Shown here: one piece after another, positions 1 through 64,000 of the stretch
Position numbering within the stretch: position 1 is the first letter of the stretch
How the letters are laid out: each line of letters opens with the position of its first letter
Source of the DNA: Candidatus Poribacteria bacterium
Lineage (GTDB): Bacteria > Poribacteria > WGA-4E > WGA-3G
NCBI GenBank assembly: GCA_007571305.1
Contig: RKRR01000149.1
Span: 4,631-68,630, forward strand
DNA: 64,000 nucleotides
Direction of reading: 5' to 3'
Notes under the pieces: generated by a model
Told to the model about the DNA's origin: nothing
Databases searched by the model: none
The model's input: the letters and a program-made list of their open reading frames with translations, nothing else
Position numbers and translations under genes: made by a program

Positions 1-1
1 C

Positions 2-1993
2 GAAGTAAATACTGCAGAGGAGGATTACGAACGGGCTGTCGATGAGTATGAACAGGCAAAACTGACGCTGCAACAGACGGAACTTGACTCACTGAAAGAT
101 GAGTGGCATATCACCGTTGAAACCACAAGACTCTATGAATCTGCGGATGGTCGGGAGCTGTTCTCAATTACCTTGCGAAATAGCTCGTCTCCCGTCAAAC
201 TTGTTGAAAGCTCGAAAGTGCTGGGACGAGAGATTATCATCAGTGCACAGATTGACAACATCTTCGTCGCGATTAAAGAGAAAGAGAGTTATGGTTCCAG
301 CGGAGCAATTATCACCGAACCCTACGAACGAAGGATTGAAACGCTCAAAGAGGGTGAATCCGTCACACTAGAGTTTGAACTGATAAAAGAGAATGTGCGG
401 GATGTCGTCGTAGAGTTGACGTACTCAGATGAAGTTGATGAGAAGAACATTCACCTGAAACAGGAGGACCCGTATATCTCTGTGGTATCTGCGAGGCGCT
501 ACAAGGAGGGGGATCGGAGGCGGCTGGAAGTTGTTCTGACCTATGGTGTCTTGGAAGATGAGACAGAAGAAGCAGGGGCCAACACAGCACAAGAAATCAA
601 TAACGTCTATGTCTCTCTCAAAGACGATACGGACTCTATCATTGGCTACCCGTATGAACACCGCATTTCGACACTCAAAGATGGTGAGGAGAAGATCCTC
701 GATTTTGAACTGCGGCGGAATGTGGACAATCTCACGGTTAATCTTAAATACCTTGATAAGGATATTTCCTATAAAATCCATCTTGAGGAGGACACGCGCT
801 ACATCTCTATCCTAAGTGCGAAAAAGTTTCGCGTCGACAACCAAATGAGGGTGACGATTCAATTGAAAAATACGTCAACGACAGAAGCGATGCCCGTCAA
901 CGCCACGCCTGAAGAGATCGCAGCGGCGAATGAGATCCGCGGAATTTACGTTTCCTTACTTGATGTCACTGATGACACGAACATCGTGAAACCGTATGAA
1001 GAGAAGATCCCAGTTCTCGGCTACAATGAAACAGCGGAATTGACGTTCCAACTTCAGAAAGATGTCGAGAGCCTGAAAGTATCATTAGATTATCCCGAAC
1101 TTGCTGAACCCGATATCCGACTCATCTACCTGCAAAAAGAGTCTGCGCTGGATGTGGTCAATGTGAGTTCACTACGTTTCTCGCAGGAAGGGAATTTGGG
1201 AAGCAGCGTCACTTACGATTTGACGCTCGATCGGTTGGCAGAAACGGAGAATACATTCCAGTTGCGCGTCATTAACCTTCTGAACCGCCTCTCCTTTGAA
1301 TTCCAGGACCCAGAGACACAATCTCGTCAGTCGCAGGTGAAATTTACGCAGGAACAGTCGAAACGGAATCTCTCGTTGATTGTCTATCTCCCAGAGGAAT
1401 TGGATGCGTCCTATCTTGACAGTACGCTTGAGTTCCACGTCGCTGTGCTGGATGAGGCAGAGGCAAATGAACTCGGGGGTGTCAACAATCGCTTGGATTT
1501 CCCTGTCGATAGGATTGCGAGTATACAAGGCGGTGTCGAGCGGTTCGAGTTGATTCCAAAGGGTGTGCCCGAGATTGAGGTATTCGTCCCCAACGCCTTC
1601 CAGACGATCAAGATAGGCGAAGAGGTCCACATGACAGCGACGCTCAAGAACATCGGCACCCGCGATCTCATTGACATTCGGATGCTTGTCGATGTCAATA
1701 CCGATTGGAAGTATACGGTTATCCCCGAAGTCATTGGCACATTGGGACGTAACGAGGAAACAGATATCCAATTGACGTTGAGTCCACCTGCAGACATTGG
1801 GGTCGGGGAATACCAAGCCAAACTCAATGCGGAAGTCACTGTTGACAATCGTAAGTTTGAGGCACGCGACCGTTCGATAACAGTGCAAGTCGAATCTCAG
1901 ACGCAAATGTCAGTGACGACGTTGTTGTTCGGTGCATTGATCCTGCTCATGATTGCGATTGTTATCGTCACAGTCCGTATCAGTCGACGTTGA
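2..1993 (+). CDS. 5'-truncated membrane-anchored repeat protein (three internal repeats of about 105 aa, NEW3/CARDB-like beta-sandwich, C-terminal TM anchor)
   Basis: Frame 2 is open from the window edge (EVNTAEEDYERAVDEYEQAKL...) into the listed ORF 173..1993, so the gene starts upstream. Repeated modules: YERRIETLKEGESVTLEFEL / YEHRISTLKDGEEKILDFEL / YEEKIPVLGYNETAELTFQL. TATLKNIGTRDL...GVGEYQAKL resembles NEW3/CARDB folds. Terminal hydrophobic helix LLFGALILLMIAIVIVTV followed by RISRR. Confidence 0.6.
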   Translation, partial: EVNTAEEDYERAVDEYEQAKLTLQQTELDSLKDEWHITVETTRLYESADGRELFSITLRNSSSPVKLVESSKVLGREIIISAQIDNIFVAIKEKESYGSSGAIITEPYERRIETLKEGESVTLEFELIKENVRDVVVELTYSDEVDEKNIHLKQEDPYISVVSARRYKEGDRRRLEVVLTYGVLEDETEEAGANTAQEINNVYVSLKDDTDSIIGYPYEHRISTLKDGEEKILDFELRRNVDNLTVNLKYLDKDISYKIHLEEDTRYISILSAKKFRVDNQMRVTIQLKNTSTTEAMPVNATPEEIAAANEIRGIYVSLLDVTDDTNIVKPYEEKIPVLGYNETAELTFQLQKDVESLKVSLDYPELAEPDIRLIYLQKESALDVVNVSSLRFSQEGNLGSSVTYDLTLDRLAETENTFQLRVINLLNRLSFEFQDPETQSRQSQVKFTQEQSKRNLSLIVYLPEELDASYLDSTLEFHVAVLDEAEANELGGVNNRLDFPVDRIASIQGGVERFELIPKGVPEIEVFVPNAFQTIKIGEEVHMTATLKNIGTRDLIDIRMLVDVNTDWKYTVIPEVIGTLGRNEETDIQLTLSPPADIGVGEYQAKLNAEVTVDNRKFEARDRSITVQVESQTQMSVTTLLFGALILLMIAIVIVTVRISRR

Positions 1994-2091
1994 GGAAGGG
2001 GTATCGGTAAGGCACTTCGTGCGTTTCGGTTATCAGTTCCTGTAGTAACAAGCGGGCGTTGTTAAACGAGAACCTCTTCACCGAACATTAG

Positions 2092-3480
2092 ATGGAGATT
2101 GTAGTGATCAAAAAGTTCACAAAAGTATTAACAATCTGCCTATTTTTTGCCATTGGGGGTGGCATTTCAGGGCAGCGGCTGGTCGTACTTCAACCAGCAC
2201 GCGCCATTGAACTCGCGCTACAGAACAACGAAACGGTGAAAAAGGCGGAAAAAGTGGTGGAACGTGCCAAGGCAAACCTCCGAGTGTCCAAAGTTATCTA
2301 CCTCCCACAGGTGGGTATCACCGGCGAATATCAACGCCAAAAAGACGGCGATATCGATCAAAGAGACTATCTCACTCGTGCAGAGATGAGCGTGCTTCTC
2401 GCTCAATTCGGTGAAATCCCTGAAAGCCTTGATATAGCGCAGGAGGATGTCCGCAAGGCAGAGATTGAATACGAACGCGCGAGAAAGCAAAGCGTCCACG
2501 ATGTCCGCACTCTCTGGAACAATATTATCCTCACACAGGAAGAGATTCAGGAACGGCGTGCGATTGAGGTGGAACTCAATAAAAAACTCAAAGGCACGCA
2601 AATCAAACACGCAGAAAAACGGATTCCTTTTCTTAGTCGCCTCAATACGGAACTTGAACTCTCCGAACAGCAGCTCGCTCTCAATGAGCTGCAGCGCAGG
2701 CTCGATGTGGACACGGCTGAACTCATTCGCCTGACGGGACTTGATCCACTGGCAGAAGTTACGCTTTCACAAGCCCTCCCGGAAGATGACATCACCTTAG
2801 AAACTGCTGTTGAACTCGCTTTTGCAAACAACCTTGATTTACGCGACTTACAAGGCGATATCGTGCGTCAAGAACGTCTCGCTGCAGAAACAATCTGGAG
2901 CCGGTTTCCTGAACTTTCTGCCGAAGCACGTTACAAAGATCTCCATGTGCTGCTGGAACAACACCAGCGGAACCAGACGTGGGACGCAAAGGCACTCTAT
3001 GATCCAGTGATACTCGATCGTGAGCGAGATGCGTCAAGCCCTTTTCAAACCAGTCCTCGGACACAAGACGGTTGGGAATTGCGTTTCAACGTCAACATCC
3101 CACTCTACGATGGGAACAGGACTCAGCATCTCCGCGCCATAGAAATCGCAGAATTGGAACGGTTGCAGCTGGAGTACATCGAAAAAACGAAGTCCATCCG
3201 TGTAGAGGTGCGCCGTGCCTATCGTGAGGTGGCAAATGCCAAAGAACGGGCGGAGATCGAAGAAACACGGGTCAGGATTTTTGAACAAAGGTTACGCACC
3301 ATAGAACGCGTGCTGGATGAAGTCACTGTTGAAATACCGGGGTATCAAAATATGACTTATAACGATGCGTTTCAAACACAGGCACAATTTACAGAGGCAC
3401 AACGTGTCTTTTATCAGGCACGCCGAGATTACGCGAAAGCCAAGGAACAACTCCGAGAAACAATGCAATGGATCGAATAA
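2092..3480 (+). CDS. TolC-family outer-membrane efflux protein
   Basis: 462-aa ORF with a hydrophobic N-terminus (VLTICLFFAIGGG). It has the duplicated coiled-coil pattern of OEP/TolC proteins (AIELALQNNETVKKAEKVVERAKANL...; AVELAFANNLDLRDLQGDIVRQERL...). Confidence 0.75.
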   Translation: MEIVVIKKFTKVLTICLFFAIGGGISGQRLVVLQPARAIELALQNNETVKKAEKVVERAKANLRVSKVIYLPQVGITGEYQRQKDGDIDQRDYLTRAEMSVLLAQFGEIPESLDIAQEDVRKAEIEYERARKQSVHDVRTLWNNIILTQEEIQERRAIEVELNKKLKGTQIKHAEKRIPFLSRLNTELELSEQQLALNELQRRLDVDTAELIRLTGLDPLAEVTLSQALPEDDITLETAVELAFANNLDLRDLQGDIVRQERLAAETIWSRFPELSAEARYKDLHVLLEQHQRNQTWDAKALYDPVILDRERDASSPFQTSPRTQDGWELRFNVNIPLYDGNRTQHLRAIEIAELERLQLEYIEKTKSIRVEVRRAYREVANAKERAEIEETRVRIFEQRLRTIERVLDEVTVEIPGYQNMTYNDAFQTQAQFTEAQRVFYQARRDYAKAKEQLRETMQWIE

Positions 3481-3621
3481 AATATTTGCGAGGAGAAAAT
3501 GTCAACTACCCAAATCTAAAGACTGGGAAGTTGACTCCGCAATGGTTTTTGGTAAGGTGAAATTGAGATCGAACCGGTAGAGCGAAATCTCTGTAGAGGA
3601 ATAATGCCCAGCGTTAGTAGT

Positions 3622-4398
3622 TTAAAAAATCTCTTGGAGACAACGTCTGATGTAAGGCACATCGTCCACCCATAAGCCATCAACACCACCAGCTTTCTGT
3701 GGTGAAACCGCCCAATAGACATCTTTCCCTGTCCGAATAAACCCGGCATCTACAACAATACCATTCGCTTGGAGTTGCTTGACTTGGCGTTTAACACTCC
3801 GCGTGAACGTATTATAAAGCCCAAAGTGATTAATTCCGCTCCAGCCTAAAATGATGCGATTCGCATCGATAGCAGCCGCTGCTCTGAGGAAATTCGCCGC
3901 CGGATTAATGAGAATCGAGCTTGTCTGCAATTTCGGCTCTAAACGTTTCGTATCTACAAGCAGATGTTTTCGTAGGTAAAAAGTGAGAATATTGACAAGG
4001 TGAACGACTTCAAAGTGGCGGATCCGCTCTACGATGATTGAGAGTAATTCTGGTGTGTCCGCCTTGGGTTCAACGAAACACGGCATTTGGTTTTCCCGTG
4101 CGAAACGGAGTGCGTCATCAAGGTGAGCAACAGGTTCATTAGATGCCTCCATTGTTAGTTGCTGTACCTCTTTCCAAGTAAGTTCATTGAGGGATTTGGA
4201 GCACCCCGTAGCTTTTCGAATACTGTGTTGGTTGAAGCCAACGTGAATTAGGACAGGTTGCTTATCTTGGGTGAGACAGACATCACACTCATATCCATCA
4301 GCACCGTCCACCAAGGCCTGCCTGAAAGAAGCAAGAGTGTTTTCGGGTGCCCGTCCCATACCGCCTCGATGTGCCAAGAGTTTAATCTCCATCGCCAA
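3622..4398 (-). CDS. glycerophosphodiester phosphodiesterase (GDPD) family
   Basis: N-terminal LAHRGGMGRAPENTLASFRQALVDGADGYECDV matches the GDPD HRG...ENT...E-D catalytic signature. Confidence 0.85.
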   Translation of the reverse strand: MAMEIKLLAHRGGMGRAPENTLASFRQALVDGADGYECDVCLTQDKQPVLIHVGFNQHSIRKATGCSKSLNELTWKEVQQLTMEASNEPVAHLDDALRFARENQMPCFVEPKADTPELLSIIVERIRHFEVVHLVNILTFYLRKHLLVDTKRLEPKLQTSSILINPAANFLRAAAAIDANRIILGWSGINHFGLYNTFTRSVKRQVKQLQANGIVVDAGFIRTGKDVYWAVSPQKAGGVDGLWVDDVPYIRRCLQEIF

Positions 4399-4449
4399 TT
4401 ACCTCACTACTTTCCGAGGATTACAAGCAACTCTGTGTAGGTGTTCGAC

Positions 4450-5175
4450 TCAATCCTGCTTATGCCACATTCGCTCAAAGTTATCTTGGGGAGCAAAACC
4501 TAAGATGCGTTTCGTTTTGACATTCGAGAACTGCTGATGGGGTAAATCTGCGAAGATATTGAAAATCTCACAACGTGAGGGGAGGGCTTCCAAATCAATC
4601 TCTAAACCCAGTCGGAAGGCTTCACCTGCGTCCCGCCAACTGACAGAAAAGGGATTGAGATCGGTGCCTGCTGCTTGATCGTCGTGATCCCGGAAACTGA
4701 GAAACAGATAGCAGAGAACATATATGTCGTAATGCTCAGTGAAGACCTTACAGATTTCCTGCCCTAACCCCTTGGTTAATGGATAGAGTCCGGTGCTTGT
4801 GTGGGGTGGAACGTCCGGGTTAATCTCGTAATCGTAGGTGGTGTAGTCATCCCCTTGGATCGTGAAATGTGGTCCGGTGTTGATAATGCGACGGATACCG
4901 TGTTCGACAGCGGCGCGCATCATGTTGTAACAACCACGCGTACTCACATCAAAAGCCAATTGCCGATCGTGTCGTAGGACGGAGCAATTCAGAATCGCGT
5001 CCATTCCCTCAGATGCTCGCATCACCTGATCCAGCGAACCAACATCAATGTACATTGATTCATGTTTCGTCTCGATCTCGTTGATGTCTGTGACACGCAA
5101 AGTATAGTAAGGTTCCAACGCCTTGATGACATGCGGTCCAAGATACCCATTACCGCCTAAAATGAGAACTTTCAT
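4450..5175 (-). CDS. NAD-dependent epimerase/dehydratase family protein
   Basis: MKVLILGGNGYLGPHVIKAL carries a Rossmann GxxGxxG motif at the N-terminus. The length is typical of a short SDR/epimerase. Confidence 0.7.
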   Translation of the reverse strand: MKVLILGGNGYLGPHVIKALEPYYTLRVTDINEIETKHESMYIDVGSLDQVMRASEGMDAILNCSVLRHDRQLAFDVSTRGCYNMMRAAVEHGIRRIINTGPHFTIQGDDYTTYDYEINPDVPPHTSTGLYPLTKGLGQEICKVFTEHYDIYVLCYLFLSFRDHDDQAAGTDLNPFSVSWRDAGEAFRLGLEIDLEALPSRCEIFNIFADLPHQQFSNVKTKRILGFAPQDNFERMWHKQD

Positions 5176-5203
5176 TGTATCCTCCCTTAGAGAAACGTTG
5201 TTC

Positions 5204-5914
5204 CTACTGAGATAATGGTACGAATTGCGGATCGAACTTCAGATGCCCCTTGGCTTTCCCGATCGAGAAACGGGAGCCGAGGAATTCCGACTGGATGTGA
5301 AAGATTCGCCACGGCGCGGACGATTCAAGTGCCCCTTGAAAAGCACTGACTGCGTCGTTCATCTCAAGCCACATTGGATCCGCCTCGGCGGTTGCTGCAG
5401 CATCAGCCCGAATGAGGTTACCGAGACGCAGACACGTCACGTTGAGTTTGCCTTCGCGACCGAATTCTCTACACGTGAACTCACCAAGATGTTTTGAAAG
5501 CACGAAACTATCAATAGACGGACGAGGTCGCCAACTCTCTGTAACCGTCCAATCCTCACCGTGTTGCTCAAAAAGGCGGAGCGTGCTTGCGTAAATGGCA
5601 TGTTTCACGCCTTCTTCCGATGCCGCCATCAGTAAGTTATAAGTGCAGCGCGTCTGATAATCGATAGCGTAATTGTCGGGTTGGTCGGCTTTAGCAAGGA
5701 GACGAGGCGGTATTTCTGCAATGTGGATAATGGTATCTATACCGCGGACCAGTTCGTTAGTTGACTCGTCATGTCCAAGTTCGCTTTGTACGAAAGTTCC
5801 TTCAACATTGTCAACAGGATACAACTCTGTCAAGCGGAGTGTGTGGTCTGCCGCTAATGCTACCGTTATGTTGCGCGCCAGTTCAGAACCAGCGGAGGTA
5901 ATTAAGATATTCAT
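5204..5914 (-). CDS. NAD(P)-binding Rossmann-fold (epimerase-like) protein
   Basis: MNILITSAGSELARNI has a Rossmann-like N-terminus. It is adjacent and co-directional to the previous epimerase-like gene. The start is preceded by the conserved motif ccgcaaggaaaaaattaaaaaATG. Confidence 0.55.
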   Translation of the reverse strand: MNILITSAGSELARNITVALAADHTLRLTELYPVDNVEGTFVQSELGHDESTNELVRGIDTIIHIAEIPPRLLAKADQPDNYAIDYQTRCTYNLLMAASEEGVKHAIYASTLRLFEQHGEDWTVTESWRPRPSIDSFVLSKHLGEFTCREFGREGKLNVTCLRLGNLIRADAAATAEADPMWLEMNDAVSAFQGALESSAPWRIFHIQSEFLGSRFSIGKAKGHLKFDPQFVPLSQ

Positions 5915-6052
5915 TTTTTAATTTTTTCCTTGCGGATGAGTGGCAGTCCATGTAACCTTATCGGCTTCTGTGTTCGAGTTGAAGAAACGTCCAAGCAAAA
6001 CGCCTCTACTCCGTTACGGGCTTCGGTTTTGGTGTTGAGCTGTGCCGAAGAG

Positions 6053-6460
6053 TTAAAAAGCTTCCCGGATTTTTGCCGCAATGTTGCCGATTTCCTCCAT
6101 ATCCCCTTCGCTCGGTCGCCACGGTAACCGAAGCGGATCGCCTTCCCATCGCGGGATGAGGTGGAGATGGAAGTGGAAAACGGTCTGAAATCCTGCGGCT
6201 TCATTTGACTGAAACAGATTTAGCCCGTCAGGGTTCAATGCAGTCCGTATCGCGTTTGCAAGGGGAATCGCGGTTTGCATAATTTTACTGCCTACTTCTG
6301 TAGGCATATCATAGATATTTCGATAGTGCTGCTTCGGTATAACGAGGGTATGCCCCGGATTCGCGGGGGCAATATCCATAAACGCGAAGACGTGCTCATC
6401 TTCGTACACTGTGGCTGCCGGAATGTCCCGAGCGACAATAGAACAAAAGATGCAATCCAT
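6053..6460 (-). CDS. HIT-family nucleotide hydrolase/transferase
   Basis: MDCIFCSIV...NPGHTLVIPKQH...HFHLHLIPR contains the histidine triad HxHxHxx. I chose the internal ATG at 6460 because it follows aaggaagaattaaaa. The longer listed ORF (to 6532) runs through a repeated leader sequence. Confidence 0.85.
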   Translation of the reverse strand: MDCIFCSIVARDIPAATVYEDEHVFAFMDIAPANPGHTLVIPKQHYRNIYDMPTEVGSKIMQTAIPLANAIRTALNPDGLNLFQSNEAAGFQTVFHFHLHLIPRWEGDPLRLPWRPSEGDMEEIGNIAAKIREAF

Positions 6461-6544
6461 TTTTAATTCTTCCTTGCGGTTAAACAATGTGGGTCTGAAT
6501 TTTGACCTACTTTTTTTATACTCGCTCTCCATTTCATTACGAGC
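6461..6544 (-). promoter_or_regulatory. conserved leader/upstream element of about 85 nt (copy 1)
   Basis: Coding-strand blocks gctcgtaatgaaatggagag (6525-6544) and gtttaaccgcaaggaagaattaaaa (6461-6485) recur upstream of the unrelated gene at 55774..56940. The block-to-ATG spacing is the same in both copies (65 vs 66 nt). Confidence 0.5.
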
Positions 6545-6604
6545 GACACATTATGAATTAAGGAAAAAATAAAGCAGTCCCAAAGAATGGGTCTATGCAC
6601 TATT

Positions 6605-6685
6605 TTAACCTAAACTGTCACCTTGTAGCATAACCTGTTAGGGTGTGCATCTTCGCACCCAAAATCACACGGAATACACCTAATT
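6605..6685 (-). repeat. intergenic repeat fragment containing the 24-nt hairpin core (inverted orientation)
   Basis: gtagcataacctgttagggtgtgc at 6625-6648, with flanks similar to the copies at 39102-39195 and 24806-24921. Confidence 0.7.
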
Positions 6686-6711
6686 TTTCGCAAAAGGTAC
6701 GCTCACTTCCA

Positions 6712-8622
6712 TTACCGATATGTCTTAAATCCAGCCTCTACACGGGTTTTACGATAGAGGTTTAGCACATCACCCTCAACGCGTGCAGTCACCTGTCTGC
6801 CATCGCTGAAGGTCACCTGAAATTGTGTGTCGGAGTCCTGTGAGATTGTCTCTGTCGTCGGCAACGGGATATCCTTCTGCTTCGCCCACTCTTGAATCAA
6901 CTTCGTGAGAGAATTCGCGTCACTCGGTGCAGATTTTGCGTCCTTCAATTCGATACTGAATGCAGGCATGCTCTTCTTGACGTAGTTAAACCAACGCGCC
7001 GTCCGTAGGAACGGCACGAGAGCCTGCAGTGCTTCAGCAGTACCAATTCGGCTTAGTGCCTCTGAAGAGAAGCCACGCACATACGCCGACTCGCTCATCA
7101 ATGCCTCTCGTAACGCGGGTATCGCCTCAGCGGCATCCGGTCCAATACGGGTTAGTGCCTGCGCTGCAAAGAACGCTAAATCTGTATCTCCGCGATTTTC
7201 CAATACCTCTACCAACGCGGGGACGGTTTTCGATACCGGCACTTTAATCATACCCAACGCCGAGGTTGCATGTCGACGCACCTCTTCCGATTCATCCGTT
7301 AATAACGCAATAAGCCCATCAATTGCTTCTGCTGCGACCGGACCCATTTCGCCTAATGCATACGCCGCTGAAGCGCGCACGTTCTCGCGTTCGTCCTCCA
7401 AAGCCGTTATGAGTGCGGACGCAGTCTCCGACACGCCTGTTGCCGCGAGACCGTGTGCGGCATCACAGATATGGAGAATCGGTTCCATATCAAACGCCTC
7501 CGTCTCTGAATCCAGTGCGTCAGCGAGGGGTTCAACCGCGGGTTTCCCAATCGCACCGAGAGCATAGATGGCATTCCTCCGTACAGGTTCATAACTATCT
7601 TCAAGTGCATCTACGAGTGCGGGGACAGCCTTGGCACCATCCGTGCGCATAAAACCCAATTCGTTCGCGGCTTTCATACGGACGTTCGGATCATCTGCTT
7701 TCAATGCCGCAACCGCTGATGCTACATCTATCGCGGTATCTGGACGGTCAGTTTCATAGAGATCGGTTTTCCCGTACATCCAATTCCAGATATACGTCCA
7801 GAGGATTTCTGCATCGTAAGGAACGTGATTGACTTCAGGGGGTTGCCACATAGAGGTGTTACTGTTCCAGGAAGGCACCGTCGGTTGCTCGGTACGCATA
7901 AAGACGAATTTCATGCCGTAGCGGTTCAGAGGAACATAATTCTGTAGGAACGAATGCACCATATCGAAGTGCATAATCCACACCGTGCCGAGTTCGCCGG
8001 ACATGGGGACCAAATTGCGATTCAGGAAATTATCGGAAAGCAGTCGCGTTCCGTTTCCACCCTTTGCATGTATTTCATGCCGGTGACGCTCGCCATCCAG
8101 CATAAATTCTCGGATGTATTGCGTCCCTGGGATAATACAGGTCGGTCCTTGTTCGGCAAGGCAAGGCTGCGGATAATAGAAGAGAATCGCCCAACGAGGC
8201 GTTCGGTGCCGCGGCCGTTTTCCACCGGCGTGTCCATCTTTATGGAGCGGCATCATCAATCGTTCTTCGCCGCTTTCTTTGTTGCTCGGTGTGCTTCCGG
8301 AAAAATTGGGATGGCAATGTCGATGCGGGTGCATGACATATCCGTTTCCCAAAATGCTGGTGAGCGCGCCGCTCACCTCTGGTGACTCCAAAACTACCTG
8401 AAGTTCCGGGACCAAGGGTAAAATGTTATTGAGAGGGTTGTGCTGCCTATCGCCTCGGAAATCTGTCGCCCCGGCAAAGAGTTCGTCGGTTTTGTCGTAG
8501 ATAATTTCGTGGATATGCGTCGGCACATCGGCGGTGACGTTGACATACCCGTTCACAATAAAATGGCGAATCTGTTCATCATTGAGAAGTTGATTTTTAA
8601 CTGGACCTTGCGGATAAGTCAT
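6712..8622 (-). CDS. phytanoyl-CoA dioxygenase (PhyH)-like domain fused to HEAT (PBS-lyase type) repeats
   Basis: The N-terminal half has a 2OG-Fe(II)/PhyH-like pattern (LNDEQIRHFIVNGYV..., HPH/HKDGH histidines). The central part holds about 6 tandem HEAT units (VPALVDALEDSYEPVRRNAIYALGAIG, ...VRRHATSALGMI, ...YVRGFSSEALSRIG). Confidence 0.7.
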   Translation of the reverse strand: MTYPQGPVKNQLLNDEQIRHFIVNGYVNVTADVPTHIHEIIYDKTDELFAGATDFRGDRQHNPLNNILPLVPELQVVLESPEVSGALTSILGNGYVMHPHRHCHPNFSGSTPSNKESGEERLMMPLHKDGHAGGKRPRHRTPRWAILFYYPQPCLAEQGPTCIIPGTQYIREFMLDGERHRHEIHAKGGNGTRLLSDNFLNRNLVPMSGELGTVWIMHFDMVHSFLQNYVPLNRYGMKFVFMRTEQPTVPSWNSNTSMWQPPEVNHVPYDAEILWTYIWNWMYGKTDLYETDRPDTAIDVASAVAALKADDPNVRMKAANELGFMRTDGAKAVPALVDALEDSYEPVRRNAIYALGAIGKPAVEPLADALDSETEAFDMEPILHICDAAHGLAATGVSETASALITALEDERENVRASAAYALGEMGPVAAEAIDGLIALLTDESEEVRRHATSALGMIKVPVSKTVPALVEVLENRGDTDLAFFAAQALTRIGPDAAEAIPALREALMSESAYVRGFSSEALSRIGTAEALQALVPFLRTARWFNYVKKSMPAFSIELKDAKSAPSDANSLTKLIQEWAKQKDIPLPTTETISQDSDTQFQVTFSDGRQVTARVEGDVLNLYRKTRVEAGFKTYR

Positions 8623-8837
8623 AGTGTCCGTGAGTTTAACGGCTTGCGTGTGAGAGTCGCCCGCGCCGTTGTTGCGGGCTTGGTTTCCGTTTGTGCCAAT
8701 GGTGCAGGCTTCGATTTCACAATAATGTTTCCATGATACAAGAACCTCAAAATCCCCAAACCCGATTGAGATCTCATCAGAAACCTGCGCGTAAGGGAAA
8801 CGAAGCGCAGAGCGAAAACATAATAATTAAAAATTTT

Positions 8838-9803
8838 CTAATACCATGCCGCTTTATTGACTACGTTCTGTAACGGCGCGCCTTCTGCGAACCGACGAGC
8901 ATTTTCCAAGAGAATCTCAAATCGTCGTGCCGGAAGGTTTTCTGCATCTTTCACAGCGATGTGTGGCGTTATTAACACATTCGGCAGATGCCACAATGGA
9001 CTTTCAGCAGGTAAAGGTTCAATCTCAAATACATCCAAACCGCACCCCGCAATGATTCCCTGTTCAAGTGCGTCAATAAGGTCGGCGAGTTTTGTCGTCT
9101 TACCGCGTCCGATGTTAATGAAGTAAGCCGTCCGTTTCATCAGTGCAAAACGGTCTTTGTGCCACATTCCTTCGGTTTCAGGTGTGTGTGGTGTCGTAGT
9201 TATCACAAAATCGGCGAGTGGAAGAAGCGTGTCGAGTTCTGTGCATTCGTGTTTCTCTACAAAAGGCACTTCATACTCCCACCTTGGATCAACACCGATC
9301 ACTTTCATCCCGAACTGATTACAGAGTCGCGCGGTTTCATGCCCGATACCACCAACGCCGACGATCAATGCTGTCGCTTGTGCGAGGTCGATGTATCCAC
9401 TTTTCCGAGCGTCTTTCTCCCAAACGCCTTCACGTTGTGCATCCATATAATAGGGTAGTCCACGAGAAAGCGCGAGGACGAACATCATGATATGTTGCGA
9501 AATATGGTCGTTGTAAATGCCACGTGGGTTACAGGCGACGAGGGGATGCTCAATCAACGCCGGATAATAATAACCAGGGAAGGGCCCCGCAGCGGGGTTC
9601 TGTAGCCATCGCACGTTTTTCGCCAACGGTAGTTGTTCGGGCGACACCCAGCCGTAGACAGCATCTGCATCGGGAAGGTGCTCTTCGACTGCTCCATCTG
9701 TTTCCGGTAAAACGACGGTGTATGCAGGCAATTCGTTTTGGAGGCGTTCAGCCCATTCGCGTAATTCCGCGTCCTGGGGTGGCATAATTACAAGTTTTGG
9801 CAT
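8838..9803 (-). CDS. D-isomer-specific 2-hydroxyacid dehydrogenase
   Basis: GVGGIGHETARL is an NAD-binding GxGxxG motif. The family pattern ...FINIGRGKTT...LDVFEIEPLP...PNVLITPHIA is also present. Confidence 0.85.
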   Translation of the reverse strand: MPKLVIMPPQDAELREWAERLQNELPAYTVVLPETDGAVEEHLPDADAVYGWVSPEQLPLAKNVRWLQNPAAGPFPGYYYPALIEHPLVACNPRGIYNDHISQHIMMFVLALSRGLPYYMDAQREGVWEKDARKSGYIDLAQATALIVGVGGIGHETARLCNQFGMKVIGVDPRWEYEVPFVEKHECTELDTLLPLADFVITTTPHTPETEGMWHKDRFALMKRTAYFINIGRGKTTKLADLIDALEQGIIAGCGLDVFEIEPLPAESPLWHLPNVLITPHIAVKDAENLPARRFEILLENARRFAEGAPLQNVVNKAAWY

Positions 9804-9885
9804 GGATTTTATTCCTCTCTGTAGTTTTCGCCTATTTTAGCACAAGGACATCAGAAGATCAAGACCTAATTATATTAAAAAACGC

Positions 9886-9913
9886 TTGAATACCCTCAGA
9901 ATTTCGGTATAAT
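9886..9913 (+). promoter_or_regulatory. candidate sigma70 promoter for the helicase-nuclease pair
   Basis: TTGAAT (9886-9891), 16-nt spacer, TATAAT (9908-9913), about 50 nt upstream of the first ATG of the helicase gene. Confidence 0.4.
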
Positions 9914-9965
9914 AGAGGCATTCGTAATTAGTGGAAAACTCCAATTTAAAGCGTTGAGCAGTATT

Positions 9966-11390
9966 ATGTCCACGCCACTCAAAATCAACTTTGACAAAGG
10001 CACCCTCATCTTACAGAACGTCCCAGAACCCCTCCGCACACAATTGCCAGACACTCGCTGGGATAAAAGGACTCTCACCTTCCGGGCACCCGCTTACCGC
10101 TACCGGCATATTATCTCGCAGTTACGCGCACATGGTATTTTGTATGAGGACACAGCACGGCAATTTTCAGTCGAACCCTTTACATACCAGCAAACAATGT
10201 CCCCCTACCCTTATCAGACCGAGGCGATAGACGCATGGCACGCCAACGGCAAACGTGGTGTGGTGACCCTCCCTACCGGTGCTGGTAAAACCTTTATCGC
10301 GATTCTGCTTATCGCTGATACGCAGCGTCCCACACTTGTCCATGTGCCGACAATAGATTTGATGCACCAATGGCATACCGTATTGAAGGAACACTTCGGA
10401 CAAGAGGTAGGACTCTACGGCGGCGGTTATCATGAACTTCGAGACCTGACTGTGACGACGTATCAATCCGCTGTTATGCATGCACCATACTACGGAAATC
10501 GGTTTGGTTTCGCCATTTTCGACGAATGCCACCACCTACCGGGCGATCAGTATCAGTATGCAGCAATTAGCAGCATCGCCCCGTTTCGATTGGGGTTGAC
10601 AGCGACACCCGAACGTGTTGATGGGAAAGAAAGTCGACTCTATGCCCTCGTCGGCGAACCCTGTTATGAAGTAGAGGTACAAGAACTCTCTGGAAAAACG
10701 CTCTCTGAGTATCGGGTTGTCACCATTGCTGTTGAAATGGAAGATACAGAACGGATTCGGTACGAAGAAGCCCGTCGCATTTATTTAAACTTCCTCAAAC
10801 AGGAGCGCATTAATATGGGAACACCGCGAGGCTGGCATACATTCCTCTGGAAAGCCTCGCTAACAGATGAAGGACGCGCCGCTCTTAAAGGGTATCTCGC
10901 CCAGAAGCAAATCAGTTTTGCTTCAACGACAAAACAGGAATGGGTGTGGAAACTTATTCAGAGGCACAGCGGGGATCGGATCCTCATCTTTACACAGGAC
11001 AACGATACAGCGTATCAACTCGGCACGCGTTTCTTGCTGCCAGTGCTAACGCATCAGACGAAACCCAAGGAGCGGAATGATTTTTTGAACAAGTTCCGCG
11101 ATGGCACCTATTCCATCCTCGTCACTTCTAAAGTCCTAAATGAAGGTGTAGATGTCCCAGAAGCGAATGTTGGTATCATCGTCTCTGGAAGCGGAAGTGT
11201 CCGGGAACATGTTCAACGATTAGGACGCATCCTCCGCAAGCGGGAAGGCAAACAGGCAGTGCTCTACGAACTTATCTCCAAACAGACCGGTGAACACTTC
11301 GTTAACAAGCGGCGCAGACAACACCACGCCTACCAATTTTCTAACAGGAGACCAAATTTTTACCGCACATCGTTTCACAAGGGTTCCTGA
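9966..11390 (+). CDS. XPB/ERCC3(Ssl2)-like SF2 DNA helicase
   Basis: Damage-recognition-like N-terminus (KINFDKGTLILQNVP...WDKRTLTFRAPAYRY). Helicase motifs: I TLPTGAGKT, II FDECHH, III LGLTATPER, V VLNEGVDVPEANVGIIVSG, VI QRLGRILR. I used the first ATG at 9966; the listed ORF starts at a TTG at 9954. Confidence 0.8.
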   Translation: MSTPLKINFDKGTLILQNVPEPLRTQLPDTRWDKRTLTFRAPAYRYRHIISQLRAHGILYEDTARQFSVEPFTYQQTMSPYPYQTEAIDAWHANGKRGVVTLPTGAGKTFIAILLIADTQRPTLVHVPTIDLMHQWHTVLKEHFGQEVGLYGGGYHELRDLTVTTYQSAVMHAPYYGNRFGFAIFDECHHLPGDQYQYAAISSIAPFRLGLTATPERVDGKESRLYALVGEPCYEVEVQELSGKTLSEYRVVTIAVEMEDTERIRYEEARRIYLNFLKQERINMGTPRGWHTFLWKASLTDEGRAALKGYLAQKQISFASTTKQEWVWKLIQRHSGDRILIFTQDNDTAYQLGTRFLLPVLTHQTKPKERNDFLNKFRDGTYSILVTSKVLNEGVDVPEANVGIIVSGSGSVREHVQRLGRILRKREGKQAVLYELISKQTGEHFVNKRRRQHHAYQFSNRRPNFYRTSFHKGS

Positions 11391-11449
11391 TGGGTTTCAA
11401 TGGTAAGCACAACCAATGGACGCACTGGACGGGAAGGTAGAATTAAAAA

Positions 11450-12685
11450 ATGCTCACCAAAGATCTACTCCAGTATAAAACAAAAAAGGGGCAAATTTTA
11501 CCACAGTTTGTGAATCCAGCGGATAACCAGTTATTGGCGATTGCTGAGCAACTGATCGCCGTTTTTGAAGAATCTCCAAATAAACCACGTGCAACGCTCT
11601 TGGAAACCAGTAAGCATATTGTTGATAGCACACCGGGAGCACTTATAGTCAAACGTGGACTCGAAAAACTCCTGTTAGATCGGACAGAGTTTGATACTAC
11701 TCCTAATGAAGAACTGATTGCGTTCCGGCAAAAACTCTTCACAGAAACCAGTCGTTTGCTTTCACAAGGACAGTTTGAGAATTACGCGGATTATCAACGT
11801 AAAGTGTTAGGGACGATGGCAGAGCAACCATCATCAGAAGTTGCTCCCACAGCGGAGGATCTGGGTGCCAAAATCTACGCAGATCTGCCGAGTTGTCAAC
11901 CGGTTTTGGGGTTCAAAACGCTTTCTGCTGAACACCTGCTCCACCGCTACAACACGGCACAGGTCCAAGGGTTGCTTCTCCATAGCGATACTCTCACACT
12001 AAAACTCACTGACTCTATGACAGCCGAACTCCGTCAGCTGTTTAAGTATCTCAGATTCAATCAACTCCTCTCCACAATTCGGAAAGCAGAAGAGCTCTAT
12101 CAAATTTCAGTGGACGGACCGCTCAATCTTTTTTACAAAACAAAACGGTACGGTATGAATTTGGCGAATTTCTTCGTTGCCGTGCTGCATCAACCCAAAT
12201 GGGAACTCACTGCTGAGATCCAGTTTCGGAACAAACAACGTTATTGGTTATCCCTCGATGAGTCGTGTGGGATTAAACCGATTTCGCAACAATTTCTCGC
12301 CTATATCCCCGAAGATATTCAGCTCTTCCAGACAATGCTCCGCAATAAAACCGACGACTGGCAGATCCGTCCCGGAAGTCAGTTCCTCCCTTTACCGGGG
12401 GATCTCTACTGCTTTCCAGACTATCAACTCGTTCACAAAAGCGGTGTAGAGACTGCCATTGAATTGTTTCATCCATGGCATCAAGGACATCTTATCGCGC
12501 GACTCAACACACTCGCTGAACAGACAGAAATGTCCCTTATCCTCGGTGTCTCAAAGGAGTTGGAAAAAAAGCCGCTTATCGCTGAAGCACTCATGACATC
12601 CGCCTATTTCTCACAGTTCGGTTTCATCTTTAGAGATGTCCCCACCATACGCACCCTGCTCCCGATCTTGAACTCACTCGTGTAG
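11450..12685 (+). CDS. DUF790 / Bax1-like endonuclease (XPB partner)
   Basis: 411 aa, 59 nt downstream of the XPB-like gene. The N-terminus LTKDLLQYKTKKGQILPQFVNP resembles the DUF790/Bax1 opening (L..R..gg.i.P.f.). Size and gene order match archaeal XPB-Bax1 operons. Assignment is by recollection of the family, not a search. Confidence 0.55.
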   Translation: MLTKDLLQYKTKKGQILPQFVNPADNQLLAIAEQLIAVFEESPNKPRATLLETSKHIVDSTPGALIVKRGLEKLLLDRTEFDTTPNEELIAFRQKLFTETSRLLSQGQFENYADYQRKVLGTMAEQPSSEVAPTAEDLGAKIYADLPSCQPVLGFKTLSAEHLLHRYNTAQVQGLLLHSDTLTLKLTDSMTAELRQLFKYLRFNQLLSTIRKAEELYQISVDGPLNLFYKTKRYGMNLANFFVAVLHQPKWELTAEIQFRNKQRYWLSLDESCGIKPISQQFLAYIPEDIQLFQTMLRNKTDDWQIRPGSQFLPLPGDLYCFPDYQLVHKSGVETAIELFHPWHQGHLIARLNTLAEQTEMSLILGVSKELEKKPLIAEALMTSAYFSQFGFIFRDVPTIRTLLPILNSLV

Positions 12686-12793
12686 CCCAATAATAACAAG
12701 ACATACTGTACAAAAAATGTGACATTCTATCACTTCTGTGGTATCCTTAACAGTAGAGATTCAAAACCTACAGGAACGAAACCCTCCTCAAAA

Positions 12794-14050
12794 ATGAGCA
12801 TAGCAGAATTAACTCCCAACCTAATCGCCGCACCGCACGAGGTAGGACTATCAGCAAAACAACTTAAGCGTATCTCTACCACTGCGCAAAAATTTATTGA
12901 CGAAGAGCAACTCGCTGGCGCGGTCACGGTTGTGGCACGGCTCGGTAAAGTAGCACATTTCGAGGCATTCGGCATGATGGACATTGAATCGGATAAACCG
13001 ATGGGAAAAAATACTATCTTCCGTATCTATTCAATGACCAAACCGATTGCCGCCGCGGCAGTCATGATACTCCGTGAGGAAGGAAAACTGGACTTGGATG
13101 TCCCAGCTTCAGTGTATCTACCAGAATTAGGTGAACTGAAAGTAGCAACGGAAACAGAGGGTGACTTGCTGAGGTTGCTTGAAACAGATCGGGATATGAC
13201 GGTACGCGACCTGATGCGACACACCGCTGGACTGCCCGGTGCCATCCGATACATGTCAGGGCAAACAACTGTCGACAAAATCTACCGAGAGGCGGGTCTA
13301 CACCGTCTACATGAATGTGACCTACAAGAAATGGTTGAAAGGCTAGGTAGGATTCCCTTGCTGTACCAACCCGGAACAAAATGGCACTATAGTATCGCCG
13401 CAGATGTCTTGGGAAGATTAATTGAAATGGTTTCCGGTCAGCCCTTCGATGTGTTTTTAGCCGAACGGATATTTCAACCGTTAGACATGCGCGATACCGG
13501 ATTTTATGTGTCGGAGGAGAAAAGAAATCGGTTCGCAAGAATGTACGGTCCAAAACAGGGTGGTGGTCTACAAACGATGGATGCGCCAGAGGGTGGAACA
13601 GGTCAGGTATCCGAAAATAGTTTTATACAGAAACCGAAATTTCTATCTGCTGGCGGTGGCTTAGTCTCTACTGCCGCTGACTTCACTCGCTTTTGTCTGA
13701 TGCTCTCAGGCAGAGGCACACTTGAGGGAAAAGAGTTAATGAAATCGGAATCTGTCCAATTGATGACACGAAATCACTTACCAGAGCATTTGATACCACT
13801 CGACAAAAAACCTGATGAACGTTACGCGGGACTCGGTTTCGGACTGGGTGTCTCGGTTCGTGTGCGACAGACGGATTGGATACCCGCTTCCCAAGTCGGT
13901 GAATACGGATGGATCGGCGGGGCAAGCACCGAATTCTGGATTTCACCGTCAGATGAATTGGTGGCAATTACGCTTGCACAAAATATCCCGTTTTCCGAAC
14001 TGAGCCAGACCCTTAAACCACTCATTTACGCAGCGATTTTCAAGAAATAA
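12794..14050 (+). CDS. serine hydrolase, beta-lactamase/esterase (class C-like) family
   Basis: SxxK nucleophile motif in FRIYSMTKPIAAAAVM, then the family pattern ...HLLTHTAG-like RHTAGLPG... and a C-terminal W.GGAST region. The internal ATG at 12794 was chosen (MSIAELTP...). Confidence 0.8.
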   Translation: MSIAELTPNLIAAPHEVGLSAKQLKRISTTAQKFIDEEQLAGAVTVVARLGKVAHFEAFGMMDIESDKPMGKNTIFRIYSMTKPIAAAAVMILREEGKLDLDVPASVYLPELGELKVATETEGDLLRLLETDRDMTVRDLMRHTAGLPGAIRYMSGQTTVDKIYREAGLHRLHECDLQEMVERLGRIPLLYQPGTKWHYSIAADVLGRLIEMVSGQPFDVFLAERIFQPLDMRDTGFYVSEEKRNRFARMYGPKQGGGLQTMDAPEGGTGQVSENSFIQKPKFLSAGGGLVSTAADFTRFCLMLSGRGTLEGKELMKSESVQLMTRNHLPEHLIPLDKKPDERYAGLGFGLGVSVRVRQTDWIPASQVGEYGWIGGASTEFWISPSDELVAITLAQNIPFSELSQTLKPLIYAAIFKK

Positions 14051-14106
14051 TTCTCAGTTGGAAACCTTTTTTTACCATGACCGCCTGGGCCGTTCTCCTT
14101 ATGTTA

Positions 14107-14265
14107 ATCCAAGTTGCTACTCACAAGATTTTAGGCATCCCGTCCCATTTTTCACTGAAACGGTTTCATGATCCGGAGGCATTTCGTAGCGTAGGAAACC
14201 GTGGGTCTCCTGCGTTCGAAACTGCACAACCTAACAGGTTCTGCTACATAATTGGCAACTTGGAT
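14107..14265 (+). mobile_element. MITE, family B copy 1 (159 bp)
   Basis: Perfect 11-bp terminal inverted repeats atccaagttgc (14107-14117) / gcaacttggat (14255-14265). They are directly flanked by a perfect 7-bp direct repeat tatgtta (14100-14106 and 14266-14272). It contains the hairpin core at 14224-14247 and is largely identical to 44817-44971. Confidence 0.8.
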
Positions 14266-14398
14266 TATGTTAGGGCAGGTTTTGGTTTCCAAGACCGACA
14301 GTGCCTTTGTCTCGTTCGCTTTTCACCAAAAACCTGCTTGGAACACTGTCCTGCGAGCCTCTATAGGCTTGCACAGGGAAAGCAGAGCAAAAAGAAAA

Positions 14399-15856
14399 AT
14401 GATTATCAAAAACAATCCCGAACATGTTAGCACCGAGCAGATAGTGCTGTTTCCTTTTGACGATTACAGTATCCCGTTTCAACATGGTGTCCGTCTACAA
14501 CTTGTGCCTTATAGAGCTGGGGTCGATCGGACCCGAATTGTGGTATCTCCGGGGCCGCCCGGCTCGCCAGACAGTGCCTGTGTCATTTACTACGGATCTG
14601 TCCACCGTGTCGGCGACGAACTCTGGATGTGGTATCTCGGACACGGGGACGACGATAACTGGCACCAACGGGTGTGTTTCGCAAAAAGTTTGGACGGATA
14701 CAACTGGGAGAAACCGGAACTTGGATTGGTAGCGTATAACGGTTCCACGCAAAACAATCTCGTCGATATCCAAGGCGGACAACACCATATTCAGGCGTGT
14801 GTGGTGTATTATGAACCAGACGATCCTGACCCCACGCGTCGATTCAAAGCCATTATCGAAACTTCCAAATATTCTCCGAAATTTGCAGTTATGTTCAGTG
14901 AAGACGGACTCCAATGGCACGAAGCTGAACGGCATCCGAATCCACCATCCTGCGAAATGTCCGGTCTCACGAAACTTAACGGATGCTATTATCTGAGCGC
15001 GCACGGAGGAAGCCACGTCGGTCCGACACGACAGATGGTGATGTATGCCTCCTACGACTTTGAACACTGGATCGAAGCCTCATGTTTGGGGTTCAGGCGC
15101 GGTAACATCCCACCAAGACCCGTGGTGTCAGGAGCACACCAAGGCGAGCAGGTCCATCTCGGTGCGGCATTATGGAATCGTGGGAATGTGATTCTCGGCT
15201 TTTATGGGCAGTGGCATGGTCCAGAAAATAATGATCGCCGACATGTGACGATGGATCTCGGATTAGTCGTCAGCAACAACGCCCTGCATTATCGCGAGCC
15301 AATTCCGGATTTTCAGATGGTAGAAGCGGCAGAAGACGACTTTGAACACCTACCAACACCGATGAATTTTAAACACGCTGCACTTATGCAGGGACAAGGT
15401 TTTGAGAATGTTGGCGATGAGACACTTTTCTGGTATGCCCCGTGGCCAGAGCAACTGAGCAATGGGGTCCGGATTGCAACATGGAAACGTGATCGACTCG
15501 GCTACTTCCAAGCAGCAGACATGAGCCGGAAAACAGAACAGCCTCGGCACGTGATTTCGGCACCTATTGACCTTGAAGGACAACCTTGCGCAGTCGCACT
15601 GAATGTTGATGGCTTGTCGGAATACAGTCAGGTTACACTTGATATCTTAGACGAGCGTTTCCGACCCATCGAAGGATATACCAGAGAAGACTGTCGCCTC
15701 CTCACATCGGGTTTTCACCAGACAGTGGTATGGAAAAATAGAGAATGGATTGACAGAAGAAATGGCGTAATTCGAATCAGGCTGAATTACACCGGCATCC
15801 GTCCAGAGGACGCGAAAGTCTACGCTATCTACGTGGAAAAAGCAGGGGTATCTTGA
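14399..15856 (+). CDS. beta-propeller glycoside-hydrolase-like protein (GH32/43/130-like), function uncertain
   Basis: Long ORF. I chose ATG 14399 (MIIKNNPEH...) because the upstream part of the listed ORF lies inside the MITE. The sequence (VYYGSVHRVGDELWMWYLGHGDD..., CFAKSLDGYNWEKPELG) resembles propeller hydrolases. The functional call is weak. Confidence 0.45.
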   Translation: MIIKNNPEHVSTEQIVLFPFDDYSIPFQHGVRLQLVPYRAGVDRTRIVVSPGPPGSPDSACVIYYGSVHRVGDELWMWYLGHGDDDNWHQRVCFAKSLDGYNWEKPELGLVAYNGSTQNNLVDIQGGQHHIQACVVYYEPDDPDPTRRFKAIIETSKYSPKFAVMFSEDGLQWHEAERHPNPPSCEMSGLTKLNGCYYLSAHGGSHVGPTRQMVMYASYDFEHWIEASCLGFRRGNIPPRPVVSGAHQGEQVHLGAALWNRGNVILGFYGQWHGPENNDRRHVTMDLGLVVSNNALHYREPIPDFQMVEAAEDDFEHLPTPMNFKHAALMQGQGFENVGDETLFWYAPWPEQLSNGVRIATWKRDRLGYFQAADMSRKTEQPRHVISAPIDLEGQPCAVALNVDGLSEYSQVTLDILDERFRPIEGYTREDCRLLTSGFHQTVVWKNREWIDRRNGVIRIRLNYTGIRPEDAKVYAIYVEKAGVS

Positions 15857-15896
15857 CTTCAATCCTATCTTCTGCTAATATTTAAGGGAAACAGAA

Positions 15897-16011
15897 CTTA
15901 CGCAATTTTGACAATAACACGGTCTCTGAGAGGGAAACCCACCGACAAAAAACACACGGGGCCCTGACACACCCTCACAGGTTATGCTACAAAAGAGCAG
16001 CAGGCGTAAGT
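15897..16011 (+). repeat. intergenic repeat, family A copy 1 (about 115 bp)
   Basis: Termini cttacgc...gcgtaagt. Internal tttgac..gtgagagggag..aaaaaacaca... plus the hairpin core at 15967-15990. By eye roughly 75-85% identical to 19331-19444 and 25057-25176. Confidence 0.75.
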
Positions 16012-16035
16012 CCTACGGAAAGATAGAGGAAAATT

Positions 16036-16575
16036 ATGGCTTTTCTACACGGACTGAACAAACTATACCCTGGCGGGTTAATATTAATTACAGGTTTGAT
16101 GCTTTGTTTCACTGCATGTGGTCCGAAAGCGATCCCGTATTCACAAAGCACGGATGTGCCTGAACCGAATGCCGTTGCTGTCGCACACTACAATTGGGGT
16201 ATGGCGTACGCCAACGATGGGAATTTTGGACAAGCCATTATGGAACTCGGCTTGGCAATCGAGAATGAACCGGGATGGGTAATGCCATTTTTTACATTAG
16301 GCGTTGTCTACGGAAATTTGGGGGAACTCGACAAAGCCATCCAAGCCTGGGAGCGCGCCACTCAGTTAGATGCTGGCTTCGCAAGAGCACATTACAACCT
16401 CGCGGTCGCCTATTCACACAAAGCGGAGAAGGGGCTCTCAATTGCCGCGTTACGTGAGGCAATTCGCGTAGACAGTGCGGCATTTTCCGCTGCGAAAACG
16501 GAACCCGCATTTGACAACATTCGTAATTCTCCGGAGTTCCAAGAATTAAAAAAAAGCACTGAATCAGATGAGTAA
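16036..16575 (+). CDS. TPR-repeat (lipo)protein
   Basis: Signal peptide with a Cys (LMLCFTAC). Three TPR units (AHYNWGMAYANDGNFGQAIMELGLAIE, FFTLGVVYGNLGELDKAIQAWERATQLD, AHYNLAVAYSHKAE). Confidence 0.75.
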   Translation: MAFLHGLNKLYPGGLILITGLMLCFTACGPKAIPYSQSTDVPEPNAVAVAHYNWGMAYANDGNFGQAIMELGLAIENEPGWVMPFFTLGVVYGNLGELDKAIQAWERATQLDAGFARAHYNLAVAYSHKAEKGLSIAALREAIRVDSAAFSAAKTEPAFDNIRNSPEFQELKKSTESDE

Positions 16576-16592
16576 AGCCTCAGCGGCGAAAT

Positions 16593-17573
16593 ATGGCCCG
16601 TTATACAACCCTTTCACCTACAGAACTGGCGCACGTTGTCGCGCAATACTCGATCGGTACACCGCTGAAATTTGAAGAAATTGCTGGTGGATTTGGGAAC
16701 AGCAACTTTAAACTGACGACGACAGGCGGAGAGTTTCTGCTCAAAATTTGCGATGAGAAAGACTCAGCAGAACTTAACACGCAAATCGCACTCTTACAAC
16801 ATCTCCAGCGACATACTTACCCAACGGTATATCCTATCCCAACGACAGACCAGAAACAACTCATACACGAAACTTTTGGCAGCGTGATGCTCTATCCATT
16901 TCTGCAAGGGGAACAACCACGATCCTCACCAGGGACGCTGGCACAACTCGGTGAAGCATTGGCAAAATTGCACTGCATTCCACCAATCGCGGGACTGCCT
17001 CGTTTTGCAATGGGAATTTCACAGATGACACCGTTTTTCGAGGAGGTCCAAGGCACACAATTCGCCACGCATCCTTTCGTTGAATCGTTGAAATCGCAAT
17101 TAGAAGCGATGGAACCACAACTCAATGCTTCACTTCCGATGGGACTTTTACATGGAGATCTCTTCTTGGATAACACCCTTTTCAATGGCGATGAGATGGT
17201 CGCGATCCTTGATTTTGAGGAGGGATGTTATGATACACTGTTAATCGACGTTGGAATGACACTTATTGGTTGTTGTTATACACCGGAGAATCGGCTAAAT
17301 CTTGAGGCCGTCCGGCGATTTTTAGACACTTACAACGCATTGCGTCCTTTGACAGAAAGTGAGTGGCATTGCTTAGGCTGTTTTGTCGACTATGCCGCCC
17401 TTTCCATAGCGTTCTGGCGATTCAGGCAATTTAACATCCGGCACCCAGACAGACACCGCGCCAACACATATCAGGAAATGATTACCCGCAGTGCCCAATT
17501 TAGGCATCACAAGAACGACCTTCTGATAGAACAGAAATCGCTTGGAAGCCAAGTAAGGACAGACCTTAATTAA
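16593..17573 (+). CDS. phosphotransferase-family kinase (homoserine kinase type II / APH fold)
   Basis: MARYTTLSPTELAHVVAQYSIGTPLKFEEIAGGFGNSNFKLTT..GEFLLKI resembles the type II ThrB N-terminus. The catalytic loop LLHGDLFLDNTLF is present. Confidence 0.65.
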   Translation: MARYTTLSPTELAHVVAQYSIGTPLKFEEIAGGFGNSNFKLTTTGGEFLLKICDEKDSAELNTQIALLQHLQRHTYPTVYPIPTTDQKQLIHETFGSVMLYPFLQGEQPRSSPGTLAQLGEALAKLHCIPPIAGLPRFAMGISQMTPFFEEVQGTQFATHPFVESLKSQLEAMEPQLNASLPMGLLHGDLFLDNTLFNGDEMVAILDFEEGCYDTLLIDVGMTLIGCCYTPENRLNLEAVRRFLDTYNALRPLTESEWHCLGCFVDYAALSIAFWRFRQFNIRHPDRHRANTYQEMITRSAQFRHHKNDLLIEQKSLGSQVRTDLN

Positions 17574-17576
17574 AAT

Positions 17577-19310
17577 ATGTCTTTAATACGATTAGAACAT
17601 GTCACGAAATTGTACGATCCGGACCTGATTCTCGACGATATTTCGGTCTCAATTGAGCACGGCGACCGACTTGGATTAATTGGCCGTAACGGAACTGGAA
17701 AAACAACGTTACTTAAAATTGTAAATGGTCTACTTTCCAATTTTAAAGGGAAAGTAGTCGCCGCGAAAGGATTGCGAATCGGATACCTCAGTCAAGAACC
17801 CGAACTTGCCCGCGATTGTACCCTAAGGCAAGAGATGCTCAAGGTTTTCGAAAAACGGCGCGCGCTTGAAGATAAGATGCTCTTACTCGCCGAGGAAATG
17901 GAGACAGAAGAAGCACCAAACCTCTTAGCAGCGTACGCTCGAATTCAAGAACAGCACGAACAACTTGGGGGTTACGATTATGAACACGAGATTAATCGCA
18001 TTCTCGGCGGCTTAGGTTTCAGCGAACTGGACTTCAATCTCCCGATCCGTGTCCTGAGCGGTGGACAGAAAAGCCGAGCGACACTCGCGAAATTACTCCT
18101 TGAAAAGCCAGATCTACTGCTTTTCGATGAACCGACGAATCATCTCGACATCAAAGGGATTGAGTGGCTCGAAAACTACCTCAACACTGAATACGACGGC
18201 GCAGTCCTCGTCGTTTCTCACGATCGGTATTTCTTAGACAAGGTTGTACGGAAGGTCTGGGAACTAGAAGAGCAGAAAATAAAAATCTATCGGGGAAATT
18301 ACTCCAAGTACGTTGAAACCAAAAAAGTCGAACAATTAGTCACAGAACGAGCATTCAAAAAGCAACAGGCGTTTGTTGAACACGAAGAGGACTTCATTCG
18401 CCGCAATATTGCGGGACAACGTACACGAGAGGCACAAGGTAGGCGAAAAAAACTGGAGCGTTTGGAGAGAGTCGAAAAACCGAAATCTGATGCTCCTACC
18501 CTCAACCTCAGTTTTACACCTGAAACTCGTGGTGGAAATGATATCCTTCGATGCCAAAATGTTGGCAAAGCATTCGGGGACAAGGTCATTTTTAGGGATA
18601 TGAATTTTGAGGTATATCGCCGTGATGTTATCGGGATTATCGGGGCGAACGGCACTGGAAAAACAACGCTCTTCCGAATGATTTTAGGCGACGAAGCACC
18701 AACCGATGGTGAAATGTGGGTAGGTCCCACGTTAAAGTTTGGATGCTATGCACAAGAATTGGAAGGACTCAACCCGGACAACGAAATTATCGACGAAATC
18801 TGGACACTTCGCCCAAAGCATACACACGGTGAAATACGCAGTTTCTTGAGCAAGTTTCTATTTTTGGGTGATGATGTTTTCAAACGCATAGGGAACTTAA
18901 GTGGTGGAGAGCAGAGTCGTGTGTTACTCGCGAAGTTGCTCTTAACAAACGCGAACGTCTTACTCCTTGATGAGCCAACGAACCATCTCGACATTCCAGC
19001 GCGTGAAGCATTGGAAGCAGCACTGGGGGAATATCCAGCAACACTTTTTATTATTTCTCACGACCGGTACTTGCTCAACAATCTTGCAACAAAATTGCTA
19101 ATCTTTGACGGCAAACCTGAAGGGACTGCTGAACTTTTCGAAGGCAACTATGCTGAATATCTCGCACAGCAACAGCAAGCACTTCAAGCAAATCAACCGC
19201 GTGAAAACAACCAAGAAATCCAAAATGTCCAAACTAACTCATTGAGATCTAAGTCGAAATCTAAGCGAAAGCGAAAAATGAAGGCACAGCGTCTTGTCGG
19301 TAGCAACTAA
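17577..19310 (+). CDS. ABC-F family ATPase (two ABC domains, no TM domain)
   Basis: Two Walker A motifs (GRNGTGKTT, GANGTGKTT). Two signature motifs (LSGGQKSR, LSGGEQSR). Two Walker B motifs (LLLFDEPTNHLD, VLLLDEPTNHLD). Basic linker and a Lys/Arg-rich tail. Confidence 0.9.
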   Translation: MSLIRLEHVTKLYDPDLILDDISVSIEHGDRLGLIGRNGTGKTTLLKIVNGLLSNFKGKVVAAKGLRIGYLSQEPELARDCTLRQEMLKVFEKRRALEDKMLLLAEEMETEEAPNLLAAYARIQEQHEQLGGYDYEHEINRILGGLGFSELDFNLPIRVLSGGQKSRATLAKLLLEKPDLLLFDEPTNHLDIKGIEWLENYLNTEYDGAVLVVSHDRYFLDKVVRKVWELEEQKIKIYRGNYSKYVETKKVEQLVTERAFKKQQAFVEHEEDFIRRNIAGQRTREAQGRRKKLERLERVEKPKSDAPTLNLSFTPETRGGNDILRCQNVGKAFGDKVIFRDMNFEVYRRDVIGIIGANGTGKTTLFRMILGDEAPTDGEMWVGPTLKFGCYAQELEGLNPDNEIIDEIWTLRPKHTHGEIRSFLSKFLFLGDDVFKRIGNLSGGEQSRVLLAKLLLTNANVLLLDEPTNHLDIPAREALEAALGEYPATLFIISHDRYLLNNLATKLLIFDGKPEGTAELFEGNYAEYLAQQQQALQANQPRENNQEIQNVQTNSLRSKSKSKRKRKMKAQRLVGSN

Positions 19311-19330
19311 CAAAGTGCTAATTTTCAGGG

Positions 19331-19444
19331 CTTACGCAATTTTGACCATCTGACGCTTTGTGAGCGGGAGAACTCCAAAAAAACACAGATGTTCTCGGGA
19401 CACAACCTAACAGGTTATGCTACAAAAGGGCAGCATGCGTAAGT
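19331..19444 (+). repeat. intergenic repeat, family A copy 2
   Basis: cttacgcaattttgaccat...gcgtaagt, with the hairpin core at 19399-19423. The 12-nt sequence agtgctaatttt occurs on both sides (19314-19325 and 19442-19453). Confidence 0.75.
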
Positions 19445-19566
19445 GCTAATTTTGTGAAAAATACCGAGTTGGGATGAAAAAAACGCTGAAAATTTACTAT
19501 TTTTTTCAGTTTAATTTGACATACAGATAAAGTCGGTGTATAATTATTGTATCGCATACGACGGAA

Positions 19567-19590
19567 AATATATCCTATATAGGATATATT
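19567..19590. promoter_or_regulatory. perfect 24-bp palindrome, likely MarR-type operator
   Basis: aatatatcctat|ataggatatatt is a perfect inverted repeat, 93 nt upstream of the MarR-like gene start (19683). Confidence 0.5.
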
Positions 19591-19682
19591 CTCTTGATGG
19601 TTCGATACGGAACTTAAAAACAGCACCCGACACCGCCGACTTTCATTCAACAGGAAGTTTGGCTTGTAAGTATCACAAAAAA

Positions 19683-20561
19683 ATGTCCAAAGACAAGGAA
19701 CTCCACAACGAAATTGATGTCGTGATGCGTGTGATGCGCCATGCGCAAGCGGCTGTCAAATCCAGGTTTATTCAAGAAGTCGTCCCCAATCGTCTGACGA
19801 TTGTCCAGTTCAACGCCCTTCAACACCTGCATTGGTATGGACGTGAGGCTGGTATGTCAGTGAGTGAACTCGGCGAGCATTTGGGTCTTGCCCACAATAC
19901 AACATCGGCTTTAGTCAGCCGCCTTGAACGGCACGGTTGGGTCATCCGTCGCAAATGTGATCAAGATCGGAGACGTGCGCGGATTCAACTCACGCCACAG
20001 GCCGAACAACTTTTCCGAGAGAGCGTAAAACACGCGACAAACTTTTGGGAAAACACCTTTGGGCAGTTATCCACACAAGAGCAGGAAAACCTGATTGCAA
20101 GTCTAAAACGACTGAAACAGGTGATGGAGAAGCCGGTGTGGCCAAGTTACGCACAGTTACATCCACGTGACGCAGACCATCTACAAAAACGGTTTGAAGC
20201 GGAACTGGACGAACTTGCACAAGCAAAACTCAAACTTGTCGGGATGCGCTTGATTCTTGCACAAATCGCCGAAAAACGCAATGAACATGAACTTGCGGCG
20301 TACTTGAACCAAGCTGCTTCTGAGGAGATACGCCATACGAATCAACTGTTGGGAATGCTCGGACATGGTGAGAATTTCGCCAGCCTCCTCTCATCACTCG
20401 TCTACGAAGATTCTTTGGTCTATGAGGAGTTGTTATCGTTGCTTGAGATGAATCCGCATGCCGAAAAAGATGAGAAATTAATCGTCCTACAACAAATAGT
20501 TCAAGACAGCGAAAGATATAAACGTTGGTTTCACAGTGTCCACAAACAAACGAATCAGTGA
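19683..20561 (+). CDS. MarR-family winged-helix regulator fused to a ferritin/rubrerythrin-like helical domain
   Basis: MarR core LTIVQFNALQHL...MSVSELGEHLGLAHNTTSALVSRLERHGWVIRRKCDQDRRRARIQLT. An extra C-terminal region of about 130 aa (AAYLNQAASEEIRHTNQLLGML...) is ferritin-like. ATG 19683 was chosen (MSKDKEL...). Confidence 0.6.
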   Translation: MSKDKELHNEIDVVMRVMRHAQAAVKSRFIQEVVPNRLTIVQFNALQHLHWYGREAGMSVSELGEHLGLAHNTTSALVSRLERHGWVIRRKCDQDRRRARIQLTPQAEQLFRESVKHATNFWENTFGQLSTQEQENLIASLKRLKQVMEKPVWPSYAQLHPRDADHLQKRFEAELDELAQAKLKLVGMRLILAQIAEKRNEHELAAYLNQAASEEIRHTNQLLGMLGHGENFASLLSSLVYEDSLVYEELLSLLEMNPHAEKDEKLIVLQQIVQDSERYKRWFHSVHKQTNQ

Positions 20562-20677
20562 CTTCTATCTTGTCAATGACCACTTGAGTTTCCATGACGG
20601 TTTCGCGACGTTTGTATAGCAAACTTCGCTGAAAGTCAGAAACCCCTTTCCCGGTCAATGACGTTTAAGAGGAGAAC

Positions 20678-21292
20678 ATGCAGTCCCAAAGCCCAGACAG
20701 CATTCCTCCAGAATGTAACGAGGATGTTGAACTCATTGAGCGATTTCAACAAGGCGACACCGCCGCATTTGATATGCTCTTTACCCGATACCAAAAACGT
20801 ACCTACCGTTTAGTACAACGTTTCGTCCCAAACCCAGAAGATGCATCGGATCTGACACAAGACGCTTTCATACGTGCATATCAAGGATTAGGCGATTTCA
20901 AGAGTCAGTGTCAGTTTTACAGTTGGCTTTACCGAATCACGGTGAATCTCTGTATCGATTTCCTACGAAAAAAAGCGAGATCGGAAGTACTCTTGTACGA
21001 CACCGACGAATCCGAGGAACCACCGATATTCAATATTCCGGACCTCCGTTCAGAGTCACCAACAAAAGCAATGGAAAATAAGGAATTGAGATCCCATATC
21101 CGGAAAGCAGTTCGTCGGTTGCCCCCAAAGCAACGACAGATCTTCGTTTTACGACACTGGGACGGATTATCCCTTAAAGATATCGCGGCTACCGTTGGGC
21201 GATCCGATGGAACAGTCAAAGCTCACCTGCTCCATGCGCATCGTAACCTCCGCAAACACCTCCGATCTTACCTGCGAGAAACAGATTTCTAA
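20678..21292 (+). CDS. ECF-type RNA polymerase sigma-70 family factor
   Basis: Region 2 (DASDLTQDAFIRAYQGL..F......FYSWLYRITVNLCIDFLRKK). Region 4 HTH (RQIFVLRHWDGLSLKDIAATVGRSDGTVKAHLLHAHRNLR). Confidence 0.85.
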   Translation: MQSQSPDSIPPECNEDVELIERFQQGDTAAFDMLFTRYQKRTYRLVQRFVPNPEDASDLTQDAFIRAYQGLGDFKSQCQFYSWLYRITVNLCIDFLRKKARSEVLLYDTDESEEPPIFNIPDLRSESPTKAMENKELRSHIRKAVRRLPPKQRQIFVLRHWDGLSLKDIAATVGRSDGTVKAHLLHAHRNLRKHLRSYLRETDF

Positions 21293-21396
21293 GAGCTGTT
21301 GTATGCGGGCTTGCTCAGCTCGCATACCCCACGATGTAGCTTAGAAGGCATCAGATTTCAAGCACCTCAGATGTAGACCACAGCACTCGGCGTTTC

Positions 21397-22389
21397 TTAA
21401 GCGTCTGCTGCCTCATCTGCAAAGAGTGCTTCAACGAAGTCTGTCCCTGCGAAATCTCGCAAATCGTCGAGTTTCTCACCAATACCGATAAGCTTGACAG
21501 GTGCGCCGATTTCAGCATTCACCGCGATGACAATACCCCCCTTAGCAGTCCCATCAAGTTTTGTAACTGCTACTCCCGTAATCGGCACTGCATCGTTGAA
21601 AATCTTTGCCTGCATCAGGGCGTTTTGACCAACAGTTCCATCAATGACAAGCAGTACCTCATGTGGCGCGTCGGTGTGAGCTCGTTCCATCACACGTCCA
21701 ATCTTCGATAATTCATCCATCAGCGGTTTTTTGGTATGCAGCCTGCCGGCAGTGTCTATAATGAGAACATCCGCATCGCGATGCTTCGCCGCGTGAATCG
21801 CATCGAAAACGACGGAGGCGGGCTCAGCATTTTCACCGCCTCGAATGAGTTCTGCTCCAGCACGTTCACACCAAATACTGAGCTGATCCTCCGCTGCCGC
21901 GCGGAACGTATCACCCGCGGCAACAAGCACGCGGTGTCCGCTTGTAGTAAAGCGGCTTGCGAGTTTACCGATAGTTGTTGTTTTTCCTGCACCATTCACA
22001 CCCAAAACTAAAATCGTATAGGGTTTCTCCCCCTTAATTTGCAGCGGGACATCCTCTCCCAGCAAATTTAGAATCTCGGATTTTAGGACAGATGCCAATT
22101 CTGAAGAATCGCTCAACCCTTCAGACTTTACCCTTTCCCTAACATTATCCATTAAGGTCAAGGTTGTATCAACTCCTACATCTGACTGGATTAGAAGCTC
22201 CTCAATTTCTTCCATCAAATCCTCGTCAATTCTTCTTCCAACCCTAAGGAGTGCTGACAATTGAGATAGAAACTGGTCGCGAGTCTTCGTCAAACCGGAC
22301 TTGAGCCGATTAAACCAGTTTCCTCGCTTGTCCACAGTGGTAGATTCATCGTGGGTTTTATCATTACCTTTAAATAGATTCCTGAGCAT
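21397..22389 (-). CDS. ftsY: signal recognition particle receptor FtsY
   Basis: SRP-GTPase motifs LVLGVNGAGKTTTIGKLA, DTAGRLHTK and TKLDGTAKGG, with an NG-domain layout. Confidence 0.9.
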   Translation of the reverse strand: MLRNLFKGNDKTHDESTTVDKRGNWFNRLKSGLTKTRDQFLSQLSALLRVGRRIDEDLMEEIEELLIQSDVGVDTTLTLMDNVRERVKSEGLSDSSELASVLKSEILNLLGEDVPLQIKGEKPYTILVLGVNGAGKTTTIGKLASRFTTSGHRVLVAAGDTFRAAAEDQLSIWCERAGAELIRGGENAEPASVVFDAIHAAKHRDADVLIIDTAGRLHTKKPLMDELSKIGRVMERAHTDAPHEVLLVIDGTVGQNALMQAKIFNDAVPITGVAVTKLDGTAKGGIVIAVNAEIGAPVKLIGIGEKLDDLRDFAGTDFVEALFADEAADA

Positions 22390-22717
22390 TATTTTCCTTT
22401 TCTCTCCTTATTTTTTGTCCATCACTTTCAACAGTCCCCTTGTCGGTTCCCTTCATATCATACAGGAACAACCCGCAAAAAGGCAAACGAAAATAGAGGC
22501 GTGTAGATATCTTTGAAATCTTTACTGTTTTGTTGTATACTAAATTGTATCATCAAAATACAATCTTCCTTCGTTATATATGACACTGTTAGAATATCAC
22601 CTTGACAAATTAAGTTGGAAATAGATGGGGTGTTTTTGAGGGGCATTTTCTAAAGAACCTCACCACCGAAATATAAGAACTCATCTAACTCTTAAATCAA
22701 AAGATGAGGTATTCATC

Positions 22718-23281
22718 ATGAAAGCGTACACACGGAACCTGCTGGCTGTCCTGGCGATAATTCTACTCTTCACCGCTTGTGCCAGCGAACAGCAATTGGA
22801 AGAAATCATTCAACAATCTGAAGAAGAAACCGCGAGTTTAGAAGAATCTACCCCCGCCGAAGAACCGGTAGGAGCACTTCCGGGTTTGCCCGATGATGTG
22901 GCAGGTTATACACAGTGGCTTAAATTGAACGCAGAGCCTATCCCTCCGCTGGGTGGCGGTGACCCGCACAATGGGACAAAAAACGTTTACGTTAATCAAA
23001 CACGTGACACCATCGCACCGAACGGGACCCAGGAGTTCCCATACCCGGAGGGCAGTATTGTCATAAAAGAAGCGACTCGTCCGGGTAAGGATTATATCGG
23101 ACTTATCGCGATTATGCGAAAAAAAGCAGGCACGGACCCCGATCAGAACGATTGGAAATTCATTGAATACGTCCGAAACGCGGCAGATGCTGAATTTAGC
23201 ATCATCGCGCAAGATCGGATCTGTTGGGGATGCCATGCCCAAGTTAAAGACATCGATTATGTTTTCACGGAACTTGACTAA
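22718..23281 (+). CDS. cytochrome P460-like haem lipoprotein
   Basis: Lipobox LLFTAC. P460-family pattern (VYVNQ...FPYPEGSIVIKE...NDWKFIEY...). A single C-terminal CxxCH (CWGCH) is followed by DYVFTE. Confidence 0.6.
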   Translation: MKAYTRNLLAVLAIILLFTACASEQQLEEIIQQSEEETASLEESTPAEEPVGALPGLPDDVAGYTQWLKLNAEPIPPLGGGDPHNGTKNVYVNQTRDTIAPNGTQEFPYPEGSIVIKEATRPGKDYIGLIAIMRKKAGTDPDQNDWKFIEYVRNAADAEFSIIAQDRICWGCHAQVKDIDYVFTELD

Positions 23282-23298
23282 AAGATAAGGAGCATCTT

Positions 23299-24537
23299 TT
23301 GAATTCACACTACAAAGGTTGGGCGAGATATCTGAGTAGTAGCACTTCACCGCCAAGACCGTTGGATATATCCATCGGTATATCATTGCTTCCATGGCTC
23401 GTGCTCATGATTTCCAGTATCTCACTCAGTCTTTTTTTTCCGAGCGTTGTGGAGGCACGACCTGAGTTTGCAACCGAACTGGAGAAAGAGTGTAGTTTTT
23501 GTCATCTCGATCCGGCTGGTGGCGGCCCCCGAAATCGGGTCGGCGAGATTTTTGAGGAGAACTATTTCGAATTTCCCGAAGATTTCGACATGGAAGCCGT
23601 GACTGAAGAAGTTAAGGAGATTGTCAAACGACTCACAACTTCTCTTGATTTCCAGACCGCTTTTATCAAAACAACACAGGTCGACGAAACGGAGAATGCG
23701 ATCGCTGGGTGTAATTCATGTCACTCTTCGATTGATAGATTCCTGCTCATGCAGGCAGAGGTAACGTTCAACGCAGAAGCCTCTGAACACGTTCGACTTA
23801 CCCTTTCCAACAACGCTGGGACAACAATGAATGCATTTGCAACGGTAGATGCTATCCCAAAACATCTCTATGTGAAAGTCGGACAATTTCGACTGCCATT
23901 CGCTATTAAACAAAAGGACCATAACATCCTTGTTCGGGAAGGATATGGACTCGGCTCTAATAAACGAGATGTCGGTGTTGAAATCGGTGGAAATGCCGGA
24001 AAAATTTTCTATAATGCCGCCTTCTTTAATACCAACAACACCGCAGCGAAAGGTGGCCTCGGGACCCTTGGTGCCCAACTCGGACCGATCCGAGCAGGCG
24101 TATCTGCAATACTTGAAAAACCAAGCGAAGACTGGGAACGACTCATCGGTGCATTTTTCACTGCCTCCTACGCCGGTGTAAGTATCGAAGGTGAATTCAA
24201 TCTTGGAAATAGTGGCAAGGTAGCCTCTTTCACACCGGATGCTGTTGACTCAAAGGGGTACTACGTCGGTGCAAAATATCGTATTTTCCCCCAACTCACC
24301 GTTGCGGGTCGCTATGGTCTGTTTGATCCAGATCGAATGGTTAAGGGAGATGCAAGCCAACGGGTCACACTCAGTGCTGAGTACAATTTCATCGAAAACG
24401 GGGCAATTTCTCTCTTTTATTGGGCAAACCTTGCCAATATTGATCACAGTGCCGATGATACGACCAAAGACAAAGGCACATTACGCCAACTTCAAGGTAC
24501 GGATCAGATTATCCTGATGTCACGATTCTGGTTCTAA
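23299..24537 (+). CDS. putative outer-membrane beta-barrel protein with two N-terminal CxxCH motifs
   Basis: The TTG start at 23299 lies 6 nt after AAGGAG (23287-23292). CSFCH and CNSCH motifs lie in the first roughly 150 aa. The C-terminal half shows alternating Gly/aromatic beta-strand-like sequence ending ...SRFWF (OMP-like terminal Phe). Confidence 0.45.
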   Translation: MNSHYKGWARYLSSSTSPPRPLDISIGISLLPWLVLMISSISLSLFFPSVVEARPEFATELEKECSFCHLDPAGGGPRNRVGEIFEENYFEFPEDFDMEAVTEEVKEIVKRLTTSLDFQTAFIKTTQVDETENAIAGCNSCHSSIDRFLLMQAEVTFNAEASEHVRLTLSNNAGTTMNAFATVDAIPKHLYVKVGQFRLPFAIKQKDHNILVREGYGLGSNKRDVGVEIGGNAGKIFYNAAFFNTNNTAAKGGLGTLGAQLGPIRAGVSAILEKPSEDWERLIGAFFTASYAGVSIEGEFNLGNSGKVASFTPDAVDSKGYYVGAKYRIFPQLTVAGRYGLFDPDRMVKGDASQRVTLSAEYNFIENGAISLFYWANLANIDHSADDTTKDKGTLRQLQGTDQIILMSRFWF

Positions 24538-24805
24538 AAGCTTTCAAGCCGACAGTAAGGTGTTCATTTCTAATTAGAAAACGTTTTGGCTCAAATACCA
24601 CATGAAAAAACTTCACGTATCAGGACGGATATGGAGATCCGTCCTTATGTGTTTATATTTACACATAACGTCACCTAAAACCATCTTTTTCGTCCTTTCC
24701 AGTAACGATTAGAGTTGACTGTCGTTTAACATAATAACTCAGGATCGATTGGCATGAAAATTGCTTAAAATTTCGTAAGCATCTTTGCTCCTTTAATATT
24801 AGTTA

Positions 24806-24921
24806 ACCTTAGTTACCAGTGATGTAGCATAACCTGTTAGGTTGTGCGCAGGCAAACGGTCTCCTACGCTACGAAATGTGCGGATCCTGAGCGTTTTCCA
24901 ATAAAAAATAGCAACTTGGGT
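24806..24921 (-). mobile_element. MITE, family B copy 3 (shorter, inverted orientation)
   Basis: Ends accttagttacc... / ...gcaacttgggt are flanked by the 7-bp direct repeat ttagtta (24799-24805 and 24921-27, sharing one base with the end). Hairpin core at 24824-24847. Confidence 0.7.
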
Positions 24922-25056
24922 TAGTTAACCGGATTTTGGTTAACTTGCGAATTTTTAACGATTCGCAAAGTGTTAAATCAAGCGACGGGTTCTCTAAGAG
25001 TTTGCGCTTAGGAGTTGTCTGCGCCGTTGCTGCAGGCTGCCATCTCTAACTGAACA

Positions 25057-25176
25057 GGACTCACGCAATTTTGACCATAAGATGTTTTGTGAGAGGGAGA
25101 AACCGCAAAAAACACAGATGTTCTTGGGGCACAACCTAACAGGTTATGCTATAAAAGAGCAGCACACGTAAGTCCT
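25057..25176 (+). repeat. intergenic repeat, family A copy 3
   Basis: ggactcacgcaattttgaccat...cacgtaagtcct (10-bp imperfect terminal inverted repeat). Hairpin core at 25129-25152. Confidence 0.75.
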
Positions 25177-25252
25177 ATTGAAATTAAAAATAAAACCCAT
25201 CCGCGAGTCCGTAACGAAGTGGAAAGCGGATTTCAGGAAGGTAAAATTAAAA

Positions 25253-28200
25253 ATGGCAACCAAACCCCTCAAAAATTTTTCGGCGAAGTTTGGAAACCAA
25301 AACTTGCTCTTAAAAAGTTTAATCGGTGTGAGTGGGCTGATGTTCCTACTCCTGGGTGCCTGTATCTTCTACATTGTACAGATAGATATGCATGATCGGA
25401 CACGATACAGTGTCAAAAACTTCACTCCACAAGGTGAAGTGCCACAACGGGTAGATTTTTCGATTACGTTCTCGGAGATGGTTATAGATAAATCACAGGT
25501 CGGAACCGAAGTTCCAGCAGAGGCACTTCGGTTTACCCCAGCGGTCCAAGGCACTGCCCGCTGGATTGCACGCGATAGAGTCGATTTCTTTTTAGATGCA
25601 CCTTTAGCACCCTCCGCACAATATACCGTTCAACTCACACCAAAACTCAACCCATCTGAAACATTTCAACTCACCGGACAAAAAGAGTTTAAATTTGCTA
25701 CCGATCCCTTCGCGGTGCAGCAAGCATGGATGGAATTTACCCCTGATGATGCCCATGAACACACAACAGGTTTGGGCACGATAGTATTCAACTATCCCGT
25801 GACCATTGTTGATTTAAAGGCACATCTCTCTATCAAACTGGATGACAAAACAGAAATTCCATATCAAATTGAAACCCACACAGTAATGGCGAGGAGGGTA
25901 AGATTCGAGACGGAACGTATAAAACGCGGCACTGCAGACCAAAAGATAAAGATTAAGATTGAAAAAGGGTTCAAATGTACAGGCGGGAAAATCGGTGTAG
26001 AAAAAGCAAGTATTATAGAAGTAATACTCCAAGGGCGAGGAACACTTGGCGTAACATATTCGAACGTTAGGAATAGTGGTGGCACCCCTTATATCTCGGT
26101 CACTTTCAGTGCTCCGGTGCTCAGTGACGCTATTGAGCCGTATATAGAGCTCACACCAACGGTAGCATATCAGGTGAGTTCTAACTATCGAAACGTGAAT
26201 ATCCACGGCAACTTCAAGCGAGGCACTAACTACACGTTGAAGATTCTCCAAGGTCTAACAACTCGGAACGGTGCCGTCTTAAAACAAGATTACATGAATC
26301 ACCTAAGAATTCCGAACATCCCACCTCAACTTCGGTTCCTCGGAGACGGTTTCTTCCTCGCGAGAAAGGGACAACTGAACTTAGGTCTCGCAACAATTAA
26401 CGTTAAAGGCGTGAAACTCAATATCGAAAAAGTTTTCGCGAACAATCTTATCTATGCATCGAAATTAGACCGATGGAGTCGCTCGAGCAGAAACTTAGGC
26501 AAATTTATTCAGGCAGAGGAACTTGATATCTCCTCTCAATTGAACGAAGAAGTAACAACCCCTATCTCCTTGGAAGAATACCTATCAGACGAACATGTCG
26601 GTATCTTCAAAGTTGTGGCACAAAACACACAGAGGCGTTGGGATACTGCATATCAATGGGTGCTTATCACAGATTTGGGTATTAGTGCCAAATGGACAGG
26701 AGACAACCTATACGTTTGGGTGAAATCGCTCGCTACTGGCTCGCCGGTTCCACGCGCGCGCGTCAAACTTATCAGCGATAACAACCAAACACTGCTCGAC
26801 GGAACAACTAACTGGGCAGGATATGCCGAGTTCACAGATGTTACGCAGAAGACAGAAGACTTCACACCCTTTATGATTACCGTCTCGAAACGGGACGACC
26901 TTGCTTTCATTCAACTCAATCGGCACAGAATTGGGACAGCAGATTTCAACATTGCTGGCTCTGCCTACCTGCAAAAAGGTTATGAGGCGTTTCTCTACAC
27001 GAGCAGAGGCGTTTATCGTCCCGGTGAAACCGTCCAACTTGCTGGAATTGTTCGAGGACCAAAGCAGGTAACCCCTCAACCGCTCCCTGCTCGGATTGAA
27101 GTGCTCTCCCCGAATGGCAGAATCATGCGAGAGTTAAGACTACAAACAAACAAAAACGGTGCCTGCGATGTGCAAATTCTCATTCCTGACTACGCCCTGA
27201 CTGGCAATTATATTGCTAAGATGCGGATCGCTGACCGGGTCGTTGGAAGAGTCCAATTTCAGGTTGAAGAATTTATGCCCGATCGGATGAAAGTTGCTGT
27301 AACAGCCGATAAATCTACTTACAAACTTGGAGAGGAACTTGGGATTGAGGTGTCCGCTACCAATCTATTCGGTCCTCCAGCAGTAGGTCGCAAGGTGGAA
27401 GTTTTCTGTGAATTGGAAGCAACTCCACTTGTAAAGAAGGATACAGCACTCAACGCAGGCGCGACACAATGGGATTCGTTTGTCTTTGGAAACGATCGCT
27501 CCAATTTTGAAAAACAGAGAATCGGACTGGGAGAAGCCAAAACCAACACAGAGGGCAAGGCGTACTATCAATTCACGGTTCCTGAAACACTGAAAGCACC
27601 TTCTCTACTAAACGGCAGCCTGACAGCGACCGTCAGCGAAGCCGGTGGCAGATCCGTCACCGCTTCCCACCGAGTCGTGATCCATCCGTACTCACACTAT
27701 GTTGGGCTCCGACGAACAACAACAGCAGCCGTAATTAACCAACCGCTTCGATTCGACTACATTGCTGTTAACGATGCAATGACAATTGCATCGGGAAGAG
27801 ACCTAAAACTAAGCCTCTACAAAGTCCGCTGGAACACGATACTTCGTCAGAACAGTGCGGGGCGTTACGAGTATATCTCCGAGCCTCAAACAACAGAAGT
27901 GGAAACCGTATCATTAACTTCGGCAGAGACAGTGCAGACGGTGACCTTAACACCGTCAGATTATGGTGAATATCGCGTTCGTCTTGAGGACATCGTATCA
28001 ACAGCGACTGTAGAACTCAGATTTTATGTAGGTGGACGGAAAAATATCCCAGTTTCTATGAAACATCCGACTCGACTGGAACTGACGCTTAATAAGCCTG
28101 CTTACCGTCCGGGTCAAACAGCAGAACTATATATTAAGGCACCGTTCCCGGGCAAACTTCTGCTGACTGTCGAACGGGAAAAGGTGTTGAGTTACCGGAC

Positions 28201-30943
28201 GATAATAATGAAAACCAACACGACAACCTTATCAATCCCAGTCCGGTCCGCCTATAGACCAAATGTATATCTCTCTGCCACACTGGTCCGCGCTATCCCA
28301 ATGGAAGGGCCTATGACTAACAATAAGTCGCCTCTCCCGGCGCGCGCGTTTGGAGTAATTCCATTAAAGATAGATGAAACACGGAGGCGGCTTTCAATAG
28401 AGATGTCGCTTCATCAGACAAACGATGCCGGGGATACGCAGAAGATTCCACTTACCAGTCAGGGAAGGAACATAGAGTCTGCAGAAGTTTCTCAGTCTGA
28501 AGGTAGTGAAGTGACAGTCCTACCGAATAACGAAGTGACGATAGCGTTCCGAGTCCACGGTAGACGTTCTTGGCAAAAATATAATGTTTGTATCGCAGCT
28601 GTTGATGAAGGGATCCTGGCGTTAACCCACTTCAAAACACCCAATCCATACGACTATTTCTATCGACAGCGCGGGCTTAAGACGCGCTCCTATGATCTGT
28701 ACGGGGGGATCCTTCCTGAAATCGCAAATGTCACCGACAGTTCAAGTACAGGGGGTGATGCGCCCACAACACGGCAGGCGGAACGGCGCAAACGATTGAG
28801 TACAGGTAGCATCCGGCGAGTAAAACCGATTTCACTCTGGTCGGGATTCGTGGAAACCGATGGAAACGGTCGCGGTACTGTTCAATTCAAGATTCCACAG
28901 TTCAATGGGACATTGCGGTTAATGGCAGTCGCATTTGCAGGTGGAGATTACGGGGGCACGGAAGCGTATCTGACCGTCCGAGAACCTATTGTCTTAACGC
29001 CGACATTCCCACGATTCCTTGCAGGTGGTGATAAAGTTCGCGTCCCTGTTACTCTTTTTAACGGCACAGAGGAGGAAGGGGTATTTAAGGTCGAATTGCA
29101 AGCATCAGGCGACGTACGACTCCTTTCAGCAAGCGAGGTCAACCCGCTCCAAGCGTCACCTCAGGAGGATTCGGGGAGTCCTTTACAAACCTTAGAAACT
29201 GAGAACAAAGTAGACAAACTCACCGTAGCCAAGAGGGTTAACGTAGGCGCAGAAGCACAAGTCTTTTTTGAGATTCTTGTTCAGGATGCAATAGGGAAAG
29301 CCACCTTCAATCTTTCCGCGCACGGTAATACCCAAACAACACAACAGGAGGTAGAAATCCCAATGCGTTCCGTCGCACCGCCTATCACGAAAACAGGACA
29401 GGGAGTAGTGCGCGCGGGTGAACCTGTTGATTTCATTTTTCCGTCGAATTTAATACCCAATTCGTCAGAGTTTAATCTCACGTTATCGCCGTTCCCGAGT
29501 ATCAGGTTTGCGGATAGCCTCCGTTATCTTATACGTTACCCACACGGCTGTCTGGAACAAACAACGAGCAGGGTTTTCCCTTTGCTCTATTTTAGCGACT
29601 TGGCGAGAAGCGTCGAACCGATGCTGGCAGCAGAAGACTCGGTGGACTATTATATTACGTCAGGTATCACGAAAATTGAAAGTATGTTGCAGTCAGAGGA
29701 TCGTTTTGCTTACTGGCCCGGCGGCTATTACGTGAGCCCATGGAGCAGTATCTATGCGTCTCACTTCCTCGTCGAGGCGCGAAAGGCAGGCTACGAGGTA
29801 GCCGACCGAGTCTACGATGCAATGTTGAGAGGTTTAAAAGCACAGGCGAAATTCTCGCCAAATAAGGGAGACGAAAATGAAGCAAAAGCGATAAGAGATA
29901 AGTTTTCATTAGCAACCTATGCCGCCTATGTTTTAGCCGCTGCGGGACACCCCGATCGAGGAACGATGAACTATCTGAAAAACAGGGGCTTGAGCGGACT
30001 CAACCATTACAGCCATTTCCAACTCGCGGGAGCGTTCGCTCTCAGCGGCGAACTGGAAACCGCTCTATCAATACTACCAGTGTCAATATCGCCCAATTTT
30101 AATAAGGGTAACGGACAACGCGAGACAGGTGGAACATTCGATACTCCCATTCGAGCCCAAGCCATTATGTTAGATGTTCTTGCTGAAGTTAACAAAAACC
30201 ATCCATCAATCCCGATGCTCGTTCAAAATTTAAGTGAGGCAGCATCTGAAGGGAACCGATGGGCAACAACCCAAGAAAATGCCTTTGCATTTCTGGCACT
30301 CGGCAAGATCCTGAAGAAACAGATGGATAGAAACTACACCGGTATCCTGAGGCTCAACGGTGAACATTTCGCTGACTTCGACGCAACGGAGACTCGTTAC
30401 GCCGATAAAGCATGGGATGGGGCGCGGGTCCAGCTCTCTGTCAAAGGTGAAGGAAGTTGCTACTACTATTGGAGCGCGTTTGGCATCCAACGCGATTCCT
30501 TCATAGAAGAATACGAACGCGAACTACAAGTGCGCAGACGCTATTTTAACAAAGAGGGTGAAGAACGTACGGACACCTTCGTACACGGGGAACTCCTCAT
30601 CGCTGAGGTAAACGTCAAAGCCCTCACTGCCAATCTCGAAAACGTTGTCGTCGTCGATATGTTACCTACAGGATTCGAAATTGAGAACCCACGGTTAGAA
30701 TCCCGAGAAGGTATTCCATGGTTGAAAGCACGGGGTTTCAAACCGGATTATATTGATATTCGCGACGACAGGTTCATCTTCTTCGGCACGTTCCCACGCC
30801 AGCGCGAACGTAAATTTTATTATACGCTACGGGCTGTCACACAAGGCGAATTTACCTTACCGCCTATTGTCGCTGAGGCGATGTACGATACAACAAAATC
30901 TGCTGTAACGGGTAGCAGGCGTATTGCAGTGGTGACAGAATGA
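25253..30943 (+). CDS. bacterial alpha-2-macroglobulin family lipoprotein (YfhM-like) with intact thioester
   Basis: About 1896 aa. Lipobox-like LLLGAC. Thioester motif GCLEQ at 29546-29560 (YPHGCLEQTTSRVFPLLYF). I chose ATG 25253 because it follows ggaaggtaaaattaaaa; the listed TTG start at 25178 abuts the family A repeat. Confidence 0.9.
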   Translation: MATKPLKNFSAKFGNQNLLLKSLIGVSGLMFLLLGACIFYIVQIDMHDRTRYSVKNFTPQGEVPQRVDFSITFSEMVIDKSQVGTEVPAEALRFTPAVQGTARWIARDRVDFFLDAPLAPSAQYTVQLTPKLNPSETFQLTGQKEFKFATDPFAVQQAWMEFTPDDAHEHTTGLGTIVFNYPVTIVDLKAHLSIKLDDKTEIPYQIETHTVMARRVRFETERIKRGTADQKIKIKIEKGFKCTGGKIGVEKASIIEVILQGRGTLGVTYSNVRNSGGTPYISVTFSAPVLSDAIEPYIELTPTVAYQVSSNYRNVNIHGNFKRGTNYTLKILQGLTTRNGAVLKQDYMNHLRIPNIPPQLRFLGDGFFLARKGQLNLGLATINVKGVKLNIEKVFANNLIYASKLDRWSRSSRNLGKFIQAEELDISSQLNEEVTTPISLEEYLSDEHVGIFKVVAQNTQRRWDTAYQWVLITDLGISAKWTGDNLYVWVKSLATGSPVPRARVKLISDNNQTLLDGTTNWAGYAEFTDVTQKTEDFTPFMITVSKRDDLAFIQLNRHRIGTADFNIAGSAYLQKGYEAFLYTSRGVYRPGETVQLAGIVRGPKQVTPQPLPARIEVLSPNGRIMRELRLQTNKNGACDVQILIPDYALTGNYIAKMRIADRVVGRVQFQVEEFMPDRMKVAVTADKSTYKLGEELGIEVSATNLFGPPAVGRKVEVFCELEATPLVKKDTALNAGATQWDSFVFGNDRSNFEKQRIGLGEAKTNTEGKAYYQFTVPETLKAPSLLNGSLTATVSEAGGRSVTASHRVVIHPYSHYVGLRRTTTAAVINQPLRFDYIAVNDAMTIASGRDLKLSLYKVRWNTILRQNSAGRYEYISEPQTTEVETVSLTSAETVQTVTLTPSDYGEYRVRLEDIVSTATVELRFYVGGRKNIPVSMKHPTRLELTLNKPAYRPGQTAELYIKAPFPGKLLLTVEREKVLSYRTIIMKTNTTTLSIPVRSAYRPNVYLSATLVRAIPMEGPMTNNKSPLPARAFGVIPLKIDETRRRLSIEMSLHQTNDAGDTQKIPLTSQGRNIESAEVSQSEGSEVTVLPNNEVTIAFRVHGRRSWQKYNVCIAAVDEGILALTHFKTPNPYDYFYRQRGLKTRSYDLYGGILPEIANVTDSSSTGGDAPTTRQAERRKRLSTGSIRRVKPISLWSGFVETDGNGRGTVQFKIPQFNGTLRLMAVAFAGGDYGGTEAYLTVREPIVLTPTFPRFLAGGDKVRVPVTLFNGTEEEGVFKVELQASGDVRLLSASEVNPLQASPQEDSGSPLQTLETENKVDKLTVAKRVNVGAEAQVFFEILVQDAIGKATFNLSAHGNTQTTQQEVEIPMRSVAPPITKTGQGVVRAGEPVDFIFPSNLIPNSSEFNLTLSPFPSIRFADSLRYLIRYPHGCLEQTTSRVFPLLYFSDLARSVEPMLAAEDSVDYYITSGITKIESMLQSEDRFAYWPGGYYVSPWSSIYASHFLVEARKAGYEVADRVYDAMLRGLKAQAKFSPNKGDENEAKAIRDKFSLATYAAYVLAAAGHPDRGTMNYLKNRGLSGLNHYSHFQLAGAFALSGELETALSILPVSISPNFNKGNGQRETGGTFDTPIRAQAIMLDVLAEVNKNHPSIPMLVQNLSEAASEGNRWATTQENAFAFLALGKILKKQMDRNYTGILRLNGEHFADFDATETRYADKAWDGARVQLSVKGEGSCYYYWSAFGIQRDSFIEEYERELQVRRRYFNKEGEERTDTFVHGELLIAEVNVKALTANLENVVVVDMLPTGFEIENPRLESREGIPWLKARGFKPDYIDIRDDRFIFFGTFPRQRERKFYYTLRAVTQGEFTLPPIVAEAMYDTTKSAVTGSRRIAVVTE

Positions 30944-33504
30944 TGAGAAATGGTTATCGGAAGAATGGTCATCGGTTAAGAGCAATGTTGGTTAAATTAG
31001 TCCCTTCTTTAATTAACACCCGACACCTATTCCCCCGAAGACTGATAATTCTCATGTTACCTTTCTTGTTGATTATCATCCTCTTTGCGCTCTCAAACTG
31101 GTGTTTCCCGCTACCCAAAACACGTCTCCATCCACCGGTATCTCAGATTGTATTGGACAGAAACGGCGAATGGCTTCGAACATTTTTAGCTGACGATGGC
31201 ATGTGGCGATTTCGTCCTCAGTCCCAAGAAGTTTTCGATAAACCAGACAGCCCTTCAACTGAAAATAGACAACGAATAGCCGACAATTACTCCCCGTTCT
31301 TACACCAAGCGATACTCACATCAGAGGACAAATGGTTTTACTATCACTACGGTATCAACCCTGTATCGATTGCAACAGCCTTTTATGACAACTGGAAAGC
31401 GGGTGAAGTAGTGCGTGGTGGTTCAACCATCACTATGCAACTCGCTCGACTGATGGAACCCAAAGCGCGTACCATTCCGAATAAACTGATTGAGATGTTC
31501 CGCGCACTTCAACTTGAACATAATTATTCCAAATCAGAGATTTTAACGTTCTACTTTAACATGCTCCCGTATGGAGGGAATATAGTCGGGACAGCAGCAG
31601 CTTCGAGATTCTACTTCAAGAAACCTCAACATGCGCTTAGTCTTAGTGAAGCCGCACTCCTCGCCGCCATTCCGAACGCCCCAGAACGTTTACGACCTGA
31701 CAGGTTCCCAGAAAACGCGCGAAAGGCACGCAAAAAAGTCCTGAACCGTCTCCTCGCCCGCCGACAAATTTCCGAACAGCAGTGGCAGGAGGCAGTACAA
31801 GAACCGATTCCCCAGAAACGCCATCCACTTCCATTCAAAGCCCCACATCTCTCACGTATGTTGGTGAAACACGCAAAATCGACAACAACAAATGGCAGGA
31901 TATATACGACAATAGACGCGAAGGTTCAGGAGACTGGAGTCCGCATCCTTCGTGAATACTTGGACGCAGAGCGTAAACCCAGTTTGCGCGGGTCTCATAG
32001 CACCAGCACGGGTGCGATTGTCGTCCTGGATACCCAAAGTCGCCACGTCTTAGCAATGGTAGGTTCTCACGACTTTTTCGATCGGCGTGCATTAGGACAG
32101 ATAAATGGAACGCTCGCCCCGCGTTCTCCCGGCTCTGCCCTCAAGCCTTTCGTCTATGCCCTGGCGATGGAAAAGGGCTTGATTACACCAGAGACCTTAT
32201 TATTCGATGTCCCTGTCACCTACGCTGGATATGAACCAGTGAACTATGATGGGAAATATAAGGGTTATGTCACCGCTCGCCAAGCCCTCGCAAGTTCTCT
32301 CAACATCCCTGCTGTTAATCTTAATGCCAGCTTAAAAAACACCACACTGCACGCCTTCCTCAAACAGGCTGGTATCTCTACACTCGCACCCGCTCAAAAG
32401 TACGGACTGTCCATGGTTCTCGGTGGATGCGAAGTGAATCTGCTTGAATTAACAACACTTTACGCTGGACTGGCAAATATGGGAGAATTTGGATCTTATC
32501 AATTGACACTCTCTGGACCTATTTTTCGCCAGACTCCTCCGGACCTGGCGGAAGGATCGCGAGCAGGAGCTCGCTCCTACAACAAAAGTAGGGCACAACG
32601 TCTACTCCGAAAAGAGACAAGCTTCATCATAACTGAGATGCTAACAAACTCACAATTGCCGACCAACACCGTTAAAAACCCAGAAGCCTTTGAAAGGACA
32701 ATGAACCTACCGAAAATTGCGTGGAAGACCGGGACTTCTTATGGGCACAGGGATGCATGGTGCATCGGATATTCACCGAAATTAACAATTGGTGTATGGC
32801 TCGGTAATTTCGATGGGAAAGGTGCTCCGATGTTGAGCGGTACAGATGCCGCAACTCCTATCCTATTCGCGCTCTTCACTGCCTTGACAGGACAGGATAC
32901 ACACCGTTGGTTCACCAACCCAGAGCAACTGAAAACACGACACGTATGTGCCCTGAGTGGTGCGCCAGTTTCATTACACTGTCCGGCCTATAAGGAAGAT
33001 ATGTATATCCCGGGTATCTCGTCTGTCGAGGCCTGCACAATACACAAACGCATCTATATTGACGAAGTAACAGGGCACAGTCTCTGCTCCCATTGTCGGA
33101 ATTTTCCAACAAATGATGCACAAGCACGAATATTTGAAGAGTGGCCCGCCGATGCGGCGACTTGGTTGGCAGAGAACGGCTTTGCTGTGTCTGTCCTACC
33201 GGAGCATAACCCTCTGTGCACCGGAACAATTGCAGGGAACGTTCCGGTCATTTTATCTCCAGCAGCAGATACTATCTATTACATTCGGGCAGGGATACCG
33301 CTGGAAAACCAAAAGATTCGATTGGCTGCCTCGGCTTCAAGTCGGACACAGGATCTGTTTTGGTTTTTGGATGGTGAGTTAATTTTTCAAGGGAACGCGG
33401 GAGAGCAATACTGGCTTACACCTTCCAGAGGGAAACACGTGTTAACTTGTGTGGATGCGGAGGGTCGCTCAGCAACCCGTCCGCTGCATATTTTAAACTA
33501 TTGA
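30940..33504 (+). CDS. pbpC: penicillin-binding protein 1C (bifunctional transglycosylase/transpeptidase)
   Basis: GT51 motifs (EDKWFYYHYGINP, RGGSTITMQLAR). Transpeptidase SxxK (SPGSALKP) and KTGTS. The start ATG overlaps the A2M stop (ATGA at 30940-30943). The A2M-PbpC pairing is a classical arrangement. Confidence 0.85.
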   Translation: MMRNGYRKNGHRLRAMLVKLVPSLINTRHLFPRRLIILMLPFLLIIILFALSNWCFPLPKTRLHPPVSQIVLDRNGEWLRTFLADDGMWRFRPQSQEVFDKPDSPSTENRQRIADNYSPFLHQAILTSEDKWFYYHYGINPVSIATAFYDNWKAGEVVRGGSTITMQLARLMEPKARTIPNKLIEMFRALQLEHNYSKSEILTFYFNMLPYGGNIVGTAAASRFYFKKPQHALSLSEAALLAAIPNAPERLRPDRFPENARKARKKVLNRLLARRQISEQQWQEAVQEPIPQKRHPLPFKAPHLSRMLVKHAKSTTTNGRIYTTIDAKVQETGVRILREYLDAERKPSLRGSHSTSTGAIVVLDTQSRHVLAMVGSHDFFDRRALGQINGTLAPRSPGSALKPFVYALAMEKGLITPETLLFDVPVTYAGYEPVNYDGKYKGYVTARQALASSLNIPAVNLNASLKNTTLHAFLKQAGISTLAPAQKYGLSMVLGGCEVNLLELTTLYAGLANMGEFGSYQLTLSGPIFRQTPPDLAEGSRAGARSYNKSRAQRLLRKETSFIITEMLTNSQLPTNTVKNPEAFERTMNLPKIAWKTGTSYGHRDAWCIGYSPKLTIGVWLGNFDGKGAPMLSGTDAATPILFALFTALTGQDTHRWFTNPEQLKTRHVCALSGAPVSLHCPAYKEDMYIPGISSVEACTIHKRIYIDEVTGHSLCSHCRNFPTNDAQARIFEEWPADAATWLAENGFAVSVLPEHNPLCTGTIAGNVPVILSPAADTIYYIRAGIPLENQKIRLAASASSRTQDLFWFLDGELIFQGNAGEQYWLTPSRGKHVLTCVDAEGRSATRPLHILNY

Positions 33505-33518
33505 ATAGTTATCAGTGC

Positions 33519-33545
33519 GGATTGCTACGCAATCCTTTTCAGTTA
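33519..33545 (+). terminator. rho-independent terminator after pbpC
   Basis: Stem ggattgc (33519-25) / gcaatcc (33529-35), loop tac, followed by ttttcagtt. Confidence 0.5.
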
Positions 33546-33645
33546 TCTGTTTTCAGTTAAAGAGTCTTTCGTAACAATCCACCTGAGTCTGGAATATTCC
33601 AAAGCAGCGTCAATTGTTAGGGAATGCCTCTTAACCGACAACCAA

Positions 33646-34452
33646 TTAAAAACGAGAATTGGACTTAAGTCTACCCCATGTTGTTGTGAGTTTACCATCT
33701 GCTTCTACAGCAAGGGTTGCCTCCATACTGGCTTTTACGTCCTCAGCGGTGAAAGCGACACTCCACATCTTAAATTCGTCAATCATACCATTGAAGAAGT
33801 TGGCGTTGCCCTGACTCGCTGCGATGCACATACCTTGAGTACCGAAATCCATGCGGGCATCCCCACCGGCTTCCGTTTCGTTATCAAGCTCCCCGTTAAT
33901 ATACATCCACCCAGTCTTTTTACTCTGGGTCCCGACGAAGTAGTACCATTCCGGTTCAAACGCTTTATAATTCGTGTGTATCGGTAATTCAACGCCCTGC
34001 GTCGCAAAGTAGTACCCGAATAATACTCCACCACGGTTGAACGTAACATGAGGCCGTCCGCCACCTTGCAAACGATAGAGCAGATCAATGCGGCCACCAC
34101 TGTCAATTTTCTCGTCCGGTTTGAACCAAAACTCAATTGTCATCTCTTCCGGTTGATCAATTTTAAGTGGATCGAAGTTAACACTTCCACCATTGAAATG
34201 GAGTGCCTGACCTGCGACACCCTCTACCCATTTCGCGTTCTTTATATCTCCAACAAATCCATTCGGCGACACATCTTCCGCCGTGTTACCTTTACCTTCA
34301 TCAAAAGGTAAGTAGATAAGTAAATCCTTATCTGGATCGACCGCATGAGCGAGGACACAACCCGTCAAAAAGGCTACAGCCATGAAAAGATATGCTAATT
34401 TTTTCATCTTTGATTCGTGTGAAAGCACCACACAGACATGTGCTACCTTCAT
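33646..34452 (-). CDS. secreted LamG/concanavalin-A-like lectin-fold protein with C-terminal KLTTTWG motif
   Basis: LamG-type pattern (...ALHFNGGSVNFD...MTIEFWFKP..., ...WYYFVGTQSKKTGWMYINGEL...). Signal peptide MKKLAYLFMAVAFLTGCVLAHA. The start at 34452 follows GGAGG with a 5-nt spacing; the alternative is 34407. C-terminus ...VEADGKLTTTWGRLKSNSRF. Confidence 0.65.
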   Translation of the reverse strand: MKVAHVCVVLSHESKMKKLAYLFMAVAFLTGCVLAHAVDPDKDLLIYLPFDEGKGNTAEDVSPNGFVGDIKNAKWVEGVAGQALHFNGGSVNFDPLKIDQPEEMTIEFWFKPDEKIDSGGRIDLLYRLQGGGRPHVTFNRGGVLFGYYFATQGVELPIHTNYKAFEPEWYYFVGTQSKKTGWMYINGELDNETEAGGDARMDFGTQGMCIAASQGNANFFNGMIDEFKMWSVAFTAEDVKASMEATLAVEADGKLTTTWGRLKSNSRF

Positions 34453-34528
34453 GCTTCCCTCCAATTTTTTAATAGTCATCAGCAGTTGGAAACCAAGAGA
34501 ATTTCTGGTAACGACTGACTGCTGATTG

Positions 34529-35377
34529 CTATTGCGGGGACTTCAGGTTTCCCCAAGTCGTTGTTAATTTACCGGCAGGTTCAACCGATAAGACCTCTGG
34601 TAGGTAATAGTTAACGATGAATTCACCCATAATCGCCCCCCACGAGACACCCGGATGCGGCACATCACCCACATAGGTCTGTACGAAGATACCAAGGCGC
34701 CCCCCAGTCTCTTCGTTAAATATCACAGCCGGCTCAACCCGTAAATCGTCATCCTTATTTTCAGCCAGCGCGATCTCTACTTCCCACGGCGATTTTTCAT
34801 AATCTTCGGCGTGGAACGGATAAGACGTGTTATATTTCTTCAGACTCGGTATGAGATCTTTGCCCTCCTGTGTTGGAGTCATTTCAACGGGATTGGCTTG
34901 CCAAGCATCCGGACCTCTGCCCTGCCACACGTAAGCTTCTGGAACGTCAATGATATTGGGTAATCCTTCTTGTCCGTTCGTTTCTGAGGGGCCTTCCGAC
35001 GTGTAGAAAGTGTATTCACCCGTACTGAAAACCGTGTTGCCGGCATCAAGGAATTCTTCGAGAATCGAGCCATCAGGCTTTGCATTGGCGATCGGATAAA
35101 TCGTTGAAGGGGTGATACCTGTCAGAATTAACGTATTGCCACCACCTGCTGTGTGTGCCTTGACCCAATCTGCTAATCCCTTAATATCCTTGGGGTCAAA
35201 AGCTGTCAGATTTACCTTATTATCAATAATCTTAATTAAGGCATCAATTTCCTCTTGAGCACCTTTTAGATCTTCACGCGCCCAAGGGTGCGAGTCGGTA
35301 TGAAGCGCAAAATTGAAATTGGCTTCAACCTGAGCAGAAATTAAAACCGTGAAAAAAAGAATAGCCAGTTTTTTCAA
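34529..35377 (-). CDS. secreted protein of unknown function with C-terminal KLTTTWG motif
   Basis: Signal peptide MKKLAILFFTVLISAQVEA. I recognise no domain. C-terminus ...VEPAGKLTTTWGNLKSPQ. Confidence 0.6.
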   Translation of the reverse strand: MKKLAILFFTVLISAQVEANFNFALHTDSHPWAREDLKGAQEEIDALIKIIDNKVNLTAFDPKDIKGLADWVKAHTAGGGNTLILTGITPSTIYPIANAKPDGSILEEFLDAGNTVFSTGEYTFYTSEGPSETNGQEGLPNIIDVPEAYVWQGRGPDAWQANPVEMTPTQEGKDLIPSLKKYNTSYPFHAEDYEKSPWEVEIALAENKDDDLRVEPAVIFNEETGGRLGIFVQTYVGDVPHPGVSWGAIMGEFIVNYYLPEVLSVEPAGKLTTTWGNLKSPQ

Positions 35378-35425
35378 TGTCTTCCTCCCATCTATTGTAG
35401 GCGGGACAGTGGACCTGCCTCACCT

Positions 35426-36100
35426 TTATTTGCTTTTCAATTCACCCCATAGCGTAGCTAATTTGTCTGCAGGTTCAACTGCCGTTGGCGGGATGCCTTC
35501 ACCATTAATTTCAACATATTCATACGCAACAGTTGAATCTCTACCGCCTAAGCCGGGACGCCCCTTATCGTAGGTCTTATCTTCGTTTTCAACCATCAAT
35601 TTTCCATCAATGTAGGTTCTGAAGGTTTCCCCTTCTACTTCAAAGACTATAGTATACGCATCGCCCCCTTTGGTATCTTTTGAATCTGGACGTTTCGGGC
35701 GCGGGCCGCCGGTAATCTCATTTGCCCCACCACCTTGAAACATGAACAGTGAGGTGGTATGTGAGTTGTAACTGATTTCCATGAAATAGAAATCGACTGC
35801 TGGTTCCTGTGTCCGAACAAAAAGATGGAAATAGGGTCCAGCAAGTTTCCGTGCTTTGACTTCCATTCGGTAATCCGTCCAGTTTTCTTCTCCGAAGTAG
35901 ATACCTGAATTCTGCCCGCCGGCAACGGTCAGTTCAAGCATACCATCTTTCACCTTCGCGGTTGCTTGCGGTCCCAGTTCCCAATCCGCAATTTCTTTGT
36001 CACTATCAAACTCATAACGAATCGCCTGTGCGGTGTGCCCAATCAACAGAAAGCCCAAGCAAATGCACACGCACATCCATCGGATATTCAATTTTCTCAT
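35426..36100 (-). CDS. secreted jelly-roll (DUF1080/LamG-like) protein with C-terminal KLATLWG motif
   Basis: Signal peptide ...CLGFLLIGHTAQA. The pattern ...FDSDKEIADWELG...VKDGMLEL...NWTDYRMEVKAR...FHLFVR... is typical of DUF1080-type beta-sandwiches. C-terminus ...VEPADKLATLWGELKSK. Confidence 0.55.
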   Translation of the reverse strand: MRKLNIRWMCVCICLGFLLIGHTAQAIRYEFDSDKEIADWELGPQATAKVKDGMLELTVAGGQNSGIYFGEENWTDYRMEVKARKLAGPYFHLFVRTQEPAVDFYFMEISYNSHTTSLFMFQGGGANEITGGPRPKRPDSKDTKGGDAYTIVFEVEGETFRTYIDGKLMVENEDKTYDKGRPGLGGRDSTVAYEYVEINGEGIPPTAVEPADKLATLWGELKSK

Positions 36101-36270
36101 GAGAGATTCTCCTCAGATATATACCAGAGCATCGAGTCGCTGCCTTCGCGCCAAGTAGATGTAGGATGCTCTCGGTCGGCACCAAGTGAATAGATGTGTT
36201 TCCTAAGTTCAATTATTTTATACGAAAAGGTTGCAGTTGTCAACCTTAAACAGGCTCAAACTCAGAACGG

Positions 36271-36639
36271 TTATCCACGAATCGCTGCGAGCGTCAAACA
36301 ACCCCATCCCACAATAAATGCTAACCCACCGATTGGTGTAATAGCACCGAGCCATCGGATACCCGTAAGACTCAGCACATAAAGACTCCCCGAAAAAATC
36401 AAGATACCTGCGAAAAAACACCATCCCGATAGAGTTGTGAGTTGGTTCTGCCACTGCGATACCGCCCATGCTGCAGCAATCAGTCCGAGACTGTGGTACA
36501 TCTGATATCGAACCGCTACCTCAAATGTCTCAAGCATCTCTGGTGAGAGTTTTGATCGCAATGCATGCGCCCCAAATGCCCCAAAGACAACACCGAGCAG
36601 ACTCAAACCTGAACCGAGCGCAAAGAAAAGATTTTGCAT
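36271..36639 (-). CDS. DUF423 (YgdD/TMEM256-like) small membrane protein
   Basis: MQNLFFALGSGLSLLGVVFGAFGAHAL... carries the GAFGAH signature and four hydrophobic helices. Internal ATG 36639 chosen. Confidence 0.8.
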   Translation of the reverse strand: MQNLFFALGSGLSLLGVVFGAFGAHALRSKLSPEMLETFEVAVRYQMYHSLGLIAAAWAVSQWQNQLTTLSGWCFFAGILIFSGSLYVLSLTGIRWLGAITPIGGLAFIVGWGCLTLAAIRG

Positions 36640-36824
36640 AGATGCCTCCTTTTTAATTTCAGTCAGCAATCAACATGAACTAACCTCTACCAGCAATACT
36701 TTGATAACTGATATGCTGTACTTTTTGGGTTTCCACTGTGATTTACGAACCCCTTCATTATAACTTAAAGCAAACATCTCACGACAGATGTTTTCGTGGC
36801 AGAATGACATTGCTTAAATATTTC

Positions 36825-36853
36825 TTGACATTTTTAACATATTGTGCTAACAT
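36825..36853 (+). promoter_or_regulatory. candidate sigma70 promoter upstream of the EF-G paralogue
   Basis: TTGACA (36825-30), 17-nt spacer ending in an extended -10 TGc, then TAACAT (36848-53). Confidence 0.35.
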
Positions 36854-36921
36854 TTAATCTTAAACGGCGTAGTTCGCTCTATTCCGTGTGGTTAACAGTA
36901 AAAGGAGAAATTTTTGGACGT

Positions 36922-38994
36922 ATGAAACAGTACAGGACAGATCAGATCCGAAACATTGCAATTATCGCGCATTCAGGAGCAGGCAAAACATCACTCATTG
37001 AAGCGATGCTTTACAATGGTGGTGCTATTGAGCGAATGGGGGCTGTCGATGGTGGAAATTCTGTAGCTGACTATGCCGCTGATGAGATTGAACGCAAAAC
37101 GACCCTCAACTGTTCAGTCTGTATTGCAGAATGGGAAGGACATAAACTAAATCTGATTGATACCCCGGGCGCAGAAGATTTTTATGGTGACCTCTACAGT
37201 GTACTTCGCGTCGTCGATGCCGTCATCGTCGTTGTTGATGCAACAACCGGTGTCGAGGGTGGAACAGAAAAGGTATGGGAAGTCGCAGACAAATATGAAC
37301 TGCCACGCCTCATCTTTATTAACAAAATGGATAAAGAGAACGCCAGTTTTGAAAACGCACTCGTAAGCGTTGAAGATATCTTAGAAACCCGGGCGGTCCC
37401 TATCCAACTCCCGATCGGTAAAGAGGATCAGTTCGCCGGCGTTGTCGATGTCATACAGATGGCGGCTTATCTGCAACCCGATGGAAGTAAGCGCGCAGCG
37501 AAATCCGAAATACCTGCAGACTTGGAGACAGAGGCTGAAGAAACTCGCGAAGCACTCGTTGAAGTCGCTGCAGAAAGCGACGATGAACTCATTGAGAAGT
37601 TTTTTGAAGACGAATTATCGGATGAAGAGATTCAGAACGGTTTGCAACTTGGGATTTTCGAGAATCAGTTTACCCCAGTGCTTTGCGGTGCTGCCTTGAA
37701 CAATATCGGTGTGCAACAGTTGATGGACACATTACTGACTGGCTGTCCATCCCCCGTCAATGTAGGAGCAGTTACGTCCGCAGAAAATGAAGAGGACAGT
37801 CGCGAACCCTCACCAGATGCCCCCATGTCCGCTGTCGTATTCAAATCGATTGCCGACCCATTTGCCGGGCAGTTGAGTTTCTTCCGTGTTTATTCCGGGA
37901 CGCTGGAAGGGGATACCCAAGTCAGCAACTCGGCGCGAGGACAAGTCGAACGCCTCGGAAAAACGGCGTTCATGAACGGTAAGGATTCGATCAGTACGCC
38001 ACATGTGGCTGCAGGAGACATCGGCGCACTCACGAAACTCGCAGCGACTCAAACGGGGGATACGCTCTGCGACAGAGATGCACCTATTCAACTTCAAGGG
38101 ATCGAGTTCCCGAATTCCACCATCTCTTATGCCATTCATCCGACGCGCGAAGGCGACGATGAAAAGCTGATGACATCACTCACACGGATGTCTGAAGAAG
38201 ATCCTACGTTCAGGATTGAACGTAACGAAGTCACCAAACAACTTCTCATTTCTGGGCTCGGAGACTTGCACATCAACATCAATCGGGAACGAATGGCAAA
38301 CAAATTCGGGGTCGAAACGGAAGTCTCACCGCCGAAAGTGCCATACCGGGAAACGATTCGTCGCAATGTTCGGAGCGTCCAAGGTAGACATAAACGTCAA
38401 TCCGGTGGAAGAGGACAGTTCGGCGATGTCACGATTAATCTCGCTCCCTTACAGCGCGGTGAGGGCTTTGAGTTCATTAACAACATCGTCGGTGGTGCGA
38501 TCCCGCGCAACTATATCCCGGCTGTCGAAAAAGGCATCCGTGAGAGAATGGATAGAGGCTTACTCGCGGGCTTCCCTGTCGTTGATATCCAAATTGACCT
38601 CTATGACGGCAAGTATCACCCTGTCGATTCTTCGGATATGGCGTTCCAGATCGCTGGCTCTATCGCCTTTGCTGCTGCCGCTGAAGAATCCGATCCGTGT
38701 TTGCTTGAACCAGTGATGAGCGTCGATATCACGGTGCCTGAACAGTTTATGGGAAGCATTATTGGCGATCTGAATGGACGACGTGGACAAGTAATGGGTG
38801 TTGAACAGATGGGGAGAAAGCAGGTAATTCAGGCACACGTTCCCCTCTCGGAGATGCTCCGGTATTCGATCGACCTCAAGTCGATGACAAGTGCACGTGG
38901 CACCTTCACAATGGAATTCTCGCATTACGAGATCACGCCTGACGATGTTGCACAGAAAGTAATCGGTGAGTCGAAAAGTGAAGAGGAAGAGTAG
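36922..38994 (+). CDS. elongation factor G family GTPase (paralogue outside an str operon)
   Basis: AAAGGAG lies 14 nt upstream of ATG 36922. G motifs AHSGAGKTSL, DTPG and NKMD. EF-G domains II-V are recognisable (...GDLHINI..., ...QSGGRGQFGDV..., ...LEPVMSVDITVPEQFMGSIIGDLNGRRG...). Confidence 0.9.
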   Translation: MKQYRTDQIRNIAIIAHSGAGKTSLIEAMLYNGGAIERMGAVDGGNSVADYAADEIERKTTLNCSVCIAEWEGHKLNLIDTPGAEDFYGDLYSVLRVVDAVIVVVDATTGVEGGTEKVWEVADKYELPRLIFINKMDKENASFENALVSVEDILETRAVPIQLPIGKEDQFAGVVDVIQMAAYLQPDGSKRAAKSEIPADLETEAEETREALVEVAAESDDELIEKFFEDELSDEEIQNGLQLGIFENQFTPVLCGAALNNIGVQQLMDTLLTGCPSPVNVGAVTSAENEEDSREPSPDAPMSAVVFKSIADPFAGQLSFFRVYSGTLEGDTQVSNSARGQVERLGKTAFMNGKDSISTPHVAAGDIGALTKLAATQTGDTLCDRDAPIQLQGIEFPNSTISYAIHPTREGDDEKLMTSLTRMSEEDPTFRIERNEVTKQLLISGLGDLHININRERMANKFGVETEVSPPKVPYRETIRRNVRSVQGRHKRQSGGRGQFGDVTINLAPLQRGEGFEFINNIVGGAIPRNYIPAVEKGIRERMDRGLLAGFPVVDIQIDLYDGKYHPVDSSDMAFQIAGSIAFAAAAEESDPCLLEPVMSVDITVPEQFMGSIIGDLNGRRGQVMGVEQMGRKQVIQAHVPLSEMLRYSIDLKSMTSARGTFTMEFSHYEITPDDVAQKVIGESKSEEEE

Positions 38995-39039
38995 CAGTTT
39001 TACTGCTGGTGGGGTTTCAACCTTATATCTTTCTTATGT

Positions 39040-39071
39040 AGGCGCGGTTAAAAACCGCGCCTTTTCTGTTT
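39040..39071 (+). terminator. rho-independent terminator after the EF-G gene
   Basis: Stem aggcgcggtt / aaccgcgcct with a 3-nt loop, followed by ttttctgttt. Confidence 0.7.
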
Positions 39072-39101
39072 AACTTGGAGAGGCAAATAGTTACTATGGT
39101 A

Positions 39102-39195
39102 ATCCAAGCTGCCAGTTCTGTAGCATAACCTGTTAGGTTGTGCATCTTCAGGCACAGGAGCCCAACAGTTTCCTATGCTACAAGTGCCAACCTGT
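39102..39195 (-). repeat. degenerate family B repeat (inverted orientation)
   Basis: atccaagctgccagttctgtagcataacctgttaggttgtgcatcttc..., with the core at 39120-39143. The right end is decayed and no flanking duplication is seen. Confidence 0.6.
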
Positions 39196-39261
39196 TTTCG
39201 GATTTTACTATCAACCAACAATGGGTTTGTGTATAAAAATTAGGACATCTAAGGTCTATGC

Positions 39262-40680
39262 TTAACCATCCAAATGGAAGATCGCCATTTTCAATTCGGT
39301 CATCTCTTCTATGGCGTATTTCGGACCTTCTTTGCCCATCCCGCTTTCTTTGACACCGCCATACGGCATCAGATCCGCGCGCCACTGCGTCCCCCAGTTC
39401 ACCATCAGGTTACCAGATTCGACCTCACGGACAAACTTCATTGCCCAATCGACGTTCTGTGTGAAGATCGCGGCACTCAGCCCGTAATTCGTATCGTTGG
39501 CAAGGGCGATTGCTTCGTCGATATCGTTGACGCGTGTCACACCGACAGCTGGTCCGAAGACCTCGTCGCAAGAGATTTTCATCTCCGGCTTGACATCAGC
39601 AAGGATAGCAGGTGTAACAAATTGATCTTGCTTGTCCCCACCGGTAAGGAGCTCCGCCCCATCCGCGACAGCCTCCTGAATCCATTCGGCGACACGAGTG
39701 GCATCATCTTCCCGAATCATCGGTCCCATCCGTGTTCCTTCTGTGAGCGGGTCGCCGGTGCTGATTTGAGCGACTTCCGCTTGGAACGCATCTAAGAAAT
39801 CACCGTAGATTTTTTCATGGGCAATGACACGCTGCGTTGAGATACATACCTGTCCTGCATTAGAATAACCAGATGCCGCCGCTGCACGAGCGACCTTTTC
39901 GGGATCCGCATCTGGCATGACAATGAGCGGCGAATTTGAGCCGAGTTCCATTGTGACACGTTTTAACCCTGCGACCTTACAGATATGCTCGCCGACATCA
40001 CGACTACCGGTAAAGGTAATTTTTCGGACGCGCCGATCCGCACAGAGCGTATCACCGATTTCGCCGCCGGGGCCCGTCACACACTGAATCGCCTCAGGCG
40101 GTGTCCCTGCTTCTAAAAAGAGTTCCACCAGTTTCAGTGCGGAGAGTGGTGTGTCTGTCGCAGGTTTGACGATAATGGCGTTTCCACCGGCAATCGCGGG
40201 CCCCGCTTTGTGGCAGACAAGGTGTAATGGGAAGTTGAACGGACTAATACCTGCAACGATACCGCAAGGCATGCGCACTGTAAAACCGAGTTTGTCTTTG
40301 ACACCGGGTGCCCCTTCAAGGGGAATCGTTTCACCGGTCAATCGCTTTGCTTCTTCTGCAGAGAGAGCGATAATCTCGGAAGCGCGCGTCGCTTCAATTG
40401 TCGCCTCGGCGAGGATTTTCCCTTCCTCGCGGGTGATAACCTCAGCAAGTTCATCCGATCTCTCCACCATCAAATCTGCAACTTTATGCAGGATCTCGTA
40501 GCGTTCATAGCCGGTCATCCCTGCCATGATTTTTGCGCCGCGTTCTGCTGTCTGAATAGCGGTTTCAACGTCGCCTGTATCCCCTCTGGGAACGGTGTCA
40601 ACAACCGAACCGTCAAAGGGACTAAGTACATCAATTTTATCGGATTTATCAACCCATTCTCCACCTACGTGCATTTGCAT
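39262..40680 (-). CDS. NAD(P)-dependent aldehyde dehydrogenase family protein
   Basis: ALDH hallmarks are present: ...FNFPLHL..., ...VTMELGSNSPLIV... (catalytic Glu), ...SNAGQVCISTQR... (catalytic Cys) and ...PYGGVKESGMGKEG.... ATG 40680 chosen. Confidence 0.9.
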   Translation of the reverse strand: MQMHVGGEWVDKSDKIDVLSPFDGSVVDTVPRGDTGDVETAIQTAERGAKIMAGMTGYERYEILHKVADLMVERSDELAEVITREEGKILAEATIEATRASEIIALSAEEAKRLTGETIPLEGAPGVKDKLGFTVRMPCGIVAGISPFNFPLHLVCHKAGPAIAGGNAIIVKPATDTPLSALKLVELFLEAGTPPEAIQCVTGPGGEIGDTLCADRRVRKITFTGSRDVGEHICKVAGLKRVTMELGSNSPLIVMPDADPEKVARAAAASGYSNAGQVCISTQRVIAHEKIYGDFLDAFQAEVAQISTGDPLTEGTRMGPMIREDDATRVAEWIQEAVADGAELLTGGDKQDQFVTPAILADVKPEMKISCDEVFGPAVGVTRVNDIDEAIALANDTNYGLSAAIFTQNVDWAMKFVREVESGNLMVNWGTQWRADLMPYGGVKESGMGKEGPKYAIEEMTELKMAIFHLDG

Positions 40681-40723
40681 AATGCATTTTCTCCATTTCT
40701 GCTTCAGCACACGGATGTGCCTA

Positions 40724-41524
40724 TTATTTATATTCCCGTTTTAGTAAAGCCCAAGTTGTTGCCAATTTTCCAGTCGCATCAACAGCGGCATAACCGGCTA
40801 ACCCATTCTCCATAACATCGTTGAGTTCATCTTCAGAGAGGGCTTCCGTAAAGAAGCCTACCTCGTCAAAGAGTCCTGTTGCAGCAACATTGCCCGGCCG
40901 CGCTCCTATCCAGATGGGCGATTCACTCGTATCCAACGTACCACCGCTCGGTTCCTCCCCATCCAATTTCCCATCAACGAACATTTGAACGTTTTTGCCA
41001 TCATAAATTTTGGCGATATGGTGCCACTTACCATCAGCAACGATGGTTTTGCCATCAATCCGCCCGACGTTGCCTTTGACATGCCACATAAAAACCGGAT
41101 AATGATCTTTGTGGATCCATATATCGAGGTGACGGACATTTTCTGGTTCCGGCCAAACATCCCCATTTCTCCAGACTACGTATTGCCATGAGGCGGCTTC
41201 TAACTGAACCCACGCCACAAATGTATAAGGATCAGAATTAAAAACATCGTCGTGATCGACGCGGACGTAACTATCACCTTTGCCCGAAAATTTCAAAGCA
41301 CCGCCGAATTTACCTTTATTCGTCCATTCAAGCGTGCCCTTGATCTCACCATCATGCCCACTGACAACATCCTTGACAATTTTCCCGCCATTCTCCTCAA
41401 ACAGCCAAGCACTCGCCAAACCGAGTTTCGCCGCATGTACAGAAGTTCCGAATCCGATCATGAGGATTAGCAAACTTACAATCACCGCCAAAACCAGCAT
41501 TCGGTAGACAGTAGACACCTTCAT
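40724..41524 (-). CDS. secreted LamG-fold protein with C-terminal KLATTW motif
   Basis: The ATG at 41524 avoids overlap with the upstream gene and follows GGGAGAT. N-terminal TM/signal segment MLVLAVIVSLLILMIGFG. LamG pattern (ALKFSGKGDSYV..., FTFVAWVQ..., WHHIAKIYDGKNVQMFVDGKL). C-terminus ...VDATGKLATTWALLKREYK. Confidence 0.65.
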   Translation of the reverse strand: MKVSTVYRMLVLAVIVSLLILMIGFGTSVHAAKLGLASAWLFEENGGKIVKDVVSGHDGEIKGTLEWTNKGKFGGALKFSGKGDSYVRVDHDDVFNSDPYTFVAWVQLEAASWQYVVWRNGDVWPEPENVRHLDIWIHKDHYPVFMWHVKGNVGRIDGKTIVADGKWHHIAKIYDGKNVQMFVDGKLDGEEPSGGTLDTSESPIWIGARPGNVAATGLFDEVGFFTEALSEDELNDVMENGLAGYAAVDATGKLATTWALLKREYK

Positions 41525-41537
41525 TCTATTTATCTCC

Positions 41538-42542
41538 CTATACGCGACAATTATCAAGTGCATCCTCGTCCAATTCAACCCCTAACCCTGGTTTATCCGG
41601 AATAGTTGCGTATCCATCAACAAGCGGAATCGTTGAAGGTGTAACAAGGTCGAAGGCGCGCAAAGCATTTAGCGTAATCGCTGGCATAGTTGCATTCGGC
41701 ATCACCGCAGCGAGATGCATAACATAACAGGTCGTAATACCGAGCCCAACAATCTGTATCCAGACTGGAAGATGGGCAGCGTTTGAAATAACCGCCTCCC
41801 GTACAGCATTGGCAGCGCGTGAGTCAGGGTAAGCGATAATAAACGAATCATTCATATTTGCCCGTATTGCTTCGATCGGGTCCGGGTTGCCGAAGTGGAT
41901 GGTTATCGGCATGTCAGTGTGTCGCTTAATCTCTTTGTATCCGACAATATCGGCTTGTGGGATCGGCGTTTCAAACGACTCTATATTGTAATCTTGGAGC
42001 TGACGTACGACTTCAAGGGTGTGTGCCGGGGTCTCAAAAGAGTCATTTGCATCGACGCGGAGTCGATAATCATCTGGCACGACGCTTGCAATTGCTTCCA
42101 CCTGCTCAAGTACTTCAAACCAGGGACGGGCTTTGATTTTGTGGAGCCGATAGCCGAGAGCATAAGCGTGCTGTGCCTCTGCCGCCCATTCCTGGGGGGT
42201 CATGTCAATCGACCAGTAGCCGAATTGCGTTTTGTCATGAACCTTTTCACCTAAGAGTTGATGCACCGGCACACCAAGTGCTTTCCCCATGATGTCGTAA
42301 AAAGCCTGCTGGAGAGGTGTCGGCGCCCAACCATTTATAAATTCAAATGGATTTCTACCGACGTAACGCTCAACGACCTCTGCCGCCTGAAACGCCCCAT
42401 CGCCAATCCCGACAAGTCCTACATCGGTGTGCACCTTGTAGACATAATCAATCTGATAAAGATTGCGACGCGTCATGAGTTCATAAATGCCCTCATGATA
42501 CGGCACCCTCACTTTGATAACGTCTATTTGAGTAATTTTCAT
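41538..42542 (-). CDS. enolase-superfamily enzyme (mandelate racemase/muconate lactonising family)
   Basis: ...GYRLHKIKARP... (KxK), ...RLRVDANDSF... and ...IESFETPIP... form the metal-ligand pattern of MR/MLE proteins. Confidence 0.8.
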   Translation of the reverse strand: MKITQIDVIKVRVPYHEGIYELMTRRNLYQIDYVYKVHTDVGLVGIGDGAFQAAEVVERYVGRNPFEFINGWAPTPLQQAFYDIMGKALGVPVHQLLGEKVHDKTQFGYWSIDMTPQEWAAEAQHAYALGYRLHKIKARPWFEVLEQVEAIASVVPDDYRLRVDANDSFETPAHTLEVVRQLQDYNIESFETPIPQADIVGYKEIKRHTDMPITIHFGNPDPIEAIRANMNDSFIIAYPDSRAANAVREAVISNAAHLPVWIQIVGLGITTCYVMHLAAVMPNATMPAITLNALRAFDLVTPSTIPLVDGYATIPDKPGLGVELDEDALDNCRV

Positions 42543-42716
42543 ATTTTTAATGATGGGATCATGGACTGCGCCCCATTCTATTACGCGCAGGTTTTCGGTT
42601 ATTCTATGGGTGCTTTTTTAAATCGGATCCGTAACCCATAGTGAAATGAAAAGCGGATGTTCAGGAAGGCACGTCAACGACTCAAACCTACGTCTTCCCC
42701 GCAAGGTAAAATTAAA

Positions 42717-43169
42717 TCACTCATCACGCCGGATCCAACTCACGACATCCTCCGCTTCACCTGTACCGCCCTCAACGCCATCGCTCCCGAAAGAGATAAG
42801 ATCGTATCCGTACCGGTCGTGGTTCCCCGGACGAACATAGACATAAGAATTTCCCCAAGGGTCTTTCGTAATCGGAATTTGAATATAGGGTTCTATCCAA
42901 TTTATTGGTCTTGGTGGTGCTTCAGGCATTTCCCAAAGTGCCTTCAATCCCTGTTCAGTCGACGGATAATCACCGTTATCTTTGGCGTACCTATCAAGAG
43001 CGATACCAAGCGTTTCGATATCCTCGGCGGCTTGTGCCTGCAAGGCACGACCAGCCTGCCCGAGCAATCGAGGTGCCAAAAGGACAGCCGCAATAATCCC
43101 GAGAACGATGACGACAACTAAAATTTGTATTGATGTTAATCCTGCTTGTTTAGAATCGATTGATTTCAC
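42717..43169 (-). CDS. gspG: type II secretion major pseudopilin GspG-like protein
   Basis: Prepilin-type N-terminus KQAG|LTSIQILVVVIVLGIIAAV. GspG core ...ALDRYAKDNGDYPSTEQGLKAL...DPWGNSYVY..PG.....YDLISFGSDG..GG. Confidence 0.8.
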   Translation of the reverse strand: MKSIDSKQAGLTSIQILVVVIVLGIIAAVLLAPRLLGQAGRALQAQAAEDIETLGIALDRYAKDNGDYPSTEQGLKALWEMPEAPPRPINWIEPYIQIPITKDPWGNSYVYVRPGNHDRYGYDLISFGSDGVEGGTGEAEDVVSWIRRDE

Positions 43170-43387
43170 ACATTTCCCCCTGAATCTGATATAGCAAATT
43201 GGCTATCGGATTTTATACCTTTTCGGTTTTCTAAAACGCTCGAATCAAGCAGTAAATTGACGGTCATCCAAAAAACTGCTTTGCCGATAACCGAAAGTCG
43301 ACTGCTGACAGCCATTTTTCAGTGTATCACATCTATCGAATTTTGTCAATTTTAAAAACCCTTGACAGTCCTGACCACGGAATAAAT

Positions 43388-43422
43388 TTGACTTTCTTTT
43401 AAAAATAGGGTATATCTATAAT
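43388..43422 (+). promoter_or_regulatory. candidate sigma70 promoter for the UPF0261 gene
   Basis: TTGACT (43388-93), 17-nt spacer, TATATC (43411-16), immediately followed by TATAAT (43417-22). Confidence 0.3.
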
Positions 43423-43526
43423 ACATCATGGCGGTGGATGCAACCTTTGGTTTGGGAGTGCTACTGCCCATTTCTGAGTGGCATCACGATATAATGGAAT
43501 CTATGAGACAGTGGAGGAATTCGGGC

Positions 43527-44735
43527 ATGTCGAAAACGGTTTGCATTGTCGGCACAATGGACACGAAGGGTTTGGAATTTTCATTTATCAAAGCGCAAAT
43601 AGAATCAACCGGCACCTCAACATGTGTTATCAATACGGGTATATTGGGAGACCCCCAATTAACACCCGACGTTTCCGCGGATGAAGTCGCACAAGCAGGA
43701 GGTTCATCCCTTCAGGCTTTGAGAGATGAAGGCGACCGAGGTAACAGCGTTGCTGTGATGGCGCAGGGTGCCGCGATACTCGTTGCTGAGAAACAGGCAG
43801 CAGGCGAAATAGACGGGATCATCTCACTCGGTGGCTCCGCAGGGACTACTATCGGCACCACGGCGATGCAGGCAGTCCCAGTAGGTGTCCCGAAAATTAT
43901 GGTGTCGACTTTAGCATCAGGCGATACGAGTCCGTATGTCCAATCCAAAGATATATGTATGATGTACTCTGTTGTAGACATCGCTGGTATCAACCGATTG
44001 TCCCGACAGATTCTCGCCAACGCCGCTGGCGCGATCGTTGGAATGGTCAATGCGGAAATGCCAGAGACGACAGCAGATAAGCCTCTCATCGCAGCGACAA
44101 TGTTCGGTGTGACAACCCCATGCGTCACAAAGGCGCGGGAGATCCTTGAAGCCTCCGGCTATGAAGTACTCGTCTTTCACGCAACTGGCACGGGTGGGCA
44201 AGCGATGGAAGATCTTGTCAAAGGAGGTTTCCTCGCTGGGGTGTTAGATGCGACAACCACCGAACTTGCCGACGAATTGGTCGGTGGGGTCCTGAGTGCC
44301 GGTCCCGATCGGTTGGAAGCCGCGGGAGAATCTGGACTGCCTCAAGTTGTCGCTCCGGGTGCGCTGGACATGGTGAATTTCGGTCCGCCTGACACAGTGC
44401 CAGAGCAGTTCAGCGACCGGTTGTTCTATCAGCATAACCCGACAGTGACACTCATGCGAACGACCGCTGAAGAAACCGCCGAACTCGGACGTATCATGGC
44501 TCGTAAACTCAGCGAAGCCCAAGGACCTACAACAGTTATTATTCCGACTCAAGGTGTATCGGCGATTGACAAAACAGGAGAACCTTTTGACTCTCCCGAA
44601 GCACGAGCGGCATGGATCGAGAATCTGAAGGCGAACATCGGAGATAATGTTAGGGTTATTGAGATGGACGCTCACATCAATGACGACGAATTCGCAACAA
44701 AACTCGCAGAGACGTTGTTGAACAGCATCGAGTAA
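43527..44735 (+). CDS. UPF0261 / Tm-1-like ATP-binding protein
   Basis: GGAGG lies 9 nt before ATG 43527. MSKTVCIVGTMDTKGLEFSFIK... plus ...ISLGGSAGT... and ...FHATGTGG.AME... are typical of the family. Confidence 0.7.
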   Translation: MSKTVCIVGTMDTKGLEFSFIKAQIESTGTSTCVINTGILGDPQLTPDVSADEVAQAGGSSLQALRDEGDRGNSVAVMAQGAAILVAEKQAAGEIDGIISLGGSAGTTIGTTAMQAVPVGVPKIMVSTLASGDTSPYVQSKDICMMYSVVDIAGINRLSRQILANAAGAIVGMVNAEMPETTADKPLIAATMFGVTTPCVTKAREILEASGYEVLVFHATGTGGQAMEDLVKGGFLAGVLDATTTELADELVGGVLSAGPDRLEAAGESGLPQVVAPGALDMVNFGPPDTVPEQFSDRLFYQHNPTVTLMRTTAEETAELGRIMARKLSEAQGPTTVIIPTQGVSAIDKTGEPFDSPEARAAWIENLKANIGDNVRVIEMDAHINDDEFATKLAETLLNSIE

Positions 44736-44816
44736 CGTGAAAAAACTGGACAATTGTAGGTTAATCATAAGAATGCCTGTTTCTATCTTAATCAAAACCG
44801 TTCAAACTTTCGTATA

Positions 44817-44971
44817 ACCTAAGTTGCTACTCACAAGATTTTCGGCATCCCGTCCCATTTTCACTGAAAAGGTTTCATGATTCGGAGGTATTCCGTAGCG
44901 TAGGAGACCGTAAGTCTGTGTGTTTAAGATGCACAACCTAACAGGTTATGCTACAAACTGGCAACTTGGGT
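44817..44971 (+). mobile_element. MITE, family B copy 2 (155 bp)
   Basis: Terminal inverted repeats acctaagttgc (44817-27) / gcaacttgggt (44961-71), 10/11 matching. Abutting 7-bp duplication tcgtata (44810-16) / tagtata (44972-78), 6/7 matching. Core at 44931-44954. Collinear with 14107-14265. Confidence 0.75.
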
Positions 44972-44990
44972 TAGTATAAGGAATTGGTAA

Positions 44991-45899
44991 ATGGCAAGAA
45001 CCTATAGGACCCTTACCCAAGAAGATATTAACCACTTCATTGAGAAGGGGCATGTTATCCTGAAAGACTGCTTTCCGCGCGGGTTGGCAGAAGAATGGCG
45101 AGCTTTCGCTTTTAAAAGACTCGGCTATGAGCCAGACGATCCGACAACTTGGGAGGAACCCCGCATTCATCTGCCTTCTATGAACAGAGTACTGATCGAA
45201 GATGTTGCACCGAGGGCGTGGGAGGCCATTTGTGATCTGCTCGGCGGTGAAGACCGGATTGTCAATTTTCGGGGAGACTCAAAGCCGGGATGGGGTGACG
45301 GTTTCATTATCAACTTCTCGTTAGGCGCAGAGACCCCTTGGCAACCGCCTTCCGCAGAGGTCGGTGGATGGCATAAAGATGGCGATTTCTTCCGTCATTT
45401 CTTAGATAGCCCAGAACAGGGTTTGCTCACAATCGTCGTCTGGTCGGATATCTACCCAGAAAGCGGCGGGACGTTTGTGGCCTGCGATTCAGTTCAACAT
45501 GTCGCACAAAGGTTGTATGAACATCCAGAAGGGTTATTGCCTGGCGGTTTTGGTCAACTCATTGACAAATGCGAAGATTTTGTGGAAATTACTGGGAATG
45601 CAGGCGATGTTGTGCTACTGCACCCGTTCATCTTGCACGCCGCTTCGCAGAATCCTTCGGGACGCGCCCGTTTCATCACGAATCCACCAGTTTCCCTCAA
45701 GGAACCGATGAATTTCAATCGTGAAAACCCAGATGATTTCTCACCCGTGGAGTTAGCGGTGCTGCACGGATTAGGGAAAGACCGATTTGACTTCAAACCG
45801 ACAGCACCGCGGGAACGTTTAGTCCCAGAACGTGTCAAGCGTCAACAGAAGATGCTCGAAGATCAGAAGAAGCGACTCGAAGCCGATGCCAATAGTTGA
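44991..45899 (+). CDS. phytanoyl-CoA dioxygenase (PhyH) family protein
   Basis: LTQEDINHFIEKGHVILKDCF... N-terminus, ...GGWHKDGDFF... (HxD) and ...VVLLHPFILHAASQN... (distal His). Confidence 0.7.
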   Translation: MARTYRTLTQEDINHFIEKGHVILKDCFPRGLAEEWRAFAFKRLGYEPDDPTTWEEPRIHLPSMNRVLIEDVAPRAWEAICDLLGGEDRIVNFRGDSKPGWGDGFIINFSLGAETPWQPPSAEVGGWHKDGDFFRHFLDSPEQGLLTIVVWSDIYPESGGTFVACDSVQHVAQRLYEHPEGLLPGGFGQLIDKCEDFVEITGNAGDVVLLHPFILHAASQNPSGRARFITNPPVSLKEPMNFNRENPDDFSPVELAVLHGLGKDRFDFKPTAPRERLVPERVKRQQKMLEDQKKRLEADANS

Positions 45900-45918
45900 T
45901 GAACAGACGGCGCGATTC

Positions 45919-46569
45919 TCAATGTGCAGGCCCCTCGTGTTGCCCATAAAATCTGACTTCTCGGATCACAATGTCCTCAAAGGGCACTTTAATTTTCTGA
46001 GTCAGAGGTTCTCGCTCGGCATGTGCTAAATCCCGATTTGCATGGATAGTGAGTCGAAGCCAACGCACAGGTCTGTCGATATCAATGCGGATGACCGCTC
46101 CATTCTCGGATCTCGCGATTTTATGGCTGCTGACAGGCTCAAAGAGAGATTCTTGGAGAGATTTCAGTTTTCCGGGTTCAACTTCGGAGGTCGCTGTGTG
46201 TACCAAAAGACGATAAATATTTGAAACGGGATGCACCTCAATGTAGGCAACAGGACTTAGCATATCAAGTTGAATCCACGCTTCAGCCTTAGTCCTACCT
46301 TCCAACCAATCGCCATACCGTCTCGGAATAACACCACTTCGCCTCGCGCTACCTCCACCAATGTAATCCTTTTCAATCATACCTTTTACCTTGAGGATAC
46401 CCGTCGTGGCGAGGTTGCCATCAACAAGCTGCGGATACGCCTCACAGGAAAGGTGCCTCGCTTCTATCCGTTTTGGAAATGTCTGACTTAGGGGTGCACA
46501 ACTGATGAGGAAAAGACAGGTCAGCCATCCGAAGAACACAAATGAGTTTGCTGTGAAAACGCGGTTCAT
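45919..46569 (-). CDS. lipoprotein, possibly discoidin/F5-8-type-C-like
   Basis: GGAGG lies 7 nt before ATG 46569. Lipobox LFLISC. ...YPQLVDGNLATTG... resembles the DGN..T motif of discoidin domains. The functional call is weak. Confidence 0.35.
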   Translation of the reverse strand: MNRVFTANSFVFFGWLTCLFLISCAPLSQTFPKRIEARHLSCEAYPQLVDGNLATTGILKVKGMIEKDYIGGGSARRSGVIPRRYGDWLEGRTKAEAWIQLDMLSPVAYIEVHPVSNIYRLLVHTATSEVEPGKLKSLQESLFEPVSSHKIARSENGAVIRIDIDRPVRWLRLTIHANRDLAHAEREPLTQKIKVPFEDIVIREVRFYGQHEGPAH

Positions 46570-46759
46570 TTTCCAACCTCCTTTTCGTAGGTTCACGAAG
46601 TACTCTTTCTAATGATGTACTGATTGTGCAGGTAAAGAGGTCTATATATTTTGGTAATTCACCATAGTTCTCAGTTACTGGTAACGAGATACCTCTTTCT
46701 ACAGTTTACATCAAATTGAGTGCATCGGTGCCATTGGAAACCGCATCTACATCTATAGT

Positions 46760-47974
46760 TTAGGCATCAAACTGGTGTCGGCTCTGATGACACGCTGTGC
46801 CTTTACCTCTAATCATATCCGCGTGCTGCCACGTATCAACAGTCCCGCAAATAGCATCACTCTCACCGAAACGTTGTTTTAGTTCAGATTTTGTGAACCA
46901 TTCATAACCGTTATTGGCGAGGACATCAAGGTCTAAGTCTCCATCAGAGAAGCCGTAGACTCGACAGATCCCATCTTCCTCTTCAATATCCTCAATATAC
47001 GACATCCAAGAGACATCTAAACCGAGTTGTGTTTGGATGATATCTTGAAGTGAACCGATCCGTGCGCCGATATCCCAACCAACGAGGTTCTCTTCCTCCC
47101 AACCTTCACCTCCTGGCAACTCCCCACGTTCTGTTTCCGTATCGCGGCGGAGCAAGAATCTCGATTCCTGACCTGATGAATCCTCAATAAGCAGACGTGT
47201 CGTTGCAATCGGCTTGTCAAAACAGACAGGAATGAGACGCTTTCCATCGTCACTCAATGCGTCCAATGCGGTGGAATTGTAAGGATAATATCCCGCGGCG
47301 GGAGGCGCGTCTATTGCACAATATTTATTGAAAATCCCGCATCGGTCTTCAGTGGCAGTACCAGGGGGTGCTTCGTGCCAGACGTGCTCGTTGACGACAA
47401 GCAGATCCCCTGCCTTGAGTTCTGGATCAATGAAAGGGGGCAATTGTTCAGGATCAGGACGCGTGAGGTCTAAGATGTGTGCGTCCGGATCAATCACCTG
47501 CGTCAACTTGTGTGATTTCGGAGACACGAGAAAAGGACCGTATTCCGCATCAAAATCAGTCAGTGGGATGATGGCAAATACCCAGTTCATCGATGAACCC
47601 ACAGGTCTCCAACGTTTGTAGTCGCAATGCGCTCTACCTCCTTTATCGCCTGGAGTCCGAAGATACGCAACATAGGCAGTGAGATGTGCGGGTCGATCGA
47701 GTACAGATTCCACGACCCCGATAACCGTCGGATGTTCAGCAATCTCGGTAAGTCCGGGATCGGACAGACGGTTGCCGCTCACCGTATATTTCGCTGGCTC
47801 AGGATATTTAAGCGTCGACGGATAGGCATCGCGTTTTACCTGTTCTTGGACGACACTTCGAAGTTCATCCGCTTCCTTCACGGACAAGGCATTGCGCACG
47901 ATTACGTAGCCATCCTCATGGTAGTCGGCGATCTGCTGCTCGCTGAGGGTTGAGGTTATTGTACTGTCCATCAT
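46760..47974 (-). CDS. PhyH-family dioxygenase with a C-terminal extension of about 130 aa
   Basis: LSEQQIADYHEDGYVIVRNAL..., ...AHCDYKRW... (HxD) and ...LVVNEHVWHEAP.... The C-terminal part (ELPGGEGWEEE...) is only vaguely Nudix-like and lacks the REuxEE box. Confidence 0.6.
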   Translation of the reverse strand: MMDSTITSTLSEQQIADYHEDGYVIVRNALSVKEADELRSVVQEQVKRDAYPSTLKYPEPAKYTVSGNRLSDPGLTEIAEHPTVIGVVESVLDRPAHLTAYVAYLRTPGDKGGRAHCDYKRWRPVGSSMNWVFAIIPLTDFDAEYGPFLVSPKSHKLTQVIDPDAHILDLTRPDPEQLPPFIDPELKAGDLLVVNEHVWHEAPPGTATEDRCGIFNKYCAIDAPPAAGYYPYNSTALDALSDDGKRLIPVCFDKPIATTRLLIEDSSGQESRFLLRRDTETERGELPGGEGWEEENLVGWDIGARIGSLQDIIQTQLGLDVSWMSYIEDIEEEDGICRVYGFSDGDLDLDVLANNGYEWFTKSELKQRFGESDAICGTVDTWQHADMIRGKGTACHQSRHQFDA

Positions 47975-48003
47975 GCAAACTCCTCCACTTTTTACACGAA
48001 GCT

Positions 48004-48555
48004 TTAACTCACAAATTTCTCCAAAATAGGATGATCCAAAACGGATGCGACTTCTGTCCAGGCCTGTTGGCTATTCTCAACTGAAAGGTCTGGGGTGAAT
48101 CCGAAATCAAGATAAACTTTGATCGCTGCCATACGTCCGGTTGACGTACCGAGAAAACAGCATTCGTGGGATTGCTTCAGACGCTCCATCGCTACGGTCA
48201 TCATCGGTTTGGAAAGCCCATGTCCTTGATAGTCAGGATGAATCACGACCCAGTGGATCTGGCCCCACACTTCTCCATCTATATCTTGCCACCATGCCGT
48301 GATTGTGCCTATTTCCTCACCTGTGTCTGTCGTTAGGTAAAAACTTCTATTCTCCATTACTGAAAGATGGTGTTTAAACTCGCGATCAAAAAGTCCGTCG
48401 TCAATGTCAATGTAAGGTTCTGCGGCTTTCAGAATCCGCGTCCAGATATGTCCCTCATTCTGACGATAATTTCGGATTGCAAATCCGTCTGGAATCGGGA
48501 ATTGCGGGATATTCTCCATGTTCTCGCGAATCATTCTGACGCTATAGTTCTTCAT
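48004..48555 (-). CDS. GNAT-family N-acetyltransferase
   Basis: ...IHWVVIHPDYQGHGLSKPMMTVAMERL... is the acetyl-CoA-binding motif A (Q/RxxGxG/A). Confidence 0.8.
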   Translation of the reverse strand: MKNYSVRMIRENMENIPQFPIPDGFAIRNYRQNEGHIWTRILKAAEPYIDIDDGLFDREFKHHLSVMENRSFYLTTDTGEEIGTITAWWQDIDGEVWGQIHWVVIHPDYQGHGLSKPMMTVAMERLKQSHECCFLGTSTGRMAAIKVYLDFGFTPDLSVENSQQAWTEVASVLDHPILEKFVS

Positions 48556-48796
48556 ATTGGGCGTGAGGCTGCGGAAATTGAAGTTCAGAAAATTCGATTT
48601 TCACTTAGCACAATATAACACACGTTAAAAAAAAGGACAAAGGTATTTTGAAAGGAGCGTAAATATTTTGTCACTTGTCTGAATCGTGGATTAGACAGAT
48701 GATGCGGATTTTTAGATATTTGTTATCCGAAATCGATTCGGGATCTGGTGGTTTTCCCAGAGAATTGAAGGGATCCGACTTTTAACACAGAAGGAC

Positions 48797-48825
48797 TTGA
48801 CATTATAAAAAAAATAAGATATACT
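48797..48825 (+). promoter_or_regulatory. near-consensus sigma70 promoter of the two-gene cassette
   Basis: TTGACA (48797-802), exactly 17 nt of A/T-rich spacer, TATACT (48820-25). It lies about 50 nt upstream of the first gene. Confidence 0.6.
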
Positions 48826-48877
48826 TTATATTTGTTAATATTTATTATATCCAGATATGTATCCCAGGGGAGTGTCT

Positions 48878-49804
48878 ATGCTTATTCGTCAGAAGGTTAT
48901 ATTGTCATTAATTGACCAAATGGGTAATCAAAGCCCTAGTGGTAATCACGGAAAGGTCTCTCGTTTACAGTTGGTTAAATGGGCATTTTTGCTTGAAAAC
49001 GAAAGAAAAATGAAAACCTTTTACCAATTCGTCCCCTATCACTATGGACCATTTTCGTTCACACTTTATCATGAATTAGAGGGGCTGATTCGGAACAGTT
49101 ATATTATAGAGTCCCCTAAAGATAGCATTCAACGAAACATTGATATTGCAGTACCTCCAATCACCCCTGTACTTAAAAATGAAATTAATGATTTTTCAAG
49201 AAAGTACCACTCGCTATCAATGGAAGAGTTAATAGATTTTGTATATTCTCGTTATCCATGGTTTACAATTAATGCTAAAAAGTTAGGCAGCCGAAAAGAC
49301 AAGCGCCCTATAGGTGAATGCGCTGTTTATACAGCTGGCTACGAAGGTTTACATATTGATGGGTTTCTGAATATTCTCTTAAAAGCAGGTATTCAGCAAG
49401 TCATTGATGTTCGATGCAATCCAGTCTCAAGGCGTTACGGTTTCCATAAATCCACATTGTCACGGCTATGCAAAGGATTGGAAATCAAATATAGACATGT
49501 GCCCGAAGTGGGCATTCCCTCAGAATCGAGAGCCAACCTTCGCCAACCATCTGATTATATCAAACTTTTCCAAAACTACAAAAAGAAAGTATTAACTGTT
49601 CAACAAGAGGTTATAAAAAGGATATCGAGGTGGGTAGCATCCCAACCATCAGTCTTAGTATGTATGGAGGCAGATCCTCATTGCTGTCACCGTTCTCACC
49701 TTGCAGAGGAAATCAAAAACCTTACGAAACTTGATATCCATCACTTAAGGAAAGATACATGCAAACAGCCTATACCAAAACCAAAATTCTCATTACCGTC
49801 ATGA
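48878..49804 (+). CDS. fusion protein: Panacea/DUF4065 (SocA/GepA)-like N-terminal domain + DUF488 C-terminal domain
   Basis: The ATG at 48878 follows GGGGAG with a 5-nt spacing; the listed ORF starts at 48857. N-terminal half: SRLQLVKWAFLLE...FVPYHYGPFSFTLYHEL...SLSMEELIDFVYSRYPWF. C-terminal half: VYTAGYEGLHIDGFLNILLKAGIQQVIDVRCNPVSRRYGFHK..L...GI.Y.HVPE.G...VLVCMEADPHCCHRSHLA, which is the DUF488 hallmark. Confidence 0.65.
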   Translation: MLIRQKVILSLIDQMGNQSPSGNHGKVSRLQLVKWAFLLENERKMKTFYQFVPYHYGPFSFTLYHELEGLIRNSYIIESPKDSIQRNIDIAVPPITPVLKNEINDFSRKYHSLSMEELIDFVYSRYPWFTINAKKLGSRKDKRPIGECAVYTAGYEGLHIDGFLNILLKAGIQQVIDVRCNPVSRRYGFHKSTLSRLCKGLEIKYRHVPEVGIPSESRANLRQPSDYIKLFQNYKKKVLTVQQEVIKRISRWVASQPSVLVCMEADPHCCHRSHLAEEIKNLTKLDIHHLRKDTCKQPIPKPKFSLPS

Positions 49805-50583
49805 CATATCCACATCCATCACAAGAGTATCAAGAATTAGTCTGTACGGCAGGCGTTACTGAAGATGGAAAATGGGTACGTCTTTATCCAATAGATTACC
49901 GTTATCGTCCATCTCATCAAAAATTTCGGAAATATCAGTGGATTGAGGTAGAACTTGCTGAGCAGGGATCAGAAAACGATCAAAGGAAAGAAAGTCACAG
50001 GCCTTCCCTCGATGCCATAAGGCTCCTGGGCGAACCATTGAAGCCCAAAAACAATTGGCAAGATCGGCGTAAAATTATAGATAAACTGCCTCTGCACACG
50101 GTAAAAGAATTAAAAGATCTCTACGATGAAGATAAAACTTCCCTTGGTGTTGTTCGTCCAACCCGCGTACTTGATTTGAAAATTGAAGAATTAGATCCAG
50201 ATTGGAAGCCTGCACAGCAGCAAGCACTTAGTCAGTTAAAACTCTTTGATCCACAACCCAAACACCTAGCTAAGATTCCTTTCAAATTTAGTTACGTTTT
50301 TGAATGTGAGGATAGCAGTAAGCCACACAATGCAATGATTACAGATTGGGAACTTGGCGTATTGTACCTGAAGGAAGTTGATCGATTGGGAAGTAAACAG
50401 CAAGCTGCTGAAAGTGTAAAAAATAAATTTCTTAATGAACTCTGCCATCCGAGTAAGGATACTCTATTTTTTATGGGAACGGCATTCCCTTACAATACAT
50501 GGATTGTAATTGGAGTTTTCTGGCCACCTAAAGCACTTCCAAAAACCTCGCCAGAAAACTTACAGGTAGAAATCGATTTCTGA
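49759..50583 (+). CDS. hypothetical protein, no recognisable family (partner of the Panacea-DUF488 gene)
   Basis: 274-aa ORF overlapping the upstream gene by 46 nt. The alternative ATG at 49801 forms an ATGA overlap with the upstream stop. Conserved-looking N-terminus KILITVMTYPHPSQEYQELVCTAGVTEDGKWVRLYPIDYRY and a later FKFSYVFECEDSSKPHNAMITDWELGVLY. Confidence 0.6.
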   Translation: MQTAYTKTKILITVMTYPHPSQEYQELVCTAGVTEDGKWVRLYPIDYRYRPSHQKFRKYQWIEVELAEQGSENDQRKESHRPSLDAIRLLGEPLKPKNNWQDRRKIIDKLPLHTVKELKDLYDEDKTSLGVVRPTRVLDLKIEELDPDWKPAQQQALSQLKLFDPQPKHLAKIPFKFSYVFECEDSSKPHNAMITDWELGVLYLKEVDRLGSKQQAAESVKNKFLNELCHPSKDTLFFMGTAFPYNTWIVIGVFWPPKALPKTSPENLQVEIDF

Positions 50584-50756
50584 TAGGTGCGATTTAGTCT
50601 AAAATTTCTACTAATACGCTAACTGTTGCGAAAACTTGGCATTATCAGAATTTGTGATAGCATGTACCGTGTTTTGGAGCAATTTACTTATGCCTACAGA
50701 AAATAAATATCATTTTTCTAGACAATAAGTAGTTTTCGGATAGGTTAAATTGGAGT

Positions 50757-52991
50757 TCACGATATTTTGCTCAAAAGTTGGTCGAATTTTTGCTGGCTTT
50801 GCTTTACCCGTAACCTCAGATTTTCCAGACGTTTTTGCTCCTGAAATATATCGGACAATTCCTCTGGACTCGGCCTTGGAATTAGCACATTTAGAATTTG
50901 TTGTTTCGTAAAATTTTCGCGCCCGACCAAATCTGTAGGAATAAGTTGTCTTGGAAACTCTCTACGGAGTGCTTTTATTAGATATTCAGGTGGAACTCTA
51001 TCCTCTCGAATTGTGGCTACGATTTGTGAAGTACAGATATATTCACGATTTGCTATTCCAAACAAGCCATTTCCATTGTTTGTATGTAGCGTGCCGATAA
51101 TTAAATCCCCCTCATTTGCTATTACTTTCTCCGCGTTAATATTTCTTCCTAAACGCAAATTTCCTTTTACACAAATGAGATTAGATTGACTGTTAAGCCC
51201 TGGTTCTGCATACAAGCTATCAGGATTAAGCATAGATTTGCTGTTTTTGATCGTAATGAGTTCCTCTAATTTCCAAACATTTTCGGGTGTTCCAAACATT
51301 TGTTGAAATTCAAGGAAACTTCCACCACTACGATACTGCATTCTAACTGCGTTAGGTGCTTCATATACCCGGTTTTCTGATATGTATTCTAACAGATCAC
51401 ACATATCATTTTCACGGACAGGTTCTCGCTTTTTATCTTGTGACATGCCATCAGATTTTAAATGAATATATGTGAATTCGTCGGTTTGCTGCACATGTAC
51501 ATTATCAATAATGATAATTGCAGTCTGAGCAGTGGTATAAAAAACGAAAGTCTTGCTAGGCAATCGTATACATGCACGTATCCTACCTTTTCTTGCGATA
51601 TAATCTCTAATATGTTTATAGTCAGGTGAATGACAGAATGTAAGCGGGAGAATGATGGCTGCTTTCCCGCCTCTCTTTAGAGATTCAATACATTTGACAA
51701 CACAGAGACTATTGTAATCTGTTATCTGTATTCCACTTGCCTGAAGGAACGGAAGAATTTGTTGACGGTTAATCGTGCCTTTCAGATTGAATGGGATATT
51801 TGTGATAACTTTGTCGTATGCATGCTGTTCTAAAGTATCAAAACTATCTGCCTGCTGTATATTACTTTGCCCATCTCCCAAAATTATCATATTCATTTTG
51901 GCAAGACTGGAAGCACCACCACTAATATCGTTTCCATACAGGATTTCGTTCTGTAATTCGTGCAACTTGTCCTTGAAATCTGGTTTTTCAGAATCAAGTC
52001 CCATTCTTATGTGCTGATACATAGAGATAAGCATTCCACCAGTTCCACAAAAAGGATCAAGAATTTTTTCACCCGTTTGTGGTGCCAACAAAGCAGCCAT
52101 CATAGCGGTAATATGGCGCGGTGTGAAATGTTGACCAAGTTCGCTTTTCGCACCTGCGTTATATTCAGCAAGAAAATACTCAAAAGCTTCGCCTTTTATG
52201 TCTATTGCAGAATTTGTGAAATTAATCGGTGTGAGGCTTGAAATGATCTGCTCAAGAGTAGACGGATTATTCAGTTGTGTTGCCGAGAAAATATCACCGT
52301 AAGTGTCTCGGTAGTTTTGGTGAATATCTTTGTATTCACTTATCAAATTCTGTCCAGTGATAGACAAAAGACGCTGCCAATTTTCACGAGCAGATATATT
52401 TCCTCTTTCACTCATAATTTTAATAAAAAGTAACGCACAGAATTCTCTAAGTCGTTCCATTCCTGCATCCATGCCATCAGATCGCATAAAACCCGATACT
52501 TTTTCAAACAACTTTATGATATTTTTAACACTGTTAATCGCTTGCCCTTGTGCAGCTGCTGGAGCAGCTACTAATTCACACATAAGAGTAGGCGAAGGAA
52601 TATAGTCAATAGGGTAGTTATTGAGGGATAATTCGCTTCCATCGGCATGTTGAGAGCGAACTTGTATGCTATCTGAAGCAAATACTAACATAGGCGGCTC
52701 ATCACTATCACAAGCGATCCTTGCATAGTCAAGTGCTTGCTTAAGAGCATCGTCCAATTTGATGCCTTGAAATCGTTTTGCCTCTAAAAACGCCATGGGT
52801 GTTGCAGAATTCGGTGCATAGAAATGGTAGTCAGGGACTTTACCCGCCCGATTCAGCCGTTCACGCATTATAATGTTACGAACATCATGTTCATAGCCAA
52901 CGGATGGATCAGAAATCTGATAGTTATATGTTTTAAACCCAGCGGATTCAATCATTGCATTTATACGAACTCGTGCGTATGCTTCATTCAT
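50757..52991 (-). CDS. single-chain type IIG-like restriction-modification enzyme (PD-(D/E)xK nuclease + N6-adenine methyltransferase + HsdS-like target-recognition domain)
   Basis: N-terminus HsdR_N/Mrr-like (RVRINAMIESAGF...VPDYHFY...AFLEAKR). Methylase motif I ILDPFCGTGGMLI, preceded by GQHFTPRHI. Motif IV VITNIPFN. The C-terminal roughly 230 aa look like one HsdS half (WKLEELITIKNSKS...GDLIIGT...) and end in a coiled coil (EQKRLENLRLRVKQSQQKFDQLLSKI). Confidence 0.75.
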   Translation of the reverse strand: MNEAYARVRINAMIESAGFKTYNYQISDPSVGYEHDVRNIIMRERLNRAGKVPDYHFYAPNSATPMAFLEAKRFQGIKLDDALKQALDYARIACDSDEPPMLVFASDSIQVRSQHADGSELSLNNYPIDYIPSPTLMCELVAAPAAAQGQAINSVKNIIKLFEKVSGFMRSDGMDAGMERLREFCALLFIKIMSERGNISARENWQRLLSITGQNLISEYKDIHQNYRDTYGDIFSATQLNNPSTLEQIISSLTPINFTNSAIDIKGEAFEYFLAEYNAGAKSELGQHFTPRHITAMMAALLAPQTGEKILDPFCGTGGMLISMYQHIRMGLDSEKPDFKDKLHELQNEILYGNDISGGASSLAKMNMIILGDGQSNIQQADSFDTLEQHAYDKVITNIPFNLKGTINRQQILPFLQASGIQITDYNSLCVVKCIESLKRGGKAAIILPLTFCHSPDYKHIRDYIARKGRIRACIRLPSKTFVFYTTAQTAIIIIDNVHVQQTDEFTYIHLKSDGMSQDKKREPVRENDMCDLLEYISENRVYEAPNAVRMQYRSGGSFLEFQQMFGTPENVWKLEELITIKNSKSMLNPDSLYAEPGLNSQSNLICVKGNLRLGRNINAEKVIANEGDLIIGTLHTNNGNGLFGIANREYICTSQIVATIREDRVPPEYLIKALRREFPRQLIPTDLVGRENFTKQQILNVLIPRPSPEELSDIFQEQKRLENLRLRVKQSQQKFDQLLSKIS

Positions 52992-53101
52992 TAACCACTC
53001 CTTATTGGCATACTCTCAATTACTATTTCAATTTTTAAGTACAGTAGCACCCCTCTCATTTAGCCCACAAGTTTATCAGGACTAATAGGCACCTGAACAA
53101 G

Positions 53102-53141
53102 AACACAAAAAGCCTGCAACGCGTACAAAGCGCGTGCAGGC
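53102..53141 (-). terminator. rho-independent terminator (minus strand) between miaA and the R-M gene
   Basis: Minus-strand stem gcctgcacgcg / cgcgttgcaggc (one bulged base), 7-nt loop, followed by tttttgtgtt. Confidence 0.6.
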
Positions 53142-53212
53142 GAAACACAGCAGCACGGACGAAATTGCTAAGGCTGCATTGTGAAGTAAACCTACTTAAT
53201 ATGTGTTGAGTA

Positions 53213-53222
53213 GGGGGGGGGG
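53213..53222. repeat. homopolymeric G10 (C10 on minus strand) tract
   Basis: Ten consecutive G, 222 nt upstream of the R-M gene start, in an otherwise mixed-composition spacer. Confidence 0.9.
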
Positions 53223-53353
53223 AATCGCGATTAGCAGAGAGATAACAGCACTGAAACGCCAAGCGTGTCCAACTGTTTCAAACGCGTGTTGGTTAAAAAC
53301 GGTGTTAAATGTGTCTACAGCTCGGTCCTTCATAGTTGTAGTTTATCTCGCCG

Positions 53354-53430
53354 ATTGTAGCATAGCCTGTTAGGCTGTGCTTCTGCGCCGCAAACGAATA
53401 CGTTTACGATGCAAAACATAGGAACCTCAT
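53354..53430 (-). repeat. intergenic repeat fragment with a compensated variant of the hairpin core
   Basis: gtagcatagcctgttaggctgtgc at 53357-53380. The two differences from consensus (aacct>agcct and aggtt>aggct) keep the stem complementary. Confidence 0.7.
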
Positions 53431-53574
53431 AGTTAAAATCGTGTCCGTAACAACTATAGCATAACAAATTTTTCAAAAAATGTCAAGGAAAACCTAGAAC
53501 TATTTGCGGCAGTTATTGGCGAGGTTCGAACTTCGCCTATTGGAGGCGGTTTGGATCCCGTTGGGCCTTGGAAA

Positions 53575-54504
53575 TCATATCTGCTGATGAAGATCCAGTC
53601 GTTCTAAAAGGGTTGTAACAACGTCCGGTGTTGTCTCCGTATCTATCCATTCAATGCGTGTATCTTTGCGGAACCATGTTAACTGCCGCTTGGAAAAACG
53701 CCGGGTGTTCTGTTTCAATTGCGATATCGCTTCCGTATACGTGCAGTCCCCATCCAGATACGCAATCAACTCCCTATAACCGAAACTTTGGAGCGCGACC
53801 GAAGCACGCGGATACCCCGCTGCTAATAAAGATTCAACCTCCACTATCAATCCATTGGCAAGCATCACGTCTACGCGTTGTTCGATACGACGGTAGAGCA
53901 GCGCACGCGGCATCGTCAGTCCGAAGGCAACGAACGGATACCGCTGTTTTTCCGGATGCCATTGCTGCTGGAGTTCAGACATCGGCGTGCCTGTCAACTC
54001 ATAGACCTCTAAAGCACGGATGACGCGGACGACGTTGTTGGGATGGATTCGCTCGGCAGATTCTGGGTCACAGATTTGGAGTCGCTTATGGAGCGCATCA
54101 ACGCCAAACCGTGTCGATTCCGTTTCAAGTCGCTTTCGGAGTGCGGGATCTGCTCCGGGCCCCTCAAACAAACCGTCAACGATGGCTCGAAAGTAGAGAC
54201 CTGCACCACCAACAAGCAGCACCTGCTTGCCTCTGTTTTGGATGTCGGCAATCGCTGCGTCTGCAAGGGACTGATAGTCGGCAACGGAAAAGGGTTGGGA
54301 AATATCAACGCAGTCTATGAGGTGATGCCGTGCGGACTGCTGTTCTTCAGCGGTGGGTTTAGCAGTGCCAATCTCCATCTGTCGATAGATTTGGCGGGAA
54401 TCGACGGAGATAATCTCGGCATCGAGGCACTGTGCAAGTTGAATTGCTATCTCTGTTTTGCCAACTGCTGTGGGACCGAGAAGGCAAAGGAGTCTCGTTT
54501 TCAT
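53575..54504 (-). CDS. miaA: tRNA dimethylallyltransferase
   Basis: LLGPTAVGKTEIAIQLA P-loop, ...EIISVDSRQIYRQMEIGTAKP..., ...HHLID.... The start overlaps the mnmA stop (TAATG). Confidence 0.9.
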   Translation of the reverse strand: MKTRLLCLLGPTAVGKTEIAIQLAQCLDAEIISVDSRQIYRQMEIGTAKPTAEEQQSARHHLIDCVDISQPFSVADYQSLADAAIADIQNRGKQVLLVGGAGLYFRAIVDGLFEGPGADPALRKRLETESTRFGVDALHKRLQICDPESAERIHPNNVVRVIRALEVYELTGTPMSELQQQWHPEKQRYPFVAFGLTMPRALLYRRIEQRVDVMLANGLIVEVESLLAAGYPRASVALQSFGYRELIAYLDGDCTYTEAISQLKQNTRRFSKRQLTWFRKDTRIEWIDTETTPDVVTTLLERLDLHQQI

Positions 54505-55619
54505 TATTCGGGGTTACAAACCCCTCCTACAGTGGTATCGCGAGCATCTATAATCCAACCACCGCCGAGGACATACTCCCCATCATAGAAGACCGTAGCT
54601 TGACCGGGTGTAATGGCGCGGCGCGGTTCATCAAACCGTACCACTGCCTCTGTGTCGCCGATAGGTGAGATGGTCGCGGGTCCACCGTCATCACGGGATC
54701 GGATTTTGACGTGCGCACGGATCGGCTCTGTCAATTTCTCAATAGCGATGAGATTGATCCGTTCAACATGCATTGTATCCTCAAGAAGAGCATCGGATTC
54801 ACCGACAACAACGGTATTCTCTGAGGCATTGAGTTGCGTGACATATAGCGGTTTCCCGACTGCGATACCTAAGCCTCGACGCTGTCCGACGGTATAAAAC
54901 GGGACACCGTCATGCTTACCGAGGACATTGCCTTCTTCATCTATAATGTCCCCCTCCTGAATTTTTTCTGGGACCCTGTCTTGAAGGAAGCGGCGATAGT
55001 TGGTATCAGCAACGAAGCAGAGTTCTTGGCTCTCAATCTTTTCAGCGGTTCGCAATTGATACTTTCGGGCGAGGCCCCGAACTTCGGCTTTTGTGTATTC
55101 ACCGAGTGGCATCATCGCACAACGTAATTGTTCCTGCGTGAGCCCGGCGAGGAAATAGGATTGGTCTTTGCTGACATCACGTGCTTTGCGTAAGAGATAG
55201 CGTCCTGTCTCTGGATGCTGTTCAACGCGAGCATAGTGTCCTGTAGCAATAACATCGCATTCCAATGTCTTGGCAAGATCGAGGAGTCTACCAAACTTCA
55301 GTTCACGGTTACATACCATACAAGGACTGGGTGTTCTGCCGACGAGGTATTCCTCCACGAAATAGTCGATAATCTGTTCGCGAAAAGCGTCCTCGTAATT
55401 CACACCGTAGAACGGGATGCCGAGTTGCGTGGCGACGCGGCGTGCATCCTCAATGCCTTCAAGCGAACAACAGTTGGGCCGTTCCGGTTCCACCTCAATA
55501 GTATCAGGCGCACCGAGGCGCATAGTGATGCCGGTGACATCATAGCCTGCGTCTACCATCATGGCAGCGGTGACGGAACTGTCTACGCCTCCGCTCATTG
55601 CGACAAGAATTTTTTTCAC
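54504..55619 (-). CDS. mnmA: tRNA-specific 2-thiouridylase
   Basis: KILVAMSGGVDSSV PP-loop, ...CC...ED..DA..VA..LGIPFY..N..., ...ATGHYAR..., ...KDQSYFL.... Confidence 0.9.
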   Translation of the reverse strand: MKKILVAMSGGVDSSVTAAMMVDAGYDVTGITMRLGAPDTIEVEPERPNCCSLEGIEDARRVATQLGIPFYGVNYEDAFREQIIDYFVEEYLVGRTPSPCMVCNRELKFGRLLDLAKTLECDVIATGHYARVEQHPETGRYLLRKARDVSKDQSYFLAGLTQEQLRCAMMPLGEYTKAEVRGLARKYQLRTAEKIESQELCFVADTNYRRFLQDRVPEKIQEGDIIDEEGNVLGKHDGVPFYTVGQRRGLGIAVGKPLYVTQLNASENTVVVGESDALLEDTMHVERINLIAIEKLTEPIRAHVKIRSRDDGGPATISPIGDTEAVVRFDEPRRAITPGQATVFYDGEYVLGGGWIIDARDTTVGGVCNPE

Positions 55620-55773
55620 GGGAATATCAGGTTTGGCAAAGTATAGGACATCTATAACTTGCAGAATGAAGTGTTGAGTTTCAGCGATTTCCTTCCTGTT
55701 ACATGGATGCTCACTGTGACATCACGTCTGACTTCAGATGATACTGCTCCTCAGCTCTCTCGAAGACGACGAA

Positions 55774-56940
55774 TTAGGAGATTTGCCAGTCCTCTTTTCC
55801 GGCGTAGCGGTCATTGTACACATCTTCATTGAGTTCCAGCCCAAGTCCGGGGGTATCTGGCACCGTGAACGTGCCACCGGTGAAATCGTAGCCAGATGCA
55901 TCAATTACATCGCTCGTAAGGGTTGCGACTTCGCCATAGAGGAAATGGGGAATCGTTTTGCCGAATTGGAGGCTGAGGTAGAAACCGAGCAGAGACCCCC
56001 AGTTATGAGGTGCGCACTGGACATCGTGTGCGGCAGCCATATCAGCGAGCCGTCGCCAACCGGTAACGCCGAGCCCCTTCATGTCGTGCTGAATGACATC
56101 AATAACACCGGCCTCAAAGAAAGGATCATAGAATTCAAGCGGGTCGCGCGTTCGGGTTTCACCATCGGCAATGAAGGTTTTCAATCCCTTTTCTTGGATG
56201 AAGGCTTTGAGGTTACGGTACAATTCTACATCTTCCTCAAACATCTCTTCTATCCAAAAGACATCACAGTCGCTCGTCTCGTTCAAAAAGGTGATGACTT
56301 CATCGTAGGTATAGCCGTTATTTGCATCAACGAGAATATTGAAGCCTTCCCCGGCTGTGCTACGGGCAAGTTGGACAAGTTCTATGTCTCGTTGCAGTCC
56401 TGCCTTGCGTTCCATGAGATAACTACCGCGTCCGATTTTCATTTTGCATGCGGTGAACCCATTCGCCAGACTGTTTTTGACATCATTCTCGATTCGTTCT
56501 AGTCCCTCGGCTTTCGTCTCATATAGGAGATCGTTGAAATAGATGGTGCTGTCGTAAGCAGGTAATCCGTTTGAAAAAACATCACTACCGATGAGCTGAT
56601 AAGCAGGCTTTTCGAGGATTTTGCCGATCGTGTCCCAGAGGGCGTTTTCAAGCCCGCGAAATTCTTCAACAACGCCGTCCTCAGGGTTTAAGAGGTCAAA
56701 CGGGTTTTGGCTGAGCACGCCTTCGGCATTTTCAGGAGTTGTTGCCCCCCAACTGCCAGCACCCCAACCGAGCGTCCCATCGTTGGTATGGATGAGAATA
56801 ATACGTTCGTTCCACTTCCCGTTCGGGTCAGGCTGGTGAATCTCGGTTGCGCGGGAGTTACAACCAATAGCAGGCTGATCAATTTCGACCGTAACCTGTT
56901 CAACTCTGGTAATCTTGATACCCGTTGGATAACTTTGCAT
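55774..56940 (-). CDS. enolase-superfamily enzyme (MR/MLE; sugar-acid dehydratase-like)
   Basis: ...GFTACKMKIGRG..., ...NILVDANNGYT... and ...VFWIEEMFEED... form the metal-ligand pattern. The start is preceded by ccgcaaggtaaaattaaaatATG. Confidence 0.8.
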   Translation of the reverse strand: MQSYPTGIKITRVEQVTVEIDQPAIGCNSRATEIHQPDPNGKWNERIILIHTNDGTLGWGAGSWGATTPENAEGVLSQNPFDLLNPEDGVVEEFRGLENALWDTIGKILEKPAYQLIGSDVFSNGLPAYDSTIYFNDLLYETKAEGLERIENDVKNSLANGFTACKMKIGRGSYLMERKAGLQRDIELVQLARSTAGEGFNILVDANNGYTYDEVITFLNETSDCDVFWIEEMFEEDVELYRNLKAFIQEKGLKTFIADGETRTRDPLEFYDPFFEAGVIDVIQHDMKGLGVTGWRRLADMAAAHDVQCAPHNWGSLLGFYLSLQFGKTIPHFLYGEVATLTSDVIDASGYDFTGGTFTVPDTPGLGLELNEDVYNDRYAGKEDWQIS

Positions 56941-57025
56941 ATTTTAATTTTACCTTGCGGTTAAACGACGTGAGTTAGCACTTTAAGGTTACTTTCCCAA
57001 ATCCGTTCTCCATTTCATTACGAGC
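56941..57025 (-). promoter_or_regulatory. conserved leader/upstream element of about 85 nt (copy 2)
   Basis: Coding-strand blocks gctcgtaatgaaatggagaa (57006-57025) and gtttaaccgcaaggtaaaattaaaat (56941-56966). They have the same order and spacing as at 6461-6544. Confidence 0.5.
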
Positions 57026-57151
57026 TAAAGTCTACAGTTAGGAAAATTATTTTAAGACAGCAGCCTGCAACAACGGCGCAGGCGGATGGAAAAGAAAACA
57101 TTAAATAGACAAAGCCCCCTCATTTAACGCCTTGCGAATAATTAAAAGTAT

Positions 57152-58339
57152 CTACTCAAGTACAAGAAGCAGCTCATTGAGTGCGTCTTTCACCATATCG
57201 TTGGTTTCGGTCTCCCTGAAGTAAACGTCAAGCTTATGGGGCAAGTTATCGTACTGGTCAGCATCCTGAATCTGTTTTACCAAAGCAGGTTTCTTGAGAA
57301 GTTGAACAATACGGAGTCTGTCTTCATGATTAACGACATCAGGATTGGCTAACAAAACGATCAAACGCCCAGCTAATCCGTCCGCGAGTCCGTTTTCGGC
57401 GTAATGGTTCAACGTATCAATAGCAGCTTGCTTCGTGGTAAGACTTGAGCCGTTTGTGAGGATTGCGACGAGCCCATCAACAGCACCCGCATCAGGATAT
57501 TTCTGCAGTGCTTTCGCAACGTCCATACGCACGGTATCATCGGAATCGTCAAGTGCATCAATCAGCTTGTCGGTTGGATGTTCTTTGAGAAACATCATAG
57601 ATTTTGCGGCGGCTCTTCGTACGACAGGATTCGCGTCGGTCAAACCCTCAACGATCTTTGCTTCGGCCTCTTCGTTTCCGAGGTGATAGAGTGCGGTGTT
57701 AATTTCCATCTTCAACCCTTCATCAGTGGTTGCAGTATGGAGTGCCTCTAACTCAGGAACTGCGGATGGGTCTCCTACATCTCCTATGATACGGACGAGT
57801 TGAATCTTCATAGCAGTTGGAGTCTTACTGTCGCCAACTGCCTTCAGGATTTCGTTAATACCTTGGCTTCCGATTCCCATCAAGATTTGAACGAAGTCTC
57901 CGTGGACGGCGCGATACCGGCTTTTCGCAAGATCTTCCAAAATGAAAGGCACAGCGGGGGCCCCTTTATCAATGAGGACCTGTATGGCATCTTTCTGGAT
58001 CCTATGGCGTTCCTCAAGGACACGCAGAATCCTCTTCATCTCATACTCGCCCAATTCGCCGACTCGGCGTTCACGTTCAGTGCTGTAACTGGCTTCTATA
58101 TTATGCATTCTTGCCGCGCCCGTTGAAATGGCGTTACTATAAGCAAGAACTAAGAGTGCACGAGGTTCAACTTTGTTTTCCTCTTCCTGTACAGCACGTT
58201 CAAGGTGTTGGACGGCCTCCAGCGAGAGTCCTGCATACAACTTACCCCTTCCGACTTCAAGTTGGGTGATGACCTGTTCCTGCTGGCAGCCGAAACTCAC
58301 GGCTCCTATCAGTAGTAATATCAGCAAAAGCTTTTTCAT
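57152..58339 (-). CDS. HEAT-repeat lipoprotein (paralogue 1)
   Basis: ATG 58339 gives MKKLLLILLLIGAVSFGC (lipobox). HEAT units (...NPVVRRAAAKSMMFL..., ...DDTVRMDVAKALQKY...). Collinear similarity to 58808..60004. Confidence 0.7.
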   Translation of the reverse strand: MKKLLLILLLIGAVSFGCQQEQVITQLEVGRGKLYAGLSLEAVQHLERAVQEEENKVEPRALLVLAYSNAISTGAARMHNIEASYSTERERRVGELGEYEMKRILRVLEERHRIQKDAIQVLIDKGAPAVPFILEDLAKSRYRAVHGDFVQILMGIGSQGINEILKAVGDSKTPTAMKIQLVRIIGDVGDPSAVPELEALHTATTDEGLKMEINTALYHLGNEEAEAKIVEGLTDANPVVRRAAAKSMMFLKEHPTDKLIDALDDSDDTVRMDVAKALQKYPDAGAVDGLVAILTNGSSLTTKQAAIDTLNHYAENGLADGLAGRLIVLLANPDVVNHEDRLRIVQLLKKPALVKQIQDADQYDNLPHKLDVYFRETETNDMVKDALNELLLVLE

Positions 58340-58807
58340 GTTCCGTTTATTTTTCCTCCTGGAATCTCGATTAGACTCACCCGTCGGTGCCGCTTGTCGC
58401 GCGCATCCTTCATTAAAACAGCGCGCGATTAGATAGAGCACAACTTGCAAGCAGCCAGAAAAGTGTCGATCCAATACGTTTCAGTAGAGTTTAGCAAGAA
58501 AAACCACAGATTTTGCATATCGCGACGTATTTGACACCCACCAAACAGGAATTACACGTCTGGGCAAGTACTGATGTAAAGAATATTCTAAAATAAATAC
58601 ATTTTTATGTCAACAATTTAAGGTGCCACCAACAAAGCGGTTCCGTTTCCCATGAAAACCGCGTTCATCCTTTTGTAGGAACGAGCATCCTCCAATCGTC
58701 GAGAGGTAAAGATTTACATATCCTTTCTAACTTCTAAAATTTTTCAAACTCACGTTATAAAACGAAGGCATTTTGCAGAAAAAACAGACGTGAGACGGCC
58801 TGTAGGG

Positions 58808-60004
58808 TTACTGAAGTGCATCAAGGAGCTGCTTAATAGACGTTTTGACGAGCTCGCTCTCTTCCTTTTCCTTGTGATATTCGTAGAGCTTAAACTCAAG
58901 ATTGTCGTACAATTCCGTTACCTGAATCTGCTTCACAAACGGTTCCCTCTTCAGAAGTTGCACAAGATGGAGCCGATTGTCTGCGTCGCCAACGGTTCCA
59001 CCAGTGAGCAGCATTGTAATGCGCTTTGCCAAGCCTCTCGCAAGTTTGTTTTGTCCATAAACGTCGAGCGTATCAATTGCCGCCTGCTTCGGATCTTTGC
59101 TCAATCCACCAATAAGAATATTTACGAGTTCATCAACAGCGTCAGCATCCCGATGCACTTCGAGTGCCTTTACAAGCGATGCGACGACTTCAGAGTCAGT
59201 ATCTTTTAACCCCGCAATGAGTGTTTTGGATGGTACATCGCTGATATTGACCATGGCTTTCGCAGCGGCGCGTCGGACAGCAACATCACTATGACTTAAG
59301 CCATTGATGATGTCCTGTTTATACGATTCCTCACCGAGCTGATAGAGTGTTGTGTTAATTTCCATCGCCAAATCAACTTCACTCGTTCCACTGTGAACCG
59401 TTTTCAACGCATCTATGGCTTTCGCGTCGCCAATTCCAGCGAGGACCTGAACGAGTTTAACTTTGACAGCAGATGGTGTCGTTTCATCAGTCAGTTTTGC
59501 TAAAACCAAATCAAGACCGCCGGGACCTATCTGAATCAGCATTTCTGTGAAATTTGCGTGAAGTGCCGGATATCTCCCTTTGATGAGACTGTCGAGAATA
59601 ATTACCGATACTTCAGGTCCTTTATCTACAAGTGCCTGTAAGCCATCTTTCTGTACCCGCGACGGTGTGCTGAGAATTTGTAGGATTTGCTTTATCTCAG
59701 GCTCGGTAAGTTCTTGTATCCGCTGTTTTCGTTGGTTTTTGAATTTGGCTTCAACACCGTGGCTACTTGCACTTCCCGTGGAAAGTCCATGAGAGTAAGC
59801 GATAACGAGTAGAGCACGCGGTTCCAGTTTGTTGACTTCTTCCTGTTCGGCTTTTTCGAGGTGATCAACGGCTTCCAAAGCGTTACCACTGTCAATCAAT
59901 TTACTTCTGCCCACGGATAGGTTGGTCGGACCTTTCTGCTTTGTCTCACAACCAACACCCGCAAGCAGTAGAACAACCAGTGGAATAATCACAACCCTTT
60001 TCAT
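58808..60004 (-). CDS. HEAT-repeat lipoprotein (paralogue 2)
   Basis: ATG 60004 gives MKRVVIIPLVVLLLAGVGC (lipobox). It shares blocks with paralogue 1: EPRALLVIAYSHGLSTGSASSHGVEA vs EPRALLVLAYSNAISTGAARMHNIEA, and VAVRRAAAKAM vs PVVRRAAAKSM. Confidence 0.7.
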   Translation of the reverse strand: MKRVVIIPLVVLLLAGVGCETKQKGPTNLSVGRSKLIDSGNALEAVDHLEKAEQEEVNKLEPRALLVIAYSHGLSTGSASSHGVEAKFKNQRKQRIQELTEPEIKQILQILSTPSRVQKDGLQALVDKGPEVSVIILDSLIKGRYPALHANFTEMLIQIGPGGLDLVLAKLTDETTPSAVKVKLVQVLAGIGDAKAIDALKTVHSGTSEVDLAMEINTTLYQLGEESYKQDIINGLSHSDVAVRRAAAKAMVNISDVPSKTLIAGLKDTDSEVVASLVKALEVHRDADAVDELVNILIGGLSKDPKQAAIDTLDVYGQNKLARGLAKRITMLLTGGTVGDADNRLHLVQLLKREPFVKQIQVTELYDNLEFKLYEYHKEKEESELVKTSIKQLLDALQ

Positions 60005-60278
60005 TATGTTCTCTTTCCCTTCTGAAAATCGTTTTTTAGGAATGCGTACCGAATGCAACCGTGTGCTATGACACGTTGCGTTTCTAAAAATATTCTACCT
60101 ATAACAGTATCACACAATTAGAAAAATGTCAAGTGCATATAGGGTCGCAGGCAGGGCGATTTAGTTTTCAGTTTTTTGGGTGAGTTATTTTTTTCGGTAT
60201 GCATATATGAGGTGAGTTTTCACGTCATACATGCTATGCTTCACCTTAAACGTTCACTACAACTTTGAGGTGAAGATC

Positions 60279-60775
60279 ATGACGAGAAAACCCTCTCGTC
60301 ACTTGCTCGATATGTTAGCAATATTGCCAGCCCCCCGCAAGAAAAAGGCAAACGCCACCCCCTGAAGGCGATCCGCGCCCTTGCTATCATCGCGATGATG
60401 TCTGGATATCGCAAGTATGCTGCTATCACTGAATACGGACGTACCTATAAGCATCTGAGAAAAGCCTCGGCTTTCGGCATCAGCAACCCCTTGTGCTGCG
60501 ACCGTGTATAATCTTTTTCATCGCCGAGACCTTGAGGCCTTAGTGGCACCGCTTAGGGATTAGGCAGTCGCTGCACTTGAAGACTTCTCCCAACCGGTCA
60601 AAGCGGTCTAACAACTGTCGCTATAGATGGCAAGACCTTACGGCGGAGTCAGAAACAAGCTGCCCAGATACCGCACTTGCTGTCAGCTGTCCTCTCTATT
60701 GCGATTGGCAGGACACCAAGCACTCACCAAAACATTGCGATATTTTGCATCCTCAGCACGCACTGAAATTACTGA
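60279..60775 (+). pseudogene. ISAs1-family (H-repeat-associated) transposase remnant, frameshifted and 3'-truncated
   Basis: Reading across at least two frames gives ...LLDMLAILPAPRKKK / GKRHPLKAIRALAIIAMMSGYRKYAAITEYGRTYKHLRKA... and ...VAIDGKTLRRSQKQAAQIPHLLSAV.... These match the conserved DPR..G.RH.L, IAE.GR and (I/V)AIDGKTLRGS blocks of ISAs1 transposases. In-frame stops are present and the rest of the DDE domain is missing. Confidence 0.7.
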
Positions 60776-60910
60776 AAAATAATCACTAAAACTAAATGAC
60801 CCGAGTATAACACTGGTACCAAGCGTTAATGACCCTGTAGCGACAATCTAAACCTGCGGATAGTGATCCGCTGATTGGCAGGGCGAGGTATAAGCGGAGA
60901 AACGGACCGA

Positions 60911-63900
60911 CTAAACCTGTTCAACGCTCAAGGTTGCAGGCTCGCCATTCAGTCTTTGTGCGACGGTGAAAGCACTTTCACTCGGAGTGTCCACGACTGC
61001 AGTCGTAAGGGTCTCGCGGAGGATATACTCCCGATGCATCCGAAATGCCTCATCTACAAGCGAAGAAGTGGTATTGAGGCTGAGCTTAATCCGATCGGAG
61101 ACGTTAAAATCCGCCTCCTTCCGCATATTCTGGATCTTATTGACGAACTCACGTGCCAAACCCTCCAGCGTCAATTCGTGCGTCAATTCCGTTGACAATG
61201 CGACGAATTTCTTCGCGTCCGCTTCCACAAAGAAACCCTCCCGATTCTGAGTCTGCACATCAATGTCGGACTGCCCAAGGGTGTATGTCTCTCCCGATGC
61301 CTCAACTTGTAGACTTCCCGTGGCTTCTAACTCCGCTTTTAACGCGACTGCGTCTGCAGAGGTGAGTGTTTTGGCGATGGCTTGCACGCCTTTGCCGTAT
61401 TTGGGTCCCAATACCCTGAAGTTGGGTTTGAGTGTCACTTGTGCGAAAGCATCCAATTCCTCTGTAAATCCCATCGCTTTGACATTGAGTTCATCATAGA
61501 TGAGGTCTGCCAAACGATTCACGGCTGCTTTCTCTGTGTCAGAAAGTCCGCCGAGGGTGATCTCTGCCAAGGGTTGACGCGTCTTAATACCAGAACGGTT
61601 GCGAGCGGCATGTCCCATGCTAATCACCTCGCGTGTGAAATCCATATCTGCTTCTAACTGGGCATCTTTGAGTGCGGCATCCGAAACCGGATATTCCGCG
61701 AGATGGACACTTAGGGGTGCCTCAGCATCTAACGAACAGACCAAGTTACGATAAAGTTCATCCGCAAAAAATGGGACGAAGGGTGCCGCGAGTTTCGCAA
61801 CGGTTACGAGGATTTCATAAAGCGTGGCGTAGGCTGCGTGCTTGTCAGGTCCGGTCTCCGCGCCCCAGAAGCGATCGCGAGAGCGGCGGACATACCAGTT
61901 GCTGAGATCGTCTACAAATGTCTCAATGGCGCGCGGGGCATTTGTGAGATGATAGTTTTCCATCTCGTCGCGAGCCTTGTCAATGAGGGTGTGAAGACGA
62001 GACAATATCCACCGATCTACCGTTGCGCGTTCTGATACAGGTGGCACATTTCGCAGGACATCGACCTGTTCCAGATTGGCGTACATGACGAAGAAACTAT
62101 AGACGTTCTGGAGCGTTCCCATAAACTTCTTTAACGCTTCATCAATGCCCTCCGGTTTGAAAGCGCGCGGTGTCCACGGGGTGGTTGCCGTGAACATATA
62201 CCAGCGCATTGCATCTGCGCCTTGTTCGTTCAGAATTGTCCATGGATCTATCGTGTTGCCTCGGCTCTTACTCATCTTTTGACCGTCGGGTCCCATAATT
62301 AACTCAAGGCAGAGGCAGTTTTTGTAAGCCGGTTTGTCATAGAGAAGTGTCCCGGTCGCCAAGAGACTATAGAACCACCCACGGGTCTGATCAATGGCTT
62401 CGGAGATGAAATCGGCAGGATATGCCTGCTCCAGCATATCCTTGTTCTCAAAGGGATAGTGCCACTGTGCCGTGTGGGCACAACCGGAGTCAAACCAGCA
62501 ATCAATAACATCTTGCACGCGATGCATCGTGCCATTGCACTTCTTGCACGTGAGGGCAACTTCGTCTACATAAGGACGATGGAGCTCAATATCATCAGGC
62601 ACATCGGTTCCGAGTTCCTGCAATTCAGCGATACTGCCAACACAGTGCTGGTGTCCGCAGTCGTCACATACCCAGACTGGCAAAGGGGTGCCCCAATAAC
62701 GTTCACGACTCAACCCCCAGTCGATATTGTTTTCCAACCAATTGCCGAAGCGTCCATCCTTGATATGCTCCGGGTACCAGTTGATTTGCTGATTGTGCTG
62801 ATGCATCTGATCTCGGATAGCAGTCGTCCGTATAAACCAGGATTCGCGGGCATAATAGAGCAACGGAGTATCACACCGCCAACAGAACGGATATTGGTGG
62901 GTATACTCGGCAGCTTTAAATAACAGTCCGCGTCCGTCCAAGTTTTCGATGATTCTCGGATCAGCGTCTTTGACGTATTCGCCCACCCATGTGTCTTTAA
63001 CCTCTGGGACAAATCTACCGTCGGGACCGACCAATTGCACAAGCGGCAGACCGTATTTCTGTCCGATATCATAGTCATCCTGTCCGAAAGCGGGGGCAAT
63101 ATGCACCAACCCGCTTCCCTCTGTCGTCGTCACAAAATCACCGGCGACGATGTAGTGGGATTTTTCAGGATGCTGTCCACCATCAAACAAGGGTTCGTAT
63201 TCCCACTCGTGGAGATCACTGCCCTTATACTTTTCGATGATTTGCGGGCGGACATCTCCGAATAAACTGGGTAGACACTCTTTTGCGAGAATGAGGTGCC
63301 GTCCGTCGCTTTCTTCAACAGAAACGTAATCGTAATCTTCACCGACAGCGACAGCGACGTTAGAAGGTAACGTCCACGGGGTCGTCGTCCAGACGAGTAG
63401 ATAGGTATTCTTCCTGTTTTTCAGCGGGAAGCGAACAAAGATAGATGGATCGGCAACCTCTTGGTAACCGAGAGCGACTTCGTGGCTCGCTAAGGTTGTA
63501 CCGCACCGATAGCAATAGGGTTGTACCTTATGTCCCTGATACAGGAGTTCTTTGTCCCACGCTTGCCGGAGGACCCACCAGACGCTTTCAATGTAATCGT
63601 TCGACAACGTGATGTAGGCTTCATCAAGATTAACCCAGAATCCGATGCGTTCTGTCATCTGCCGCCAATCCTGCTCGTATTGGAAAACGTTCTCTTTACA
63701 TTTTTCGATAAAGTTCTGAACGCCGTAAGCCTCCAGTTCGGCTTTGTTTGTAATATTGAGTTGCTTTTCTACTTGATATTCAACGGGAAGCCCGTGCGTG
63801 TCCCATCCTGCTTTGCGGTGGACGTAATGCCCCGTCATCGTCTTGTAACGGCAGACGGCATCTTTCATGATACGTGCAAGAACGTGATGCACACCGGGCG

Positions 63901-64000
63901 GTGCATTCGCAAACGGGGGACCTTCGAGAAAAACAAAGGGGGGTGCGTCTTTGTACATCTCCATACTCTTCTGAAAGATGTCGTTTTCACGCCAGAATTC
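60911..64000 (-). CDS. ileS: isoleucyl-tRNA synthetase (long, type-2-like), 5' end outside the window
   Basis: The minus-strand frame is open to the window edge (EFWRENDIFQKSMEMYKDAPPFVFLEGPPFANAPPGVHHV...). HIGH-type motif PGVHH and KMSKS (QKMSKSRGN) are present. Editing-domain and anticodon-binding regions are collinear with IleRS. Confidence 0.9.
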   Translation of the reverse strand, partial: EFWRENDIFQKSMEMYKDAPPFVFLEGPPFANAPPGVHHVLARIMKDAVCRYKTMTGHYVHRKAGWDTHGLPVEYQVEKQLNITNKAELEAYGVQNFIEKCKENVFQYEQDWRQMTERIGFWVNLDEAYITLSNDYIESVWWVLRQAWDKELLYQGHKVQPYCYRCGTTLASHEVALGYQEVADPSIFVRFPLKNRKNTYLLVWTTTPWTLPSNVAVAVGEDYDYVSVEESDGRHLILAKECLPSLFGDVRPQIIEKYKGSDLHEWEYEPLFDGGQHPEKSHYIVAGDFVTTTEGSGLVHIAPAFGQDDYDIGQKYGLPLVQLVGPDGRFVPEVKDTWVGEYVKDADPRIIENLDGRGLLFKAAEYTHQYPFCWRCDTPLLYYARESWFIRTTAIRDQMHQHNQQINWYPEHIKDGRFGNWLENNIDWGLSRERYWGTPLPVWVCDDCGHQHCVGSIAELQELGTDVPDDIELHRPYVDEVALTCKKCNGTMHRVQDVIDCWFDSGCAHTAQWHYPFENKDMLEQAYPADFISEAIDQTRGWFYSLLATGTLLYDKPAYKNCLCLELIMGPDGQKMSKSRGNTIDPWTILNEQGADAMRWYMFTATTPWTPRAFKPEGIDEALKKFMGTLQNVYSFFVMYANLEQVDVLRNVPPVSERATVDRWILSRLHTLIDKARDEMENYHLTNAPRAIETFVDDLSNWYVRRSRDRFWGAETGPDKHAAYATLYEILVTVAKLAAPFVPFFADELYRNLVCSLDAEAPLSVHLAEYPVSDAALKDAQLEADMDFTREVISMGHAARNRSGIKTRQPLAEITLGGLSDTEKAAVNRLADLIYDELNVKAMGFTEELDAFAQVTLKPNFRVLGPKYGKGVQAIAKTLTSADAVALKAELEATGSLQVEASGETYTLGQSDIDVQTQNREGFFVEADAKKFVALSTELTHELTLEGLAREFVNKIQNMRKEADFNVSDRIKLSLNTTSSLVDEAFRMHREYILRETLTTAVVDTPSESAFTVAQRLNGEPATLSVEQV

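Follow-up and report, generated by a model that had tools for sequence, protein, structure and literature searches.

A short C-terminal tail shared by unrelated, predicted exported proteins of Poribacteria is a candidate sorting tag

The window (the whole 64-kb stretch of DNA that was analysed) carries four minus-strand genes, here named W1 to W4, whose products end in nearly the same short sequence. W1 (33646..34407) encodes a protein of 253 aa, counted from ATG 34407, with a signal peptide carrying a lipobox-like LTGC, a LamG domain and a C-terminal tag, LAVEADGKLTTTWGRLKSNSRF, followed by the stop codon (33646..33714). The first-pass annotation had begun this gene at the upstream in-frame ATG 34479, which is a less likely start than 34407. 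W2 (34529..35377; 282 aa, TTG start) combines a signal peptide with an alpha/beta domain resembling class-I glutamine amidotransferases and the tag LSVEPAGKLTTTWGNLKSPQ plus stop (34529..34591). W3 (35426..36100; 224 aa) has a signal peptide, a PF06439 domain and the tag TAVEPADKLATLWGELKSK plus stop (35426..35485). W4 (40724..41524; 266 aa from ATG 41524) has a signal peptide, a LamG domain and the tag AAVDATGKLATTWALLKREYK plus stop (40724..40789), a variant with A for G after the W. The N-termini of the four proteins, read directly off the sequence, are signal-peptide-like (MKKLAYLFMAVAFLTGCVLAHA, MKKLAILFFTVLISAQVEA, MRKLNIRWMCVCICLGFLLIGHTAQA and MKVSTVYRMLVLAVIVSLLILMIGFGTSVHA), in agreement with the earlier assignment. 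Pfam places PF13385 (Laminin_G_3) in the ORFs 33646-34479 and 40724-41578 and PF06439 (3-keto-disaccharide hydrolase, formerly DUF1080) in 35426-36100, and gives no match for W2 (34529-35377). The genes flanking the tagged set (alpha-2-macroglobulin/PBP1C, DUF423, EF-G, aldehyde dehydrogenase and an enolase-superfamily protein) are housekeeping or unrelated. A GspG pseudopilin gene 1.1 kb from W4 was considered as a partner and rejected, a lone pseudopilin gene being no evidence of a link.

A six-frame search of the whole 64 kb with the pattern K-L-[AT]-[TL]-x-W-[GA]-x-[LIVM]-K returned exactly four matches, all on the minus strand (33664-33693, 34541-34570, 35435-35464 and 40739-40768), each with a stop codon 2-5 residues further on. 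These are the ends of the three adjacent genes and of the fourth at 40724..41524 that the first-pass annotation had found to be nearly identical. The back-translated DNA pattern likewise matches four times, against 0.00 expected from 100 dinucleotide-preserving shuffles. The consensus of the four tails is phi-x-[A/P]-V-[E/D]-[P/A]-x-x-K-L-[A/T]-T-T-W-G-x-[L/I]-K, followed by 1-5 polar or basic residues.

Apart from a weak LamG-domain similarity between the LamG proteins W1 and W4 (32% over 100 aa), pairwise BLASTP of W1 to W4 finds similarity only in the terminal ~17-35 residues; W2 and W3, for instance, are 70.6% identical over 17 aa. AlphaFold2 models W1 as a LamG jelly roll with a mean pLDDT of 87.1, in which residues 236-253 fall below 50 and the tail is a coil; in the W2 model (mean pLDDT 88.2) residues 267-282, the tag, also fall below 50 and are drawn as a low-confidence helix. 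The tail is thus predicted, in two confident models, to be a disordered extension outside the fold of its passenger. The best Foldseek matches of W2 are glutaminase domains of CTP synthase, and these are weak (TM 0.40). As to the different mature domains initially proposed for the adjacent genes, W2 does have an unrelated alpha/beta body, but the LamG and DUF1080 domains share a concanavalin-like jelly-roll fold; the strongest proof that the bodies are unrelated therefore comes from the W2 model.

The same tail was found in at least 120 stretches of 8 kb each from a reference-genome collection of 185,579 species, and at least 109 of the at least 120 stretches listed are labelled Poribacteria; among the matches listed, the tag is strongly enriched in this phylum. 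All 165 copies in the listed stretches lie 1-12 residues before the stop, 81 of them at exactly 3. A profile HMM of the tail gives 160 matches of at least 25 bits among the loci listed, every one within 12 aa of the stop, and the sole internal match is a chance match in a Synechococcus locus. For the core of just five residues, W[GAS]x[LIVM][KR], 179 occurrences fall no more than 15 aa from an ORF end, compared with 22 internal ones in 420,451 residues. Frequent internal occurrence had been named at the outset as an observation that would speak against a tag, and these counts go the other way. When 1.84 billion representative proteins were searched exhaustively with the profile, 440 matched at E<=1e-3, each standing for a cluster at 50% identity. 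Of the best 150 matches, ~145 stop no more than 12 aa short of the C-terminus. More than 100 genomes carry the motif. A tail-only search of a 5.8-billion-protein index with a word prefilter returned 37 short fragment ORFs, which serve as seed sequences but not as a census. The residues after the motif are variable and polar or basic, usually 1-5 and rarely up to 12 in number, and the last residue is mostly R, S, Q, K or N, with R the commonest. Variant tails of the form ...MWGWLKQL... were seen in a 65%-GC MAG (L097).

The bodies that carry the tail fall, among the loci listed, into at least 19 BLAST clusters of unrelated families, in which Pfam recognises LamG, DUF1080, CBM9-like, F5/8 type C, ankyrin plus reprolysin-like peptidase, DUF3108-like, lamin-tail and Kelch domains; a TolB-like PD40 propeller is a further tagged body. 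A scan of related genomes, as suggested in the first-pass annotation, bears out both position and export: the tail is C-terminal throughout, and 120 of the 142 complete tagged ORFs in the related loci listed pass a signal-peptide test based on a crude heuristic, the others being mostly fragments or having hydrophobic N-termini without K/R. What this shows is a real and modular tag, always at the C-terminus and confined to signal-peptide-bearing, that is, predicted exported, proteins. A large share of the exported lectin-like or carbohydrate-related proteins of Poribacteria appears to bear it.

Each of the invariant residues V, K, L, T, T, G and K is encoded, among the copies, by all of its synonymous codons. 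Since synonymous codons vary freely, selection acts on the peptide, and the codon table rules out a conserved DNA or RNA element at the 3' ends. The V at position -5 is present in 158 of 162 copies, though it was absent from the search pattern. Within families of orthologues, conservation of the tail equals that of the folded body, down to 31-34% identity, and the W2 tag is retained in 40 of 40 aligned homologues, down to 34% identity. Recent duplication of whole genes, the other explanation that had been offered against a tag, does not account for similarity restricted to the last ~17-35 residues, bodies in 19 clusters and scrambled codons.

A second tail, ...[ST]WGxIK[AST][LMI]YR-stop, has at least 123 matches in metagenomes; 122 of the 123 listed are no more than 5 aa from the stop, and signal peptides are present on 75 of the 90 proteins listed. 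Its fuller form is ...[P][TV]P[VTA]E-x-[ST][ST]-W-G-x-I-K-[AST]-[LMI]-Y-R-stop. Carriers of this wide-type tail include Cand. Cloacimonadota, Cand. Eisenbacteria and many soil and sediment metagenome contigs, and the bodies under it are again diverse (lamin-tail, NHL and CHRD-like domains). The two tails have in common the core [ST]-W-G-x-[IL]-K, a short basic end, a preceding P/A-V-E-P-like stretch, the extreme C-terminal position and the occurrence on signal-peptide proteins. They differ in that the poribacterial form has ~4 extra residues (x-G-K-L) between V-E-P and T-W-G, prefers L where the wide type has I, and ends in 1-5 variable polar or basic residues instead of the fixed A-L-Y-R. Alignment of the two profiles with hhalign (probability 94.5%, P=8e-8, 12 columns) indicates that the poribacterial tail is related to the wider WGxIK...YR tail. 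In the loci sampled the two types exclude each other, with 165 poribacterial against 0 wide-type tails in poribacterial loci and 0 against 146 in the others, and the wide-type regex, with its fixed x-[LMI]-Y-R at the stop, matches none of the 165 + 4 poribacterial tails. Both the occurrence of the tag as a trait of the whole phylum Poribacteria and its apparent kinship with the far more widespread ...WGxIKxLYR tail go beyond the first-pass annotation.

No Pfam or NCBIfam model covers the poribacterial tail; Pfam was tested at E<=0.1 / 0.01 with W1 to W4 and 10 representatives of other tagged families, and NCBIfam at E<=1 with W1 to W4, six of the 10 representatives and two tail-only peptides. 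A weak NCBIfam match to 'TafC fimbrial protein' (TafC is the tip subunit of a haloarchaeal Tat-dependent pilus) was attributed to LamG-domain similarity, the tail lying outside it. A profile search of the PDB with the tail gave chance matches only (E>=0.7), and a literature search for motif strings and poribacterial sorting signals found nothing on the tail. For the wide-type tail, no description was found in Pfam, NCBIfam or the literature searched.

The neighbourhoods of tagged genes were examined for a partner. No sorting-enzyme-like family recurs among clustered ORFs of at least 150 aa in the at least 120 poribacterial loci listed, nor among those of at least 120 aa in the at least 120 wide-type loci listed, and no receptor, protease, transpeptidase or outer-membrane partner recurs adjoining tagged genes in the loci listed. 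The recurrent neighbours of poribacterial tagged genes are Gfo/Idh/MocA oxidoreductases, FG-GAP/ASPIC proteins, ECF sigma factors, WD40 and TPR proteins. Two candidate sets were rejected: a DUF6785/DUF6784 membrane protein adjoins tagged genes in just 5 of 120 loci listed, and the recurrence of a GT39-like membrane protein and a histidine kinase is limited to a single wide-type sub-lineage.

Shared C-terminal tails led to the sortase, exosortase/PEP-CTERM and rhombosortase systems and to cargo recognition by the T9SS. On balance we favour, with moderate confidence, the reading that the poribacterial tail would be a modular, lineage-typical localisation tag read by a separate partner protein. 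A tagged protein would pass the inner membrane by the Sec pathway, via its N-terminal signal peptide, and its folded passenger (LamG, DUF1080, CBM9, discoidin, Kelch, PD40, lamin-tail, ankyrin-metallopeptidase and others) would bear a flexible C-terminal peptide of ~20 residues. A dedicated envelope component would bind this peptide, probably as an extended beta-strand, and would either move the protein over the outer membrane or retain it at the cell surface; the tag might be cleaved near the invariant V-E-P. The receptor, the destination of the proteins and the cleavage are all inferred here; as no partner turned up in the gene neighbourhoods, 'sorting tag' is the best inference. It is possible, and we propose it more tentatively, that the poribacterial KL(T/A)TTWGx(L/I)K and the wider (S/T)WGxIKxLYR tails mark a previously undescribed, multi-phylum sorting or surface-attachment system with its own machinery, independent of T9SS, exosortase, rhombosortase and sortase. 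Such a tag would be the smallest address label of the outer envelope known to date, with ~12-20 residues and neither a transmembrane segment nor a folded domain. Against the favoured reading stand the failure of any partner family to recur beside tagged genes in the loci listed and the size of the tag: to our knowledge, a 20-residue linear peptide is far below the size of any established outer-membrane export signal.

Several features of the tail would also fit a docking peptide with no role in transport, a mini-dockerin or donor strand that adds a beta-strand to a shared partner (a scaffold, S-layer, pilus-like or outer-membrane protein) and so gathers lectin-like and carbohydrate-active modules on the surface. 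The tagged bodies are mostly single binding modules or sugar-related (LamG, CBM9, discoidin, DUF1080, Kelch, PD40); L, T and W alternate in KLTTTW; the beta hydrophobic moment exceeds the helical one slightly in the poribacterial core (0.36 vs 0.34), more in the longer poribacterial consensus (0.45 vs 0.34) and most in the wide-type tail (0.61 vs 0.37); the tail alone is disordered in the AlphaFold2 models, as donor strands are; and archaeal filaments are documented to assemble by strand donation with no chaperone involved (PMC12337348). A pure docking peptide, however, would have no need of the extreme C-terminus, where all 165 listed copies are found, no acceptor or scaffold gene recurs near the loci listed, and the tail, read off the sequence, lacks the Ca-binding repeats of true dockerins. 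We judge this reading unlikely. It is less probable still that a periplasmic protease or chaperone recognises the tail as a degradation or quality-control tag governing turnover or folding and not location. A disordered, conserved C-terminal peptide would suit such a role, as C-terminal peptides are classical ligands of PDZ-domain proteases (DegS, DegP, Prc), but PDZ recognition needs the last residues and a free carboxylate, whereas in this tail the final 1-5 residues (up to 12) are variable in sequence and length and follow the conserved block. Nor would a protease tag easily explain the presence of the tail on more than 19 unrelated families and on the largest paralogue expansions in the genome.

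That the tail lies in the plane of a membrane surface as an amphipathic anchor, as the C-terminus of PBP5 does, and tethers exported proteins through its Trp and Leu and the flanking Lys, we find highly improbable. The interfacial Trp does stand between two invariant Lys, the spacing of L, W and L is i, i+4, i+7, and the W2 tail comes out of AlphaFold2 as a low-confidence helix; the W1 tail, on the other hand, is modelled as coil. Instead of the strongly amphipathic helix and positive mean hydrophobicity of a PBP5-like anchor (a helical moment of 0.43 and a mean hydrophobicity of +0.38 for a PBP5-type sequence), the tail has a low helical moment (0.34), a mean hydrophobicity of -0.13 and only three hydrophobic residues. 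Its near-invariant T-T, G and V-E-P are untypical too, since lipid-binding helices conserve physical character and not exact sequence. Finally, there might be no tag at all, and the shared ends might stem from recent duplication of gene ends, a 3' DNA or RNA element, or chance. Three of the four genes are indeed adjacent and on the same strand. Against this stand the chance expectation of 0.00, the unrelated bodies, the scrambled synonymous sites and the recurrence of the motif in over 100 genomes and in 440 clusters (50% identity), and we regard the probability of this explanation as negligible.

Should the tail be the localisation tag that we favour, it would amount to a one-line rule by which surface or secreted proteins could be predicted in Poribacteria and, with the related tail as guide, in Cloacimonadota, Eisenbacteria and similar lineages. 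Poribacteria are dominant uncultured sponge symbionts, and the tagged proteins are just the kind through which a symbiont would be expected to touch host matrix and glycans. The tag also offers a clean input for phylogenetic profiling toward its partner machinery and a candidate minimal peptide for surface display. Since the tagged proteins found are annotated just as 'hypothetical protein' or 'LamG domain-containing protein', a profile model of the tail would improve annotation at once.

Among known systems, the C-terminal domains of the T9SS (type A, TIGR04183/PF18962; type B, TIGR04131) resemble the tag in being C-terminal signals of diverse, Sec-exported passengers, abundant within particular lineages, with a conserved Lys near the end and tolerance of residues past the motif. 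In T9SS cargo the last ~22 residues (HBP35) can carry the targeting signal, the conserved Lys lies in the last strand, and extensions past the C-terminus are tolerated (PMC11285876). The N-terminal Sec signal peptide of such cargo is found, by sequence reading and crude heuristic respectively, in W1 to W4 and in 120 of the 142 related-locus ORFs listed, and T9SS has been reported for Cloacimonadota, which carry the wide-type tail as well. The T9SS domain, however, is a folded Ig-like beta-sandwich of 70-100 aa, whereas the tag is modelled as disordered, its conserved block of ~20 aa following the confident passenger as coil or low-confidence helix of pLDDT <50. TIGR04183, PF18962 and TIGR04131 have no match in the tagged proteins (NCBIfam E<=1; Pfam E<=0.1 / 0.01). 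Kamke et al. 2014 did not find T9SS structural genes in poribacterial single-cell genomes, and described TIGR04183-like matches in Poribacteria without T9SS (PMC3909097); the obvious candidate machinery may therefore be absent in Poribacteria.

The outer-membrane-protein beta-signal read by the BAM complex is, like the tag, a short C-terminal motif of beta-strand character with alternating hydrophobics, but it has an aromatic last residue and a beta-barrel body, whereas the tag has a polar or basic end of variable length (R/S/Q/K/N) on soluble LamG, DUF1080 or alpha/beta passengers. Type I dockerins, which bind cohesins, are small C-terminal modules attaching diverse carbohydrate-active proteins to a common partner, as the tag may do; they comprise ~70 aa with duplicated Ca-binding loops, repeats that the tag lacks, and the Pfam dockerin model matches none of W1 to W4 and the 10 representatives. 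PEP-CTERM/exosortase, LPXTG/sortase, GlyGly-CTERM/rhombosortase, MYXO-CTERM and PGF-CTERM signals are, like the tag, short lineage-typical C-terminal signatures of unrelated exported proteins. The V-E-P of the tag resembles the P-E-P of PEP-CTERM, both have basic residues at the very end, and the PEP-CTERM system was likewise discovered from a shared tail (PMC1569441). Three-part signals of this type depend on a transmembrane helix that separates the motif from the basic cluster, and the tag has none: the 13 residues after its V-E-P are polar, with a negative mean hydrophobicity, and the consensus KLTTTWGKLKS has a mean Eisenberg hydrophobicity of -0.13 and no hydrophobic stretch. The first description of the tail, as short, at the extreme C-terminus (1-12 residues before the stop in all listed copies) and free of a TM helix, is thereby upheld, and so is its separation from PEP-CTERM, LPXTG, GlyGly-CTERM and the T9SS domain, as NCBIfam/TIGRFAM models of the PEP-CTERM, LPXTG and GlyGly-CTERM types match neither the tagged representatives nor the tail-only peptides. 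On the best reading of these comparisons, the logic of the tag would match that of T9SS C-terminal domains and PEP-CTERM/exosortase signals, yet the tag falls into neither family.

Six-frame translation of the window gave exactly four matches to K-L-[AT]-[TL]-x-W-[GA]-x-[LIVM]-K, all on the minus strand and each followed by a stop codon 2-5 residues downstream; the back-translated DNA motif matched four times, where 100 dinucleotide-preserving shuffles give an expectation of 0.00. The four tagged genes, named W1 to W4, all encode signal-peptide-like N-termini and different mature domains: Laminin_G_3 (Pfam) in W1 (33646-34407, likely start ATG 34407; with the upstream ATG 34479 as start, 24 more residues would precede the signal peptide) and in W4 (40724-41524), PF06439 (3-keto-disaccharide hydrolase, formerly DUF1080; Pfam) in W3 (35426-36100), and a body without any Pfam match in W2 (34529-35377). 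In pairwise BLASTP their similarity is limited to the last ~17-35 residues, a weak LamG likeness between W1 and W4 excepted, and the tail-coding DNA differs at synonymous sites among all four segments. The first-pass annotation, which had described a common tail on secreted proteins with differing domains, is therefore confirmed, and recent whole-gene duplication, the alternative it had named, is excluded. With this and the shuffles against it, the chance that the tail is an artefact is negligible. Since the W1 signal peptide (34342-34407) contains a lipobox-like L-T-G-C, this protein may be a lipoprotein. Among the matches listed from other loci, such a motif is present in only 6 of 142 tagged proteins, and lipidation is therefore not general in tagged proteins.

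A scan of the back-translated core against 185,579 species, each represented by a single genome, matched at least 120 stretches, and 109 of the 120 listed are labelled Poribacteria; a Synechococcus match was dismissed as chance. The tag is strictly terminal, as had been proposed: each of the 165 motif copies in the loci listed has a stop 1-12 residues away (in 81 of them exactly 3), and a tail HMM run on the six-frame ORFs of these loci gave 160 matches scoring 25 bits or more, every one at the C-terminus. Even the short core W[GAS]x[LIVM][KR], counted in the same loci, is found 179 times no more than 15 residues from the end of an ORF, versus 22 internal copies in 420,451 residues. The consensus reads phi-[LTF]-[AP]-V-[ED]-[PA]-x-x-K-L-[AT]-T-T-W-G-x-[LI]-K, then 1-5 polar or basic residues, and the Val at -5 is kept in 158 of 162 copies among the matches listed, although absent from the search pattern. 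When 1.84 billion cluster representatives were searched exhaustively with HMMER, 440 matched at E ≤ 1e-3. Of the best 150, about 145 have their match ending no more than 12 residues from the C-terminus, the exceptions being read-through extensions, a junk repeat ORF and a fragment that carries two tails. Source names of the matched proteins, where given, are Candidatus Poribacteria. Among the very few non-terminal occurrences is P0123, a 100-aa ORF of the protein library with two motifs (...GKLTATWGLIKRTQ... and ...VEPVDKLTITWGATE...), probably two neighbouring tagged genes that have decayed or fused.

The tag is also modular, the bodies of 135 tagged proteins among the matches listed falling into 19 BLAST clusters. 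LamG is the largest family (about 80 members); others are DUF1080, CBM9-like, F5/8 type C, ankyrin plus reprolysin-like metallopeptidase, DUF3108-like, lamin-tail-domain proteins (968-1681 aa), a Kelch propeller, a TolB-like PD40 propeller (with the tail variant SLTTTWGEVK) and several families without Pfam match. W2 has 81 homologues, the few with source names all from Candidatus Poribacteria, and its AlphaFold2 model is an alpha/beta fold (mean pLDDT 88.2) whose best PDB matches, CTP synthase glutaminase domains, are weak (TM 0.40); the tag therefore sits on truly unrelated folds. Its carriers bear signal peptides and are predicted to be exported, an expectation that held for 120 of 142 complete tagged ORFs among the matches listed (by a crude heuristic) and failed for the rest, most of which are fragments or have a hydrophobic N-terminus that lacks K/R.

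At the invariant tail positions the full synonymous range is used (four Val, six Leu, four Thr and four Gly codons), so that selection acts on the peptide, and a DNA or RNA element as the cause of conservation is ruled out. In the W2 and LamG families the tail is kept in every aligned homologue, down to 31-34% identity, and its conservation equals that of the folded body. In the AlphaFold2 models, pLDDT drops below 50 precisely at the tail (267-282 in W2, 236-253 in W1), and the passenger domain directly before it is confident in both, which predicts a tag outside the fold. Highly conserved, strictly terminal and predicted to be disordered alone, the tail has the traits to be expected if a second protein recognises it.

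Tails that are probably related appear in other phyla. At L097:363-7993 (SRP200020_co5_420, 65% GC), a tandem array of TolB-like PD40 proteins has a third tail variant, ...(L/V)MWGWLKQLxxGxRxx, and is adjoined by two Kelch ORFs with the canonical KLTTTWGAMK tail, one of them apparently disrupted. Because of these variants we tested a wide-type tail, [ST]WG[KR]IK[AST][LM]YR, a pattern of MAG proteins. At least 120 metagenome stretches matched. Among the matches listed, a stop follows within 5 residues in 122 of 123 (most read exactly YR-stop), P-[TV]-P-[VTA]-E-x usually stands just upstream, carriers are diverse (lamin-tail, NHL, CHRD-like, PD40-like, many unknown), 75 of 90 have a signal peptide, and contigs are mostly high-GC (median 0.65). 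In many copies a Cys precedes the Trp by ~10 residues (C-[PA]-[TV]-P...); an example is ...ADECPVPVEPTSWGRIKALYR-stop in L202. The loci come from soil, sediment and groundwater metagenomes; named members belong to Candidatus Cloacimonadota and Candidatus Eisenbacteria, each with the annotation 'hypothetical protein', and no Pfam or NCBIfam model fits. This tail, [ST]WGxIK[AST][LMI]YR-stop, is very widespread and apparently unannotated. The two profiles align over their last 12 columns (TTWGxLKxxxR with xSWGRIKALYR; hhalign, 94.5% probability, P=8e-8), and the tag is lineage-structured, the two forms never sharing a sampled locus (165 vs 0 and 0 vs 146 copies, loci listed). From this comparison and mutual exclusion, the poribacterial tail seems to be one lineage's own form of a broader family of C-terminal tags that is apparently undescribed; homology is likely but not certain, since it is judged from a 12-column match plus shared context. 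The poribacterial tail leads in this way to a much larger tag family across several phyla.

The tail itself is a real feature with very strong support and apparently no annotation, and the best inference as to its kind is a putative C-terminal sorting or anchoring tag. After Sec export of the tagged protein, an envelope component would bind the tag, probably as an extended beta-strand because L-x-T-x-W alternates and the strand hydrophobic moment is at least the helical one; the same component would then move the protein across the outer membrane or hold it at the surface, with possible cleavage at the conserved [A/P]-V-[E/D]-[P/A]. That the tail is instead a docking or donor-strand peptide without transport role is rather unlikely, and a protease or chaperone recognition tag is a good deal less probable. 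An amphipathic membrane anchor is more improbable still: as had been claimed, the tail has no TM helix and lacks any hydrophobic segment (mean hydrophobicity -0.13, helical moment 0.34), which argues against a PBP5-like anchor and rules out three-part sortase/exosortase-type signals.

No partner gene for this putative tag recurs in the neighbourhoods of the poribacterial or wide-type loci listed or occurs in the window; if there is such machinery, its genes lie in another part of the genome. The sole recurrent uncharacterised membrane protein near tagged genes in the loci listed, a polytopic DUF6785 + DUF6784 protein of ~650 aa, is too infrequent as a partner (5 of 120 poribacterial loci: L050, L052, L066, L112 and L115); in L050 its gene comes right after two tagged genes of the same orientation. 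In the window, a bacterial alpha-2-macroglobulin gene (25172-30943, plus strand, 1923 aa; bMG3/5/6/10 and bait-region domains), whose stop overlaps the start of a PBP1C-type penicillin-binding protein gene (30940-33504, plus strand), forms with it the classic A2M/PbpC pair; the pair is the direct upstream neighbour of the tagged cluster, which is on the other strand. A T2SS GspG-type pseudopilin gene (42717-43169, minus strand) lies 1.1 kb from W4 with an enolase-superfamily gene between; no further T2SS genes were seen within the 64-kb window. An XPB/RAD25-like helicase with damage-recognition domain (9879-11390) adjoins a DUF790 protein (11447-12685), both on the plus strand, and the two resemble the archaeal XPB-Bax1 helicase-nuclease pair. 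A low-GC stretch at ~48000-52000 (0.38-0.40 vs ~0.48 elsewhere), with a DUF488 protein and an N6 DNA methylase (50757-53015, 752 aa), may be a horizontally acquired restriction-modification island. Two minus-strand PhyH (phytanoyl-CoA dioxygenase) proteins, one fused to HEAT repeats, are encoded at 6712-8826 and 46760-48070; Kamke et al. 2014 (PMC3909097) examined PhyH genes as a conspicuous trait of poribacterial genomes, which agrees with the window being of poribacterial origin.

The architecture of the tail fits no known family. No Pfam-A or NCBIfam release 20 model fits it, even with tail-only queries at E ≤ 1, and none of the T9SS C-terminal domain, PEP-CTERM, GlyGly-CTERM and LPXTG matched, which bears out the distinction originally drawn from these four. 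A PDB profile search with the tail found nothing, and the literature, searched for the motif strings and for sorting signals of Poribacteria, yielded no description. The defining domain-level features of the T9SS C-terminal domain are lacking in the tag, and in Poribacteria Kamke et al. 2014 (PMC3909097) noted only TIGR04183-like matches, with no T9SS structural genes. In the T9SS C-terminal domain, targeting information can sit in the last ~22 residues, the last-strand Lys is conserved and extensions past the C-terminus are tolerated (PMC11285876); by analogy, this domain would be the closest functional counterpart of the poribacterial tag.

Follow-up and report, generated by a model that had tools for sequence, protein, structure and literature searches.

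The question raised by this locus is whether a gene encoding a DUF488 fusion protein and the overlapping gene behind it constitute a conflict system, and what kind of system this would be. The locus is part of a stretch of 64,000 nucleotides from a Candidatus Poribacteria bacterium (contig RKRR01000149.1), which is referred to as a whole as the window. In the original prediction, made from the nucleotide sequence, the two genes were regarded as a candidate new toxin-antitoxin or defence pair, in which a Panacea-type antitoxin domain is fused to DUF488 and translationally coupled to a protein without a nameable family.

Both genes are located on the forward strand behind a predicted sigma-70-like promoter of the form TTGACA-17-TATACT (48797..48825), which matches 11 of 12 consensus positions and precedes the two co-directional reading frames as claimed beforehand. 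It is the top-scoring site within the region 48400-53400, in which the total number of promoter-like sites is at chance level (17 observed versus 15.4 +/- 4.2 expected). The open reading frame of gene 1 spans positions 48857..49804 (forward strand, 315 amino acids), ends with the TGA codon at 49802-49804 and offers two alternative start codons, ATG 48857 leading to 315 amino acids and ATG 48878 leading to 308. Since the homologous proteins mostly comprise 308 amino acids and start with MLIRQK, and since a GGGGAG motif is found 5 nt 5' of ATG 48878, the latter codon is the most likely start, which places gene 1 at 48878..49804. In the case of gene 2, both of the start codons named originally, ATG 49759 and ATG 49801, are present. 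The segment 'TKTKvLITVMTYPHPS', which is conserved in the N-termini of gene 2 homologues, is located upstream of the second ATG, the alignment with the PADLOC profile PDC-M19B begins at residue 7, and an AGGA motif is found 7 nt before ATG 49759. Therefore, the 46-nt overlap of the reading frames (49759..49804, forward strand), which is suggestive of translational coupling, represents the real junction, and not the ATGA at 49801. Gene 2 consequently occupies positions 49759..50583 of the forward strand and specifies 274 amino acids.

The suggested AT-rich patch beside a restriction-modification gene was recovered, as the GC content amounts to 0.37-0.40 over approximately 48.5-52.5 kb versus 0.47-0.54 in the flanks. 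The neighbouring gene on the reverse strand (50757..52991) encodes an N6-adenine DNA methyltransferase of 744 amino acids that was detected with PF02384 (E 2.3e-42), with the PADLOC model MTase_I (E 2.3e-58) and by similarity to HsdM in the PDB (2okc, E 1.5e-24). The methyltransferase was rejected as a third component of the module because homologous methyltransferases are present in just 6 of 80 related loci.

The pair is not a new candidate. It is a chromosomal copy of the two-gene candidate PDC-M19 of PADLOC-DB, with gene 1 matching PDLC04505 (PDC-M19A; E 2.3e-82, residues 8-295 on profile positions 1-292 of 294) and gene 2 matching PDLC04508 (PDC-M19B; E 6.2e-86, residues 7-259 on profile positions 3-263 of 269). 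PDC-M19 belongs to a set of 145 phage-defence candidates reported by Payne et al. (2024, bioRxiv 10.1101/2024.01.29.577857), who assigned the cassette FAM_02799>>FAM_02993, with a count of 174, to this candidate and recovered it among genes located inside BREX, DISARM or type I restriction-modification systems. The order A then B on one strand is matched by genes 1 and 2, and together with the full-length profile matches it leaves no structural difference between the window copy and PDC-M19; the window copy differs in that it adjoins one fused methyltransferase gene instead of being enclosed by the several genes of a BREX, DISARM or type I system. A full-text literature search for PDC-M19 returned no match, and the matches listed in the corresponding search for DUF488 contained no description of this gene pair. 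As a discovery, the locus is therefore modest, being one more copy of a cassette that is already searchable in PADLOC. Added here are the prediction of a tandem OB-fold for gene 2, the partnership of a dual-OB protein with DUF488, DUF4326 or ASCH proteins and the likeness of the N-terminal domain of gene 1 to the C-terminal domain of DarG. These results narrow the route to the function of DUF488 and to the distinction between host defence and counter-defence of mobile elements.

The C-terminal half of gene 1 (approximately residues 146-292, positions 49313..49753 of the forward strand) was correctly designated a DUF488 domain, as PF04343 matched with an E-value of 5.6e-25 and 88.8 bits, compared with a cut-off of 22.2. 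The same family was matched by all 52 gene 1 homologues, 42 of which also matched DUF488-N3a, the 'active' subclade. The residues D177, R179, R185, H190, C262, E264, C270, H271 and R272 are invariant in these 52 sequences. The C..E....CHR pattern composed of C262, E264, C270, H271 and R272 presumably represents a motif common to the whole DUF488 family, and to our knowledge no activity is known for DUF488. The AF2 model of gene 1 reached a pLDDT of 89.5 and a pTM of 0.87, and the Foldseek top match of the DUF488 domain was the PTP-fold phosphatase SsoPTP (7mpc; E 1.2e-2, probability 0.94, TM 0.23-0.40). A search of PDB sequences with the gene 1 profile yielded no significant match.

The N-terminal domain of gene 1 (approximately residues 1-140, positions 48878..49297 of the forward strand) had been assigned to Panacea, and a weak similarity does exist, since PF13274 was detected at E <= 0.01 in 9 of 52 gene 1 homologues (best E 4e-4). 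In gene 1 itself, however, PF13274 remained below the cut-off (E 0.06, 14.7 bits versus 25.7), and the matches to DarG were better. The domain matched the PADLOC model of DarG with an E-value of 1.8e-5 and model positions 172-239 of the NCBIfam DarG family (NF048014) with an E-value of 3.3e-4, at 20 bits versus a cut-off of 250; with both models the match is confined to the DarT-binding C-terminal part of DarG. Foldseek returned the DarG structures 7yk3_D and 7yk3_B with probabilities of 0.98-0.99 (0.99 for 7yk3_D), and the comparison of the N-terminal-domain profile with the Mycobacterium tuberculosis DarG sequence 7yk3_B was insignificant (E 0.84). Similarity to the C-terminal domain of DarG is a better description of the domain than Panacea. 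It shares with Panacea proteins (PF13274, SocA/PanA) a helical N-terminal domain, a weak profile similarity and an unrelated adjacent partner, but it differs from them in the sub-threshold Pfam match, in its fusion to an enzyme and in being dispensable in distant relatives. Two gene 1 homologues carry the JGI label 'uncharacterized phage-associated protein', which we take to be the COG3600/GepA name corresponding to DUF4065. No Macro match was found in gene 1 with Pfam. The idea that the domain acts as an acidic, charge-based mimic of single-stranded DNA is unsupported, as it is basic with a median pI of 9.4.

Consistent with the original view of gene 2, no family was assigned to this protein in Pfam or NCBIfam, its profile found no significant match among PDB sequences, and no recognisable toxin-type or catalytic domain was detected with Pfam, NCBIfam or Foldseek. 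The AF2 model (pLDDT 84, pTM 0.83) contains two beta-barrel-like units, with strands in residues 5-89 and 129-254. Its best structural matches were RPA (8aaj_A, E 2e-4), CST (6w6w_A), RPA70 (4gop_C) and Teb1 in the PDB, with E-values from 2e-4 to 2e-3, and LEF-3 in BFVD (E 4.5e-5), all with probabilities of 0.85-1.0. Like these proteins, gene 2 is modelled with two OB-like barrels in one chain, but it lacks significant sequence similarity to them. Because the TM-scores are low (0.24-0.37), only an OB-type architecture is supported. Gene 2 is accordingly a predicted tandem OB-fold protein, and binding of single-stranded DNA appears probable from this architecture. Membership of DuOB (PF22557) was rejected for the window protein, as neither it nor its 50 close homologues matched, whereas 4 of 124 members of the broad gene 2 family, all of them distant relatives, matched weakly and below the cut-off (E >= 0.0019). 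With a median identity to the window protein of 65%, compared with 51% for the DUF488 domain and 37% for the N-terminal domain of gene 1, gene 2 far exceeds the other components in conservation and evolves most slowly. It is under strong purifying selection, and its conservation is far above that expected for a defence sensor or a toxin.

In database searches, gene 1 yielded 1188 relatives and gene 2 yielded 2288, the gene 2 family comprising 2453 clusters at 50% identity. The predicted coupling and synteny were borne out by genome comparison: in 72 of 80 genome loci (72 of 78 informative ones) and in 12 of 14 IMG/VR viral contigs, gene 2 is immediately preceded by the fused gene 1, and the reading frames overlap in 54 of the 72 paired loci, most commonly by 4 nt. 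The paired loci belong to at least seven phyla, namely Poribacteria, Chloroflexota, Cyanobacteria, Acidobacteriota, Planctomycetota, Bacillota and Myxococcota. Since this distribution is patchy and the proteins share 60-80% identity across the phyla, horizontal transfer of the pair is indicated. Chromosomal copies predominate among the 80 genome loci, and the pair is also present on plasmids, some of them conjugative, in temperate phages and on the IMG/VR contigs. The gene 2 family is thus widespread, and the range over which the pair moves includes plasmids and phages as well as seven or more phyla.

Distant relatives of gene 2 are paired with standalone DUF488, HTH-DUF488, DUF4326 or ASCH proteins, and relatives with approximately 30% identity still adjoin DUF488. 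A convergent DUF488 gene accompanies distant gene 2 relatives on plasmids of Pseudomonas, Rhizobium, Burkholderia, Arthrobacter, Pseudochrobactrum and Streptomyces, whereas on a Fischerella plasmid it is located downstream of the gene 2 relative on the same strand. DUF4326 replaces DUF488 in one viral contig, and an ASCH protein takes the place of gene 1 in six Chloroflexota loci. Burroughs and Aravind reportedly grouped DUF4326 with DUF488 in 2023. Features that the module has in common with this DUF488 group are the conserved Cys...Cys-His-Arg motif, the Foldseek similarity to a PTP-fold phosphatase and the pairing of gene 2 relatives with DUF4326. As the distant relatives swap partners, and as these partners are devoid of a Panacea-like domain and often encoded on the opposite strand, the conserved core consists of a dual-OB protein and a small enzyme that processes nucleic acids or nucleotides, rather than of a toxin and its Panacea antitoxin. 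Restriction-modification, integrase and HNH genes occur among the immediate neighbours of the pair elsewhere; defence genes are a minority, making up a raw fraction of approximately 10-15% of the 145 immediate neighbours.

A role of the pair in a conflict system is plausible on these grounds, and the general notion of a defence or toxin-antitoxin-like module is a reasonable hypothesis, whereas the simple combination of a Panacea antitoxin with a new toxin does not agree with the Panacea-free partners and with gene 2 being the most conserved part. We give roughly even chances to the view that PDC-M19 is a mobile anti-phage conflict cassette with a toxin-antitoxin-like internal logic, in which gene 2 is the single-stranded DNA-binding sensor or effector and gene 1 its dedicated partner. 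The tandem OB protein, as the constant component, would most likely bind DNA ends or single-stranded DNA, for example intermediates of replication or entry, and would serve as sensor or effector. Gene 1 would be in physical contact with it. The DUF488 domain, probably a cysteine-dependent enzyme of the rhodanese/PTP-phosphatase superfamily, would most likely remove or transfer a phosphate or sugar-phosphate, either at the end of a nucleic acid or on an ADP-ribose-type adduct. By analogy with the part of DarG that docks to and silences DarT, the N-terminal domain would most likely tether gene 1 to gene 2 and restrain it, and the single promoter with overlapping reading frames would keep the two proteins at a fixed ratio. 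On this view, the pair would confer an anti-phage phenotype.

The closest comparison for this arrangement is DarTG. Gene 1 is bipartite like DarG in combining an enzyme domain with a DarG-C-like docking domain, for gene 2, as for DarT, an action on single-stranded DNA is predicted, and both systems are mobile and linked to defence. On the other hand, DUF488 stands in the place of the macrodomain, gene 2 has a predicted OB fold instead of the ART fold of DarT, and the gene order is reversed. Silencing of DarT by the C-terminal domain of DarG is reported to rely on mimicry of single-stranded DNA (Deep et al. 2023). A further-reaching proposal, which we regard as speculative and rather doubtful, is that the pair is a DarTG-like, single-stranded DNA-directed conflict system of a new kind: the dual-OB effector would seize phage or host single-stranded DNA, DUF488 would either erase or install a mark of the phosphate or ADP-ribose type at DNA ends, the DarG-like docking domain would keep the effector in check before infection, and DUF488, DUF4326 and ASCH would be interchangeable 'erasers' for one DNA-binding core. 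If this proposal were true, a function would be assigned to a DUF488 protein for the first time.

The pair might alternatively be a cooperative module for the processing of DNA ends or single-stranded DNA that benefits the mobile element, through a role in its establishment, in repair or in counter-defence, rather than host immunity, a reading that we treat as a minor yet tangible possibility. The occurrence in temperate phages and on plasmids of the conjugative type agrees with this reading. The dual-OB protein might, for example, coat entering or replicating single-stranded DNA, with DUF488 removing ADP-ribose-phosphate or 3'-phosphate blocks. A universal substrate, for instance DNA, would be in keeping with the very high conservation of gene 2, and a Pseudochrobactrum copy is located beside genes for RecT, a PD-(D/E)XK nuclease and a LexA-like regulator. 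For the related DUF4326, processing of terminal phosphates on the ADPr ribose has been proposed, and in viruses this domain occurs in fusions with Macro or NADAR domains (PMC9503650); phages carry orphan DarG-like enzymes against DarT (PMC11825919), and the N-terminal domain of gene 1 resembles the DarT-binding part of DarG. Evidence to the contrary comes from the recovery of PDC-M19 through its embedding in host BREX, DISARM or restriction-modification loci, from the predominance of chromosomal copies and from the low number of integrases, which account for 3 of the 145 immediate neighbours. Moreover, the edges of the AT-rich island in the window are devoid of a tRNA gene and of a convincing flanking direct repeat, and no integrase was found among its scanned reading frames.

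A classical type II system of the PanA/PanT type, with gene 2 as a new toxin that is neutralised by binding of the Panacea-like domain and with DUF488 as an accessory, is unlikely in our judgement. The pair resembles type II systems in consisting of two small co-transcribed genes with conserved pairing, and the antitoxin-first order, the overlap, the strong promoter, the weak PF13274 matches and the JGI label would agree with this reading, as would the many unrelated toxins that Panacea domains are known to accompany (PMC8832971). It is at variance with the sub-threshold PF13274 score of gene 1, with the Panacea-free long-range partners of gene 2, whose convergent orientation is unusual for toxin-antitoxin operons, and with a putative toxin that contains no recognisable toxin or catalytic domain and evolves most slowly. 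Housekeeping or niche metabolic genes placed beside a restriction-modification gene by chance could likewise account for the purifying selection on gene 2 and for the ordinary metabolic genes among many neighbours elsewhere. Such genes would follow the species tree and keep a fixed chromosomal position within phyla, whereas the data present the opposite. Transfer among phyla, copies on plasmids, phages and IMG/VR contigs, the AT-rich island and the embedding in defence systems in the PADLOC study speak against this explanation, which we consider very improbable.

Individual loci illustrate the mobile and conflict-related surroundings of the pair, in line with the anti-phage cassette reading. 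In Gordonia prophages it is located between the immunity repressor and the integrase; the partner of gene 2 is gp42, a DUF488 protein, and the 'immunity repressor' gp44 was rejected as a gene 1 homologue in view of a BLASTP E-value of 6.9 and the presence of an HTH domain. On a Pseudomonas plasmid, the pair adjoins a HEPN/Toprim gene.

Gene 1, predicted to encode a DarG/Panacea-like domain fused to DUF488, and gene 2, predicted to encode a dual-OB protein, gave full-length matches to profiles of PADLOC-DB, with E-values of 2.3e-82 to PDC-M19A and 6.2e-86 to PDC-M19B, respectively. The PDC systems originate from Payne et al. 2024 (bioRxiv 10.1101/2024.01.29.577857), where genes embedded in BREX, DISARM and type I R-M loci provided 145 curated phage defence candidates, untested according to the authors; the supplementary table of that study lists the cassette CAS_00089, FAM_02799>>FAM_02993 (count 174), under the decision 'Assign as candidate PDC-M19'. 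Judged by these profile matches, the pair can be assigned as a further member of a catalogued candidate family, its existence being already established, and since it belongs to PDC-M19 the claim of the original prediction that it forms a new module fails, while the feature itself is real and the domain calls were largely right. A full-text literature search found no paper naming PDC-M19, and no description of this two-gene system was found among the matching papers on DUF488 that were looked at. Interest now centres on what reaction DUF488 carries out and what its dual-OB partner does, more than on the existence of the pair.

The two reading frames are located on the same strand, as originally described, at 48857..49804 (+; gene 1, 315 aa from ATG 48857, stop codon TGA 49802-49804) and 49759..50583 (+; gene 2, 274 aa). 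Because most gene 1 relatives comprise 308 aa with the N-terminus MLIRQK, and the motif GGGGAG lies 5 nt 5' of ATG 48878, gene 1 is best placed at 48878-49804. Two starts had been considered for gene 2, of which ATG 49759 is favored over ATG 49801: the stretch 'TKTKvLITVMTYPHPS', situated 5' of the second ATG, is kept in gene 2 relatives, the PADLOC profile alignment begins at residue 7 and an AGGA motif precedes ATG 49759, so that the real junction is the 46-nt overlap and not the ATGA at 49801. The proposed near-consensus promoter (TTGACA-17-TATACT, 48797-48825) is the top promoter-like match within 5 kb, agreeing at 11 of 12 positions; the total number of such sites in the same 5 kb is at chance level. 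No intrinsic terminator was found 3' of gene 2. A 15-nt inverted repeat (93% complementary; 48724-48738 and 50571-50585) flanks both ends of the cassette, with one arm 59 nt 5' of the -35 hexamer and the other across the gene 2 stop codon; by a rough estimate, chance alone would give about one such repeat in 5.4 kb.

Relatives of gene 2 numbered 2288 in a word-indexed search, with 2453 clusters at 50% identity, and the best 150 were all stand-alone proteins of mostly about 260-280 aa. Genome loci from Poribacteria, Chloroflexota, Cyanobacteria, Acidobacteriota, Planctomycetota, Bacillota and Myxococcota (n=80) were examined, the closest being from Poribacteria (81%). The fused gene 1 is located immediately upstream of gene 2 on the same strand in 72 of the 80 loci, which confirms that homologues of both genes occur together elsewhere; the other eight comprise two loci on truncated contigs and six from Chloroflexota with an ASCH-domain protein in place of gene 1. 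Reading frames overlap at 54 of the 72 junctions; 4 nt is the commonest length (33 loci), and 13 loci have overlaps of 34-46 nt. Measured against the window proteins, gene 2 has a median identity of 65%, DUF488 of 51% and the N-terminal domain of gene 1 of 37%, gene 2 being the most constrained part. In the closest Poribacteria relative (L001), the fused gene 1 is closely preceded by a further DUF488 gene that stands alone (17-388, +; PADLOC PDC-M45B, E 3e-41), so that this locus has two DUF488 domains. In Chloroflexi bacterium CFX3 (L067, 9947-10807) and on an IMG/VR contig (L090, 6001-6809), the homologue of gene 2 is divided between two ORFs or frames, and these cases are possibly pseudogenes or sequencing frameshifts.

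The DUF488 call for the C-terminal half of gene 1 is unambiguous (PF04343, E 5.6e-25) and extends to all 52 aligned homologues, 42 of which also match the 'active DUF488-N3' model. The AF2 model of gene 1 is confident (pLDDT 89.5, pTM 0.87), and PTP-fold phosphatases give the top PDB fold matches for the DUF488 half (SsoPTP, probability 0.94), which agrees with the literature, where the related DUF4326 has been assigned to the rhodanese-phosphatase superfamily (PMC9503650). The residues D177, R179, R185, H190, C262, E264, C270, H271 and R272 are invariant in gene 1. DUF488 was reportedly put in the same superfamily by Burroughs and Aravind in 2023.

For the N-terminal half, the Panacea assignment held only as a weak likeness, with PF13274 under the cut-off (E 0.06) and detected at E <= 0.01 in 9 of 52 homologues, whereas models of the post-macrodomain part of DarG fit better (PADLOC E 1.8e-5; NCBIfam E 3.3e-4, DarG positions 172-239). 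Its fold resembles that of DarG in the DarTG complex 7yk3 (probability 0.98-0.99); this DarG domain is reported to silence DarT by ssDNA mimicry (Deep et al. 2023). Since a direct profile-to-sequence match of the domain with DarG was insignificant (E 0.84) and the domain is basic (median pI 9.4), the likeness is a lead and not membership. The same domain (48878-49297) matches positions 408-545 of the 554 positions of PADLOC PDLC03184, a type I specificity-subunit model (E 6e-10), which suggests that some HsdS proteins carry a DarG/Panacea-like domain as a C-terminal fusion.

Gene 2, rightly regarded as nameless, matched no family of Pfam or NCBIfam, and no sequence relative was found in the PDB. 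Its confident AF2 model (pLDDT 84, pTM 0.83) contains two beta-barrel units (residues 5-89 and 129-254), for which Foldseek retrieved tandem-OB ssDNA binders, including Pyrococcus RPA (E 2e-4), CTC1/CST, RPA70, Teb1 and POT1, as well as baculovirus LEF-3 from BFVD (E 4.5e-5, probability 1.0). Because the TM-scores are low (0.24-0.37), these matches to a predicted model argue for a tandem-OB architecture only. Distant family members weakly match the Pfam 'dual OB-containing domain' DuOB (E 0.002).

Gordonia temperate phages and 23 plasmids carry more distant relatives of gene 2 (about 30% identity), whose partners vary. A short stand-alone DUF488 gene adjoins gene 2 on plasmids of Pseudomonas, Rhizobium, Burkholderia, Arthrobacter and Pseudochrobactrum, in convergent orientation and abutting or overlapping it tail to tail. 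Fischerella has its DUF488 gene 3' of gene 2, in the same direction. In Gordonia phage Nymphadora (NC_031061.1) the immunity repressor and the integrase lie on either side of the pair, and gp42 (L081 4831-5280, -), annotated as 'HipA toxin' and in convergent orientation to gp43, the homologue of gene 2, is a DUF488 protein (PF04343, E 1.2e-29); this label, common to seven related Gordonia phage records, is probably a mis-annotation. In the Streptomyces partner, DUF488 is joined to an XRE-type HTH, as on a Streptomyces canus plasmid (L101 3786-4475, -; HTH_31, E 2e-13); this architecture is antitoxin-like or autoregulator-like and unlike the DarG-like fusion of the window. Among 14 IMG/VR contigs, 12 carry the fused gene 1, one a DUF488 without detectable N-terminal domain and one (L091 6855-7211, +) a DUF4326 (PF14216, E 1.7e-21) that follows gene 2 in place of DUF488, of which it is the sister family within the rhodanese-phosphatase superfamily. 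In the six Chloroflexota loci (L027, L047, L049, L058, L067 and L076, about 9590-10190) the replacement protein of about 170-190 aa matches ASCH (PF04266, E 1.4e-5), and its C-terminal tail overlaps the gene 2 start in another frame by an unusually long 110-170 nt or so. On Sulfolobus plasmid pSOG2 no such partner was recognised. As partners swap in distant relatives, the invariant core comprises the dual-OB protein and a DUF488/DUF4326-type enzyme or ASCH, the DarG/Panacea-like domain being an addition specific to the PDC-M19 clade.

The general picture that we favor, with roughly even confidence as a whole and much less in any single step, is a conflict system with TA-like logic. The dual-OB protein would bind ssDNA or DNA ends as sensor or effector, and DUF488 would use cysteine-dependent phosphoesterase or transferase chemistry to process the termini of nucleic acids or adducts of the ADPr type. 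The DarG-like domain would dock gene 1 onto gene 2, and the overlapping frames would set the ratio of the two proteins. The partner swapping weakens the reading as a simple Panacea-TA pair, which is unlikely. The main rival, less probable than a conflict system yet ahead of the Panacea pair, is a role on the side of mobile elements, where the module would help in their establishment or repair or would counter DNA-modifying immunity such as DarT; that it is found on plasmids and phages and that gene 2 is so extremely conserved are in line with this reading. A housekeeping role is very improbable: a patchy distribution shaped by horizontal transfer contradicts it.

The AT-rich patch next to an R-M gene was likewise recovered, with a GC content of 0.37-0.40 at about 48.5-52.5 kb versus 0.47-0.54 in the flanks. 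The island (about 48600-53300) is bounded by a GNAT acetyltransferase gene and miaA/mnmA-like genes and contains only the pair and a gene for a 744-aa N6-adenine methyltransferase, an arrangement shared by a JGI metagenome contig of 3.9 kb (sample 3300007748); its GC content contrasts with a value of about 0.49 outside. Neither a tRNA nor flanking direct repeats were found at the island, nor an integrase among its scanned ORFs. The 145 immediate neighbours from the 80 loci were scanned with PADLOC, where methyltransferase-type mad2 was commonest (10), followed by type I methyltransferase models (about 5 each) and type IIG (4), and with Pfam, which yielded N6_Mtase (5) and SWI2/SNF2, ResIII, phage integrase and HNH_5 (3 each). 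Such genes, a minority of the neighbours and counted without a background rate, are consistent with mobile defence islands. The methyltransferase was rejected as a module component because only 6 of the 80 loci carry a homologue. The protein (50757-52991, -) has an HsdM-like gamma-class N6-adenine core (residues 260-540), which is extended by about 160 aa at the N-terminus, where a PD...EAK motif ('VPDYHFY...AFLEAKRF') occurs, and by about 200 aa at the C-terminus. It has more the look of a type IIG-like restriction-modification enzyme in a single chain than of a solitary methyltransferase.
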